A stretch of 64,000 nucleotides of DNA, taken from the NCBI GenBank assembly GCA_001643675.2, contig LSRY02000045.1, positions 682,001 to 746,000 on the forward strand, written 5' to 3'. The translations under genes and the position numbers were made by a program. How positions within the stretch are numbered: position 1 is the first letter of the stretch; every line of letters begins with the position of its first letter. The notes beneath the pieces are model-generated. The model had not been told where the DNA came from. It ran no database searches and worked only from the letters and a program-made list of their open reading frames with translations. The DNA is from Monocercomonoides exilis PA203 (lineage: Eukaryota > Protista > Preaxostyla). Shown piece by piece: positions 1 to 64,000 of this stretch.

Positions 1-288
1 CAATTTGAAAGTGTTTGCAGCTTCAATAATAGAATAAAGTTTCTGTTTTCTCAATTCTTTTCGTTCGTCATGTGTTTTAGAGAGTTGAACATCGTCATAT
101 ATATTTTCGTCTATTGCATTTAAAAACTCTTGTTCTTGAATCTGTTGTTTTCCATAATCTTTCAACAGTTTCTTATTTTTTTGATAAGATCCTCTTCCAA
201 AAGCAGGAATAACGTCAAGTCGAAATAATGTTTTCGCAAGTATTTCTGATGGCTTCAATTTCTTATTCTTAAAATTTTGTTTGCTCAT
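1..288 (-). CDS. 5' part of an ORF running off the left edge, possibly the N-terminus of a pogo-like transposase
   Basis: ATG at 288 (minus) opens 96 codons to position 1 (MSKQNFKNKKLKPSEILAKTLFRLDVIPAFGRGSYQ...). K-rich. Upstream lie a G-tract (346-352) and AAAAAGGGTC (391-400), both also seen in the pogo element at 37399-39406. No catalytic motif is visible in the window. Confidence 0.35.
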   Translation of the reverse strand, partial: MSKQNFKNKKLKPSEILAKTLFRLDVIPAFGRGSYQKNKKLLKDYGKQQIQEQEFLNAIDENIYDDVQLSKTHDERKELRKQKLYSIIEAANTFKL

Positions 289-552
289 TATTCCTAATTT
301 TATAGAAATTTAAAAAATTTCGATTTTAAAAAATCTCTGTCATTTTCCCCCCACATAAATAGATCCTGTTTAATTTTAAAAATAAATATGAAAAAGGGTC
401 CAATTTAATTTTTTAGAAGAACTGAAAGTTTTGGAAATTTTCAATATTTGGGATTTTGTTTTGTAATTGATTTGATTTCAATAATTATTATTATTGATTG
501 ATTAATTTTAATTATCGATATCGATTAATTATTTATTGTTTAATTTTGATTG

Positions 553-650
553 TCATTAAGCACTTTTCATTAAGCACTTTTCATTAAGCACTTTTCATTA
601 AGCACTTTTCATTAAGCACTTTTCATTAAGCACTTTTCATTAATCACTTA
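553..650. repeat. 14-bp tandem minisatellite (TCATTAAGCACTTT) x6 perfect + 1 degenerate
   Basis: Read directly from the sequence. Confidence 0.95.
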
Positions 651-792
651 TCATTTATTATTGTGAATTAGATTTTGAATTTGAGTTCTAAATTCACTGC
701 GAATTTGACTGCAGCGCAGCTATGAGTAACTCTGTCTCATATATCGCAAAGAGGCATGATTTATTTGATTTGACAAATGTTTGAAAATTTGT

Positions 793-864
793 CGCCTCTA
801 ACGGGTATTGAACCTTTGACCTTAATTATGAAAGGCCATGGTATAACCCTTAAGTTATGAAAGC
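793..864 (-). pseudogene. degenerate tRNA-like sequence (tRNA-Met-like pseudogene or SINE head)
   Basis: Reverse complement GCTTTCATAACTTAAGGGTTATACCATGGCCTTTCATAATTAAGGTCAAAGGTTCAATACCCGTTAGAGGCG is 72 nt. It has an imperfect acceptor stem (GCTTTCA/TAGAGGC), an A-box-like TAACTTAAGGG, TCATAA then AAGGTC as in elongator tRNA-Met, and a B-box-like GGTTCAATACC. The anticodon and T stems pair poorly. Confidence 0.5.
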
Positions 865-2302
865 TTAATAGAACTTAAACGAATTTAGCGGGTCAATTCG
901 AATTGTTTTAGTCAAAACGTTTTTTGTCTATTTTAATGGTTTTGACTCAATCAATTCGGTTTTCTCTCAATCTAATTTGTGATCTAAAATACAAAAATTA
1001 TATATCAATTTTGATCAAAATTCTTTGAAGTTTTTTGTGTTTTCTGTTACAGAGCAGTTCATTTTTATTAATTTTTTGATATGTTTTTTATTTCATTGTT
1101 GCTTTTGTGTTTGAATGATATTTATTGATGATCACGAACAAAATGTCGATAAATTTGGTGATTGATATTTTGGTTTTTTCCATTGAAATACCACATTTTT
1201 TACTTATTCGCATTCATTGTAAGAGCCGTTGGTTTTGAAATAGTTGAGAAACTCACTGATTTAAGTTAATTTTTGTTTTTGATGGATATTTTCCTCAGAA
1301 CAATAAAGTTTGTTCATTTTTTTATGAGCAATGTGTGAAATTTAACGATTTTTATCATTTTTGTGTAATTATTTGAATAGATGTGTTTTCAATGAATAAT
1401 TTTGTTGTTTAAGTCATTTGAATCTGTGTTTTGCTTTTCTTTTTAATTTAATTTATTATAACATTGGTCTATTTTGATCATTATATTTGAACACTTCAAA
1501 TCAATAAATAATAATCAAAAGAATGATATACACTTTTATTTTTTGAATTCATTCTATTTTGACAGATAGAAAATTGAACAAAGGATTTTTAAAAGTGTGA
1601 AAACTTTAAAACTCCATTTTTTTCTAGAAGAAACATGAACATAATAATTTTTATGAAATAAACTTCATTTATAAATTCAAAATTGAAAATTTTTAAACTA
1701 TCATTTTTTTAATTTCATGGTGATCATGCACCCAGAATTGAATCAATTGGTCTTGACTCAATCAAAACGGTTTTAAGTCTCACTTTTTGGTTTTATATTT
1801 CACTTATTGGTATTAGTCAAATCGAATACCGCATTACTGAGTCATTTCGTTTTAGTTCTAATATAAATATGAGTTTTTCAAATTTGCTTTAATTTAAAAA
1901 AGAAAAAACATGAACTGACATTTTTATTATGAATTAAAAAAATGAACTGAAATAATTTAAAACAGTAAATATTTTGGATCACACTAAAGTATGTGAAAAA
2001 ACACATCATTTTTCAAATATTAATACTTAATTTAAGTTGAAATTTATGAATTTTCTTGTTTGATGTTATTTGGAGCCGTAATGTGAGTAATTTGGGCCAC
2101 ATTTTTAAATGTGGGTTTAATTACTCGCATTATATACTACTTGAAGATCTATTTTTAATAGTTGAAAAAGAACAATTTGTGTAAACACTTTCACAAAAAT
2201 ATGATAGTAACATAAGATACTCGTCTCAAAGTCAATTGTATGTATAAAAATTTGTTTATAAAAGAATTAAAAAACTTTGAAATTTGTGAAGTTGTTCTAT
2301 TA

Positions 2303-3443
2303 CTCTGACCTATTTTTTTTCTTCGACCCTTTTTAGGAGCTGGATACGGCTTAATACATAATCATAGCCAGCAAAAAATAACTAGAAACGTTTATTTTAA
2401 TATATGTTACTTATGCAGAAAAAATTTTTAACGAAATTTATTTTTCTAAGAGTTCTCTGTATATTTTATTTTATTTTTTGATCATCAAATTGATGATCTT
2501 TCCATGAATATAGCATTCTGCAAATTTTAAGCTACAGCATAATTAAACATCTTATCCTTTTTATTGTTTTTATAACTTCTCACATTTCACAAGTTTCTTT
2601 TTCACTTGTTTTCCCATTTCATCGACTTTTAGAAAAAATACAATTTTTGATTGTATTAAAAACAATTTTTAAATTTAATAAGTTGTAACTCATTTTAAAT
2701 ACAAAATATTGAGATATGTTTTAATTATCTTTTCCTGAATAATTGAAATTGGCTAAAAATCATAACGATTGAAGTTGATATTTTTCGTATGTCTTATGAA
2801 AATCAATTTTGATAAACTTTTTTGTATAACTACATAAACAACATTTAGACATATATAAAAGATAACCTTGAAATTTTTATAAAAATTCATCATTCTTTAG
2901 AAAAATTGGGACAAAATATTTTAATTTATGAAATTTGTTCTATTCTTCTCTAACAAATATTTTTCTCAAATTTTGAATTTTTCTGTAATTATTTGCATAG
3001 TTACGGTTGATTTATAATGAAATGATTGTAGAAAAAGTTTGGAACAAATCTCAGTTTTTTTCATAATTGCAAAAATTTTGCCCCAATTGTATTTTTTCTA
3101 AAAGTCGATGAAATGGGAAAACAAGTGAAAAAGAAACTTGTGAAATGTGAGAAGTTATAAAAACAATAAAAAGGATAAGATGTTTAATTATGCTGTAGCT
3201 TAAAATTTGCAGAATGCTATATTCATGGAAAGATCATCAATTTGATGATCAAAAAATAAAATAAAATATACAGAGAACTCTTAGAAAAATAAATTTCGTT
3301 AAAAATTTTTTCTGCATAAGTAACATATATTAAAATAAACGTTTCTAGTTATTTTTTGCTGGCTATGATTATGTATTAAGCCATAGCCAGCTCCAAAAAA
3401 AAAGGTGGGTGTTAAAAAAGGGTCAGAGGAAAAAGTGTAACCC
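2303..3443. mobile_element. foldback/MITE-like element with 298-bp inverted arms and a pogo-type terminal sequence
   Basis: 2348-2645 is the reverse complement of 3085-3382 (no mismatch seen by eye), with looser homology extending outward. The right end GGTCAGAGGAAAAAGTGTAACCC|TA (to 3443) resembles the right TIR of the pogo element (GGTCAAGATAAAATAATAACCC|TA). The left end is degenerate. Confidence 0.7.
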
Positions 3444-3631
3444 TAATTATTATTTGAATATCAAACAAAGTTAAAGATTAACAAACGAAGAAAATAAAAA
3501 AAAAAATTAAAGAAATTCGTGAATTTTGCATTTGATTCTTAATAAGCTTCTATCACATGAGCATCTTCATTTAATTTTCCTCCCTTCGTTTCTCCTCTGA
3601 TTCTCTATATTTCTTCCTCGTCTCTTATCCA

Positions 3632-5340
3632 TCATCCAGATATCCACACCTGATGCTCCTCTCCTTTTGTTGTGCTGCTCTTATTCCATGCTGACTCTAC
3701 AAACACCTTTTTCATAAATGATTGTAAATGTAGCAGAAGAGTGTACGTCTCTCGAAAGCTACTCCCTCGCTCCTTCATCATTATCACATCCTTTTCTGCA
3801 TCCACTTCAGCTAAACTTGAATTCCTCTCAGTCTCTTCCTCTTTGCTCGCTTGCAATTCCCTCGTGGCTATCTGCCCATCCACTCTGGCTGGCTTGGCTG
3901 CCCCAGACCAAAGAACAATAATCGGTTTTCCCTCCTCCAATAATACCAACATTGTGCACTCATCCAACTGAGCAGCTCTTGTGTTAATTTGGAAAGGTGA
4001 TGTACCTTTGACTGCGCTTCTGAGGTTTATGTGTTCACCAGTTATGTGAGCGAAGAGTCTTCCGAGGGCGGAGTTGCAACGGTGTTCCTCAACTGCGAGA
4101 AGTCGTTGCTGCACTTGTCCGAATGCATCCTCAACTTCTGCTTTGTCTTGAATAATGTATTCATGGGAAAGGACCTCTTTCTCCGATGCTCCTCCATCTC
4201 CTCCCAAATCAACAAGTCCTTCTTTTCCTTCGGCTTTACTCAGCATTCTTTCGCTTGAAACACGCCAATCTGAAAGTTTGACTACTCCTACACAGACCCC
4301 AACCCCGATCTCGACTTCAACAAAGTCACCTTCATCACACTCTACCACGCACACCAGATTTTTGTCAATCAAAACACCGGCTCCTCTGAGCATCGTTGCG
4401 GCTCCCTGCTTTCCTCCTGTTCCTTCATCTTCACAACAGTCATTCACAATAACCGCCAGAATTGCCTTTCCAACATGGGAGTTGGATATATCTTGTGAAG
4501 TCTTGTTTCTGCTCATTTCGCCTTCGCCAACTCGCTGATGTTATGTCTTACAAGCTGCATCCTCATTTGCTATCACATCTTTTCCCATTATTCATCCTCC
4601 TTCGCTCACTCTTCCCTCTTCTCCTTCCTCGTCGTATCTCTTGCTGTGTCCTCCTCTCTCATTTCTCCTTCCAACAAGCATCTTCACCTTAACTACAAAC
4701 TTCTTTGCGCTTGAAGAGGATATCTAAGCCTCTTCCAATCCGATATTCGTGCTCTTCCCAATTCCTGCGTCTTTCTCTCCAACATCAACATCTCTACACA
4801 AAATGCTGCTTCAATCGAATTCGCTTTTGATGATGAATCCAATAGTTCAGCACAGCATCTTATCTCAACGTATATCGCAATTGAAAGCTGTATAATTGTT
4901 CTTATTTATCTTTTTGGAATAAAAATAACAGAAAGTCACTTCAGCTTGATGCGCTCCGTCTTAACTACCATCTTGATTGGAAACCTTATCAGCAACATAT
5001 ACGACTGAAACAGCAGCATGGCTCCAGTGTATCTCAAACTGCACCATTCTCCAGAATGGAACTTCTACATCCTTTTGGAGCGCAGTCGCGTTTATCCATT
5101 GATCTCTTGCTGCCTTCGAGGTGTGCTTAATAAATGGATTTGCTCTGCAGCTGCCACAAGGATCCATTGAGCATTGCATCTGATTCATAAGAAAGTGTCT
5201 GCAAATGGAGTGCCTTTCTGATTCATTACAAAAGAAGAACAGCCGAACATAGTCTCCGCAGAAACACGTGCTTGTATCAACTGCGGTAAGTTCACGAATA
5301 GTCCCGTCTTCCCTAATAATTAATCCGCCTGCAAAAACAT
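3632..5340 (-). pseudogene. decayed coding-like region of unknown family
   Basis: Raised GC, a 294-codon ORF (3632-4516) and a Cys-rich reading near 4961-5340, separated by stops. No recognisable domain. Confidence 0.3.
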
Positions 5341-8300
5341 CACTTCATTCTCGCTGTTCTCTCATTATTGCCTTTCCCTGGAGAGGTGATGGCATGCTCT
5401 CATGGACCTCCTTTTTGCTTCTCAACCACGAATGTTCTCTCAACTGTATCATATCTCAGCGCACTTCCACATTCTTCGTATCTGCGCTCCATAACGCTCA
5501 TGAAAAAGAAGCAACGGATAGAATGATTCAGATATTCAACGTATTCCTTCCTGCCACATTGTTTCCTGTTCTGGTTCATCATCTTCTTCTCCTCCAACTT
5601 CTCCCCATTTCTATTTAACTTCCTCATTTTTTTAAATCTCAGCAATTTTCACTTACCATTTTCCATTCATCATATCCTGTCTAAACGAATTCTTCTATCT
5701 CTTTATCTTTATTCTCTTCATTGACTTTTCAATCTTCTTCTCATTTTCAACTGTTTTTTTTTCTTCAGAAATACCCTTCTTCTTTCTTTCAGTAATCATC
5801 CCATATAAAGATGAGAAAAAAAAAGAAGCAATCCAATCATATGAAGAAAGAGATGATGATGAAAAAGTGGTGTTATATGATGTTTATGCGCACAAAGAAG
5901 ATGAAATAGAAGAAAAAGAAGAAGAAGAAGAAGAAGAAGAAGATTGGTGGAAGTCAAAGGAGGTTTTGTAATGAAAGTGATCGAAGTTGCATTTGAGCAT
6001 TTTCATCTGCTGCTTCTTTCTCCCCATCCGAAGAAGAGGTAGCAAAAGAGCAAGATATTTGGACATAGCAACATTCAGTTGCCTCACAATCAACTGGCCG
6101 TGATGACGATTAGAAGGAAGACGATATAAAAGAAAGCAAAAATATTTGCTGCTCCGTTCTTTCAGCAGCCGCTCCTTCAAATTGTTCAGATTTGGACGAA
6201 TTAATTTGGTCATCCAATGGTCCTTCTAAAGATTCTGAGGTTTTCTTGTTTGCGTATCCTTCTCAGCATCTTCTTCCTTCTCTTTCACTTTCACTCTCTT
6301 CTTCTTCGTTTCTTTTTCTGACTTTTTCAAGTTCTTTGTTATTTTCTTTTCTAAATTCCTTTTATAACATCCTTTCATCTGCTTTGATGGCAATTCACCT
6401 CAATCTCCCTCATTTCCTCGACCTCCTTCATCTTCCAAAACATCATTTCACCTCTTCATTTTCTCCTCTTTCTGTCCCTTTCGATCTGAGCACTCAACAA
6501 AACGAATCAGAATTCTTTTGATTAAAAAAAATAAATTTCATCTTTCCCTTTTGCCTCTGGCTCAGCAGAACTCTTCATCTGATGGCCAGCCCTTCTTCTG
6601 TGTGGATGAAGACACGCAGAATGGGAAGAAAGCAAACCAAGTGGAAAAGCAGAGGAAGGAGTAGGAGAAGAAGAATGAGTATGTTGCTGTTAATTCTGTG
6701 CCTGTGAATGAATAAGGAGTTGCAGTTGAGAAAAGCAGAAGAGGGAAAATGAGTTTCTCAAAGCTGAGTAAAATCGAAGTTGGAAATTTGCACAAAGTTG
6801 CCTTTTTTGTCACTTTATGCATTAATCTAACGAAAATATCTCCGTTACAGTCATTTGTTTCCCTCTTTCATTCGTCTCGCTTTATCTTCTTTTAAGCTGT
6901 TTTTCTTTCTGTTCTCTAAAAGAAATGAAATATTTTCCTTTTATTTTCTGCAGTTGCACCTATTTTCAGCTTGCAATAACTGTGTAGGCGGAAGAGCGAA
7001 CGAATAATAAACAGCACTAGCAGATGCCAATAAAACTTGCGGTTGATAATAACTTCTGAAAATTTTATAGAAAATTGAACTGCCGTTTCAAAAATGCTGT
7101 TGTTGACGTAATAGATGCTTCTGCTTCTGCTTCTGCTTCTGCTGTTTCGATCGTGTTGGGAGTGATTTTTCTTGCTTGTCCGTTTTGTGTTCTCGTTATC
7201 ATCTAAATCATCATATATGGCGTTTCTTTCTTCTTCAATTTAATCATACTTCATTTTCTCATCTTCTTCATTCATTTCTCCAACTCTTTCTATTTCTCTC
7301 ATTCACTCGGAGTATTTTCTTGATCCTTCATCTTCATCTGCAAATTCAGCTGTTATGCATGCGATCGATTGAGCTGTGAAGCCGAAGAACTGAACTTAAA
7401 ACAACATTTTGCATCAAATTCAGTCGAAATTTACCATTTGAGAAGGATAATGCATTTGAGATGATGATTCAACGGCTGGGGATGATGAAAAAAAACTGAA
7501 GAAAAAAGAAGAAGAGAAAGAGGAAGAAGAAAAAGAAAAAGAGGAGGAGGAAGAAGAAGAAAATAAAGATGGAGATGAAGAAGATGGAGATGAAGAAGAA
7601 AATAAAGAAGAAGAAGAAGAAGCTCTTCCTAAAATATTCACATTCTGATAGACTCATCAATTAAGGCTACTGAATGAAGAGAAAAGTCACGTGCAGTCCT
7701 TTGTGGTGAAATACGTGCTTGGCGAACAAGCTGTGGAGGGAATTTGACAGGATGAAGAAGATGATGATGATGAAAAGGGAAAAGAATAAGAAGAAGAAGA
7801 AAATGATGATGATGTTTATGATGTCAATGATTATGATGATGATTTCTTGTATTTCTATCACTATTTTCGTGATTCCCTCTGTTAGCGTTCATCCTGCTTC
7901 GCCTTTTTTTCAATTTCTTGTTCCCATACATCGCATCAAGCCTGTCCTCGATTGCTTTTTTGATCACATGCTCTCTGAAGAAGTTCGATTCGCTCCAATC
8001 AAATTCTTCTTTTTGCAGCTTGCTTAATTCATCCTTCTCATCTTTTTGTATCTTCTGTTTTGCCATTTCTTCGTATCTTTGCTTTCTGTGTTCTGAATCA
8101 CTCTTTTCTTCTTCACACTCTTGTATTAATCTCTTCTTCCTTTATCTTCCTCCTCTTCCTCTCCCTCTTCTTTTCTCTTTCTCGCTCTTCTCATCTGCTT
8201 TCCTGCCATTTCTCCTCACTGCTGCTTGTTCTGAAAGATGCCATGCTTTCCCACTGCCACATTGCCCTCAAACACGCAAACAACCGCTCCGCTCACGAAA

Positions 8301-11300
8301 CATTCAGTGGAAAAACGACAAGTCGAATCGAAGCTCACCTCCAGTTCAGTCTTCATCCCACTCAAAGCATCAGATGGAGCGTTTGCTCCAGTGATAGTGT
8401 TTGCTTTTGTAGAGGAGGAAGAGGAAGAGGAAGATAAAGAGGAAGAGGAAGGAGAAGATCTGTGATATGGCTTTGTCTTATTTGAAGAAAAAGGAGAAGT
8501 GAAATTATGAGGTTTTTGAAGATCGAAAATTTTGAAGATTAATGCAAATTATAATCAATGGAGAAATTCAATGAAATGATAATTCTTTTTTTCTTCTTCC
8601 ATTTTTTTTGTTCTTCTTGTCACACTGTTCACCAAATTCATCATTAATTCTTCTTAATCTTCTTTCTATCGTTAATGCAAATAAGAAACATGTGATAATT
8701 TCGTTTTTTCTCTTTTTGATTTCATCTCTTAAGCTTTCATTTCCCCTTCTTTCACAAAAAATCATCTTTCCTCAAAGATAATTCTTCGCCAAAGCCCGAT
8801 TCTATGCATCTTCGAAACATCTCGCATTTCATCTGTCTGTTATTTTCTTCCCCACTTTTCTTTTTCTTCTTCAAAGCCAGCTAATCCCTCGCTGTTTCAA
8901 CATCCTGAATGAAAAAATTAATAATTACTTCAAAAAAATAACAACAACAAACCTTCCAAAAATTTTTTATATGCAATTTTCTGTTTTATATTCTATTGGC
9001 AACTGTTTCCCTCCAATAAAAATTCTTTATTCCTTCCATTTTCAAGTGTTTCATCATCTGATTCACCATCCATCCTTTCCATCAGTTGTTTCTCCATCAA
9101 GTGCATCTATTTCCCTCCCTTCTGAAAAATGTGAGATTTATGTATTTTGCTCAAATTCCATCTTTCTCATTGAAAAATATCCTGTTTTTTGTCTGAAAAT
9201 ATCATCTCCAATTTCCATCTCAATCCCTTCATCCTGGGCACTTTCCATATGAATTCGCTCTCCCAACTCCATAGCCACCATGCACAACGAGATATAAACA
9301 TTTCATTCATTTTCATTCTTTTCCACCTCCTGCCCTGAAAACAACACAAAAACAGTCAACAGGCAAATATTCATATAAATAAAACAAATAAATACCAAAC
9401 TGCCCTTCGATTGTATTTTGCCAAGCACACTCATTTCCACATCCATCATCATTCACAAAACCAATCTCATCATTTCAGCATCAGAATGGTCAAAATGCAG
9501 CACGGAATGCATCTCCACTAAATACATCGTGTATCTCACTGGAGGGTCTTTTCAGCCCGTACACATGGTGCTGGATGTCCAGAGGTGTTTTTTTCGGTTT
9601 TTGGCATGATCATCTCCTTTAATAATATTCTCAACCACCAAAAGAAATATTTGAGGTTTATCTCATCAACACCTTGCACATGAGGGATATGGGGCAGAGA
9701 AGAGATGGAAGAATATTTTTTGTGGCAGGGGGTGGGAGTTGAGTGTTTTTTGGAATGTTTATATTTCGAGAGGGATTTATAAATGAAAGAAATTCTGAGA
9801 CAAAGGGGTGGGGAAGAGTGGGTGGAAATTTGGAGAAAGTAATGTAGTAAATATGTAGAGAAGTGGCTGAGGAGGGCGAGGAAGATATTTGAGACAAATT
9901 GGAGAAATGGATTTTGAAAAGAAAGAAAAGAGGGCAAAAGTGTGCAAGAAGAAGAATATTCTGAAGTGTTCAATTGGAAGAGGGGTATTTTTTTATGAGA
10001 GGAGAAGAATGTTTTATGGAAGAGGCTGCGAAAGATGAAGAAAAGGAGGGGATTGATATTTTCTGATGATTTTTGGGGGTCGAATGGAAGAGGTGAATGG
10101 AAATGAATGGAAATTGAGGAAAATCAGCACTCTCTATTTTTCAGGGGAAAGGAAAGGAAATCTCAAAAAGAAAGTGAATTGACTTTGAAGAAATACAGCA
10201 ATATTGATTTCCACAATCTGTTCGTCACACATTTTGTGATTGAGTTTTTCAAACCAATCTGAAGTTTATGCAATAAATTAGTCGTTTTAGCCAATCAACA
10301 ACATCACACAAAGCGTTCTCATCATCTATCTCAGGAATGTTAATTGAATTATTGCACATTTCTCAATAATTTCTTCTTCTTCCTCATCATTTCCTTCTTT
10401 TTCGTCTTCTTCTTCTTCTGATAATCCTCCTTCATTTTGTCAATCATCTTCCTCATTTCTCGATTTACAAACACAAAATTCGCCTTCTCACAATTCACTT
10501 GCTCATTCAGCGAAAAGCATGCCTGTTTCGAACCGCATAACCAAAAACACACAAAATCTTCTTCAGTCACATCTTTCGTCTCCTTCTTCAACTTCAACTT
10601 CAACTTCGTTCTTCCTCATTCGTTCGCACATTCACACAGCATCTATCTTCATTTCAACAATTGTGATCCTCCTTTTCTTCTTCAACGCCTTCTTTAATGA
10701 ACGAATTTAAAATATTCCTATCTCCATTTCGTTCAACTTCCATCAAATTCATCAAGAGGCATTTAAATCTGCTCAATTTGGAAACGCAAAACATATATTT
10801 ATTCTGATATTGAATTTCTACCAGACCTAACACTGAGATGAAATGTGAAATTTTGATCCAGAATAGCCGAACATCAGGCACGCAACCAAAAATAGAGAAT
10901 GCCTCTGACTTTTTTCATTTGAAAGCTGAAAGAATTCACCGAAAACATAAAGAACAGGACAGGATAGGATATTTGGGGTGAATTGGTTCCAAAATAGTCT
11001 TCAGCAGGTTACACAGCCACGAACAAAAAGCGAATTGCAGGAAATGAAACGATGAAGAAGAAAAACAATTTTGAGGAAAAAGCATATTTGAAGAGAAATT
11101 ATATAAAGCAGTATGGTGAATCAGATACAAGCATGTTGAAATCGGAAAACTGATGAAATTATAATCTGAAGAAAATTACATGAAATTATTGAAGAAATGC
11201 TTTTTGAGAGATGAAATAGATGATGTAAAGCAACAAGCTGAATTTGCCTTTGATGAAAAGGAGAAAATAAGATGAAGAAATTTTGAAGAAATGTTATTAT

Positions 11301-11423
11301 CTGAGCGGATGGTTAGGATTTTGAAAAAATAAGTGGTGATATAGACTTCAAATGAAAAGAAGATGAAACCTCAAGAAATTTTCTATGATATGGAAAATAT
11401 TCAAAATTTGAAGATGAAGGAAA

Positions 11424-12707
11424 TTACAAGGAGATTAGAAAAGCATCATCATTTCCAGTGATTTTTGTGTCAACTGCGCTGAAGGAGAGTGTTTGAGTTG
11501 GAACAAATGTTGAGGAAAGGAGGGTGAGAGATGCGTCTTGGAGGAGAGAAATGAAGCTGGTGAGGGCATACTCGATGGTGGCACATGGGGTCTGTTGGGG
11601 TCTGCCACAGACATCAGCATCAGTTCCATTGCTGGCAACGATTTTGTTCTGGGCAATGAGGGGGAGCCAGCCATTATACACTGCATTGTCAGCTTGTCCA
11701 TTATTATACACTCTTTTCGATAGGGTTGTTGAACCACAATTCTCAAATGGTGATTGGGTGATGCTGCTGCCATTAAAGAACACGTCATTTCCTCTTCCAT
11801 TTGTTGCGGAATTACCATCGAAGAAACAGAATGTGATGAATTTGAACCCGCTCATCCATGAAAAGGTGTTTGTGCAGCAAAGCCCTGCTCCTCAGCGTGT
11901 TGAAGATGCACTTGTCAATTTGTTTATAAACTGACAATCATTAACCAAAAATTGACTCGGTTTATTTTGTGGAGGATTATTGAATGTGAGAGAGCCAGCA
12001 GAATCTTTTCCAGAATTTGAGAAGCACTTGCATTTGGTGAACAGGAATTGGCCGTTTGATGGAAAAGCACCAATATAAAAATACCAACCAGTTCCACACC
12101 AACCAGATATTGAACAATTTTCGACTTTGTTTTCTGAATGGTAATAAGCAGAATTTTGCTGTGGATTTGTTGTATGGACTGCTCCTCCATGCAACGCAGA
12201 GCAATTTGTAAAATTGGATGTTGAAATATCAATTTTAAACAAACAATTGCAGCACAACGCTCCTCTATGATCATCAGTTGAACAATTATTGAATGAGCAA
12301 GAAGTGATTGTGAGATTTGCAGTTGCACAATAAACATGAAGTGCACCTCCCCAGGCTCTTCCACCAGCTGTGTTTTCCCATTCGCACCATTTGAAGAGAT
12401 AGCTGTTCTCATCAAAAGAAGCCAACCTTTCTGGTCTCTTTCTATCGGTTTCATTTTCCAACATGATCCACAGCAGCATTTGATTAAGAACGTGTTTGAT
12501 GGAGGAAAGATGTGTTGAAGGCAGAGAGAGAGGTGGATGGACTGTTGAGAGAGGGGAGGATGGCTCCATCGATGGAGTTGTGGGTGAGGAGGAGGATGGT
12601 TGAGTGGATGGAGAGAGATGAGTTGGAGAATTTTGTTTGTCAGATGAACTCAGAGTTGAAAAACCAGAAAAAACAATTTTTACGAACATCTTTTTGTTTG
12701 TCTTCAT
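11424..12707 (-). pseudogene. truncated cassette of the beta-helix surface-receptor family (variable region + first CG-x-PC module)
   Basis: Contains FKWCEW..WGGALHV..SCSFNNC..GGAV, FCFFDGN..GRGNDVFF and CGRPQQTPCATIEYAL, homologous to aa ~290-700 of the ORF at 18916. In-frame TGA at 11892-11894 and a frameshift near 12500. No signal peptide, TM or kinase part. Confidence 0.8.
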
Positions 12708-12893
12708 TTATCTTCACATTTCTCAATCTTCAATCAACTTATTCTATTCGTATATTGTCTTCGTCATCTTCTTCTTATGCATCATATCACTTAGTTTCTT
12801 CTTCCTCTTCATTTTCGTCTTCTTCATTTTCTTCATCTTTTTTTATCATCTTCATCATCATCGTCAACATCAACATCATCATCATCATCATCA

Positions 12894-13037
12894 TCTTCTT
12901 CTTCTTCTTCTTCTTCTTCTTCTTCTTCTTCTTCTTCTTCTTCTTCTTCTTCTTCTTCTTCTTCTTCTTCTTCTTCTTCTTCTTCTTCTTCTTCTTCTTC
13001 TTCTTCTTCTTCTTCTTCTTCTTCTTCTTCTTCTTCT
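12894..13037. repeat. (TTC)n microsatellite, ~48 units, preceded by (TCA)n
   Basis: Read directly from the sequence. Confidence 0.97.
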
Positions 13038-14162
13038 GATACTATTTTTACTTCGTATTCTTCATTTTCTCCAATCAATTCAAAAATAAAGATCATTGAA
13101 TTATTTCACCTTTAGTATTGCACGTTTTTTCTTCATTCAACAATTCCGTAACTTGGTTATAAACAGACACATCAAATTGAAATGTTGGAAACATGCTAGA
13201 TTGAAAGGAAAAATGTGTGCAAAGGAACCAAATGCGAAAAAAGTAAAGAAAAAGAAAAAGCTGAAGAGTCTATGAAACATTAACTGTTTGGAAGTTTGAA
13301 AAGGAGGATGAGGACGGAAGTGTTTATTTCTATTTCTATTCAATTTCATATAAAGCTGTGCCATTTTGTTTTGAGTTCTATCAATTTTCTTTATCTTTGT
13401 ATTTTAATTTTTATTTTAATTTAACTTTATTTTATTTTCTTTTTTTATTTATTTTTCTTTAAATGAACAGCCTTTGTCAAACGACGTGTTTGTTATCAGC
13501 GCAACACTCTTTTCAGCACTCACAATACAACTCACCAACACCATCAGATTGGCACCTAACTCCATCTGCTGGTGGACTGAGAGAAGAAGAGATCAAATGA
13601 ATTCATCCAATTCTTCCTCAACCTCTTAAATAACTTCTTCCTCTTCTTCTTTTTCTCATTATTATGATTGTGATTATAATTATGATTATTTTCCCCATCT
13701 GTTTCTATTCGTTCTTCTTATTGCTTTTCATTTTATATTCTAAAAAAAGAAAGATGAATATGTATAGTCTGGATAATTTCCTTCTTCGCCTCATTAATGT
13801 CCGATGGCAATGCAAATGAATATTTAAGAAACTGCTTCTTTTTGTTATTTCAAAGCAAATAAATATGATTTTGCTTCGTGTTTCTTTCTGATCTTATCTT
13901 TTCTTTTTTTATAAAACCGAAATATCTTGCTTTGAAGATATATTTCATATTATAAATATATTTTTTGCTAAAAAGAAAAATAATGTGATTCGTTAAACTT
14001 CATTTTAATTGCATTTTTGAATTTTAACGCTTTGTTCATTTTTAACAATTTCAAAAGCAATTTTTTGACTTAATTTATAGAGAATCTATCAAACAACTTA
14101 AAATTTTGAAGGGATAAAATTAATTTGCAAAGTAAATAAGGCACAGAGCTGCATCAAAGTAT

Positions 14163-14729
14163 TCACTCACCAGCCAAAATGTCGTGATCCAATTTTGCCC
14201 ATTCCAGAATATTGTCTTTATCTGCTCCAACAAGACATTTCCTCACGACAGCCCCAAGACGAGGATTTTCCATTGCGGCAGCAACTCTTTCTTTGTCCGC
14301 CAATTGCTTATTAACTGAAATGCGATTATAAAAAAAAAAGGAAAATTTAACAAATTCGCAAACCACTTTCTTCGTCTTTGTGGCTTCCTGGATATATTTT
14401 GACAAATATTTTGGTTTTCAAAGGAAGAGCTTGCCTTAATCGTGAAATAATTGATAACCCAAGTATCATACACATTGAGCAATGAGGAACAGTTGGAGTA
14501 AACGTAACTGTAACAGTTTTCTTTTCATAATTACACTCAATCGATTCAGGTGATATAATGTTAAGTTCTTCAAGAGTTTGGGGATATTCTGGATCATTTA
14601 TGTATTTTAACAAATCTGAATGAAAAAATGCAAATATTCAAATAATTTCTAAATCATTTATTCCAATACAAATGACAAAAAACTGTAAATATCTTCTTGA
14701 GATAAATTTTCCTCATTATCATTCTCCAT
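14163..14729 (-). CDS. CIA2: cytosolic Fe-S assembly targeting protein Cia2/MIP18 (FAM96 family), 2 introns
   Basis: Spliced reading MENDNEENLSQEDIY|NLLKYINDPEYPQTLEELNII...FTPTVPHCSMCMILGLSI...PGSHKDEES|VNKQLADKERVAAAMENP matches the FAM96 motifs DPE, TPTxPHCS and NKQLxDKERVAAAxENP. GT-AG introns near 14683-14617 and 14365-14315. Confidence 0.93.
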
Positions 14730-15008
14730 ATATAAAGAAAATTAATATATTTGTAAATAAAAGCTAATAAAATAATAAAAAATATTCACAAGTGCTCTGC
14801 GTGAATATATTTCTTCACAATAATTTTTAATTAAATTGTTATAATGGTTATGTTCAAAGAATCATTCATATCAAACTTTCACTTAATTTAAAAAAGATTT
14901 ATGTGTTTTCTAAAATCAGTTTTAACTTATTTTTAAAAAATGTTGAAATAGTAATTATAACATCAGCGATCTGAATCAGCTTCGAATCGTTCCTTTTCTG
15001 TTTTATTT

Positions 15009-16041
15009 ATGTCGAAGGTGTTTTTGATCTCTGATGTGCACGTAAATTATGCGGCTAATTGGAAATGGCTTTCTGAGATTTCTGGACACGAAAACGACAT
15101 TCTGGTGTGCATGTAACTTAGCATTGTAACTTTCCGATTTACTGGGAGTACTATTTTTTAGCTTGTTGCTGGAGATGTTTCACATGATATTTCAGAACTC
15201 GCCAGATGTCTTCAAATGCTGGTAGCAAAATTTAAGTTTGATTATTTTCAAAGTTCAAATGTGGATGAATATTTATATTTTGCAGACATGTTTTTTATAC
15301 TCCGGGAAACCATGACGTATGGGTAATGGACGATGATAAGCAAGATTCAATTTCCAAGGTATTTTAATATCGTTTATGTTTTTTCAGGATTATAGTTCAA
15401 TTATTTAAAGATGGAACATGTTTTAAAAATATGCGAACATGCTGGCGTTAAAACTCGTCCAGAATTCCTTGAAAATATATGGATTGTTCCTTTATTTTCT
15501 TGGTATGATTCGACATTTGCAATCAGTGAGCCTCTTACAAAGAATGATATTGAAGAACTTAAAGGATGGTCGGATTTGCATTTTTGCAAATGGCCAAAGG
15601 TGTGCAATCAAAAACGTTATTATATATGTTACTTTATTTGCTTTATTTTGTCGTTGAAATATGTTTTCTGATTGAAAAAAGGGTTTTAAACCACGAGATA
15701 TGTATGAACGAAATGAAGACTTTATTCAATCGTTTGATCTCATGGATGCATCACCAATTATATCGTTTTCTCACATGCTGCCTCGGAGGGATCTTTTGCC
15801 TCCGCGAGCAGAGCTTGAACATAAGTTTTTGGCACATGTTGTTGGGTCAACTCTACTTGAGTCTCAAATCAAACGCCTTGGTTCAACAGTACATGGGTTT
15901 GGACATTCGCATGTAAATAAAGACGTTGTGATAGATGGAGTGCGTTATGTGCAAAATGCAATGGGCTATCCCAAGGAAAGAGAAAGATATTCTTACACAC
16001 CTCGATTGAAGCAGATATGGCCACTGGAAGAAGGAGAATAA
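15009..16041 (+). CDS. calcineurin-like metallophosphoesterase (PptH/Rv2795c-like architecture), several short introns
   Basis: ATG at 15009. Motifs ISDVH, VAGDV, PGNHDVW, VPLFSWYD, FSHMLP, FGHSH and NAMGYPKER occur in canonical order across GT-AG introns. Confidence 0.88.
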
Positions 16042-17682
16042 TTAGTCTTTGACGTTGACAAAATTAGTTGAAAGATTTTCTATAAAATTTAAGCACATCA
16101 CCCGTTTTTCACATGTTTGAAATTTTATGTCTTTGTTCAATTCTTTTTTTCATCATTTTTTTTCAGATGTTGTTTATAAAAAATGTTTTTATGAAATGTT
16201 TATTTGTTTTGGTTGCTTTTCTATCACTGTTTATTTGATGATAGTTTACACTCGCAATTTTTTAAGCTTATGAAATGAACAACATATTAACTTTTATCCA
16301 AACTCTTTGTTCTGGAATTGCAAGTCTTTTGGATAGATTTTTTGCCAATTATTCGTGCTATTTTTAACTGAAAGGAAGGGAAAGGGTAATGGATGTCTCT
16401 GTTGAATTATATCCATTTTTATCTGTTTGAGTGGTGTTTTTGAAGATTGAATAATATTTTTCTCATTTCTTTCATTTACCTTATTTGGCAAATTGTTTCG
16501 CTTTCCATACGAAGTGATAAATTTGTTGTTCTTTATGAGCATCTACTGCTCGTATTTTTTAAAGTGAAATTTTAATTTAAACAACTATAAAACATCAAAT
16601 TTTTCAATGATTCTTTGTTTATATCCTTTTTATTTTTATTAACAAATAAGTTATTCATTTCAACCTTTCGAAAGAAATTTATAGAGAGCTTTCATTACTT
16701 AAAATAAAACGAATATTTGAAATTAATGTAAATTCGAAAACTAAGAATGCTTCAACGTTTTCAATGAAGCGAAAAATGATTAAAAGCTTGTTTGCATTGA
16801 ATAGAAATTTATGATATTTGGAAGAGAAAATTATAATAATAATTTAAAAAAATACAAAAAAAAAGAAAAGAAAAGAAAAGAAAAGAAAAAGAAAAAGAAA
16901 AAAGATAATTAGATTGAATGGAGCATCAAAGTGTTAACAAAAATCTTTTCAGATCAACTTTAAGAAATTCATCAAAAATGAAGCAAAACAAAAAAACTAT
17001 ACTTAGAAGGGACTGCTTGAAGCTTTTATGCAAAATGATGTGCTTTGTTTGGATTGAAAACTTTGATAGCACTTATTTTTTCCTCAACTTTCCCACTTCT
17101 TCCAGTCTTTCTCCTCTTTTCTTCACATTCAATTTCATCAGTGCATACACACGCGCTACAGATAAGACAACAAAAAATATCAGAAAATCAGATCGTCCAC
17201 ATTCGCTATCAATGTGTGAGTTTTACAGTCTTCCTTGAAGATGATGAAGGCATCTTGTTCGAAGGCGCAGAACTCGACTGCTCAGCCTCTTTCCCAATAG
17301 CAGTCACAAAAACGAGATAACAGCTTCTTACAAGCAACCATCCTGATCTTGTTCTCTCCGTTGCACCACAAGAAAAAGAATAGAAACAGACACTCACTTC
17401 TCTCTTTCTCTTTTTCTCTTTTTCTATCTTTCTTTCTCTTACTCTCTTTCTCTTTCTCTCTTTCTCTTTCTCTCTCTCCTGCTCATCTGACTGTTGAGCC
17501 ACATCATTTGACTCCGCTCGGAATGACGAGCTCGAAAGACAGTGGTGGCATTTGTGCCTGCCACCAGGAGCACACACAAACAGAGGGAAAGAAGGAGAGA
17601 GAAGGGGATGATGATTGTCCCATACTGCATCCGAAGAGAGGAGCAAAACAGAAGACTTGCAAAATGCATGGGCTGAACATTG

Positions 17683-18915
17683 CAGCTCAATCACAAAAGG
17701 AATGGATTGAATTCTCGATTGCTCTCAAGATTATCATTCCCTTTGGAGCTTTTCTGATACTGTCGATGATGATGAAGGAGGTTGTGCAAGGAGGAGGATG
17801 ATGATGTTTGAGGTGTTCTAGAAGAAGAAGAAGAAGAAATCCTTTTCCTTTCAATCATATCCTTGTTGCTTCTGAAAATATGTTTATGATTGAATGCTAA
17901 TCCATTTCCTTTTTCAAAACAATGCTGATGAACGATGATCCAGAAAAGTTCGAAAGAATAGTTTCAGTTGCATCTTTCTATTTATCTCCATAATCATCGA
18001 TGTTGTTTGTTCTTTTCCTTTTCAATCCCTTTTCAATTTGTGAATAACCTTCAACCTGATTATTCTTTCTCATCTTCCCTTCTTCCTTTCTCCAAAAGAA
18101 ATCTTCCAGCAAATAGAAATCCATCAGACATTTCTCAAATAACTTCCAAAATCCTATCATTTGAAAAAATTAAATAACAAATTCATTTTTTAATGAAAAT
18201 ATTCGAATAAAACAGAGTTTGTCTCATACCAATTGAAAATTGCATCCCTTCCTGCATCTACTTTGCTTCAATATTTATGTCCATTTTCACTCATTCCATT
18301 TTTTGTCCTTTTTCCCTTGAACTGAAATTCCATCTCTATCTGTGAGAAAAACACATCAAAAACCCAATCCAAATGCTCAAATAACCTTGTTCCATGCATC
18401 CCATCCCTTTTGCCAAAAGTGTCCGTTTCAGCCAATCGACGCAAAAACAATCATTTCTTTCAAAACATCAAAAATCTCTTCAAATAAAAATATCACAAAT
18501 AATCCACCAAAAGACATACATTTATATGTGATGCAGAATCGCAAAATTTTCAGCACTCAAACCTCTTCCATTCATCTGTTTTCATCAATATTCACATCAT
18601 TCATTTCTTTCCCAATTGCCTTTTCTCATGATAATACAGCCAACAAAATTATATGCTCCAAATCATGTGTTGTTCCATCCCAGAGGCAGATATCGCTGAA
18701 CGGAGAGTGACGGCTGAAATATCAGAACATCAACAAAAATGGACGAATCATTCTCTATTATTCATTGGATCATCAATAAATGTTGAAAAATAACAAAGGA
18801 GAATATTCATTTTCATATAACAATATGATATTCAACAAAAGTTGAATGATATTTTTTGTTGAAGTGCCCATATTAGTCTGTGAAAGAAAAAAGAAAAGAA
18901 AGCAGTTGAACAGGC
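17683..18915 (+). promoter_or_regulatory. conserved ~1.2-kb upstream module of the surface-receptor family (copy 1)
   Basis: Aligns by eye with 58260-59495. Identity is highest in the ~600 bp before the ATG. Regulatory function is inferred, not shown. Confidence 0.6.
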
Positions 18916-21900
18916 ATGACATTGAAGTTGTCAGAAATATTATATTGTGTGTGGATAATAAGTGTGGGGTGCGTGTGCAAGGGTGCTACAAGTGATGGAG
19001 CAGGATTTGTTGAGGAATCAGCGAAAGAAGGAGAATTGGGTTATCTTGAAGGCACATGGAGAGAGAAGGCTCAAAACAACAAAATTGGAGATGGCCATTT
19101 ATTTGACACACATATTGAAGGAAAAGAAGGTGGAGTAGGAGAAGCCTCGAAAGAGGAGAGAATGATGAAGAAATACACAAAACAATGGAGTGAAGGAAGT
19201 GGAGAAATTGGGAAAGTTGAAAAATGGGGTTTTTGTGATGAGTGGAAAATGTGGGGAAAGGAGGGTGTGTGTGGTGGGAGTGGGGTTGAGGGAAGTGTTG
19301 TTGGGGTCAATTCATCACTGAAACTGAATTCATTGGGATTGAGGGAAAAAGGTGGGGAGAGTGTGCTCAGGGCATCGGATGGAAGTTCTGTTGAGGTGAG
19401 TGGCTGTGTGATTGGAGTTTGGAGAGAGACACCCCCCTTTGATTTTTGTGGGAGCTGTGGACTGTTCACCAACATTTCCCTCAGATCATCTTCAACTTCG
19501 TCTTCAACCTCAACTTCAACCTCGACTGAACAGATATTCCCTCCACTTTTCTCTTCAAAAGCAGCGGAAGGAGAGATTCCAGAGAAATGCCACATTTCTG
19601 TTTGTTCATCTCATTTCTCTTCTTTTTGTGTGTCTTCTGCTCCATTCATCACATCGCACTTTGCTTGTCTTTCCCAATTAGAATTCTTCAACATCTCCAC
19701 AAATCCACCGAAAACAACACATCTGGATGAAGGGTTGGGCCAAACATCATTTCTAATGAGTGGATGCACATTTTCATCAGTGTGGGATGTTTATGATGGG
19801 GGCATTGTCCCTTCACTGAACAGCCCCTCATCATCCTTGGCTGCCTCGAACACCTCATTTATCAGATGCTATCGCACTCAGAATGTTGCAATCGGCGGGA
19901 GTGAAGGGAATCCAACGAAACCAGCGAGACAGCAGATAACAGACAATGGGGCAAATTCGTTCACTTGGTGCGAGTGGAATGGGTCAAAAACCACTGGGTC
20001 AGGAACTTCTTATTCAGATGGAACTTCAAATGGTGGAGCAATTTACATGTATAACAAGGCTTCAGGAACACTTTCAGTGAAATTTTGTTCTTTCAACAAC
20101 TGCACTGCATATTATGCTGGGGGAGGTATTATGTGCTATAAAATCAGTTCAATCAAAATAGAAAACAACTCGTTCAATGCATGTACCACAAATAGAGATG
20201 ATGGAGGAGGGATGTATTCTGAATCAATTTCGTCATGTGTCAGGATCAGTGGGTGCGAATTTCAGAAATGCACATCGAAAAATTATGGAGGAGGACTTTA
20301 TCTTCAAACTTTTAATGTTTCTGGATCTTCCTGTATTGGAACAGAAAATGGCAAAGGGGAGAGTGCTTGTGTGTTTGAGTGTTTTTTCACTTCGTGCTCG
20401 CTTACAAATTCTTATGGCGGAGGGATGTATTGTTATGGTGTTCCAGCTGCATTCAAAATGAGGAGCCTCCAATTTATTTCGTGTTCAGCAGTGTCATATG
20501 GCGGAGGGATGAGATTTTATCCATATCAATCAACACCTCCAAGCAACAACATTTATTGTTATTTCTTTTTCTTCCACGATTGCAGTTGCAACGCTTCCAC
20601 TCCATATGGCCACGATGTGTTCTTTTATGATGGAAATAATCTTTTTTCATCGAATAACCCGTTCTATGAATCGTATACAACGAATAGTGATGATAAGAGA
20701 GTGTGTTATGCTGACAGTAATTGGGTGTATCAGCACACACAAAAGAAGGATTGGCTGAAGGAAGGGATGAAGGATCGGTATGTTGGGGTGAGTGGAGATG
20801 ACACAAGCAATCTGTGTGGAATGAGTGAGGCAGCACCGTGCAAGACAGTGGGGCATGCAGTGGGGTCGAGCATGGCGCAGCTGAGCTCGACAATCACAGT
20901 GCTGGGTGGGAGGCATGTGAGCGAAGAGAAGACGATCAATGTTGGGGAAAAGAAGATTTCTGTTGTTGGGAGAGGGAAAACAATGAGTGTGATTGGGACG
21001 AGTGCGCTTTCTACCTCTTCAACAACGCTGTTTAGCATATCTTCTGGTCGACTGGAGGCGGAGCATGTTGGGATCGATCACAACTCGATGAGAAGCTTAT
21101 CGCCGAGTGTGTTTGTGGTGTCACTGGGGAGCGGGACACTTTCGCTGGAGGATGTTTTGATCGACTCTTCGACATCAGGAGGGAGTGGAATGACGAAGTG
21201 TGTGTTTGAAGTGGCACTGAAGCAGCTGAAAATGATTGATGTGGAGATCAAAAATATAAAAATGAGTCAACCACTATTTGCAGAACCATCATCAGCAGGA
21301 TCATCATCAGAAGAAAGTTTGCTGGGGAATTTGACAATTCGAAATGTGAATCGGACAACAGGTGATGGTGTGGTGATGGCAAAGAGCGTGAAGGCAGGAG
21401 AGACATTTGTTGTGTGGAACACAACAATAGAAGGATGTGAGTGTGCGAATGGGAATGGAGGAGGGATAAAGGTTGAGTTGGAGGATTCAACAAGCAAGGT
21501 TCTTATTGGAGATTCAACGTCACATGGCGGAGGGGCAACAACATTTAATCAGTGCAAGTGCAGCGGATGCGGAGGAGGGATATTTCTTTCTCTGACAGAT
21601 GCAGATACGTTGTTTGAGTTGAAAGGAAATTTGATATTTGATGGAAATGAGGTAGAATATGGGAGAAATATGTTCGTTTCTGCATCTGATCTGAACCAGA
21701 GTGTGACAAATGAAACATTTGCCTTCGATTATTCATCAATGATAACTGATGAAAATTTGTTTGTGGGGAGTGATGATTTTCATCAAAAAAAGGATTTGTT
21801 CATGTTCCTCATTCCGTACAGCTCATTTGAGATATTTATCTCATCGAGTGGATTTGATGTGGAACGTTGTGGAAGTGAAGAAGATCCATGCTTCACAATG

Positions 21901-24900
21901 TGGAAAGGGATGGAAAACATGAAAAAGGAAAGTGGAATGAAAACAATTCAAATTGAAGGATCAATTGTTATTCGAGATTCATTCAACATGTCCAATTATC
22001 AGATCAAAAAGAGTGTGAAGATGGGAGAAGAGAATGTGAAAGCAACTTTGAATTTTGAAAAGGCAATTGGAAGTCAACTGGAATATTTCATGGAAAATGA
22101 TATTCATCTTGAATAAATGAATATCCAACTTCAACTGTCAACTGGATTTGACAACTCAGCCAAAACAATTATTTCAAACAGAGCTGGCGAGTTGGTGATT
22201 ACTGGATGTTCATTCCATTCAGAGGCTGAAGTGAACAATGGATTTGATTGTGTATTTGTGGATATGATTGGAGGCAGTGTGGAAATAAGCGATTTGTCGA
22301 TGGAATCGTGCAATGTTGGAAACAGTATTTTTGTCAATCACGATGCTGAACTAACTTGCCATTTTGTGAATGTTCGAGTGGAATCGTTGAATGAAAGCAG
22401 AGAATGTCTTCTTCTGATCAAAGGACCTGAATTAACAACAAAGATAAATGAAGGAGGTGAAGAAATGAGTCTTAACATTGATAATTCATCATTTTCAGGA
22501 GTGAAGAGAAGTGACAATGGAGCAAGCATTTTGGAGTCAAAGAGTGAGAATAAGATTTGTTTGGTTGTGAATTCGAGCAACATCACAGAAGACAAAGCAG
22601 AAATGAGTGAAAAAGGAGGGGCGATATTCTTCACATTGGGTGCATCAGGATCGATGAAGATGATTAAGTCCGAAGTCAGTCAATGCAGCTGCACCAATGG
22701 AAAAGGAGGAGGGGTGTATCTGGCAACAAAGGAAAGAGGAGAATTGAATTTCACATTTGTGGGGATGAAATTCAGTTCAAACACAGCAAGAGTGGGGAAT
22801 GATATTTTCATTGAATGCTTCAACATCACATCTCAGATCAATGAAAGCCAATTTCAGTTTGATCTTCGAGAGAATCATTATTCACGAATTAATGCGATAT
22901 ATGGAAGAGATGAATGTGATTATCCTAGCGATACAGATCTGATTGAGTTTGTGACTATCCATCAGAGCGATACAATTGTTGTGAGCAGTGCGGTTGGGTC
23001 GAATGACAGACAATGTGGAACAAACACACTTCCATGTGATTCAATTGAGCATGGGCTGGTGCATCTGACTTCAGAGCTGATAAGTCAAATAATTGTTGTT
23101 GAAAAGAGTACGATTGATGGAGAGATAAATCTGGAGGAGATGAGTTTGAGTTCGAAGAGCAGGGAAATGTGCAAAGTTGAAGTGAAATCAAACATTGGAA
23201 AAACAAGAGAGACATTGGTGACAACAAGAGAAACAGTCTCGTTGGTGAGAGTGAATTTTGTATTTGATTCGAATTTCGTCTCTTCACACGAATCACTGAT
23301 ATCACCAGAGGGAGGGATTCTTGAGATAATAAATTGCTCATTTGACTCAAAACAATCGGCTGGAGAAGGAAGAATAGAATATGCAAACATTCCATTTCAC
23401 ATTATCAACATGGAAAAAGGAGAATTACAACTTGATTGATGCACAATATCAAATCTCATTCTTCATGAGTCTGCATTGCATCTTTCATCGCTACTTCCAT
23501 CGGTGATTGATTCTTTAACGATTAACAATTCAACAATAGAAACCTCTTTGATAGATATTAATGAATGTGGACAATTAACAATTAAAGATTTCAAAACAGA
23601 AAATATCTCAGTTGAAGGAAATGAAGAATTATTGATATCTTGCCTGTCAATGAAAAAGACAATTCAGTTGACAAATTGCACAATTGGTGGAGTCAGTTCA
23701 AAAACCGCAAAAGGAAAATTGATAAAACTGGAGAATTGCACAGATGTGAAAATGGACAGTTGCATTTTTAATGGAAATTCAAAGGAAAGAAACGAGAAGA
23801 ATTTGAATGAAGGGGAAGAGATGTGCAGATGGTCAGGATCTCTTGTTGATGTTGTAAAGAGTTCTTTAATTATGAAAGACACAACAATCTCGAATTCACC
23901 AGAAGGTGGAATAACAATGAGTGGGGGAAATGTGATAATTGAGATGGGGTTATTTGAGAACAATAATCCATCGATTGAAAAATATCCATCATTGAGAAGG
24001 AATATCATCTGTTCTGTTTCAGGAATATTGGATGCGATGAGTTTGAAAGGAGGAGATGGATTGGAGAGAAATACATCACTTTGGATGTTGAATGAAGGGT
24101 GCAGTTTTGAAGGGATTGTTTCTGAGAGGGATTCATCATTCTTCATTCCAGTTCCGGAGAGTGTGGAAGCAAAAGAAGAGACAGATAGAATGAAATTGAT
24201 ATTCAAAGGAATGCTTCTTGTTCCATGCAATCTGTCATTCTCAGTTGTGAAGAGGAAGGGAGAAGAGAAACAAATTGAACATTATGATTTTGATTCAAAT
24301 GGATTTTTATCGGAAAGAGAAGTTGAAGGAAGTGTTGCAAAAGATCTCATCAGTGGTTGTGGAGATGAAATCGAGGTGAGTGTGCATATTTTGTTTGGGA
24401 ATGAAGAATCTCCTTCATCAACACAGCCATTTATTCTGAAGAATACAAGCGAAGCAAAGACAAATGGAGATGAAAGGGTTGTTGAAGGAGGAAACAAGTC
24501 AGTGCCTTATTGGATTATCATTGTTGTTGTATTTGCAGTTTTGTTTTTGATTGTTTTGATTGTATCTATTGTTGTAACCATTCGATGGAGAAAAGCAAGA
24601 AAGAGAACAAAGATCTGAGAGAAATTGTGAATGACAACATCAGAAAGGATCCGAAGGCGTTTGAGATGGTGACGATGGAGATGTCACCTGAGGAACAATG
24701 GAAAAGTTCAAGAAGAGATTCAAACAGATTCAACAAAACAAAACAAAAAATGAGAATATCTCCGAAAAAAATGGAACATTCTGAATCTTCGGAATATCTT
24801 CTAGCTGAAAGTGGATCAACTGAATACATTCTGGGGCATGATTCTGACAAAATACCAAATTGGGCTTTAGAGAAAGTGGAAGAAGATGAGGATGATGAAG

Positions 24901-25982
24901 AACAAGAAATCAAAAAAAGATCTCCTTCTCCTTCAAAATCTTCAATTTCTTCTTCTGACACAGACTCATCCTTTGTCCGCATGGAGGATATGTGTCCAAC
25001 TACTTCATCAATGTCGAATCTGGTAGATGCAATGGCTTGCTCATCTCCTCATGAAAAGTTAATTGTTGACTTGAGAGATTCGTTGTTCATGCTGCTTCAT
25101 GGAAGGAATAAGACAAAAGAGATGGCAATAGGAACATTGAAGGAAAGAGAGCAGACAGCAGCAGAAGTGCTGCTGGTGGTGGCGAATCTGGCACTCCACT
25201 CGTTTGATGAAATGGAAGTTCCTCTTCAATCTCTTTCCAATTTGAGTCCGCATATTGTGCTGTTCTCCGAACACATGGTGATCTGCATTGTGATGCACTC
25301 AGACTGCTCGTCAGATGATGACTCGGATTCATCGTCGATCTCTTCATTGACAATTGTTTCTTCTTCGTCCAATATTTCATTGATGAGCGAAAGATTCACC
25401 GATTCTCCACCTCCATCATCCGCGTTTGAGGATGATGAAAACGCCAGAAAAGAGTTTTTGAGATGGAAAGCACCAGAGCTGCTGATGAACAAGAAGATGG
25501 GAGCAACGAAGGAGTCGGTTGTGTTTTCGATGGGGATGATGCTGTGGGAGATTCTGACAGTGGAGATTCCGTTTGGGGATTATTCAGCAGAGGGAGCGGG
25601 GCAGAAGATTGTTCGTGGGGAGAGGCCGGAGATGAAGGGAGTGAGGGTGTCTGTGTTTGGGGAGGTGGTGTCGCGGTGCTTGTCGTGGGAGAGGAGCAAG
25701 CGTCCGAGGCTGGGAGAACTGAAGAGAGAGTTTGTTGGAGGATGTGGGGCGAGTGGGATGATGGTGACCGAATCAGATGCGATTGGGATATGCGACAAGG
25801 AGACGAGCAGTGTGGAGGAGGAAGGTGGAAAAGAAGGGATTGGAGAGAATGAGAAAAGGAGTGAGAAAGGGAGTGAGAAGGGGAATAAGAAAAGGAGTGA
25901 GAAAGGGAGTGAGAAAGTGAGTGAGATAGCGAATGGTGCACGAGAGAGAAAAGAGAGGATTGAGCAAACGAACAATGTTTGA
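18916..25982 (+). pseudogene. giant Cys/Gly-rich beta-helix-like surface receptor with a TM helix and a C-terminal kinase-like (pseudokinase) domain, disrupted
   Basis: Signal-like N-terminus, repeated FxxC..GGG/GGAI motifs, CG-x4-PC modules, TM (YWIIIVVVFAVLFLIVLIVSIVVTIRW), then RWKAPE..VFSMGMMLWE..IPF..GERP..CLS..RP. Interrupted by TAA at 22114, TGA at 23437 and a 1-nt frameshift near 24600. Intronless. Confidence 0.88.
25845..25930 (+). repeat. 12-bp coding tandem repeat (GAGAAAGGGAGT-like, EKGS/EKRS x~7)
   Basis: Seen in the sequence and in the translation of the receptor C-terminal tail. Confidence 0.8.
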
Positions 25983-26953
25983 TAGCTGTTTTTGGTTGCG
26001 TGTTTCGTGGGGTTGCGTGCTTGTTTGTATGTTGAGGATTGTGATGTCTGTTGTCTAAAGGCCAGAGAAAGATTTTGTGAGTTTGATGGAGGTGTTTGTG
26101 TGAAAAATGCTGTTGTGGTGGATGTGTGCCATTGATAGTTTTGAGTATGAGTTTTTTAACTTCTTGTTTGTATGAATTCCTCATTCTTTTAAATTTCTCT
26201 TCATTCATTTGATCTGTCTGTCTGTATGTATGAATGTATTCATTATGTTCCTTTTTTTTTCTCTTGTTTCTATGTGTTATTGTTGGTTTTGTAAAAGCTC
26301 GAACAACCACATCACTTCCATTTTCAATGGAAAAGTTGTTCCAAAAATTATAATTAACATCGACATGGCATTTTAAAAAGATCACAAATGAAAGAATTGG
26401 ATCATTTTTAATAACAACTTGGTTGAAAATTTATTTACACCAAAAATAATTCTAATTCGAAAAAAAATAATTCAATTTCAAAAACTAATACTTCAATTTA
26501 GAGATAAATTTTATTCGAAAACACAAATCTTTTTCGTTTGTTGATTTCGAAAATTTTCTGGAAATCATACAACCAATAACATACATCACTCGAACTTAAA
26601 TGAATTTTTGATCAAAATTAATAATAAAAATTTTTTGAGAAAAATATTTAAATTTTCGAAAATCAGCACTCTTATGTCAAATTAAAAGAATGAAAATGTG
26701 TTTCTTTCAATAAAATGAATCAATCGATAATTAATAAATCTTGTTAACTGAAAATATTTATGAAAATAGTCCTTAAGTGAGAAAATATTGACGCTTGTTT
26801 GTAAAAATAAAACTAACTTCAATTATTTAACTGAAAATGAATTTCTTTCATTTTTTAACTAATTAATAAATTATGAAAACCAAAACATATTCATTTTTTT
26901 ATACGATAATGCAACATTATTTATATTATGATCAACAAAAATTATAGAAGAAG

Positions 26954-27281
26954 GCGAGTGAAAAAAACCCTTGTATATGACATTTTCATTTGAATAAATC
27001 AACAAATTCCATATATGTGAAAGTTTGTTGAATTTCAACTCCGCCTTTGACTTCTTTTTGTCCAATATTTCGTATTTCAATTGAAAAATCTGAAACAAAA
27101 TAATTTGGTCTTTATTGATCATATGACCCAGTTGTTTTGTTTCAGTTTTTTCAATTGAAATACGAAATATTGGACAAAAAGAAGTCAAAGGCGGAGTTGA
27201 AATTCAACAAACTTTCACATATATGGAATTTGTTGATTTATTCAAATGAAAATGTCATATACAAGGGTTTTTTTCACTTGC
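26954..27281. repeat. long hairpin: ~157-bp inverted arms, 14-nt loop
   Basis: 26957-27088 pairs exactly with 27147-27278. The inner ~22 bp of the arms carry 4 mismatches. Loop 27111-27124. Confidence 0.95.
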
Positions 27282-27829
27282 GATGGGGCATTAATCATGC
27301 GTATTTGAATCATATTATTCATGCTATTTTTTCACAAATAAAAAATCTTTTATTTCAAAATTTTATTGTATTTGTCAATTTATATTATTTAATTTTTTTC
27401 ATGTGTCTCATTTTTTTTTTTGAACAATTCAATATGGTAAGAAATTTTTGCATTATGAATTATGTTCCACAAAATTCAGTCACTCACCATTCATGTTTGT
27501 TGTTAAATGTTGTCAACAATAATTCTTTAATTATTATGGTTGTTTCGGTTTTGCATGTTTGTCTATCTTTTTTCTGGAAATACCTTTTGTATTATCAACT
27601 TTTAGTACATCTTCATTTGGAACAGTTTTAACATAATTCATTCCAAAATGAGACCTCCAAATCATTTCATCATTTTTGTCTCGAAACTCTTCAAAAACAA
27701 AAGTTTCATTAATTCGTTCCTTTTTCGATGCATGTGAAATGAGAAAAGTGAAAATTCCTTCAAACATTCGAATTGCAATGGAACTCAATTGCACACCGAG
27801 TGTTATCTGCAGATTCGAACCGGATTCAA

Positions 27830-28563
27830 AATGAAAAATGTTCCTGAGAAAAAGAACACGTTGATGATTCGAAAGAAAGAAGAACGAGTCATGGAAATAC
27901 TGAAAAATTCATAAGATAAAAGAAAGCAAATCACATCATAAACGCTTTGAGTCGTTGTTGCGAAAGTTTGTCATGAAATGCCTTCTCACAATTCACATTT
28001 TTCATTCATGAAAAGGCATGCCGAGGAATTGATGATCGTCTCTTCAAGAGTGAGAGATGAAAAAAGAATGAAATTTTCTGAACAAAGTATTTTTACCTGG
28101 ATAAATCATTTAACTCAATGTGTAAATGGAAAATATTCTTCAATGATCTTCTGTACTGATGAATCAGGTTATCATGCCTATGAAGACACAAGAAATGTGA
28201 ACCTTATTGTTGGAACAAATGATAATCGTGAAATTAATCACATACCTGTGGACAGAGGAGAAAAAAGGATTTCATTGCTCCATTGCATTTCGCTTGATGG
28301 GACTTTTGTTCCTCCTTGTTTTCTGGTGCAAAAACCATTCAACACTAGATCTCTTCAGTCTCTTTGCTATCAAATATGAATTCATGGTTGTGTGGAAATC
28401 GGAAATTCGTCTCATTTCACAAATAAGTTGTTTGAAAACTGGATTGAGAAAGTTTTCATTCCTCATATGGGGGAAAATACGGACTTTCAAGCTTTTTATG
28501 CACACAGCAAGAAAAAATTGTTTCACTTATAACTTTGTTTCGTTTTCTCGGATTTCAAAATAA
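27830..28563 (+). pseudogene. truncated, frameshifted pogo/CENP-B-like (DDE_1) transposase relic
   Basis: FMKRH..., MIFCTDESG (first catalytic D) and RISLLHCISLDG..PP, followed by a frameshift. The second and third catalytic Asp regions are not recognisable. Confidence 0.75.
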
Positions 28564-31500
28564 ATTTGATTTTTGTATCCGCAAACATGCATCATTGAAA
28601 TCAAAACATAAGGGTTTGTGACATTTCACGAATGCTTAAAAATAAACCCATTTTTATTGTGTTTTTTGCTAAAAAAAAGTCAATGAAAAGTGCATAATTT
28701 TTCATTGAAAATGCCTGAAGTCAAAAATTTCGTCCCATATCAACATCAAAAGAATGATTTTTCCAGATAAGCATGCACAAGCAGTGTTGATGCGTGATGT
28801 GTGCCTAATACACCTGTTTTTCAACGAATTGACTCGACTTGCTAATGAAAATATATTGCTTTCGGTTTTCATCCGAATGCAACACATTTGTTGCTGTCAT
28901 TGGATTTATCAATTATCTCACTTTGGAAGCTTCGAATTCAACAGGTTCGGTTGTGTTCAACGCACGACTGCGTGGAACATCTTTTGTGGGGTGTAATGAA
29001 TGCAATATTGCAAGTTGCTTTATCAATCACAATTTTTCTGTTTTAAAAAAAAGTGGACTTGTGAATGATTTTCACAAAACTCCATCAACAACGCGAATCA
29101 TCAAAGAAAGCTTCGAAAAAGTAATCGAAATCATGAAATTGAACAATAAATTATTTCTACTTTTATGCACAAGACAAACAAAAGGTGGAGAGAAGGGGAA
29201 TAATAAACAAGCCCTGGGTGACGTGATGACTTCTGACGTGACATTATCGATTTTTGACGGACGTGACAAAAATTTCCACGTCACAAAGCAAAACCAACAT
29301 TATTGTTTTATTGTTTCATAAAAATAAATATTTTCCGATTTGAATTTTTTTGAAAATTGAGATAATCAAATTTTCCATTATGAATTTTAAACTGACGTTC
29401 AAGCGGCAATCGGAATTTTGACGCGTCACTGAAGTCACTTCCTGTCAGCTATTCGAAAAAGTTTAATGAATGAGCAAAAGAACAAAATAAACCACTCATA
29501 TCAAAAGAAAGTTTTGATTTCATTTTTCAGGAAACACAACCATTAATTCTCTTATTGTGGAAGATTATTCAACTTTTATTATGAAAGAGTCAATGACAAA
29601 TCTGTAAAATCCAAAAAATAAAACTATTTATCGTTTTTCACACTGATGCAAACAATGGAATGGAGAATATTGACAAGGTTTGAATTGCACATCTATTTAA
29701 ATTAAAAATTTATTAACATTTTTGTTATAATTCTTTTTCAAAATGTTTATTAATTTTGTTTGGCGAATTTATGTCATTCAAAATTTTCAAATAAAAATTT
29801 TGAGCATTGAAAAAATGCTTCCATGTCAACAGATAAAAAAATCGATTGCATAAACGTTTCGCACTTTCAACACATATTAAAAAATGATAATAACGGATTT
29901 TCCTTCAATGATTAGCGAAAAATAAACTGAGACTTTTCAAGAAGTCATTGAAATTGTCAAATGCAGATATTCAGAATGTGCAGCATTGCTATTTGAAAAT
30001 TATTGATGCAAATTAGCATATTTGATTAGGAATCTATTATTGAAACAAATGATTCACATTTCATTCCCAGACATTTGAGATGTGTTGTATAAATATAATA
30101 TAGCTTATGGCAATTTCTTTTCTCATCAGAATTACAATTTTTTATTTATAGAACAAGGTTTTTCTAATTCGAACTTTTTAAAAACTTCTTATCATTTATT
30201 TATATTTTTTGCGATTTTGTTTTATTCAATATCAACTTCTCTCTTCTGAGGTTGTTTGATATTTAGGAAATTGAAGCGGAATAATTGAGGAGGTGAGATG
30301 AACTTTAACTTGAAAAAGAAATGGATGAAATACAGACTGGAGCAACGAGAAAAGGAGATATTATCCATTTTTTAATGAGACTGATATTCAAATTAGTTAT
30401 TCAAAAAAGATTTTCACTAAAGAAAATCAGAAAATGAAAATGTCGAAAGGATAAGTCCATTTTTGTCTATTCACATCATTTAGAAAAAGCAAATTATAAA
30501 TTGAATATAATGGAATAAAACATCAAAAGATTCCTTGTTTTCAATTTTGAGAAATAAAAAAAAGGAAGAGTGAAAGATGAAAAAATATTTTTATTAATCA
30601 TTCATACATAAAATAATAAATTAAAATAAACGAAAAAACAAAATCATCAAATTTTATCGGAAAAAATTCTAATGTTGCATGAAATAAAAAGAAAAAATCT
30701 TCATATTTTTCTTTTTCTTTCTTTTCATATATTTCCCTTTTTCTTTTTCCATTTCATAAACCATCTTTCCTTTCAATCGCCTTGAAACCGAATTAGAAAA
30801 ATCTCAAGCCATCACATGTAATTCTGTCATTCTGCATTTGTTTATGAATCTCCTCAAAAACAACATCAATGGATCTTCCTTTCAACAAGTCAAAAATTTC
30901 AAAAGCTCTGTTATTCAAAGCTGCTTCAATCAAAAAATACATCGGTTGTAAATATCTCTGAAATTATCCCTTGATGCTCGATGCACCTGGGCAATGCTGT
31001 TGAATAGCCAAACAAATTCTTCATTTCGCAATCGACAATAGCGTCAATAAATATTTATCATTTCAATTTATCTCGTAAAAAGAAGCACTTCTTTGACTTC
31101 TCTTCCTCTTTTCTCCTCCTTTCTCGTTCAAACAACAAATCTTGTCAGTTCTTCCAGTTCTCTTTTTATTTCTCTTATGAAATGCAAATCATTCACAATG
31201 ACATATGGGTAATTCTTTTTGAAAAGTCGCAAACGTTTAACTGATCTGAAAATTAGATCAAAAATGATCAAAAAATGTTGATCATTCCGTTACCATCATA
31301 TGTTGCTGAGTATTATTCTTTTCAGTTTTGTCACCCTATCTCCGAATATTGCGTTTCAATGAAACAGATTTCATATATTATTTTCACTGCTAAATCATAT
31401 TTATGAAATTTAAACTTTTTTTCTTGTTTTTTGGAGCAACTGAATAATTTGTTCATATTTCTTTGTTTTCATTTCAATTGTTCGAATAAACGTTTTGATT

Positions 31501-31887
31501 TTCTGTATGTGGACTTTTTTTTGAATATGTTCCTATGCAGAAAGACTAATAGAATTAGCTTGCTTTTATTCGAGTATTTTTTGTTAGAAATTATTAAACA
31601 GGAAAAATATTTCGAAACTGAGCTGATTGTAATTAAAAGAAATTCAATAGGCTGTTAATATTGAGCTGTTATTAATGTTATAATTCATAAATGAAGAATA
31701 TCATATAATTTCTCAAAAATTTATGTCCTTTTATAAAATATATTCAAAAAAGAAATGACATCTCAAGTTTTGAATCATATCAAGAATCATATCTTAAATA
31801 GCTTTCAACTTTTCATTTTCTTTTTTGCACATCCGTTTATTCTCATTTCAACACCCTTCCAAAAGAAATTCTGTTCAAACTATTCCA

Positions 31888-34800
31888 TCAGATCAAAAAA
31901 GATGAGATTTCAGTAATGATTGACGTCTCTAATTTGAACATGGACTTTGTGTTTGTGACACGAAAGGAGCTGCAATTTTGTGTGATGAGTTGAATCAAAA
32001 AGCTTCTTGAAGCTGATGCACTGCAGCATTCGTCTCTTTTCTCAGCGCCATTAAAATTCTTTATCTTTTTTAACTGGAGCAGCTCTCCAGTCAGTTTCTC
32101 CATTCTGGAGATGGAGAAACAAGGAGAAGAAAGCTGCAGGAGATGATAAATCATCTTCATCTTTGCCTTCGTCATCAGCGCCTGCAGTTGTTCCTTCGGA
32201 TGCATCGTCAGTGGAGGCTTCATGCATTTCGGCAGCAGCGACGAACGAAATTGAGAGGTGGCTACGGATAGTTGTGAAGAAAGCAGCTGGGTTGTTGTTG
32301 CTTCCATTGTTGCAATCACTTCAATCACTTCAATCACTATTACATGCACTCTAAGTTTTCAAAGTTGGCTTGTTGTGCTCTGCTGAACAGAATGTGCTGT
32401 GTTCGTTCAATGTGTAATGCTTTTCATTCAACTTGTGGCTTTGCTCCCATTTCTTGATGACTTCCTGAGAAAGAAGTCGTAAAAAAACCTGTCAAAACAG
32501 CGGTTGATGTGAATGCGTCACTGCCAATATTCAATCCGCCTGAGCCATCGCTGGCTTCATTGACCATTGAATTCCTTGCAAACCGATAGAAGCAGTCGAG
32601 ACATGCGGAGTAATGAAGATGGACAACAAAATTAGGAGGCGAATGGTTGCTGTGAATAAAGTGGGAGAGATTGTGGAGAAGATGCTGGAGGCGGCGGAGC
32701 AGAGGGGCTGATGATGGAAGATGTGCTACTGTCGCCTGCAGCGATAATGCTGCATTTGCTGGAAGAAAGAAATGAAGAAGAAGAAGTTGGAAAAGGAAAA
32801 GGAGGAGAATAGGATGAGCGGGCTGACAGAGCAGTGGCAGTAGAAGGACAAGATTATCCAGATGAATTAGAGGAAGAAACTGGAGCTGAACGAGAGGAAC
32901 AACGCAGAGGTGATGCAGGTGAAGGATGTGAAGGAGCAGCTGGTGACGATGAAGAAGAAGGCGGAACTGATTAATATGAGGATTGAGAAGTGAAGAATCG
33001 ATGCGCGCAGCAGGGCGTTGTGGTGAGTTGGAACAGCAAGGGGTCGATGCAGGAAATTGAAGTTTCACTTGCACCGTATTCTTTGTTAATGTCTGTATGT
33101 GGACGAATAATTCTGTCTAAGGCTTCGCTGATTCCGCTGTTGTGCTGTGTAAAAAGCACAAGGAGAAGTTCACAGCGAGCATCGGGGATGGAAGTATTGT
33201 GATGCTTGGGCTAGATCTCAATGGGAAGGGGGTTTTCGTGAAAGTGGGGAGCGGGGTGAGTGTTGTGAGAAAAACAAACAACGATAGTGGAAGAGGTTGT
33301 GGAAGTGAGGGAACGAGATCTGGGATCAGCAAGAGATCAGAGAAGAATGGTGCCGAGGCCAGTGATGGCGGTGATTGTGGAGGAGGAGTTGATGAAACTG
33401 TGAGACAGAAGAATTGCAAAACGGAGAAGGAATTGAAGGTGATGATTGTATTGTCGAAATTGCAGAAGTAGACTGCATGCGAGCAGAAGATGCTGTTCAA
33501 GAAGGCGATTGAGAAGCAGCAGAAGGCGCTTGAGCAAAAAAGAAGGAGCAGATGAAAATGAATGCATCATATGAAGAGATTGCTTAATGAATGCCTGGTA
33601 ATGTGAAGAAGCTGGAAGAGAATGCGGTGCAAGTGGACTTTGGAGTAAGTAGGGAAGAAAAGACTGTAGAAAGAGACGAGAGAGATAGATGGAGAAAGGA
33701 GGAGGAAGAGGAACAGAAGTTAAGGTGTTGAATACGAGGAAGAAGAGGAGTGTGAAAAGGCAGCAGAAAGAAATGCAAGCGCGCAGTAGGGGATTCCGCT
33801 GTATCAGCATAATGATCCGAAGAGAGAGCGGGATGACTGGATGTGAACTGCAGTTCCAGCAATGGCAAAGAAAAATGAAGGGAAGGCGAATGTCGTGCAG
33901 TGGCTGTATTTGCTTCTTGAGCAGATGACAGACAGAAGAGAACGGGAAGAGGCGGAGTGGCTTGTGACTTCGCCTGGCGGATTAGGTGCAGGGCTGTCTG
34001 GGGCAGGTGGGGTGCCTTTGCCAGCGGTGTAGACGGCGAGGGAGCAGCTTATAAAAACAATCTTTGTGTCGCTAGAACAAGAAACGTGTATATCAGCACA
34101 TGTGCTTCGGGTGCCACACTCGCGGCGGTCGTCTGTGCAGATGAAGCGTTTGTTGAAGTTGCTGAAGATAGGACTGCAGTCGTAGCTAACGTGGAAGCTG
34201 ACGTAGATTCTGTAGATATTCGTATTCAAGATCGCAACAGACTAGGGCGGGTGCAATCTCAGGTGCGCAGGGGAGGGGGCGGTGAGGCAGGGGCAGAAGA
34301 AAGCGACGCAGAAGATGAGCGAGGCGGTGCTGTGGGCTTGGATGAATGGGGAAGAACTGTTCAGGAAAGACTTTGCAGAGATGGAACTGCTTGGGGAATT
34401 TGTACAGAAGGAGTTAACTGTAATTGAATTGGAGTTTTCCTGTCATTGAATGGTGTTTGAAGTGGTGTGGGAGAAGAGATTCAAATGTCTGTTGGTTGTT
34501 TGAGGGGATACAGTTGGAGAATACGAATGCAGATGCCTCTATGTTCATGGTGTTTCTGCCGAATAACTTTAGGGAAGAAGCAGCTTCCGGATGTTTGCGA
34601 TGAAGCTGACAAGTTACAGCCTTTACAAAAGTATTTGAATTATGTGATTGTGAAGGCGGCAAGATGGTGTTGGTCAACTTGGAGCAGGAGTTTCATTCAG
34701 TATCGAATGTGACGTGTGAATTGTTTGGGCTGAAGCAACAAGTGTGGATTGTACAGTCGGTGGAAGAGAAGAAAGAATGGCGGTGGGTGTAGTTCCATAT

Positions 34801-34900
34801 TGTGCGGCTGCTGGAAGGGATGGTGAGGCTGCAGCTGAGGAGGATGTGCAGTCGATGGTGGAGACAAAAGAAGGACAGATTGTGCTTGTGCAATTTTGTT
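31888..34900 (-). pseudogene. decayed GC-richer, Ser/Pro/Ala-rich host-like coding sequence inside the hAT element
   Basis: Sharp GC rise with many short broken readings on the minus strand. No recognisable domain. Confidence 0.35.
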
Positions 34901-35185
34901 AGAGATGTAGTTTCACAAAAAAATGGCATTGAAAATGAAGAAAAAGTCATATTTTTCAATAATTCATCAACATCTGTTTCTTCATCGCTGTATAAAACAA
35001 ATACAGAATGGAAAGTGATGAAATAAAGCAATGCTCTCTGATTATTTGCTGGATATTGCATATGATCAACCATCAAATTTACAAAACAATATTATCATCA
35101 CCGTTTTCATCTCGTCGTAACCTTTTTCTTTTTCCTTCTTTTCCTTCTTTTTGCAATGAAACTTGATCATTTTTGGAGAATTTGA

Positions 35186-35400
35186 GGGAAGAAGAAGGAG
35201 AAGAAGAAGAAGAGGAGGAGGAGGAGGAGGAGGAGGAGAGGAAGAGGATGAAGAAGAAGAAGAGGAAGAGGAAGAGGAAGAAGAGGAAGAAGAGGAAGAA
35301 GAGGAAGAAGAGGAAGAAGAATAATTTGGTAAAGTGGAAGAAGAGGTAGAAGAAAAAATTTATGAAAATTTTTAAGAAGAAGGAAAAGAAGTTGAAGAGA
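35186..35400. repeat. GAA/GAG purine microsatellite, including (GAAGAAGAG)n
   Basis: Read directly from the sequence. Confidence 0.9.
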
Positions 35401-35419
35401 AACCAAAAGAACAGAAGCT

Positions 35420-36285
35420 GCTAACGAATTCCTTGAGCAATACTTGAATGATGGGCTTCCAGGAGAAATTGTTCCTGAAGTTGAGCTGTTAATCACAAGG
35501 ACACAGCATAAGGACAACTTCACTTTATCTGAAACAACCCAAACAAATAAAATCCTTTAACAACTGCTAAGTTTGAACTAATAAGTGGTTGACACAATTT
35601 GTTCCAATCTCACAGTTGTAATATTTGTCTCATCTCCATTAAACAGAAATGAAGGCTTCTTGAACGAAAGGAGTAACACTGAGCAGTTATCAACATACAG
35701 AATTTCATTTTCGATGTTCAACAATGTCAAATTGAGAACAGAATGTTCAATGATTTCTGATTGGCTAACTGAAGAAAAATCTACAAATGGAAGAGATAGC
35801 TGGTTATTTTCTTCGAGGATTAGAGAATCTCCAGAATACGAAAACGATTAGTCAAAGGTGAATTTTTATTTTTCGATCCGAACATTCTCTGAGGTTGAGA
35901 TAAGGCTTCTTTCATTGCCAGGAATTGTTGAGTTCAGATACACAAAAGCGGATGAAGGAGATTCCAGGGAGTGTATGCTGACATTATATGCACCGCATTC
36001 CCCAACAACAACTGTTTTTTTGGAGATTAGCAATTTCGAATAAGATGAAGGAATGATGTGCTGAATTCCAAAGCTTAATGAGCGGCATGGCGCTTTGAAC
36101 TCTCCACACTCCCTATTGTCCTCATGGTTATCAATAACAGCAGATAGAAATATCGTCTTGCTCTGGCATTTCACATCATTCAGCTGAATATCCATTTCTT
36201 CTTCTTAAGAGTCTGTTTCGCAGTCCCATATTGAAGGGTATTTCAAAAAATGTGCTCTGAAATATGCAGCAAACTTTCCAAGCTA
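35420..36285 (-). pseudogene. internal fragment of a surface-receptor family gene (CG-x4-PC module region)
   Basis: TIFLS..DNRECGEFKAPCRSLSFGIQHI..KLLI..LISTSENVRIEK parallels DTIVVSS..NDRQCGTNTLPCDSIEHGLVHL of the 22117 ORF. Contains stops and frameshifts. Confidence 0.75.
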
Positions 36286-37398
36286 AAAAAAAGAAAGTTT
36301 ATATTTTTATGAATAAATTATGCATTCATATCAAAACAAAACGAAAACCGTTTGACTTGCTTATTTAATATCTTTATCAAACTTGTGAGAGGATTCTTTG
36401 CATTTATTGAAATTCCAGGCACATTCTGCGCAATAAAAAAACATAATCAAATAAAAAATTGATTTATCAACGAAACTCAATTTGTATATGAAAAGCAATC
36501 AAAACATACTTTGAAGATTTCATGAATCAACAATCGCAAAATAGTCCAAGCAATAAAATCCTTTTCACATTGAAAGATTGAAATTCTTATATTGATCAAA
36601 ATTTTTGATACATAATTTTTTGATTAAAAATGTTTTTTTCTGAAAGAAAAAGTTTGTTATAATCCAACAGACATCACTGTGAAAGTTCGATGTTTTTATT
36701 TGAATTATGGTAACGGAGTGTTTTTGAATTAACTAACATGGGTCAAATTTTTGATCTGTAGCGACTTTTCAAAAATAACGACCCATATTCCTAACCTTTG
36801 TCGTTGCAAAATATTTTTATCAATTTCTTCAACTTGTGCAAACTGTATCTTTTATGATTGTATTCAACCAGTTTGCTTTTTCGATATTATAATCGCAGAA
36901 AACAGCACAACGTTTGTTTCTCTTTTTGAACGGACAAAAAACTGAAAAGCAAATATTTATTCACTTTTGACTTTTTATATTTTTGAAATTATCAATGTTC
37001 ACACCATTTCATTGTGAATCTGTATGTTTCAACAAGAAAAACAAAAGAATTGCTCGATTTGTATTTAAAATAATGTTATTATGGGATATGATGATCAAAT
37101 CAAATAATGAAGAATTTTTGTCAAAAGTTTATTTTTCTCTCAAATAAGACTAAGTTATTTAAAAATAAATCGCAATCATAGCTTTTTTCTATTTTTTCTA
37201 TTTTTTTAAATATTTGATATATTTTCTATTTTTTTTTTTTTTTCTTTTTCTTTTCTTTTTTTTTTTTTAGGAGTGGAAAACTGGTGACGGACGTGACAAA
37301 TTTTTTTTCTCACTTCACCCAGGGTTATAATAAACAACAATAGAATGCTCGTTTATTTTGGACTTCAGCAATAGATTTCACTTGGTGAACAACTGATA

Positions 37399-39406
37399 GG
37401 GTTATAATTTTATCTCGACCTTTTTTTTTTTATCTTGACCTTTTTTTTTAATTAATCATTAACTTTTCCCACAATTTCATATTTTTTAAGATTTTTAAGT
37501 ATATATATGAATTCAATAGATAAAAATAAATACATTTTGAAACAAACCCAATTTCGCATGGGGGGGGAGATGGGGGGGTTTAGCCCCTTCATTGAACTTC
37601 TGTGTGGAATTGGAGGGTTACATGGGGCATAAAACCTTTAGTTTGTTTAAAATGTTATTTTTCGATTTTTTTTCATTTCATTTCAATTAAAAAAATAAAA
37701 AATTATTATGATCTTAAAAATATTATTAAAAAAATGAAAATATCAACAGAAATAAAATTAAAAGAAGGTAAGAAAAAACTGCAGCGGGCAATGTCTTCGC
37801 GTAAGTACAGGAAGTATCACAGTCGGCTGGAGCGAATGGCTCATATCGTTGTTGATGGAGTTGTTCGTATAACTGATGCTATCAATTCTAAGGAATTCAG
37901 TCGCACTGGAATAAAAAATGCAGTTAGAGCGCTGAGAAAAGGAAGGCTGGTTGGAAAAATTGGCAGACCTGCAGCAGTTGTTGGCGAAAAGGAACAAAGA
38001 GTTTTGGATATTATTCACATTGAAGCAAAGTCTGGAACATGTTTAACTTTGAAAAAAACAAGAGAATTGGTTTGTTAAATTTTTATTTATATGTTTTAAT
38101 CATTTGTTTTTCAGATAGAAAATGTAATAAACGACAACGATGATGAAGACTCACCATTTACAGAAATTTCAATGTCTGCAACTTACGGCTTTGTCAAGCG
38201 TCATCCGGAGCTGAAAACTGGAACGCCGAAGAATCTGGACATTAACAGACTGGCTGTTTCGTGCAGAAGTGTTTTAAAACCCTGGTATAAAACACTCGAC
38301 GAGCTGCACGAAAAATACAATTACAATCCAGCTTTAATTATAAACATTGACGAATCTTCAACGCGCGTTCCCACAGACTCCAAACAGCTTGTAGTGCATA
38401 CAGCAGATACAAAAGCAGGTTTTACGAAAGAACCACCGAGGATGATCAATTCTACATTCGTAGCAGCTGTTGCAGCTGACGGATATGCCTTTCCTTCAGT
38501 CATTTTGTGGCCAAGTGCAAAGCTGCCAGAAGAGCTGAAATGCCTATTATCCCCAACGTTGGAAATTTGGGCAAATGGAAGCGGCTGGATGGATAATGAG
38601 TGCTTTAAAAGGTATGCTCTCACCATTCTTCTGCCTTCCATCATCGAAAGAAGAAAGCGCATGTCACTTGAAAACGAACACATTCTTCTCCTTCTTGACT
38701 CGCATGCATCTCGCGCAGATCCATCGATCTGGCGAGAATTCCAAAAACAACAAGTCGATGTTTTAACCTTCGTGCCACACAGCACACACCTCTGTCAACC
38801 ACTGGACAGAGGAGTGTTTGCTGTGTTTAAATCTGAACTGACAAACAGATTTGAGGCTCCCTCTTCTTCTTCATCTTCCTCCAAACGAGCTGCAATTTCC
38901 GACGTTCTGCCTCAAGCTATCCACACTGCATTATCACCTTCTGTAATTCAGAAAGCTTTTGTCTGCAGCGGTGTTCTGCACAATACTTCTGGGCCAGTTC
39001 TTTTGAAACTGCCCGAATCATCTATTTATCCTCTTCCATCCCGAAGAAATAGATTCAACTTTTATGGAAAAGTGATAACCGACGAAAATCTTTTAGAGAA
39101 ATGGGAAAATCATTTGAAAATGAATATTGAAAGGAAAAATGAAATGGATGAAAAGGAGAAAGATGAAGTGAAGACTGTTGTGGATGAAAAGAAAAAAATA
39201 AAAAGAAGATTTCTTCATGTGAAAAACGATGATTCTGATGAAGAAAAGAAAGATAATGCATTAAATCGAGCTGAAGGAAAAAGGAAAGTTATCAGAAGAA
39301 TTAATTCTGATTTTGTTTTCTTTTAATTATGTTGTTTTTTGAATTTTTTTCACTTCATTTTTTTGGGTCAGAATAAAGAAAAAGGGTCAAGATAAAATAA
39401 TAACCC
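37399..39406 (+). mobile_element. pogo/Fot1-like Tc1-mariner transposon, 2008 bp, TA TSD
   Basis: Left TA|GGGTTATAATTTTATCTCGACC. Right GGTCAAGATAAAATAATAACCC|TA (20/22 match as an inverted repeat). An inner repeat of the TGACC motif occurs at both ends. Confidence 0.93.
37734..39326 (+). CDS. DD35D transposase (DDE_1 family), ~515 aa, one intron (38070-38114)
   Basis: Exon 37734-38069 (includes GRP motif) splices in frame (GT..AG) to 38115-39326. Catalytic motifs NIDES, LLLDSH and QPLD, with 35 residues between the 2nd and 3rd Asp. No internal stops. Confidence 0.92.
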
Positions 39407-40122
39407 TATGTTGAAGAGTAATTTCATTCGTATTTCATCGCACATTTCAAAAAAAAATAATATGAAATGAACAAAATATTCATCAAATCTTTGTTTTTCT
39501 GAAAAAAAATTATACAAAAAGAGTTTCCAATTAACAAGAACAGTGAATATCTGTTATTTTTTATGACTTTCTCTTCATTTACTTATTTTCTTCATTATTA
39601 TGCGAGTGAATGTTTGACAAATGATGATGCGATAGACAAAAAGTTTGGTACAAAACACTTGTTTTTTTATGATAAAATTTCGCTCCATTTGTTTAATTTG
39701 TAAATGAAATTAGAATATATTGTTATTGTCAAATTTCTGTTCACACCCACAAAACTAAACTCGAATTAATGCAATAGCATTGTCAAGTTTTAACTCTAAT
39801 AAAAGTGAAGTTTTATGAGTGCGAACGGAAATTTGAAAAAACTTGTAATTTTTATTTTGTTTAGAAAAAACAAAAGGAATTTTTGAAAAAAAATGCCAAC
39901 AATAAAATAATTATAAATAGACTTTGTTAAGTTTGATAACTCCCATATTTTACCCAATTACTAATTTAAAATCTAACGAAATCATAAACAATGAAAAATT
40001 CATTCAAATTATTACTTAAATTAATAAAAAGCAAAAGAATTCAACATAACAACAAGCAATCAAGATAAATGAAAAATAAAAATGAATTGAAATGCATAAT
40101 AATAAGATTTTTTAACTCAATT

Positions 40123-41633
40123 TCAATGAGTCTTCTGCTTTGCCATTAGAAGATCGACTTTTTTCACTCCCTGTGTCTAATAAATTTTCAATAAATAAAA
40201 AAATTTTTTATTTGTACATAAAGGTTTTTAACAACTGAAGGGGGACATACTTCCCAAGTTGAATTCAATGCAATCAGAACAATGAGCACTACATATAGAA
40301 ATACAATCGCTATAACCAATCCAGCGAAAGCGACCGTTTGCAAATAAGACATCATTCCATTTAGAATGTTGTTAGCCACTCTGTCAACAATATCGACAAC
40401 TGAGCAGGGTCCTTTCGAAGGCGCATCAGCAATTGTTGCACCGTAGCCGTAGCATGTAGCTTCAAAGTATTCGTCCATTGTCTTGTGGCACTGATCAGCA
40501 ACTAGAATGAAATATGATATTCAAACATATATATATTTATAGCAAAGTTCACAAAAATTCATTTGAACATTATTTTACGTTAAAAATAAAGGCAAATATT
40601 AATTCGATATGAATGGCATTCAAATACACAAAAAAACAGAACAAACCTCCAATGTTTTCTTTACTAAGGCATGCATCACTGATTGAGTCGACCAAGCTTT
40701 GCCAAAACATTGCTGGGAAAAACAAAATAACAACACCAAATACAGCAAATACTCCAAGAACAATAATTAGTATCAAAGCATAGAGATGGAGGCCGATATT
40801 ACATTTTCGGGGCATCATTCCGCACACACAACCAGAACTCCCAAGAACTATTATAACGATTCCAACTCCAAGTAAAATCCACCCAAAGAATGAAAAATCT
40901 CCCCCAATGTTTAAAAAATCTTTAAATATGATTGACATAACAAGAATAGCAACACCAGCTGCAAGAATGAACAAAGAACCAAAAGACAAATTAACTTTCA
41001 CAAAAAGCTCATAACCAATTATATATGCGCATAAAATTAAACACAATAGCAAAACAATTGATAAAAGAACAATCATCACAGTGACAACAACAGGATTACC
41101 GGTAAAAACATTCAAAACTTCTGCAACTCCACCAACATTTATTAACCATGCTGCTAGGCTATTTGCTAACTCTTGACCAAAAGTTGATATTGTTTGCTTT
41201 ACAAAGTTATCGGAATAAAAGAAAAACATTGAGATGATGAAAATTGCAATCAGTAAAATGAACAAGATGAAATAATATATCACTAAGCATGAGAGATGCG
41301 CCTCTTTACCTTTTGGCCCAAAACTTTATAAAAAAATAGTTATTTTACTTCAAATAATGAAATATGATAATTACCGTGAGCCAATGCAACCAAGAATTGG
41401 TAGGATTATCAAAATTACAGAAATAATAGCAAAAACTGTAATTAATACAGATGCTGCTATTTTAGAGGATACAATGTACATAAAAAGCACGAAAAGTGCA
41501 ACACCAACTAAAAAAAGGATAGTGTTGCTAACGATGAATAAAACTTGCGCTATTGGTTTTGGATGAGCACCTGTTAAAAATGCATGTATTCCACTTTAAC
41601 AATTGATAATTATCACAAACCGTGGCCAGCCAT
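40123..41633 (-). CDS. 8-TM protein made of two tandem tetraspanin-like units, 4 introns
   Basis: Spliced reading MAGHGAHPKPIAQVLFIVSNTILFLVGVAL..ILGCIGSR..LSCLVIYYFIL..TM4, then a second unit ..AAGVAIL..VLGSSGCVCG..LHLYALIL..Cys-containing loop..TM8..WETQGVKKVDLLMAKQKTH*. The TM1 Asn, GCxG and LxxY signatures recur in both units. Confidence 0.7.
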
Positions 41634-41711
41634 CAATTAAAGAAAGAAATCAGATCTAACCCTTATCTTTTCGTTTTCCTCTTTTTTTTTGTAACCTTTT
41701 TTAATCTGCGC
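41634..41711. promoter_or_regulatory. 78-bp bidirectional promoter region between the tetraspanin-like gene and RRP46
   Basis: Divergent ATGs at 41633(-) and 41712(+). T-rich, contains CTAACCCT at 41656-41663. Confidence 0.55.
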
Positions 41712-42792
41712 ATGATAGAGCAAGTTAAGCCTCAAAGATTTTCGTCAAACATAGGGATGCTTTCAAGGGCGATAGGCTCCGTTCGGTACCAGCAGGGTGT
41801 GAATGCTTGAAAGAAAAGAATATATTTAAGATTGTTTTTCAACAGGTGAAAGCGAAGTGATTGTTTCCGTTAATGGCCCATCTCTTGCACCACCAAAAAA
41901 GCATTTGTATGATAGAGCGTTTATAGAACTATTTATATTTGAGAAGGATGAGCGAGTGGATACGTATTTTGATGCACGACCTTCTGTCGGATATAAAGTT
42001 GCAGAAAAACGCATTCTTTGTTTGTTAAATAATTGCATACATGCAGTGCTCCTTCCGGGAACACTTATCACAATTTGCGTGCAAGTTGTTAATGATGATG
42101 GTTGCGTATGTTCTTTTCTATAAGCATTACACAATTTACAGAATTTTTAAAAAGATTTTATCAACTTCCATAAATGCAATAACTTTAGCACTAATTGATG
42201 CAGGAATTCCACTTTTATTTACTCCATGCGCTTCAACAGTTTCCGTTATTCCAACAAAAAAAAGATCAAGAGAAGGAACTCTTGTTGAGGCTTTGGCAAT
42301 TTGGCCAACAAAAAAAGATGAGAAGGTTTGAAGTATAGCATTCACGTTTTTGAATTAGCATTTTGCTTTTATTGCTCATTTTGCCTTTTTTGTCTAAAAC
42401 AAAAAAATTAAAACTTTGCCTCTCAGAATGCAATGATGACAGCAAATATGACATTTGCCAACAGCAACATGGAAGCAGTCGGGATGATGTGGATGGAAGG
42501 AGTTGAAGTCGGCAGCGAGGAAAAGCTGACTTCAATCATAAATCTTGCAAGGTGTGTTGCTTTTTCTAATTCAGTATTTATTGCTTTATTGCAATATGAA
42601 ATGAACTTATTTCAATGTTGTGAATGCTTTGTATTTGAATTTTTTTGTTTAAATTCTACAAAATTTAACAGAAGAGGAGCAAAGCAAGTACTTCAATTCA
42701 TAAGAACAGCAGTTGGACACAAATTTAATGTTTCTGAGTCTTCTTTGCAATCCTCGTCTTCTTCCATTGATTCAACCGATGTTGATACATAA
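41712..42792 (+). CDS. RRP46: exosome RNase PH-like subunit Rrp46 (EXOSC5), with introns
   Basis: GMLSRAIGSVRYQQG|ESEVIVSVNGP..., P-x-T-x-I-x-I-x-VQVVNDDG|..INAITLALIDAGIP are typical of Rrp46. GT-AG introns. Stop TAA at 42790-42792. Confidence 0.85.
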
Positions 42793-43360
42793 GAATCTTC
42801 ATTTACTTCATGTTCACTCACAAATTGCACATCTCCATCCAAGTAAAAGTTAGAAACGTCAAACAAACTTGATGGACATCCAACTTAATGATTTATAAAA
42901 TTAAAAAATTTTCAATTTTCTATGTGAACTATTTTGTTGTTTTTTTTTTTTTTTAGGCTTTCTTCTTTTTTTTACTTTCCATTTCACAATTCGCTTCGCA
43001 TTTCAGAAAAAATCCTCCAAATTGAAAAGCTAACATAGACACGAAAAAGTTGTCTGCGAAGAAAGAATGGCAACAATTGAAAAATAGAGAGAGAGAAAGA
43101 GAGAAAGGGAAAAGAATGAAATTTTCTTTTCAATTGTTCTTTGTATTTGAAGCGTGAGATGGGTGCAATGAGGAGCTGAAGAATTATTTTTTCGCGTTAT
43201 TTCAAAAAAATAAACGAAAATTGCTTCTTCAAAACTCAAATTCAACAAAATTCAAATTTAAAGACAAATAAATAAAAAAAAAGGAGAAGTGAAAAAATAA
43301 AAAGAATACAAAAGAAAAGATAAAAGACATAGAAATCTTTGTCATTCATTGATCCTTCCT

Positions 43361-46300
43361 TCAGTTCTTGCTTGTCTTCGTTTTGGTGTCAGGAATAAGA
43401 AAGTGCGGGAGCTGTTCTCTGTACAAGCGGAGAAACTCGACAAGCCGAATTTCCAGCTGCTTCGTTGCTTTGCGCGGCACTTGGCGCAGCAGATGGGCAA
43501 ACTGTGCAGGTGTAGCAGCAGCTGAGATGATCGGCTTTGGACGCTCGCCTTTGGGAGAAGAGGCCAATGGAGAGGAAGAGGAAGAAGAAGAAGAAGATGA
43601 TGATGATGATGATGAAGGAGAGGATGAAGGGGAGTTTTGAATTCCGACTGGCCTCTGAGGAGAGGAAGCAGGGCTGCGTGGAGAAGATGCAGTCAGCGGC
43701 ATCACAGGGACAACAGTAGCAGCAGCAAGTGCGCGGGAGATGGTGCCAAGTTCAGTCTTCTCCATCAGCTCTGTCTCCAACGCTGACAGAAACGCTGGGA
43801 AGCGGTCGTGGTAGAGTCCCGTTGCCCATGCTTCGCGGAAGAAGCTGATTGGATTAAGATTAAAAAAATAAGTAAGAAAAGAAAAGATAAGAAAAGAAAA
43901 GAAAAGAAAAGAAAAGAAAAGAAAAGAAAAGAAAAGAAAAGAAAAGAAAAGAAAAGAAAAGAAAAGAAAAGAAAAAGAAAAGAAAAGAAAAGAAAAAGAA
44001 AAAAAAAAGAAAAAAAAAGAAAAAGAAAAGAAAAAGAAAAGAAAAGAAAAGAAAAGAAAAGAAAAGAAAGAAAAGAAAGAAAAAGAAAAAGAAAAAGAAA
44101 AGAAAAGAAAAGAAAAGAAAAAGAAAAGAAAAGAAAAGAAAAGAAAAGAAAGAAAGAAAGAAAAGAAAAAGAAAAGAAAAAGAAAAAGAAAAAGAAAAAG
44201 AAAAAGAAAAAGAAAAAGAAAAAGAAAAAGAAAAAGAAAAAGAAAAAGAAAAAGAAAAAGAAAAAGAAAAATATTTTGAAGAAAAGTTAATAAATCATAT
44301 AGAAATTGATAGAATTGTTTGACATTTGAATGCGAATAAGATAAAACAGTTAAATAACAAACACGATAAATACAAAAACAATGAAGATGATAAAAACATA
44401 GGTAAAATAACAAACCTAATCAAATCAGGAATAGCGCCTTCATCGTATCTTGCACAGAGCTTATTTGCGATTGTCTGTGTGAGTCCAATGAGACTGGAAA
44501 GATTGGGTGTCTCGATGATTTCTCTGCCGATGTAGTTCAGACAGGCAATGCGCTGCAGATTGTCTATGCACACACTCACAAAATGGCCGTTGCGGTCAAC
44601 ACACAAATCCCTCTGAAGAATTTCATTTCACAGAAAAAGAAAAAAGAAAAAAGAAAGTTCAAAGTTAATAGTTAAAAATGAAAATTATGTTATGAAAATA
44701 AAAAAAAAATTATAAAATTTATAATATAAATAGATCAAAATAATCCTTTACAATGATTGAAAGCAAAAAATCATCAAAACATACCACATCACTTCTAATC
44801 TTCGCCATTGCCGAGGTCGATCTGTCTGGAATTCTGTTCTTTTCCCTCGCTGAGCTCAGAATCTCTGCCGCCTCCTTTGCCCTCTCCGCCTTCCTAACTT
44901 CTCTCTTCTTCGAGAACCCAGGCAATCTTGACCTGAAGAACACCAAATTCCCTGGCAGATAGCAGTATTCGCTCACTGGGCTCACAAAGCTTGCTGCTCG
45001 GGGCGCGCCCAGCTTCGCCTCTTCGACTGCCTCCTCGTCTTGCGACATGAACTGCGTCTGCTTCCCAATCACAATCCCCTTTGGCCGGATGACCTTCTTC
45101 TTCGCCAGCGCGTCTGCCCCGCTCGACGCAGACAGCGACGAATCCAACGCAGACTGGCTGATCCCGCTGATGCTTCCATTGCCTCCTCCTCCTCCTCCTC
45201 TGCTGCTTCCATTGCCCATGCTCCCTCCATATTCTCCGCCTTCCACCACATTCGTCAGGATCTGCTCTGTGTTGTGGCTCAAATACAACCCCACAAAGCT
45301 GCCACACTCTCTTCCATTGTATCTGTCCAGGCTGTGTGGGAAACGGCACTTGCGAGAGAACTTCGCAATGGGGCCTGCACCCAAAATGAGCGGGTCGTTC
45401 GTCGCCCACTTCTCATCTACGGTGAGCCTGCCGTCGTAAACAATCGAGTTCTCGTTCAGCGCATAGAACAGGTTCGTGTCCACGTCCCGTGCCGCACATG
45501 AAATAAACAGCGAGCACTCGATGTTCACCTGCGGAATCTCTGTTGGCTGTTCCTGCTGCTGCTGCCTCCGGAACAAGTCCATCGCGTGCTGAGGGCCAGA
45601 CGAAGGAGGCGGGGCAGGCGCGTGCGAAGAGCCGTCGTGATAGACACGCCGCGTGTTCCGCACACGTGGTGAGTATTGGAAGATGTCAATCTCTTCTTCT
45701 TCTGCGTCTGCTCCGTCTCTCCCGTCAAACCTCCTCTGTGCCACAGACACTGCCGGCGCACCTTCTTTGCCTTCCTCGTCCTTCGCGCCTTCTTCTCCTC
45801 CTCTTCCCAATGCCCCCATCCCTTGCCCCTCTTTCTTTTTCTTCTTCAGCGGAGTCGGTGGGCGGCAGATCTCATCAATGTCTGTTTCCTTTGGCACCTC
45901 AAACTGCACCCACTTCAGCTGAATACGCCTTGTCACTGGAACAGGTGGCAGATCCATCTGCTCCATCTGCATCTGCTGCTGCTGCTGTGCCACTTCCATC
46001 GCCCTCAAACCTGCTCCCATCCCTCCCATGCTGCCCAATGTCGATGTCAATCCACCAGATGTCAAGTCATTCCCTCCTCCTTCTCCTCCGTCTCTTCGGC
46101 TCGAAAGCAAACCATCCTCCATCTTTCCCATCTCTCCCATGTCGCCTCCATAGCCAGCTGTTCCGCTGAGCATCTTTTCTGCCATTTTCCGCTCGTCTTC
46201 TTCAGGATTCGCTATCTTTTCATACAAACGAGCGAGTTTACTGTATGAATTCTCCAGAGCAGCAATACGCTTTGCATTCTCTTCTTCCTCCTCTTCATTC

Positions 46301-49300
46301 ACAATCTCCCTTTCTGTTGCTCCTTCCTCTTCCTCTTCTTCCTCCTCCTCTTCTTCTTCCACCTCTTCATCTTCCCCAGCTTGCTCTCTTGCCTCCTTCC
46401 TCCTCCTCCTCTCCTCCTGCCTCGCCTTCTTCGCTGCATAATACGCCTCTCTCCTTTCCTCCAGCTTCTTCTCCGCCTGTGCCCTGATCATCCCAATCCT
46501 CTTCTTTATCCTGTTCTGCGCTGCCTCAATCGATTTTAACTTAACCTCCCTTTGCTTCTCAGCCGAAAGCGGAATGGAGTTTGCATACGGGTTGAACCGC
46601 GCTGCCCCCAACGACGAGCCCATCGAAGCATCGCCTCCACAAGCTGCTGCCCACGCCTTTTCAGATTCTGCCCCAACACCATCCAACAGAACACCATGTT
46701 GCTCTGCCAGAAGTGCAGCTGCTTTCGCCCTTCTTCTTTTCGCTCGTGCTCGAAGCATCGCGTCTTCGTCTTCTTCTTCACCACCTTCGTTTTCGACTTC
46801 TTCCATCTCGTCTTCGTCATAATCTCCCCATATGTCGTTCGCCATCTCTTCATCCAAGTTCTCCTCCTCTTCGTCTTCCTCCTCTTCCTCTTCTTGCTCC
46901 CCTCCTTCGCCTTCGCCTTCCCCTTTCTCCTTCTCTCCACCTGCTCCTGCCCCATCTCCTCCAATCCCGCTCCCATTCCCAGTTGCTGTGAAGTACTTCC
47001 TCAGCTCCCCATCCAGCGCATCTTCCACTTCTCCGTCTGGTCCAATGCCATCTTGCGACTTGTCTGCCTCTGCCTGTGCATCTCCTTCATTCTGCTCTCC
47101 ATCCACCTGCGCTGCCTTCTTCTTTACAAACTTCTTCCGCCACGACTTCTTCTTCGGCTTCGGAATCCGGAACTGCATGCGGTCGGTGCCATACTCCTCA
47201 AAATCGGCTGTGATTGGAATTTCGCCAAGCTCTGTGTGCGCACACGTGGCATTCCACCCTTCCACGATCTTCACGCCCGCCGCTGTCAGATAGTCTTCCA
47301 CACGACGCAGCGTCTCTTCCTCGTCGAATGGAGAAACTGGCTTCAAAACAACCCCATTCACTCCTGCTGCACCTGTCGTCACTCCATTTGCAGCTCCTGC
47401 TCCGCTCTGAGTTGCTCCTCCTGTCTGAAGCGTCGACAGCATCTGTGTGTTGAGTGGAGTGGAAGGCACACCCGATGCAGAAGAAGACGACGATGCACCC
47501 ACAGACAAAGTGGCTGATGGCCCATTGGAAGCACCCGATGAAAAGGGAGAAGACAAAACTTCGTGGTCTTCTTCTCCATCGAGTCTTCGCTCTGAGTCCA
47601 GTGCCTGGCTGCGTGGATCAGGTGCCGGTTTGATCAGCATAAGCCTCTTGCCAGGCACACCCGCAGCCAACAAGCCATGCAGCACTGCATATGCTCTGAG
47701 AGAAGAGCCGTAGACAACTCCCGTCTCGTCGTCATCGTCGATCCAGCGGGGCATCCCGGGCTGTGTGGGCGTGTTGATGAACTGGTGGATGCGGAAGGCG
47801 TCTGCCTCAGACGACAAAGTTACCGCCCCGTCCGCCACATCGACGTGGAAGTCGTTTTCTGCTTGTGGTTGAGGCAGGCGTTTAAGTGTCTGATCTTGCA
47901 GCCCCGTGGCAATAACGAGGATGTCATAGGGAACAGATGAGCCATCAGAGAGCAGGATTTCTCTCTTGTCTCTGTCAATGTTCAGCAGCACGCCGGGGAC
48001 AACAGACACAAAGCGCTCCAAACCCAACCCGGACAGAGTGTCTGCGGTGTATGCACATGAGGAGACAGTGTAAAGAGAAGGGGCGGGAGGGCGGTAAGGC
48101 GAAGGGAGGAGGAACAGCGAATGACGTGTGGTGGGTGTTGGAGAGAGGAAAGAAGGCGGGATGGATGTTGGAGGAGGGTAAGGGAGGGTATCGGGGATGA
48201 TGCTCTTTCTTTTGGAAAGGAGAGGAAGGAGAGAAGGATCAGGTGGGGTGATGTATGGAGGAGAGCGGACAATGACGCCTGGCTTGTTCGGCAGCAGCTG
48301 TCCGTTTTTCTCTTCTGCTTTTCCCTTTTCGCTTGTTCTCAATTCCTCTGCACTCTGACTGCTCTTCGGATCCTCTTTCTCTCTCTCCTCTTCTTCTTCT
48401 TTCGGATCCACTTTTGCCGACCACAACGGCGCCAAGGGGACAACTGCCTGCGAACCAGGGATCTTCGCCTTGATTGCCACAAGCGGCGGGACAGGTAGCG
48501 GATGGATCAGCCTGTGCGACGAAAGCGCTCGAGCCTCGTAAAAACGGCGGAGCTGCCACGCTCGCTGCTTCTTCTGAAGGAGGAGGTCGATGTACTCTTC
48601 TGTGTTCTGCTCAACATCTGGCGCGAACAGCGTGGCATCGTCTTGGCAGTCGTCTAATCCACTCCAGTCGATTCCGAATCCATCGTCTTCCATCTCATCC
48701 TCACTATCGCCTTCATTCTCTTCTTCTCCCTCTCTCTCCATTCTCTCTCCCCCGTATCCTTCCTCCCTCTCCCTCTCCCTGTTCTCTCTTCCTCCTTTCC
48801 CTTTCTTCTCTCTCAGCATCTCCTCGCTCCACTGCTTCTCCAGCCCAATCGCCATCTCTGTCGACAGCAGCTCCTTCGCCGGGTTCACATCAAGCGGTGT
48901 TTCTGCCTGGTTTCTGCCCATCTTCCCTTCCAGCCCCTTCTTCGCCCCTTCATACACACTCATCCCCTTCGGAAACGGCTCAGCAAACGGATGATGATGG
49001 AAAGGAGGGGAAGGCACAATCGAAGAGTCCATTGTGGGTAGCCCGTGAGGAGAGACAAGAGTCAAAGAAGAGAAGAATTTTGTAGAGCAGAAAGACAGCT
49101 GCTCTAATACACCCAGCCCTGTGTCTGATGCGCCGACCACGACAATCCTGCCGTTCACCATCGCCCTCCTCTCCAAGCAGCTTCCTCTCCTCATCACACT
49201 CAGCGCGAATCTCGGCTCGCTCCAGCGTGTCGGTGGGAGTGCAGAATGAGCTGGAGGAGGAGGACGAATGTGCTTTGTGGTGGGGTCACCAACAGGGCCC

Positions 49301-52300
49301 AAGGGATCCGGAAACTCCTCCAACCGGTGGATGCGTGCGTATGCATCGTCTAAGGGGATGAAGGAAGGGTTGTCTGTTTCTGCGAGTGGCTGAACAACCT
49401 GCCTGCGGGGCGGGGCAGGTGTGAACAAAGAGAGGATACTTTTGGGCACGTGGCAGCCGCCGAAGCGGTAAGAGCGGAGAAAGAGCATCCGCACCGAAGA
49501 CAGTCTGAATACCTCTCTCAGCACAAACCGCGCGCGCGTGTGGAACAGCGGGTCGAGGGCGAAGTAGACGATGTCTGCGTGGGGCTTTCCCCCCAGCGCT
49601 GTTGTGTCCAGCTCGCCAGGCTTCGGCTGCTCCAAGTCCACATCGTCCAGCTCGGACTCGTGCGAGACGAGCGAAATGAGGTCGAACAGCTTTCGGAGTG
49701 TGGAGACAGATGTGGCTAAGGAAAGAGCAACAAGGCCGACAATCTGCTGTCCGTAGCGTATTTGGTAGAGCCGCGCCTGCTGCCGGATCCAGTCAGAATG
49801 CGCGCGGAGTCGGCTAGTGAGCACATTCTGGATGGATTCTGTGGTTGCTGTGGGAGAAACAATAGAAGAAGAAGAATTTCCTCTGTCGTTTTTGTTTCCT
49901 TTAAGCCCTTTTCCAGCAAGAGCTACTAAGGCTGAGGGGACAGGCACGATTGACAAGCCAGCTGACGTCTGAAGTGAAGGTGTTTCGTGATAGAGTGTGG
50001 GTGCTGATAAAGTGGAATCAACAGAAAGAGAGCTGATAGCAGAAGAGGAAGATGAGTCGGAGGAGTCTTGTTTGATGGCGGGTGGGATGATCTGCTGTTG
50101 GCGCAGGCAGATTGAGAGAAACTCGCGCATTCCAACTTCGTCCTGTTGGGATGAAGAGGAGGCGGAAGAGGAAGAGAAAATGAAAATGGATTTTTGTGGA
50201 TGAGAGAATTAACAAAAACAGAGTTAAAAAAAAAAATAATAATTTGAAAAAAAAAAAGAGAGAAGGAAATACTATTGAAAGGTTTAAGAAAACAGGCAAA
50301 TTAAAAAAAAAGATAAAAATGTTCCAAATTCGCATTAATATCATTCATCATCATCATCATCATAATCAATATCATTGTTATTATTCCTTTTATTACAATC
50401 TCCACCTCAACCTCCCCCTCCGCCAAACCTTCATTCCCTGTATGTATTCATTCAGCTCGTCAAAGTCCTGTTCCCCCACCGGCGACACATTCAGCGGGGC
50501 GCCTTTAAAAGCGTGTTTAGTGACAACATACAGGCTGTGTGGGTAAAGAGAGCGAGGGCGCGGAAACACCTGGACGAAATGGGAGAGAAGGGGAAATTCG
50601 AGCAGAGAAGGGGAAAGAGTGATGAAGCAGTAGAGGTGGCTGGGGAAGTGGTCGAAGACGGCGGAGATAAAGTCGATTGAGCGGTGCTCGAACTCGGGCT
50701 TGAGGCAGTACAATGTGATGCAGACAGCGTTTGGAGCTGGGTTTGGGGTTGGAAATGGGGGTTAAGGAAAAAGTGAAGGTGAAGGTGAAGGAGAAGGTGA
50801 AGGTGAAAGCGGATGTGGATGTGGAATGAAGAATTAAACAAAATGAAAAAAAAGGAAGAAAAAAACAAAAAAGAAAAGAAAATTAAAAATAAAAAAATAA
50901 AAATATTTCGCACACTTCCCAGCTCATCCACGAAATTGTCGTATTCAGACAGATCGAACGACGCCTGCAGAGAAGACACATCCACATTTGATGTCACACA
51001 CATCATCCCAATCGCACGCCCTTCGTACTGAAAATGAATGATTTTTGTTGTGGAAAGGAGGTGGGGAAGGGGGGGGGGGGGAATATAAAAGGAAAAATAA
51101 AATAAATAAATAAATAAAATATTATAAAATATATAAATAAATAAATGTGTATCAAGGAAATTTGTATCATCAAAAAGAAATAATTTTGGAATAAAATAAA
51201 AGAAATAGTTAGAATAAAAGAAAACGGAAATGAAAATGAAAATGAAAATGAAAATGAAAATGAAAAAAAGAAAAAGAAAATAATGAAAAGTTCAGTGAAC
51301 ATTTAGCATAAAAAAGAAAAGAAACAGAAAGAAGAAGAGAATTATCACAAAATAGAAACATTCACACCTCCGCCACAAGCACAATGTCTTTGTCGTTCAT
51401 CATTTCAATCGACTTAGCAATGAAATAATCTCCTCCTTTCTCTCCGTTCACAGCTGTCGATAAATTCACGTTCTGTTCGTTGAATATCGGAATTAAATCG
51501 TCGTTATCTTTAAATCAGTCAACAATAGCAATAGTTTAAATAAAAGTTTAATGAGTGAAGGAAAAAAAAAACAAATACAACAATAATAATAATATAAACT
51601 GAAAAAAATTTTATATCAAAAATTCAAAGCCAAACCTTCGACAGTTGCTTTTCTTATCATCAATTCAGGAACAAAATCAAAGCGATGGCAAAAAAATACT
51701 TTGCATCGAGATGCAAAGCTATCGTCTGTATTACATCTTATTTCTCTGAAAGTTGAAGTGAGCCACGGAAGCAACGACAAATATGGAACACCATCTGGAG
51801 GACAAAATAAAAATACTTGGTTGAAGTCCGGAAGTGATACAAATAATGATCGAAGAATTGAAACAAGAATCTGCATTTCAAGATAATATCATAAAAATCA
51901 CAAATAACATTCAATTAAACGAATAAAGCAATTAAGATTAAATTGCATGCGTCGTCATCAGTGGATGGAATTGAAAGGAAATTTTTTTGAAGAAAAGCAT
52001 CGTCCTCTAAAAATGGCGATCTATTAAACAAATTACAAGATGCAAATGTTAACCACAAAGAATCTTGTGCCTGCATTTTATAAAAAGTTATTTTATGGAA
52101 AACAATTTTTCAAAATAATTACACAACCGTTATTGTTACTCCAAAATGAGTCATAAGCCATGCTGGCCAAGTGCACATCATTGATGGATTATATTCTACA
52201 GCATTGTTAGGATAATCTGAGAATGTTGCAAATCCAACAGGATTCCCTCCTACAAGTGCAACGGCTGACATTGGATTTCCAGTTCTATTTATTGATTTAA

Positions 52301-52559
52301 TGTGCATGCATTATTAAATAAAATTAATCAATGTTTTTAATAATATTTTGATAATGTTCCCAATGCAAAGGGAAAATAATATTTACAAGTTAAATGTTAG
52401 AAGTAACAAATATCACTTTTTCTTTAAAATATGAATAACAGCAAACATAGAATGCTGAAGACTAATTCGTGGATAAATTTTATCAAGCAACGATGCATCT
52501 CGTTCAATCAAACTTTGAATACTTGGTATATCATCGTAATTAGCTCTTCTAAGTTCCAT
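43361..52559 (-). CDS. CFAP61: cilia- and flagella-associated protein 61, multi-exon, with one ~5.36-kb exon (44785-50142)
   Basis: Start MELRRANYDDIPSIQSLI (ATG at 52559). Motifs RIVVVGASDTGLGVLEQL..SLTLVSPHG, YDILVIATGLQ, ALNENSIVYDGRLTVDEKWATNDPLILGAGPIAKFSR and FFREAWATGLYHDRF are characteristic of CFAP61/FAP61. TGA at 43361-43363. Confidence 0.9.
43875..44270. repeat. intronic (AAAAG)n/(AAAAAG)n satellite, ~400 bp
   Basis: Read directly from the sequence. Lies in the last CFAP61 intron. Confidence 0.95.
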
Positions 52560-53391
52560 TCAAAGCTTCGATCAAAACGTTCACCCATAATAATGAATGA
52601 TATTTTTTCTCTCAATTTTGAATATCTTGCAATATGATAATTGATAAGTTTTAATAATTAAACATTTTGACATTGCCAGAAACAAACTGTACCAAAATAT
52701 TTTTTTATTGATTTCAAGAAGAATCGATGAAAACCAGTATTTCAATCAAAAAAAGAATACACCAATTATTATTCAAATTTGGTAAAATTATTATTCGAAA
52801 TTGTTAAACTTCTTATAAAAAATTAAACATCTGCGTCATATGCCTTCTGGCGTGAACATTTATGGATTGAAGTTAAATTAAGAAAAAAATATTTTATTCA
52901 CTTTTTTTTTTTAATATTCTTCTATTGTTTGAAATTAAAATAATAAAAATTAATTGATATGTATTTAATATTCATGAAATATAATAAAGATGGAGAAAAC
53001 AGTTATTTTTATTTTTTTATGTTCATTTCCAATTACCAAATGAACAATGAGTTGTGTAGTGATCATTTTTTTGTTGTATTAATACTACTGCACTCACGTC
53101 ACTGCCTGTCACTGACGTAATTCAAGTCAATAAGGCATTTTTTCAAATGTGTGTGTTTTTAACTTGAAAAAATGAACTCAATAAAATATTCATCTTGAAA
53201 TAATTCTTGTTTTTATTGAAAGTGAATAATTTTTATTTTTTCAAATTTTCTAATATGGGTGATTTTTTATGGGATCATTAAATTCGACACTTCAGATTTG
53301 ACAGATTGAATTGGTGAAAAAAATTCATTATTTTATTAAAAATAATTATTTAAATTATGAAGGGGTATTTTTCTGTGAGAAGCTGCAAATT

Positions 53392-53803
53392 TTAATTTTC
53401 CTCAAAAAACATCTCAGTAATACAAACTCATTTGATATTCGAGAGTTTCATTACAACTTTATTTGTGCTCAGAAATGTCTCGATTTTTTTTGAAATATTC
53501 CCTTTGTTTTATTTTCAAATCCAATAAAAATTTCATATTTCGATCATATTTCTGTTTTCACTCACCAAATTTCACTGTGATTAAAACAAAATCTTGACAA
53601 TGTTATTATTTACTTATTCGTGAATTTTCTTAATTGTGAACAGAAATATTGTCGAAATATGAAATTTTTATTGGATTTGAAAATAAAACAAAGGGAATAT
53701 TTCAAAAAAAATCGAGACATTTCTGAGCACAAATAAAGTTGTAATGAAACTCTCGAATATCAAATGAGTTTGTATTACTGAGATGTTTTTTGAGGAAAAT
53801 TAA
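53392..53803. repeat. inverted repeat: 152-bp exact arms plus 13-bp imperfect inner extension, ~82-nt loop
   Basis: 53392-53543 is the reverse complement of 53652-53803. Inner TCATATTTCTGTT vs AACAGAAATATTG. Confidence 0.95.
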
Positions 53804-54879
53804 CAGAATTATTCCTCTTGCGATTATTGAGAAATCGATCTTATCCGGTATTTTTTGTGATGTCTGGAATGTTTTGCAAAAACCGTATTAAAAAAAAAAA
53901 ACCGAAAAAAAATGAATTTTTTTTAAAAAGAAAGAAAGAAAGAAAGAAAAATGGAAAAATAAATAGAAAAATTCAAGTTGAAGAATCTTTTCTTATACAT
54001 GAACATAAACGAAAATGAAAAACTTATTATGAACTTCTAACTTCTGTAACTTGATGTTTATTTTTCAACTAATTATTGTAAATTTCACAAATGAACAACT
54101 GCTATTTTTACAAAAGATATTTACCAACAAAACCAAAATTTGTAAGATGAAGTCCTTGCTGCTTATGAAATTACAAAAGTGATCTGAATAAAAGTTGATA
54201 TTTCAAAAATAAATGTTTTATTCCAGATAAAAAAAAAACCGAATTAAAATACTCATTTTTCATTTTTAAATATACGAATAAACCATGAAAATTAAATTTC
54301 AAAATTATTATTTCTTCATAAGTGCTTTGAATTAATGATTGATTTCTTCTAAAAATTATTATGAACCTGTTTTATATAGATTTCATGAAAACATTTTCCA
54401 TAAAAAGCAATAACATTATTTTTTTAAATAATAAAAAATAAAATAAATCGTACAAGGAGAAATCCTTTGACATTTGAAAAGAAAAAATATATGCAGCACA
54501 AATATGTTGTGACAAACGAAACGAAATGAAATTTTGAGCTTTAAGATTTTTGTTCAACTCAATGATTTCTTGTATTTTTCTCAATTTTTTTTTATTTTCT
54601 TAATTATTATGCGTGGAATGTTGGACTTTTTATGATTAAATGGAGAAAGAAATTGGATCAAATTTGAGTTTTTTTTTCATAAGTGCAAAAATTTTGCCCA
54701 AAATACAAATTTTATTTCTATGTTTTCAATCAACACACTTTTTTGAAAAAAAGTTCATAAAATAAATTTGTCATTTTGTTTAATTAAAAGAAAACACATA
54801 TAATAACACAGTTTAAATAAAAAAAACTAATAAAAATATAAAAGAAATTATGTAAAAATGATTAACAACTTCGAAAAAC

Positions 54880-55313
54880 TCTGACTGTGCATTGCTCATT
54901 GAAAAGAAAGAAAAACGATCACTTCTTTCATTTTTTTCACAAGCAACATTGCAACATAGAACAGAGGAAATGCTGTGTTCTTCAGTGGCAATGCAATCAC
55001 TCAATCTCCGTTCGAGAATTGTGGATCAACAACTCCAATACAAAGAGTCTGGAATCAAAGAACAGCTGATAATGCTGAATTCAATGGCTGGCTTCCAATC
55101 ATCGACCAGAACAAAATCGTTGCAAATGGTGGAAGTGATGTCGATGCCTGTGGCAAAACACAGCAAAGCCCATGTTCCACCATCGAGTACGCCCTCACTG
55201 GCTTCATTTCCCTCCTCCAAGATGCCTCTCTCACCCTCCTCACCTCAACATTTGTTCCTCTTCAAACACTCACCTTCAGCTCGGCTGATACAAAAATCAC
55301 CGGAATTAATTAA
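54880..55313 (+). pseudogene. short truncated cassette of the surface-receptor family, paralogous to 11424-11855
   Basis: FFSGNAITQSPFENCGSTT..FNGWLPII.QNKIV..CGKTQQSPCSTIEYALTGFISLLQDASLTLL..DTKITG, closely similar to the 11424 ORF and ending at the same residue. Confidence 0.85.
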
Positions 55314-56264
55314 CTTTTTCTGATTCTCATATAAATTCTTTCTTTTTCTAATTTTAAATATTTTTTATGTCATTGAAAAATCCTTGTGCTTTCATCTTCT
55401 TTTCACCAGAAGTTTATTTTTTTCAAAATCCTTCATCTGCTCAGATAAAAGTATTTCTTCGAAATTTCTTCATCAAGTTTCTCTTCTTCATCAAAAGAAA
55501 ATAAAGATCTTTGCTTTAAGGAATCATCATTTTCTTCTCTTCATACAGCATTCCTTCAATCATAGCAGCAATCTCTTCAAAATTTTCAATTTCTTTCGCC
55601 TTTTCCATTTCACCTTTTTTGTCTGCTGTTGATGCCCCCCCCCCCCCCCCCCTTCCTCTTTGAATTGCCCTTCAAATGCTCCTTTTCCCACAAATCGCTT
55701 TCCTTCATTGGCTCGTCTTCTGCAACTTTTCAAATGCTCGTTGCGTTGTTAACTCTGAAGAAGTCCTTCCTCGCAATCATTCGTTCCAAATATCCCTGCT
55801 TATCCTGTTCTTTCTGTTTTCAGCTTGTGCTTCAGCTTCTGAATGAAAAAGGCAAAATAGAGCTATTTTTTTTTTTGCTGTGCTCCTGACACATGTCAAA
55901 AAATTCACTTCCATTTTCAGTTAATTTCAGCTGATGTTCCATCTGAGAATAAGCATTTCCTTTTGTGCTTCTGAATGGGCCGCTGAATACAAGGCTTCGA
56001 GAAGAGTTTGAGGAAAGTTGAGCAATCAGAAAATAATGAAATGTCTTTTTTATTCATCGAAGAAGGAGCCGAAGAAGAAGAATGCTAGAATGAAAAGGCA
56101 GACTTTGCCTCTATAACGCTTCATCACACGGATCTTGAATGAAAAATGAAAAGGAGAATGCTGCGACTGATCTTCAGTGACGAAGAAAAGTGAATGAAAC
56201 AATTTTTGGTTCAATTTGGCGGAGCTGCTGAATTGAATGGCCTGAATGAATCAGAATGATGTTC

Positions 56265-57760
56265 TCATCCAGCAGGAAGTGAGAGGAATAGAACAAAAAT
56301 GAAGCAGATGAAGTCGAGAAGAAGTTGATAAGGAGAAGAAGAAGAAGATAATGAAATGATTGGTGAATTATTTGGAAAAGAAGAAAATGAAATGGGAGAA
56401 GAAAAATGATTCGAGTTTTTCATCTGTTTTTGAGCTTTTTGAATGAAAGAAGGAAATTCTTCATTCAATTCATCCAGCTCTTCTTGTGTGATTTGCACTT
56501 CCTATTTAATCCACTTCGTAAATTATAATTATTTGTATTATTTTCGTTATTCTTATCATCTTTTGGTGAAATTAATAGAATTTCTTCTTCGTCTTCATCA
56601 TCATCATCTTCTTTTTCATCTTCTTCTTTTTCATCTTCTTCTTTTTCATCTTCTTCATCTTTCTCTTTCTCATTGTCATTGCTATTGCTGTTGCTATTTG
56701 TTGAGGAAGACACATTCTCGACGAACGTCTTGTTCGCTTGCGCCCGTGCCATGGCTGGAGTCGTCTGGTCGGGCATTGGAATCGGCATTGGCATCAGCAG
56801 CAGCTACATCGGTAGCGATAGCGGTTGGCGTTGTCACAGATGGATTTCCAGCGCTGCTTGTCCAAGTGATCCAACGGCACTCCAGTTTCAGAGCAAGCAG
56901 CGTTCCCCTTCGCATGTTGCGCCATTCGGCCAATCCAATAGCCGTAGTCATTAACATCAACATTATTATCATCATCTTCTTCTTCTCTATCTACTTCTTT
57001 CTCCTACAAATCTCTTCCACTCAAACTAATTTTTCTTCCTTTCATTTTCATGCAAAATTCCTCAACTGCCCTCGGAATAATTTTTCTATTTCTCCGAAGT
57101 TTTTCAATTTCTTCATCATTTTCTCTTCTTTTTTCTTCATTTTCTTTGCAATTTTCTTTGTAATTTTCTTTCTTTCTTCTTTTCTTCCTCTTCTTCCTCT
57201 TCTTCTCTGCTCACACCCTCAGTTTTTGTTGCCTCTTTTGTGCAAATAAAACTTCAGCTTCTGCTTTCTCCTCGGCTTCCTCTCCCTTTTGCCCTTCTTC
57301 TTCTTCTTTTTCTTTCTTCCTTCCTTTCTTCCTTCCTTTTTTGTCATTCGTGTCTCTCTTTCTGTATGTCGATTGATTTCAGAATTTTGCTCTTTCTTTT
57401 CTTTGCTCAATAAAATTCATCATCTCATTCTGCTTTCAGTTATCTTCCTCTTCTTTCTCTTCCTTTCTCTTCACCTCTTCTTCATCCAAATCATCTTTGT
57501 CTTTTGTCCAACTGACAATTCCAACTTCCTCATCCATTTCCTCTGTAAACCCATCTATCATTTGCTCTTTCTTCTTTTGTTCTTCCTCTTCCACAATAAT
57601 TTTCTTCAACTTTTTCTTCTTCATCTTCTTCTTCGTCTCCTTCTTCGTCTTCTTCTTCGTCTTCTTCTTCGTCTTCTTCTTCGGCTTCCTCTCCCTTTTG
57701 CACTTCTTCTTCTTCTTCCTCTTCTTCGCTTTTGCTGCCTTTGCTCCATTTTTCCTGAAT
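56265..57760 (-). pseudogene. decayed low-complexity (E/K/D-rich) coding-like region
   Basis: Broken minus-strand readings with a GC-rich core (56720-56945). No domain recognised. Confidence 0.25.
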
Positions 57761-58259
57761 TTATTTCATGTTTCTCGTCATTTCCATTTGGCGCTTTTGT
57801 TTTCGACCGAATTGCGGAATTATCGTTTGAAACAAAACACGTCCAATTTAATAAGAATAATATTTCTTTCATTTAAATAAAAGGGAATTGTTTGGAGAAA
57901 ATGAAAAATTAGAAGGAAAAGATGATGATGATGACAAAGGCAAAGATAAGGAAGAAGAAGGTGAAGAAGAAGTTACAGTTGAAGAAGAAGAGGAGGAGGA
58001 GGAGCATGTTGATGATAATGAAACGATAATGTTGATAATAACGATATTAAAGTAAATAAGGATGAGGATGATGAAGATGATTGTAAAGTGTGTGATGAAG
58101 ATTTGTTTGGTCAAATACCAAAACAAGAAGAGCAGCGCAGATGAAAGAAGAAAGCAATCGCAAATGGCTGTGGCCTCAAGGAATTGATGTGCAACTGCCA
58201 ATGAGAAGCAACACGATGAAAAATGTTGTTTCTTTCTGTTTCCTTTTTCCTCTTCTCAG

Positions 58260-59495
58260 CGGCTCAATCACAAAAGGAAATGACTTTTATTCTCTATTGT
58301 TCTCAAAATTATCATTACCTTTGATACTTTTCCAACATTGCTGACGGAGATGATGAAGAAGGTTGTGCATGGAGGAAGATGACGGTGTTTGAGATGTGTT
58401 TGATGAAGAAGAATAAACACTTTTCCTTTCAATCATTCCTTTATCATTTTAGCGAATATGCATATGAATGGAAATGCATTTCCTCTTCCAAAACAATGTT
58501 GATGAACGATGATTCATAAAAGTTCGAAGGAATTGTTTCAATGGAATCTTTTCCATTCTTTTCTTTCGTAATCATCATGTTGTTTGTTCTTCTCCTCTTC
58601 AAAATTATTTCAATCAAAAAACAGCCTTCAATCTGATTCTGCCTCCTCATTTTCCCTTCTTCCTTTCTCCAAAAGAAATTCTTCCAGTATGTAGAAATCC
58701 ATCAGACATTTCTCAAATAACTTCCACTGCCCAAAAATACGAATAAATATAAATAAATAAAAGTATTTTCATAAAAAGATTCGAATTAAACAGAGTTTGC
58801 AGCACACCAATCGCTCATTGCATTCCTTTTTGCAACCCCTTTGCCTCAACAAAAATATGTTCATTTTCACTCATTTCTCATTTTGGCCTTTTTCCCTTGA
58901 AGTGAAATTCCATCTCTATCTGTGAGAAAAACACATCAAAAACCCAACCCAAATGCTCATATAACCTTGTTCCATGCATCTCATCCCTTTTGCCAAAAGT
59001 GTCCATTTCAGCCAATCGAGGCAAAAACAATCATTTCTTTCAAAACATCGAAAATCTCTTCAAATAAAAATATCACAAAAATTCCACCAAAAGACACACA
59101 TTTATATGTGATGCAGAACTGCAAAACTTTCAGCATTCACGCATCTTCCATTCATCTGTGAAATCAATCTTCACATCATTCATTTCTTTCCCTGTTGCCT
59201 TTTCTCATGAAAACACAGCCAACAAAATTATATGCTCCAAATCATATGTTGTTCCATCTCAGAGGCAGATATCGCTGGACGGAGAGCGACGGCTGAAATA
59301 TCAGAACATCAACAAAAATGGATGAATCATTCTCTATTATTCATCGGATCATAAATAAATGTTGAAAAATATAAAAGAAAAATATTTATAACCATATAGC
59401 AATATGATATTCAACAAAAATTGAATGATATTTTTTTGTTGAAGTGCCCATATTAGTCTGCAATAGAAAAAAGAAAAGAAAGCAGTTGGAGAGGC
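58260..59495 (+). promoter_or_regulatory. conserved ~1.2-kb upstream module of the surface-receptor family (copy 2)
   Basis: Aligns by eye with 17683-18915. Confidence 0.6.
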
Positions 59496-62400
59496 ATGGT
59501 TATGTTGCTATCAGGAATATTATATTGTGTGTGGATAATTTGTGTGGGGTGCGTGTGCAAGGGTGCTGCAAGTGATGGGGCAGGATTTGTTGAGGAATCA
59601 GCGAAAGAAGGAGAATTGGATTATTCTGAAGGCACATGGTCAGAGAAGGCTCAAAACAACAAAATTGGAGATGACATTTTATTTGACACACATGTTGAAG
59701 GAAAAGAAGGTGGAGTGAGAGAGACCTTGAAAGAGGAGAGAATGATAAAGAAATTCACAAAACAAAGGAATGGGGGAAGTGGAGAGATTGGGAAAGTTGA
59801 AAAATGGGGTTTTTGTGATGAGTGGAAAATGTGGGGAAAAGTGGGTGTGTGTGGTGGGAGTGGGGTTGAGGGAAGTGTTGTTGGGATCAATTCATCACTG
59901 AAACTGAATTCATTGGGATTGAGGGAAAGAGGTGGGGAGAGTGTGCTCAGGGCATCGGATGGAAGTTTTGTTGAGGTGAGCGGATGTGTGATTGGAGTTG
60001 AGAGAGAGACACCCCCCTTTGATTTGTGTGGGAGCTGTGGATTGTTCACCAACATTTCCCTCAGATCGTCTTCAACTTCGTCTTCAACCTCGACTGAACA
60101 GATATTTCCTCCACTTTTCTCTTCAAAAGCAGTGGATGGAGAGATTTCAGAGAAATGTCATGTTTGTGTTTATTCTTCTCATTTCTCATCTTTTTGTGTG
60201 TCTTCAGCCCCATTCTTCACATCGCACTTTGTATCCCTCTCTTATTTGACCTTCTTCAACATCTCCACAAATCCACAGAAAACAAGACAACTGGGTGAAG
60301 GGCTGGGTCAAAGAGTGTTTCTGATGATTGGGTGCACATTTTCATCAGTGTGGGATGTTTATGATGGGTTCATTGTCCCCTCACTGAACAGCCCCTTATC
60401 TTCATTGGCTGCCTCGAACACCTCGTTTGTCGGATGCTATCGCTCTCAGAATGTTGCAGTCAGCGGGAGCGAGGGGAATCCATCGAAACCAGGGAGACAG
60501 AAGATTACAGAAAATATGGAGAATTCATTTTCCTGGTGTGAATGGAATGGGTCAAAAACCACTGGAACAAGTATTTCTGTTTCAGATGGAATATCGAGTG
60601 GAGGGGCGATTTGCATGCATTACAAGGCATCGGGAACACTTTCAGTGAAATTTTGTTCGTTCAACGACTGCACTGCATATGCTTATGGTGGAGGGATTAT
60701 GTGCGATTCAATCAATTCAGTCAAGATTGAGAACAACTCATTCAATGCATGTACCGCAAAACATTATTATGGAGGAGGAATATTTGCTGAATCAATTTCG
60801 TCATGTGTAAGGATCAGTGGTTGCGAGTTCCAGAAATGCAAAGCGAGTGGCTCAGGAGGAGGCCTTTATCTATATAATTTTAATGTTTCTGGATCTGACT
60901 GTATTGAAACAGAAAGTGGAAAAGGTGAGAGTGCTTGTGTGTTTGAATGTTTCTTCACATCATGCTCTCTGACAAACCAATATGGCGGAGGGATGTATTG
61001 CTATGGTGTTCCGGCTGCATTCAAAATGAGGAGCATTCAGTTCATTTCGTGCAATGCGACATCATATGGCGGAGGATTGTATTTTAATCCAAATCGATCA
61101 ATACCTCCCAGCAACAACATTTATTTCTATTTCTTCTTCTTCAATGATTGCAGTTGCAACGCTTCCACTCCATATGGCTACGATGTGTATTTTTACGATG
61201 GAAACAATCTCTTCTCATCGAATAACCCATTCTATAAATCGTATACAACGAATACAAATGAGAAGAGAGTGTGCCGTTATTATAAATCTGGAAGTTGGTA
61301 TTATCAGCATACAGAAAAGAAGGATTGGCTGAATGATGGAAAGTTATTATTTGTTGGAGAGAATGGAAATGATTCGAATGAATTGTGTGGAATGAATGAG
61401 ACAAAGCCTTGTCAAACAATTGGGCATTGCATGAATAAATGCAATGATGTTGTTAGTTTCGGAATTTCAGTGCTAGGTGGGAAGCATGTGAGCGAAGGGA
61501 CGACAATCAGTGTTGGGGAAAAGAAGATTTCAGTTGTTGGGAGAGGGAAGGCAGTGAGTGTGATTGGGACAAGTGCGCTTTCTTCGCCTGCAACTACTCT
61601 GTTCAGCATATCTACTGGTCAACTGGAGGTGGGGCATGTGGGGATCGACCACAACGCAACAAGAAGCCCATCGCCGAGTGTGTTTGTGGTGTCACTGGGG
61701 AGCGGGACTCTTTTGCTGGAGGATGTGGTGCTCAACTCTTCAACATCAGGAGGGAGTGTTATATCAGCATCTGTGTTTGAAGTGGCGCTGAAGCAATTGA
61801 AGACGATTGATGTGGAGATTGAAAATATAAAAATGAGTCAGCCACTATTTGCAGAACCATCATCAGCAGGATCTTCATCAGGAGAAAGTGTTTTGGCGAA
61901 TGTGACAATTCGGAATGTGAATCGGATAGGAGGAGATGGAGTGGTTTTGGCAAAGAGTGTGAGGGGAGGGGAGACATTTGTGGTGTGGAACACAACAATG
62001 GAAGGGTTTGAGTGTGTGAATGGGAATGGAGGGGGGATAAAGGTTGAGTTGGAAGCGCCTTCAAGCAAAACTCGGATTGGAACATCAACATCGCACAGCG
62101 GAGGAACAACAAAATTCAACAAAACGAAGTGCAGTGGATATGGAGGAGGGGTGATGCTATGGCTAGCAGATAATTCATTTGATTTTGCGATATCATCAGT
62201 GAGTTTTGTTGGTTGCAGTGCAACATCGGGAGGGAAAGATGTGTTTGTGAATGGGAGCAGGTTGGTGAGTGGAACAATAACAACCACAAAGCTGAATTTC
62301 TCACAAAATGTTTCTATTTATGATGAGCTGATGGGATATGACCGGAATGAGGGAGAGATGGGAATATTCACATTGAATGTGTTTTTGGATGCATTTTCAG

Positions 62401-64000
62401 GAGCAGCACATGTGGGGAAAGCGGTGAATGGGAATGGAGGATATGACTGGTGGTTTTGTGGGTTTGGTTATTTTCCATGCAAAACGATCGCGTTTGCTTC
62501 ACAGAACAGATTCAGTTCGTTAAAGAAGAATATTGCGTTGGATTCAGGGTTTGAGCTGGGAGAAGTTGTGTCGATGGCAGGGTCATATGAATGGGAGGTG
62601 TATTGTGGGATTAACAAGACGAATGTGAATGTGAGAGTGCCGAGTGGAATGACATCTTCGTGTTTGATAAATGTTGAGAGTGCAAGCTCCATTAAGAACA
62701 TTGGGTTCCAAATTCCATTTTCGTTATCGAGTGCAACATCACTCATTGGTTTGACCAGCTCATCACTCACACTCACAGACTGCTCAGTTGCTCATTCATC
62801 AGAGAGCACATCGAGTGTAGCCTTTGGATACAGCATTGTGAATGCGCAGAGTGGGAGTCTGAAAATGGAACGATTTGTGATTGGTGGAGAACTTGTGTTT
62901 GGAGCTCATTCAGCGATTGAATTTTCTGAAGGAATGGCGAGTGTGATTTGTTCAGGATGCAATGTCAGTGGAGTCAAAAGGAATGAGGGAGATGGAGGAT
63001 GGATGAAGGGGACAGTTGGAGGGAGTGGAACGTTGACAATTGATGGATGCAATGTGAATGGGTGCAGTTGTGTTGGTGGAAAAGGAGGAGGAATATATGT
63101 TGGATTGAAGGGAAATGGGAAAGCGGTTGTGAATGGGACGAGTGTGATTGATGGGAATAAGGCAGAGAATAATGGAGGGAGAGGAGGGAGAGGAGGAGGG
63201 ATGTTTGTATTGATGGAGAGTGGAGGATGTGGATTGACAATTGGGCAGAATGTTGAGTTTTCGAAAGTGAATGGGAATGTGGCCTCATATGGGAAGGATG
63301 TGTTTGTTGATTGTGGGAGTGGAGTGTTTTTGGAGTCAAAAGTGAATACCAGTTCATTTGCATTTTTTGACACAAACACCATTCCATCAGATGTATTGAA
63401 ACTGAGTGGGAGTGAAAATGGGAAAGAAAGTGGAGTGATTCCACTGCTTGTGTATTTGTGCACAATGGGAACAAAAGGGATTGTTGATGGGAGTGGAGGA
63501 AATGGGAAGGACCACAACCATTGTGGATTTGAGGCATTCAGGTGTTTGACAGTTGATTATTGTGCGAACTCAAGATTGAGTGAAAGTTCAAAAGAAATAG
63601 AAGTTGTTTCATCTTCGTCAATAACCAAGGAAATCACAGTACCATCATTTGGTGTGATAATTTCAGGCAGAATAACATCATCATCAGAAGGAGAGAGGAT
63701 GGGAGTGAATGTGAGTGATGGAGGATCAGACACACAAGATTGGCTTGTTGGATGTTCGAGTTCACTGACAATGAGGAGACTTTCATTTGTTGTGAAAGGT
63801 CAGTTGAATCCAAGGAGAAGTGCATTCATTCATTCAACATCATCAACACTCAGTGTGACGAATTGTTCAGTCTCATTTGAGAGTGGGGCATTGACTGATG
63901 GAAAGATAGGATACAGCATCATTGACATGACAGGAGGGAATCTGATTGTTGATGGATTTGTGATGGAAAGTGGAGTGACACTGACAATGAATGGGAAATC
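59496..64000 (+). CDS. giant beta-helix-like surface receptor, paralog of 18916-25982, open to the window edge (~1500 codons, 3'-partial)
   Basis: ATG at 59496 (MVMLLSGILYCVWIICVGCVCKG). The ORF track lists no stop-terminated ORF in this frame and the parts translated by hand are open. Same GGG/FxxC and CG-x-PC motifs as copy 1. Confidence 0.9.
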   Translation, partial: MVMLLSGILYCVWIICVGCVCKGAASDGAGFVEESAKEGELDYSEGTWSEKAQNNKIGDDILFDTHVEGKEGGVRETLKEERMIKKFTKQRNGGSGEIGKVEKWGFCDEWKMWGKVGVCGGSGVEGSVVGINSSLKLNSLGLRERGGESVLRASDGSFVEVSGCVIGVERETPPFDLCGSCGLFTNISLRSSSTSSSTSTEQIFPPLFSSKAVDGEISEKCHVCVYSSHFSSFCVSSAPFFTSHFVSLSYLTFFNISTNPQKTRQLGEGLGQRVFLMIGCTFSSVWDVYDGFIVPSLNSPLSSLAASNTSFVGCYRSQNVAVSGSEGNPSKPGRQKITENMENSFSWCEWNGSKTTGTSISVSDGISSGGAICMHYKASGTLSVKFCSFNDCTAYAYGGGIMCDSINSVKIENNSFNACTAKHYYGGGIFAESISSCVRISGCEFQKCKASGSGGGLYLYNFNVSGSDCIETESGKGESACVFECFFTSCSLTNQYGGGMYCYGVPAAFKMRSIQFISCNATSYGGGLYFNPNRSIPPSNNIYFYFFFFNDCSCNASTPYGYDVYFYDGNNLFSSNNPFYKSYTTNTNEKRVCRYYKSGSWYYQHTEKKDWLNDGKLLFVGENGNDSNELCGMNETKPCQTIGHCMNKCNDVVSFGISVLGGKHVSEGTTISVGEKKISVVGRGKAVSVIGTSALSSPATTLFSISTGQLEVGHVGIDHNATRSPSPSVFVVSLGSGTLLLEDVVLNSSTSGGSVISASVFEVALKQLKTIDVEIENIKMSQPLFAEPSSAGSSSGESVLANVTIRNVNRIGGDGVVLAKSVRGGETFVVWNTTMEGFECVNGNGGGIKVELEAPSSKTRIGTSTSHSGGTTKFNKTKCSGYGGGVMLWLADNSFDFAISSVSFVGCSATSGGKDVFVNGSRLVSGTITTTKLNFSQNVSIYDELMGYDRNEGEMGIFTLNVFLDAFSGAAHVGKAVNGNGGYDWWFCGFGYFPCKTIAFASQNRFSSLKKNIALDSGFELGEVVSMAGSYEWEVYCGINKTNVNVRVPSGMTSSCLINVESASSIKNIGFQIPFSLSSATSLIGLTSSSLTLTDCSVAHSSESTSSVAFGYSIVNAQSGSLKMERFVIGGELVFGAHSAIEFSEGMASVICSGCNVSGVKRNEGDGGWMKGTVGGSGTLTIDGCNVNGCSCVGGKGGGIYVGLKGNGKAVVNGTSVIDGNKAENNGGRGGRGGGMFVLMESGGCGLTIGQNVEFSKVNGNVASYGKDVFVDCGSGVFLESKVNTSSFAFFDTNTIPSDVLKLSGSENGKESGVIPLLVYLCTMGTKGIVDGSGGNGKDHNHCGFEAFRCLTVDYCANSRLSESSKEIEVVSSSSITKEITVPSFGVIISGRITSSSEGERMGVNVSDGGSDTQDWLVGCSSSLTMRRLSFVVKGQLNPRRSAFIHSTSSTLSVTNCSVSFESGALTDGKIGYSIIDMTGGNLIVDGFVMESGVTLTMNGK

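Follow-up and report, generated by a model that had tools for sequence, protein, structure and literature searches.

The window, that is, the whole 64-kb stretch of DNA analysed here, comes from Monocercomonoides exilis, a mitochondrion-less flagellate which lives as a commensal in the gut lumen. It carries two members (copies 1 and 2) of the largest gene family of this organism, a family which the published genome papers give only as the largest one, a "tyrosine kinase-like" (TKL) expansion. In the searchable part of the literature, no text connects Monocercomonoides with hypervariability or pseudokinases, nor with PMP repeats or an ectodomain of beta-helix type. The stretches compared in copies 1 and 2 are the same domain of two receptor-like (pseudo)kinase paralogs, and the features of both copies are given below in window positions.

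18916-25982, + strand: copy 1 as a whole
18916-22116, + strand: first open segment of copy 1 (1066 aa), with signal peptide, N-terminal module and beta-helix, ending at an in-frame TAA
about 18916-18984, + strand: signal peptide of copy 1
19891-20757, + strand: beta-helix domain of copy 1 with the hypervariable strip, counterpart of aa 322-612 of copy 2
20032, 20119, 20203, 20287, 20416 and 20500, + strand: starts of the GG[GA] anchors of copy 1
22114-22116, + strand: in-frame TAA of copy 1, Leu in the paralogs (collinear alignment)
23437-23439, + strand: in-frame TGA of copy 1, Arg or Gly in the paralogs (paralog alignment)
24508-24582, + strand: transmembrane (TM) helix of copy 1, followed by the RWRK stop-transfer motif of the family
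24583-24620, + strand: frameshift zone of copy 1, at the junction of TM helix and cytoplasmic domain
24600-25982, + strand: cytoplasmic kinase-like domain of copy 1, probably a pseudokinase
about 25440-25730, + strand: Pfam PK_Tyr_Ser-Thr match of copy 1, C-lobe only
59496-64000, + strand: copy 2, open from its ATG to the end of the window (genomic open frame of 3786 aa)
60459-61331, + strand: beta-helix domain of copy 2 with the hypervariable strip (aa 322-612)
60600, 60687, 60771, 60855, 60984 and 61068, + strand: starts of the GG[GA] anchors of copy 2

Copy 1 is a broken gene, with two nonsense codons and one frameshift in the assembly; its first open segment is listed in the public proteome as a protein of 1066 aa (P0003). 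The TAA which closes this segment does not belong to an intron, because the alignment is collinear and the paralogs have Leu at this place; introns or an alternative genetic code behind the stops of copy 1 were ruled out on the same collinearity. At the frameshift, which adjoins an A-rich run, two open frames overlap across 24510-24618. Copy 1 would at best give a truncated product or act as a conversion donor.

Family members measure about 2,000-4,500 aa and are type I membrane proteins: a PMP-like right-handed beta-helix ectodomain comes first, then a single TM helix and lastly a highly conserved kinase-like tail. The family comprises at least 138 scored matches among 1794 candidates, its full size being put at roughly 330 members or more, and the TM helix together with the conserved tail is present in more than 40 annotated proteins. 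Conservation is far higher in this tail than in the ectodomain. Truncation or breakage affects many copies. Numerous truncated copies hold exactly the variable domain and sit in repeated inverted units, and near-perfect inverted duplications contain such copies as well; the "unclassified repeats" of the published assembly overlap the family.

The original prediction had coupled the ectodomain to an intracellular kinase-like domain. A TM helix and a tail are indeed present, but only the C-lobe of the tail matches kinase profiles: Pfam PF07714 is matched over profile positions 162-257 only, and the nearest PDB matches are the C-lobes of the MLKL and ILK pseudokinases. The GxGxxG, HRD and DFG motifs are absent at the expected places of a 34-protein consensus read manually, and the AF2 model of the cytoplasmic domain, with a pLDDT of 44, is not reliable enough for use. 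From these sequence comparisons, the tail is probably a catalytically dead pseudokinase across the family.

The ectodomain starts with a PMP-like right-handed parallel beta-helix whose coil measures 28 residues, with a near-invariant core composed of GG[GA], inward hydrophobic residues, a Cys, an Asn turn and an F-x-x-C/N motif. The predicted fold was borne out by an AF2 model of aa 322-612 (pLDDT 75-94), which VIA-align superposed on beta-helix enzymes, tailspikes and adhesins with Z of 14-18.4 over 220-268 aligned residues (rmsd 3.2-4.5). A Foldseek search of the ectodomain model against the PDB gave no significant match, and a profile search of PDB sequences with the ectodomain gave nothing meaningful. 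On the model, the ectodomain is a right-handed parallel beta-helix of the pectate-lyase-like kind.

A relationship to PMP repeats is supported at the level of sequence profiles. The curated PMP profiles themselves, Chlam_PMP (Pfam, E <= 0.1) and the POMP repeat (NCBIfam, E <= 1), found no match. The family profile matches many stretches of the PF02415-rich bacterial proteins P0167, P0170 and P0182 with E values of 1e-36 to 1e-43, and these proteins carry PF02415 at 1e-84 to 1e-117; hhalign placed the family and PMP repeats in the right register, with a weak match (E 0.0016). The rule for PMP repeats is GGA[ILV] followed 14-18 residues on by FxxN, one such unit per beta-helix coil (PMC11166332). 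In the M. exilis family GG[GA][ILM] is invariant across six coils and 14-16 residues lead to the F-x-x-C/N motif, the second motif being F-[NQT]-x-C and differing from the canonical FxxN. The C-terminus has no autotransporter barrel, its place being taken by the single TM helix and the cytoplasmic kinase-like domain.

The two stretches each lie in a single reading frame, and protein alignment of copies 1 and 2 recovered every framework stretch and every periodic block of differences which the original prediction had listed. Within aa 355-540, sites at motif phases differ between the two copies in 22 of 36 cases, against 22 of 150 elsewhere (odds ratio 9.1, Fisher p = 5e-8). The same periodicity extends to a large diversified family, as had been proposed: among 73 non-identical genomic copies of the domain, variability is locked to six coil phases, at -3, -2, -1, +4, +6 and +7 from GG[GA], where per-site entropy reaches 2-3 bits as compared with less than 1 bit in the scaffold. 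None of 10,000 random anchor sets gave phase locking as strong, and 71 of the 73 copies have a unique strip signature. The strip is not the sole diversified part of the protein, since the ectodomain is also variable, diffusely, at aa ~1000-1650.

The variable residues had been described as rich in Tyr, Ser, Asn and Asp, and their composition agrees, with 20-21% Tyr, 12.7% Asn, 13% Ser and 7.3% Asp. Tyr is enriched 3-7 fold over a neutral expectation of 2.7-6.9% and ranks among the three commonest residues at 16 of the 23 variable sites, Asn and Asp outnumber the transition-favoured His and Cys, and the strip is depleted in Leu, Ile, Met and Pro to the point that aliphatics and Pro are almost excluded. 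Bacterial PMP repeats also show Tyr just before GGA. Part of the Tyr bias of the strip may be structural.

In order to place the six phases on the fold, the register was assigned from the published PMP repeat (PMC11166332) and from DSSP of the AF2 model. By this register we infer that they correspond to turn T3, the outward residue of strand PB1 and turn T1, and therefore to one face of the predicted helix. The one-face placement originally put forward thus holds by repeat register and DSSP of the model, but not by coordinate mapping. In 6-7 stacked coils, the six phases would form one continuous strip along the PB1 face. The PB1/T3 region is the usual ligand site in beta-helix proteins (PMC10992409), and in chlamydial Pmps variability is highest in turns T1 and T3 (PMC11166332).

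Selection was assessed by NG86 in 30-32 independent sister pairs, which gave an omega of 0.21-0.30 for the scaffold as compared with about 0.9-1.4 for the variable sites. Among the latter, motif-defined sites stood at 0.92 (CI 0.76-1.12), and cross-validated sites at 1.28-1.42 (CI 0.93-1.92). By maximum likelihood, the omega of variable sites was 1.73 (LRT 60) if the synonymous rate was shared with the scaffold, and 0.55-1.12 with a free synonymous rate. The low scaffold values indicate purifying selection on the scaffold. At the variable sites dN/dS is about 1 (0.55-1.7 by method) and positive selection is not proven, because these sites are saturated, their pN reaching a plateau near 0.45. 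Of the excess of dN/dS that had been anticipated for the variable sites, the contrast with the scaffold stands; values above 1 are not established, the estimates lying around 1 and shifting with the model chosen. Two apparent signals were set aside: an omega of about 10 at the variable codons of the pair L016/L029, which reflects a single conversion tract and not positive selection, and ratios above 1 at low divergence when coil windows were binned by synonymous divergence, which were discounted for regression-to-mean bias. Truncated copies retain a scaffold omega of 0.26, and 70 of the 73 sampled copies have no stop codon in the beta-helix domain.

Gene-conversion tracts of one to a few coils move coils between paralogs, truncated copies included. 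The differences between L016 and L029 are confined to aa 474-537, and L051 and L059 share an identical tract of 721 nt in a background of 90% overall identity. A PHI-like neighbour-incompatibility test was not significant (p = 0.11), with about 70% of the site pairs already incompatible, that is, saturated.

Taken at a probability of roughly 0.6, our main reading takes the receptor-like (pseudo)kinases of M. exilis to be a repertoire of binding specificities which is encoded in the germline and which recombination has diversified. Candidate ligands would be extracellular, such as glycans or bacterial or host surfaces in the gut, and each receptor would signal via the conserved, probably non-catalytic kinase-like scaffold. 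More tentatively, and as a possibility we would not favour on its own, the family may provide innate combinatorial recognition, in which hundreds of PMP-like receptors differing almost only in their Tyr-rich strip, which coil-by-coil gene conversion from truncated palindromic donors would keep reshuffling, would allow a bacterivore to discriminate changing microbial or host glycans.

Rather unlikely, in our judgement, is that relaxed constraint alone accounts for the strip, in which case the beta-helix would be structural or adhesive and its exposed turn residues would drift with no role in recognition. Such drift would fit a variable-site omega that is statistically indistinguishable from 1 in several treatments, the many truncated or broken copies and the fact that T1 and T3 are likewise the most variable turns of chlamydial Pmps (PMC11166332). 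It is hard to reconcile, nevertheless, with the non-neutral composition of the strip, from the 3-7 fold excess of Tyr and the near exclusion of aliphatics and Pro to the preference for Asn and Asp over His and Cys, or with a domain which remains free of stops in nearly all copies and a scaffold which is still constrained in truncated ones. Less credible again is that the whole pattern is a by-product of repeats or of the assembly, made of transposon-borne or mis-assembled fragments, pseudogene decay or ONT errors, a reading which we consider very improbable and already largely refuted: the overlap with "unclassified repeats", the near-perfect inverted duplications holding truncated copies and the frameshift of copy 1 beside an A-rich run all speak for it, but the differences are specific to codon phase in frames that stay open over 450-900 codons, the scaffold omega of 0.2-0.3 betrays purifying selection, and sequencing errors would not be expected to keep to six phases of each 28-residue coil.

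A further reading is antigenic variation or immune evasion as in VSG, vls and msp2, with expression limited to one or a few members at a time and silent truncated copies altering the exposed surface as conversion donors. In its favour, the family is large with unique surface signatures, conversion tracts span one to a few coils, and many truncated copies correspond exactly to the variable domain in repeated inverted units. Every full-length member, however, has a highly conserved cytoplasmic domain of signalling type, which would be unexpected in a pure coat protein; furthermore, M. exilis is a gut-lumen commensal, and no signs of an expression site or of switching were seen in the genomic sequence. 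We therefore regard antigenic variation as improbable, less likely than a germline recognition repertoire, which is the best fit.

Chlamydial Pmps, with their PMP repeat (PF02415, TIGR01376), resemble the M. exilis family in the order GG[AG][ILMV], 3-residue PB1, 14-16 residues, F-x-x-N-like motif and short T3, as well as in being multigene, with a long right-handed beta-helix and variability at T3/T1. They differ from it in that the M. exilis family lacks a direct Pfam or NCBIfam match, has F-[NQT]-x-C as second motif, consists of eukaryotic type I membrane proteins that end in a TM helix and kinase-like tail where Pmps have an autotransporter barrel, and counts hundreds of copies, as compared with 9-21 for chlamydial Pmps. 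Plant LRR receptor-like kinases, receptor-like proteins and NLRs are solenoid receptors with hypervariable exposed repeat positions, in germline families that run to hundreds of members, which diversify by duplication, unequal exchange or gene conversion and in which kinase, pseudokinase and kinase-less forms coexist. The M. exilis family shares with them germline solenoid receptors with hypervariable exposed positions on a conserved scaffold, but it belongs to a metamonad protist, is built on a beta-helix and has a tail that appears dead family-wide. In lamprey VLRs, variable residues rich in Tyr, Ser, Asn and Asp on one solenoid face are used for binding. The parallel drawn with VLRs in the original prediction may hold as a functional analogy, but not for the scaffold, since VLRs are LRR proteins, nor for their somatic cassette assembly in lymphocytes, of which we saw no evidence; the diversity of M. 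exilis is germline. Finally, the Entamoeba histolytica TMKs form a large protist family of type I receptor kinases or pseudokinases with repeat-rich ectodomains, many of them truncated and just some of full length (PMC2880585). Their ectodomains consist of Cys-rich CXXC repeats, in contrast with the PMP-like coils of M. exilis, and the texts searched hold no description of a phase-locked hypervariable strip in these proteins.

Should the strip prove to be a binding surface, the first known amitochondriate eukaryote would carry a diversified receptor repertoire as its largest gene family, and the beta-helix would be a third solenoid route to repertoire recognition, beside the LRRs of plants and lampreys. 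The 28-residue coil, with its six designable positions, may also serve as a natural binder scaffold. An innate recognition system of this kind in M. exilis, if true, would be a protist equivalent of the LRR immune receptors of plants, built on another solenoid fold, and the strip would open testable questions on how a gut protist senses its prey, its host and its neighbours.

The hypervariable pattern is genuine: it is strongly non-random and extends across this receptor-like family. The homologous region was taken from 78 loci and, once three stop-bearing copies and two exact duplicates had been dropped, the remaining 73 copies aligned with no gaps around the invariant anchors. Positions within the 28-residue coil, here called phases, were numbered with the first G of every GG[GA] as 0.

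Mean column entropy by coil phase in 73 copies.
Phase −3: 2.3 bits
Phase −2: 2.0 bits
Phase −1: 2.5 bits
Phases 0 to +2: 0.0 bits
Phase +3: 0.7 bits
Phase +4: 1.9 bits
Phase +5: 0.5 bits
Phase +6: 2.5 bits
Phase +7: 1.9 bits
Phases +8 to +20: 0.2–1.3 bits

Not one of 10,000 random anchor sets gave a variance of phase means as high, which confirms across the family the periodic clustering that the original prediction had read from two paralogs. The framework strings and difference blocks listed there were all found in the alignment of these two window copies, and in this pair alone differences were enriched at the variable phases (odds ratio 9.1, p = 5e-8). Per coil, the 73 copies show 55–64 different six-residue words, and the 30-residue signature is unique in 71 of them.

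A word-indexed protein search returned 91 matches, all but two from Monocercomonoides exilis, named "uncharacterized protein MONOS_..." or "putative protein tyrosine and serine/threonine kinase". Protein tyrosine kinases are the largest gene family of this organism, with 332 genes, 320 of them tyrosine-kinase-like, and coincide in part with "unclassified repeats" (PMC8767320, PMC6759080). The ectodomain of the kinase family is mentioned in neither PMC8767320, which describes the ONT assembly of the genome, nor PMC6759080, and a full-text literature search found no paper joining Monocercomonoides with pseudokinase, polymorphic membrane protein (PMP), beta-helix, hypervariable or receptor kinase. 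When the genome (82.3 Mb, 101 contigs) was searched with the variable domain alone, at least 138 scored matches, at 61–100% identity, were obtained among 1794 first-look candidates.

More than 40 annotated members are built from an ectodomain of ~1,500–2,200 aa, a single transmembrane helix with RWRK after it, and ~400–430 aa of cytoplasmic sequence. When 14 collinear proteins of ~2,300 aa, forming one subfamily, are compared, conservation is by far highest in the cytoplasmic part (mean column entropy 0.25–0.48 bits) and the ectodomain varies along its whole length, aa ~350–600 being the sole region that mixes many invariant with many highly variable columns. The intracellular kinase-like domain proposed from the window is present behind its transmembrane helix, but the Pfam match is restricted to the kinase C-lobe (profile positions 162–257, E 1.3e-10), and manual reading of a 34-sequence consensus found no Gly-rich loop, HRD or DFG where expected. 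Among solved structures, the nearest to the tail are C-lobes, those of MLKL and ILK, both pseudokinases, and those of TKL kinases; the AF2 model of the tail (pLDDT 44) was too poor to use. The tail is probably a pseudokinase. At the other end of the protein, upstream of aa 223, at least two alternative N-terminal modules precede a conserved FSSFCVSSAPF junction (59496–60160 compared with loci L011, L017, L018, L039 and others); one, the type in the window copies, has a Ser/Thr-rich linker, the other a Gly/Arg/Glu-rich one.

Features of the two window copies and the DNA between them.
18916–24618, + strand: copy 1 reading frame, containing 19960–20750 and broken by two stops
22114–22116, + strand: in-frame TAA of copy 1, Leu in paralogs
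23437–23439, + strand: in-frame TGA of copy 1, Arg or Gly in paralogs
24583–24620, + strand: copy 1 frameshift, directly after the transmembrane helix, with an adjoining A-rich run
24510–25982, + strand: second open frame of copy 1, 490 codons, carrying the kinase-like domain
38172–39323, + strand: ORF with a DDE_1 transposase domain (domain match, E 2e-14)
59496 to window end, + strand: copy 2, open as far as the window end; genomic open frame 3786 aa

Paralog alignments across both copy 1 stops are collinear and gap-free, which rules out introns or an alternative genetic code, and the stops are therefore nonsense substitutions. With these two codons and a frame change just 3' of the transmembrane segment, copy 1 appears to be a pseudogene, or else to encode the truncated 1066-aa product of its annotation (public protein P0003); the frameshift itself could be a long-read homopolymer error. 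The two proteins are ~80% identical across their first ~890 residues and carry different modules beyond. The DDE_1 ORF shows that the two receptor genes have a DNA transposon between them. An 1803-aa open frame at 44722–50130 (− strand), without a Pfam match, has 54–55% G+C in a neighbourhood of 25–43%.

Selection was assessed in 32 phylogenetically independent sister pairs (30 without the pairs containing the window copies). By Nei-Gojobori estimates, omega was 0.31 overall, 0.23 (CI 0.20–0.25) in the scaffold at aa 355–540, and 0.92 (CI 0.76–1.12) at 30 sites fixed a priori from the originally predicted motif. At cross-validated sites, for which one half of the data supplied the entropy-based choice and the other half the test, it was 1.42 (1.03–1.92) and 1.28 (0.93–1.80). 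A pairwise codon-model likelihood gave the motif class an omega of 1.73 (likelihood-ratio statistic 60 against omega = 1) if the scaffold time scale was shared; with its own rate, or with codon frequencies changed, omega was 0.55–1.12 and a value above 1 was unsupported. Nonsynonymous divergence at variable sites levels off near 0.45 above a local synonymous divergence of ~0.3, and these sites are therefore saturated. We conclude that, relative to synonymous change, variable sites evolve four to six times faster than the scaffold, at an approximately neutral rate or slightly above; dN/dS > 1 is not established, with estimates from 0.55 to 1.73 depending on treatment.

Residue composition at the 23 most variable sites bears out the predicted richness in Tyr, Asn, Ser and Asp. 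Tyr makes up 20–21%, where four-fold-site composition predicts 2.7% and intergenic composition 6.9%, and at 16 of these sites it is one of the three most frequent residues; Asn reaches 12.7%, Ser 13% and Asp 7.3%, and there is a strong deficit of Leu, Ile, Met, Pro and Lys. Of the residues reachable from Tyr codons, His and Cys (by transition) are rare and Asn and Asp (by transversion) common, despite a kappa of ~1.9–2.0, which argues for a selected, restricted alphabet rather than neutral drift. Such restricted alphabets are known from protein-binding surfaces. Part of the Tyr bias may be structural, because a Tyr two residues ahead of GGA is also present in the aligned bacterial PMP repeat.

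An AF2 model from a 71-sequence family alignment reached pLDDT 75–94 at copy-2 aa 322–612, with beta strands almost throughout. Foldseek against the PDB found no significant match, its top rows being all beta-solenoids. Exhaustive VIA-align comparison gave Z 14–18.4 over 220–268 aligned residues (rmsd 3.2–4.5 Å) with right-handed parallel beta-helices, namely glycosidases, lyases, epimerases, phage tailspikes, the PfbA adhesin, IgA1 protease and the Vag8 autotransporter, which supports the modelled beta-helix fold and the scaffold first proposed. The proposed likeness to chlamydial PMP repeats held as a profile link to proteins bearing PF02415, but not as a direct match, since Pfam PF02415 (Chlam_PMP) and NCBIfam models found nothing in the window proteins. 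When the family alignment served as the profile in an exhaustive search, 2045 proteins were reached at E <= 1e-3, including, beyond M. exilis paralogs, the proteins P0159, P0164 and P0179 of the oxymonad Streblomastix strix. Others among the 2045 lie on large, presumably bacterial contigs and bear Chlam_PMP (E 1e-84 to 1e-117); the coil region aligns with them in up to 16 stretches (E 1e-36 to 1e-43), and a weak hhalign match (E 0.0016) places GGA over GGA and F..N.A over F..N.A. By transitive profile homology the coils are PMP-like, in a protein that is itself no autotransporter. The coil profile also occurs in 15–21 stretches in the three Streblomastix proteins and in 17–19 in the giant M. 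exilis proteins P0102 and P0114 (7,750–7,940 aa); oxymonads therefore carry PMP-like beta-helix coils widely, outside the receptor family as well.

In chlamydial Pmps, GGA ends turn T3 and precedes the 3-residue strand PB1, T1 occupies repeat positions 6–9, FxxN marks the PB3-to-T3 transition, and variability falls mostly in T3, sometimes in T1 (PMC11166332). Transferred to the coils studied here, this register would place phases −3 to −1 in T3 and +6 and +7 in T1; within PB1, +4 would point outward and +3 and +5, conserved as hydrophobic or Cys, inward. The DSSP string of the model agrees, with a loop before GGG, a strand directly after and an Asn-Asn turn further on. Given this register, the variable residues should line up from coil to coil, through six to seven coils, as a single strip on the PB1 side. 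The substrate site of pectate-lyase-type helices is formed by their PB1/T3 region (PMC10992409).

The nearest paralog of a copy switches between successive 150-nt windows, and incompatibility in the four-gamete test affects ~70% of informative pairs of third-position sites. Loci L016 and L029 are 98.2% identical, with 20 of 20 differing codons within aa 474–537 and ten differences synonymous, a pattern that marks a conversion tract of ~190 nt whose donor was diverged. L037 and L060 differ mainly in aa 373–496, L051 and L059 (overall identity 90%) share a 721-nt identical tract across the variable domain, and L001 and L046 (79.5%) share 139 identical nucleotides. Where a word is shared in one coil, the neighbouring coil's word is also shared in just 30–44%.

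About a third of sampled copies are limited to aa ~223 to ~700–800, mostly on the window's own contig and contigs C71, C80 and C53. Similarity to full-length copies is lost at ~aa 790–800 in L015, L016, L017, L019, L020, L022, L023, L025 and L030. Many truncated copies close with one common short hydrophobic tail, then a stop; the shared end point and tail suggest that a single truncated unit was amplified. Inverted duplications with truncated copies, many of them on C42, C71, C80 and C53, have arms 99.2–99.97% identical over 3.2–3.8 kb or more.

Inverted duplications.
C71:59248–68062: L007/L008
C42:481597–490191: L013/L014
C42:468108–477880: L003/L004
C42:512365–530381: L016/L029

These may be real palindromes or, for exact palindromes, ONT fold-back assembly artefacts. 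Scaffold omega is 0.26 in truncated against 0.27 in full-length copies, and the truncated copies may be expressed as proteins lacking the kinase part, may act as donors in conversion, or may be recent duplicates that conversion has homogenised.

The reading with the best support, an inferred one, is a variable receptor repertoire, because the family combines a one-face register, a binding-type residue alphabet, unique signatures, a conserved signalling tail and conversion-driven shuffling. In logic the M. exilis family comes closest to plant LRR receptor kinases and receptor-like proteins, in scaffold to PMP-type beta-helices.
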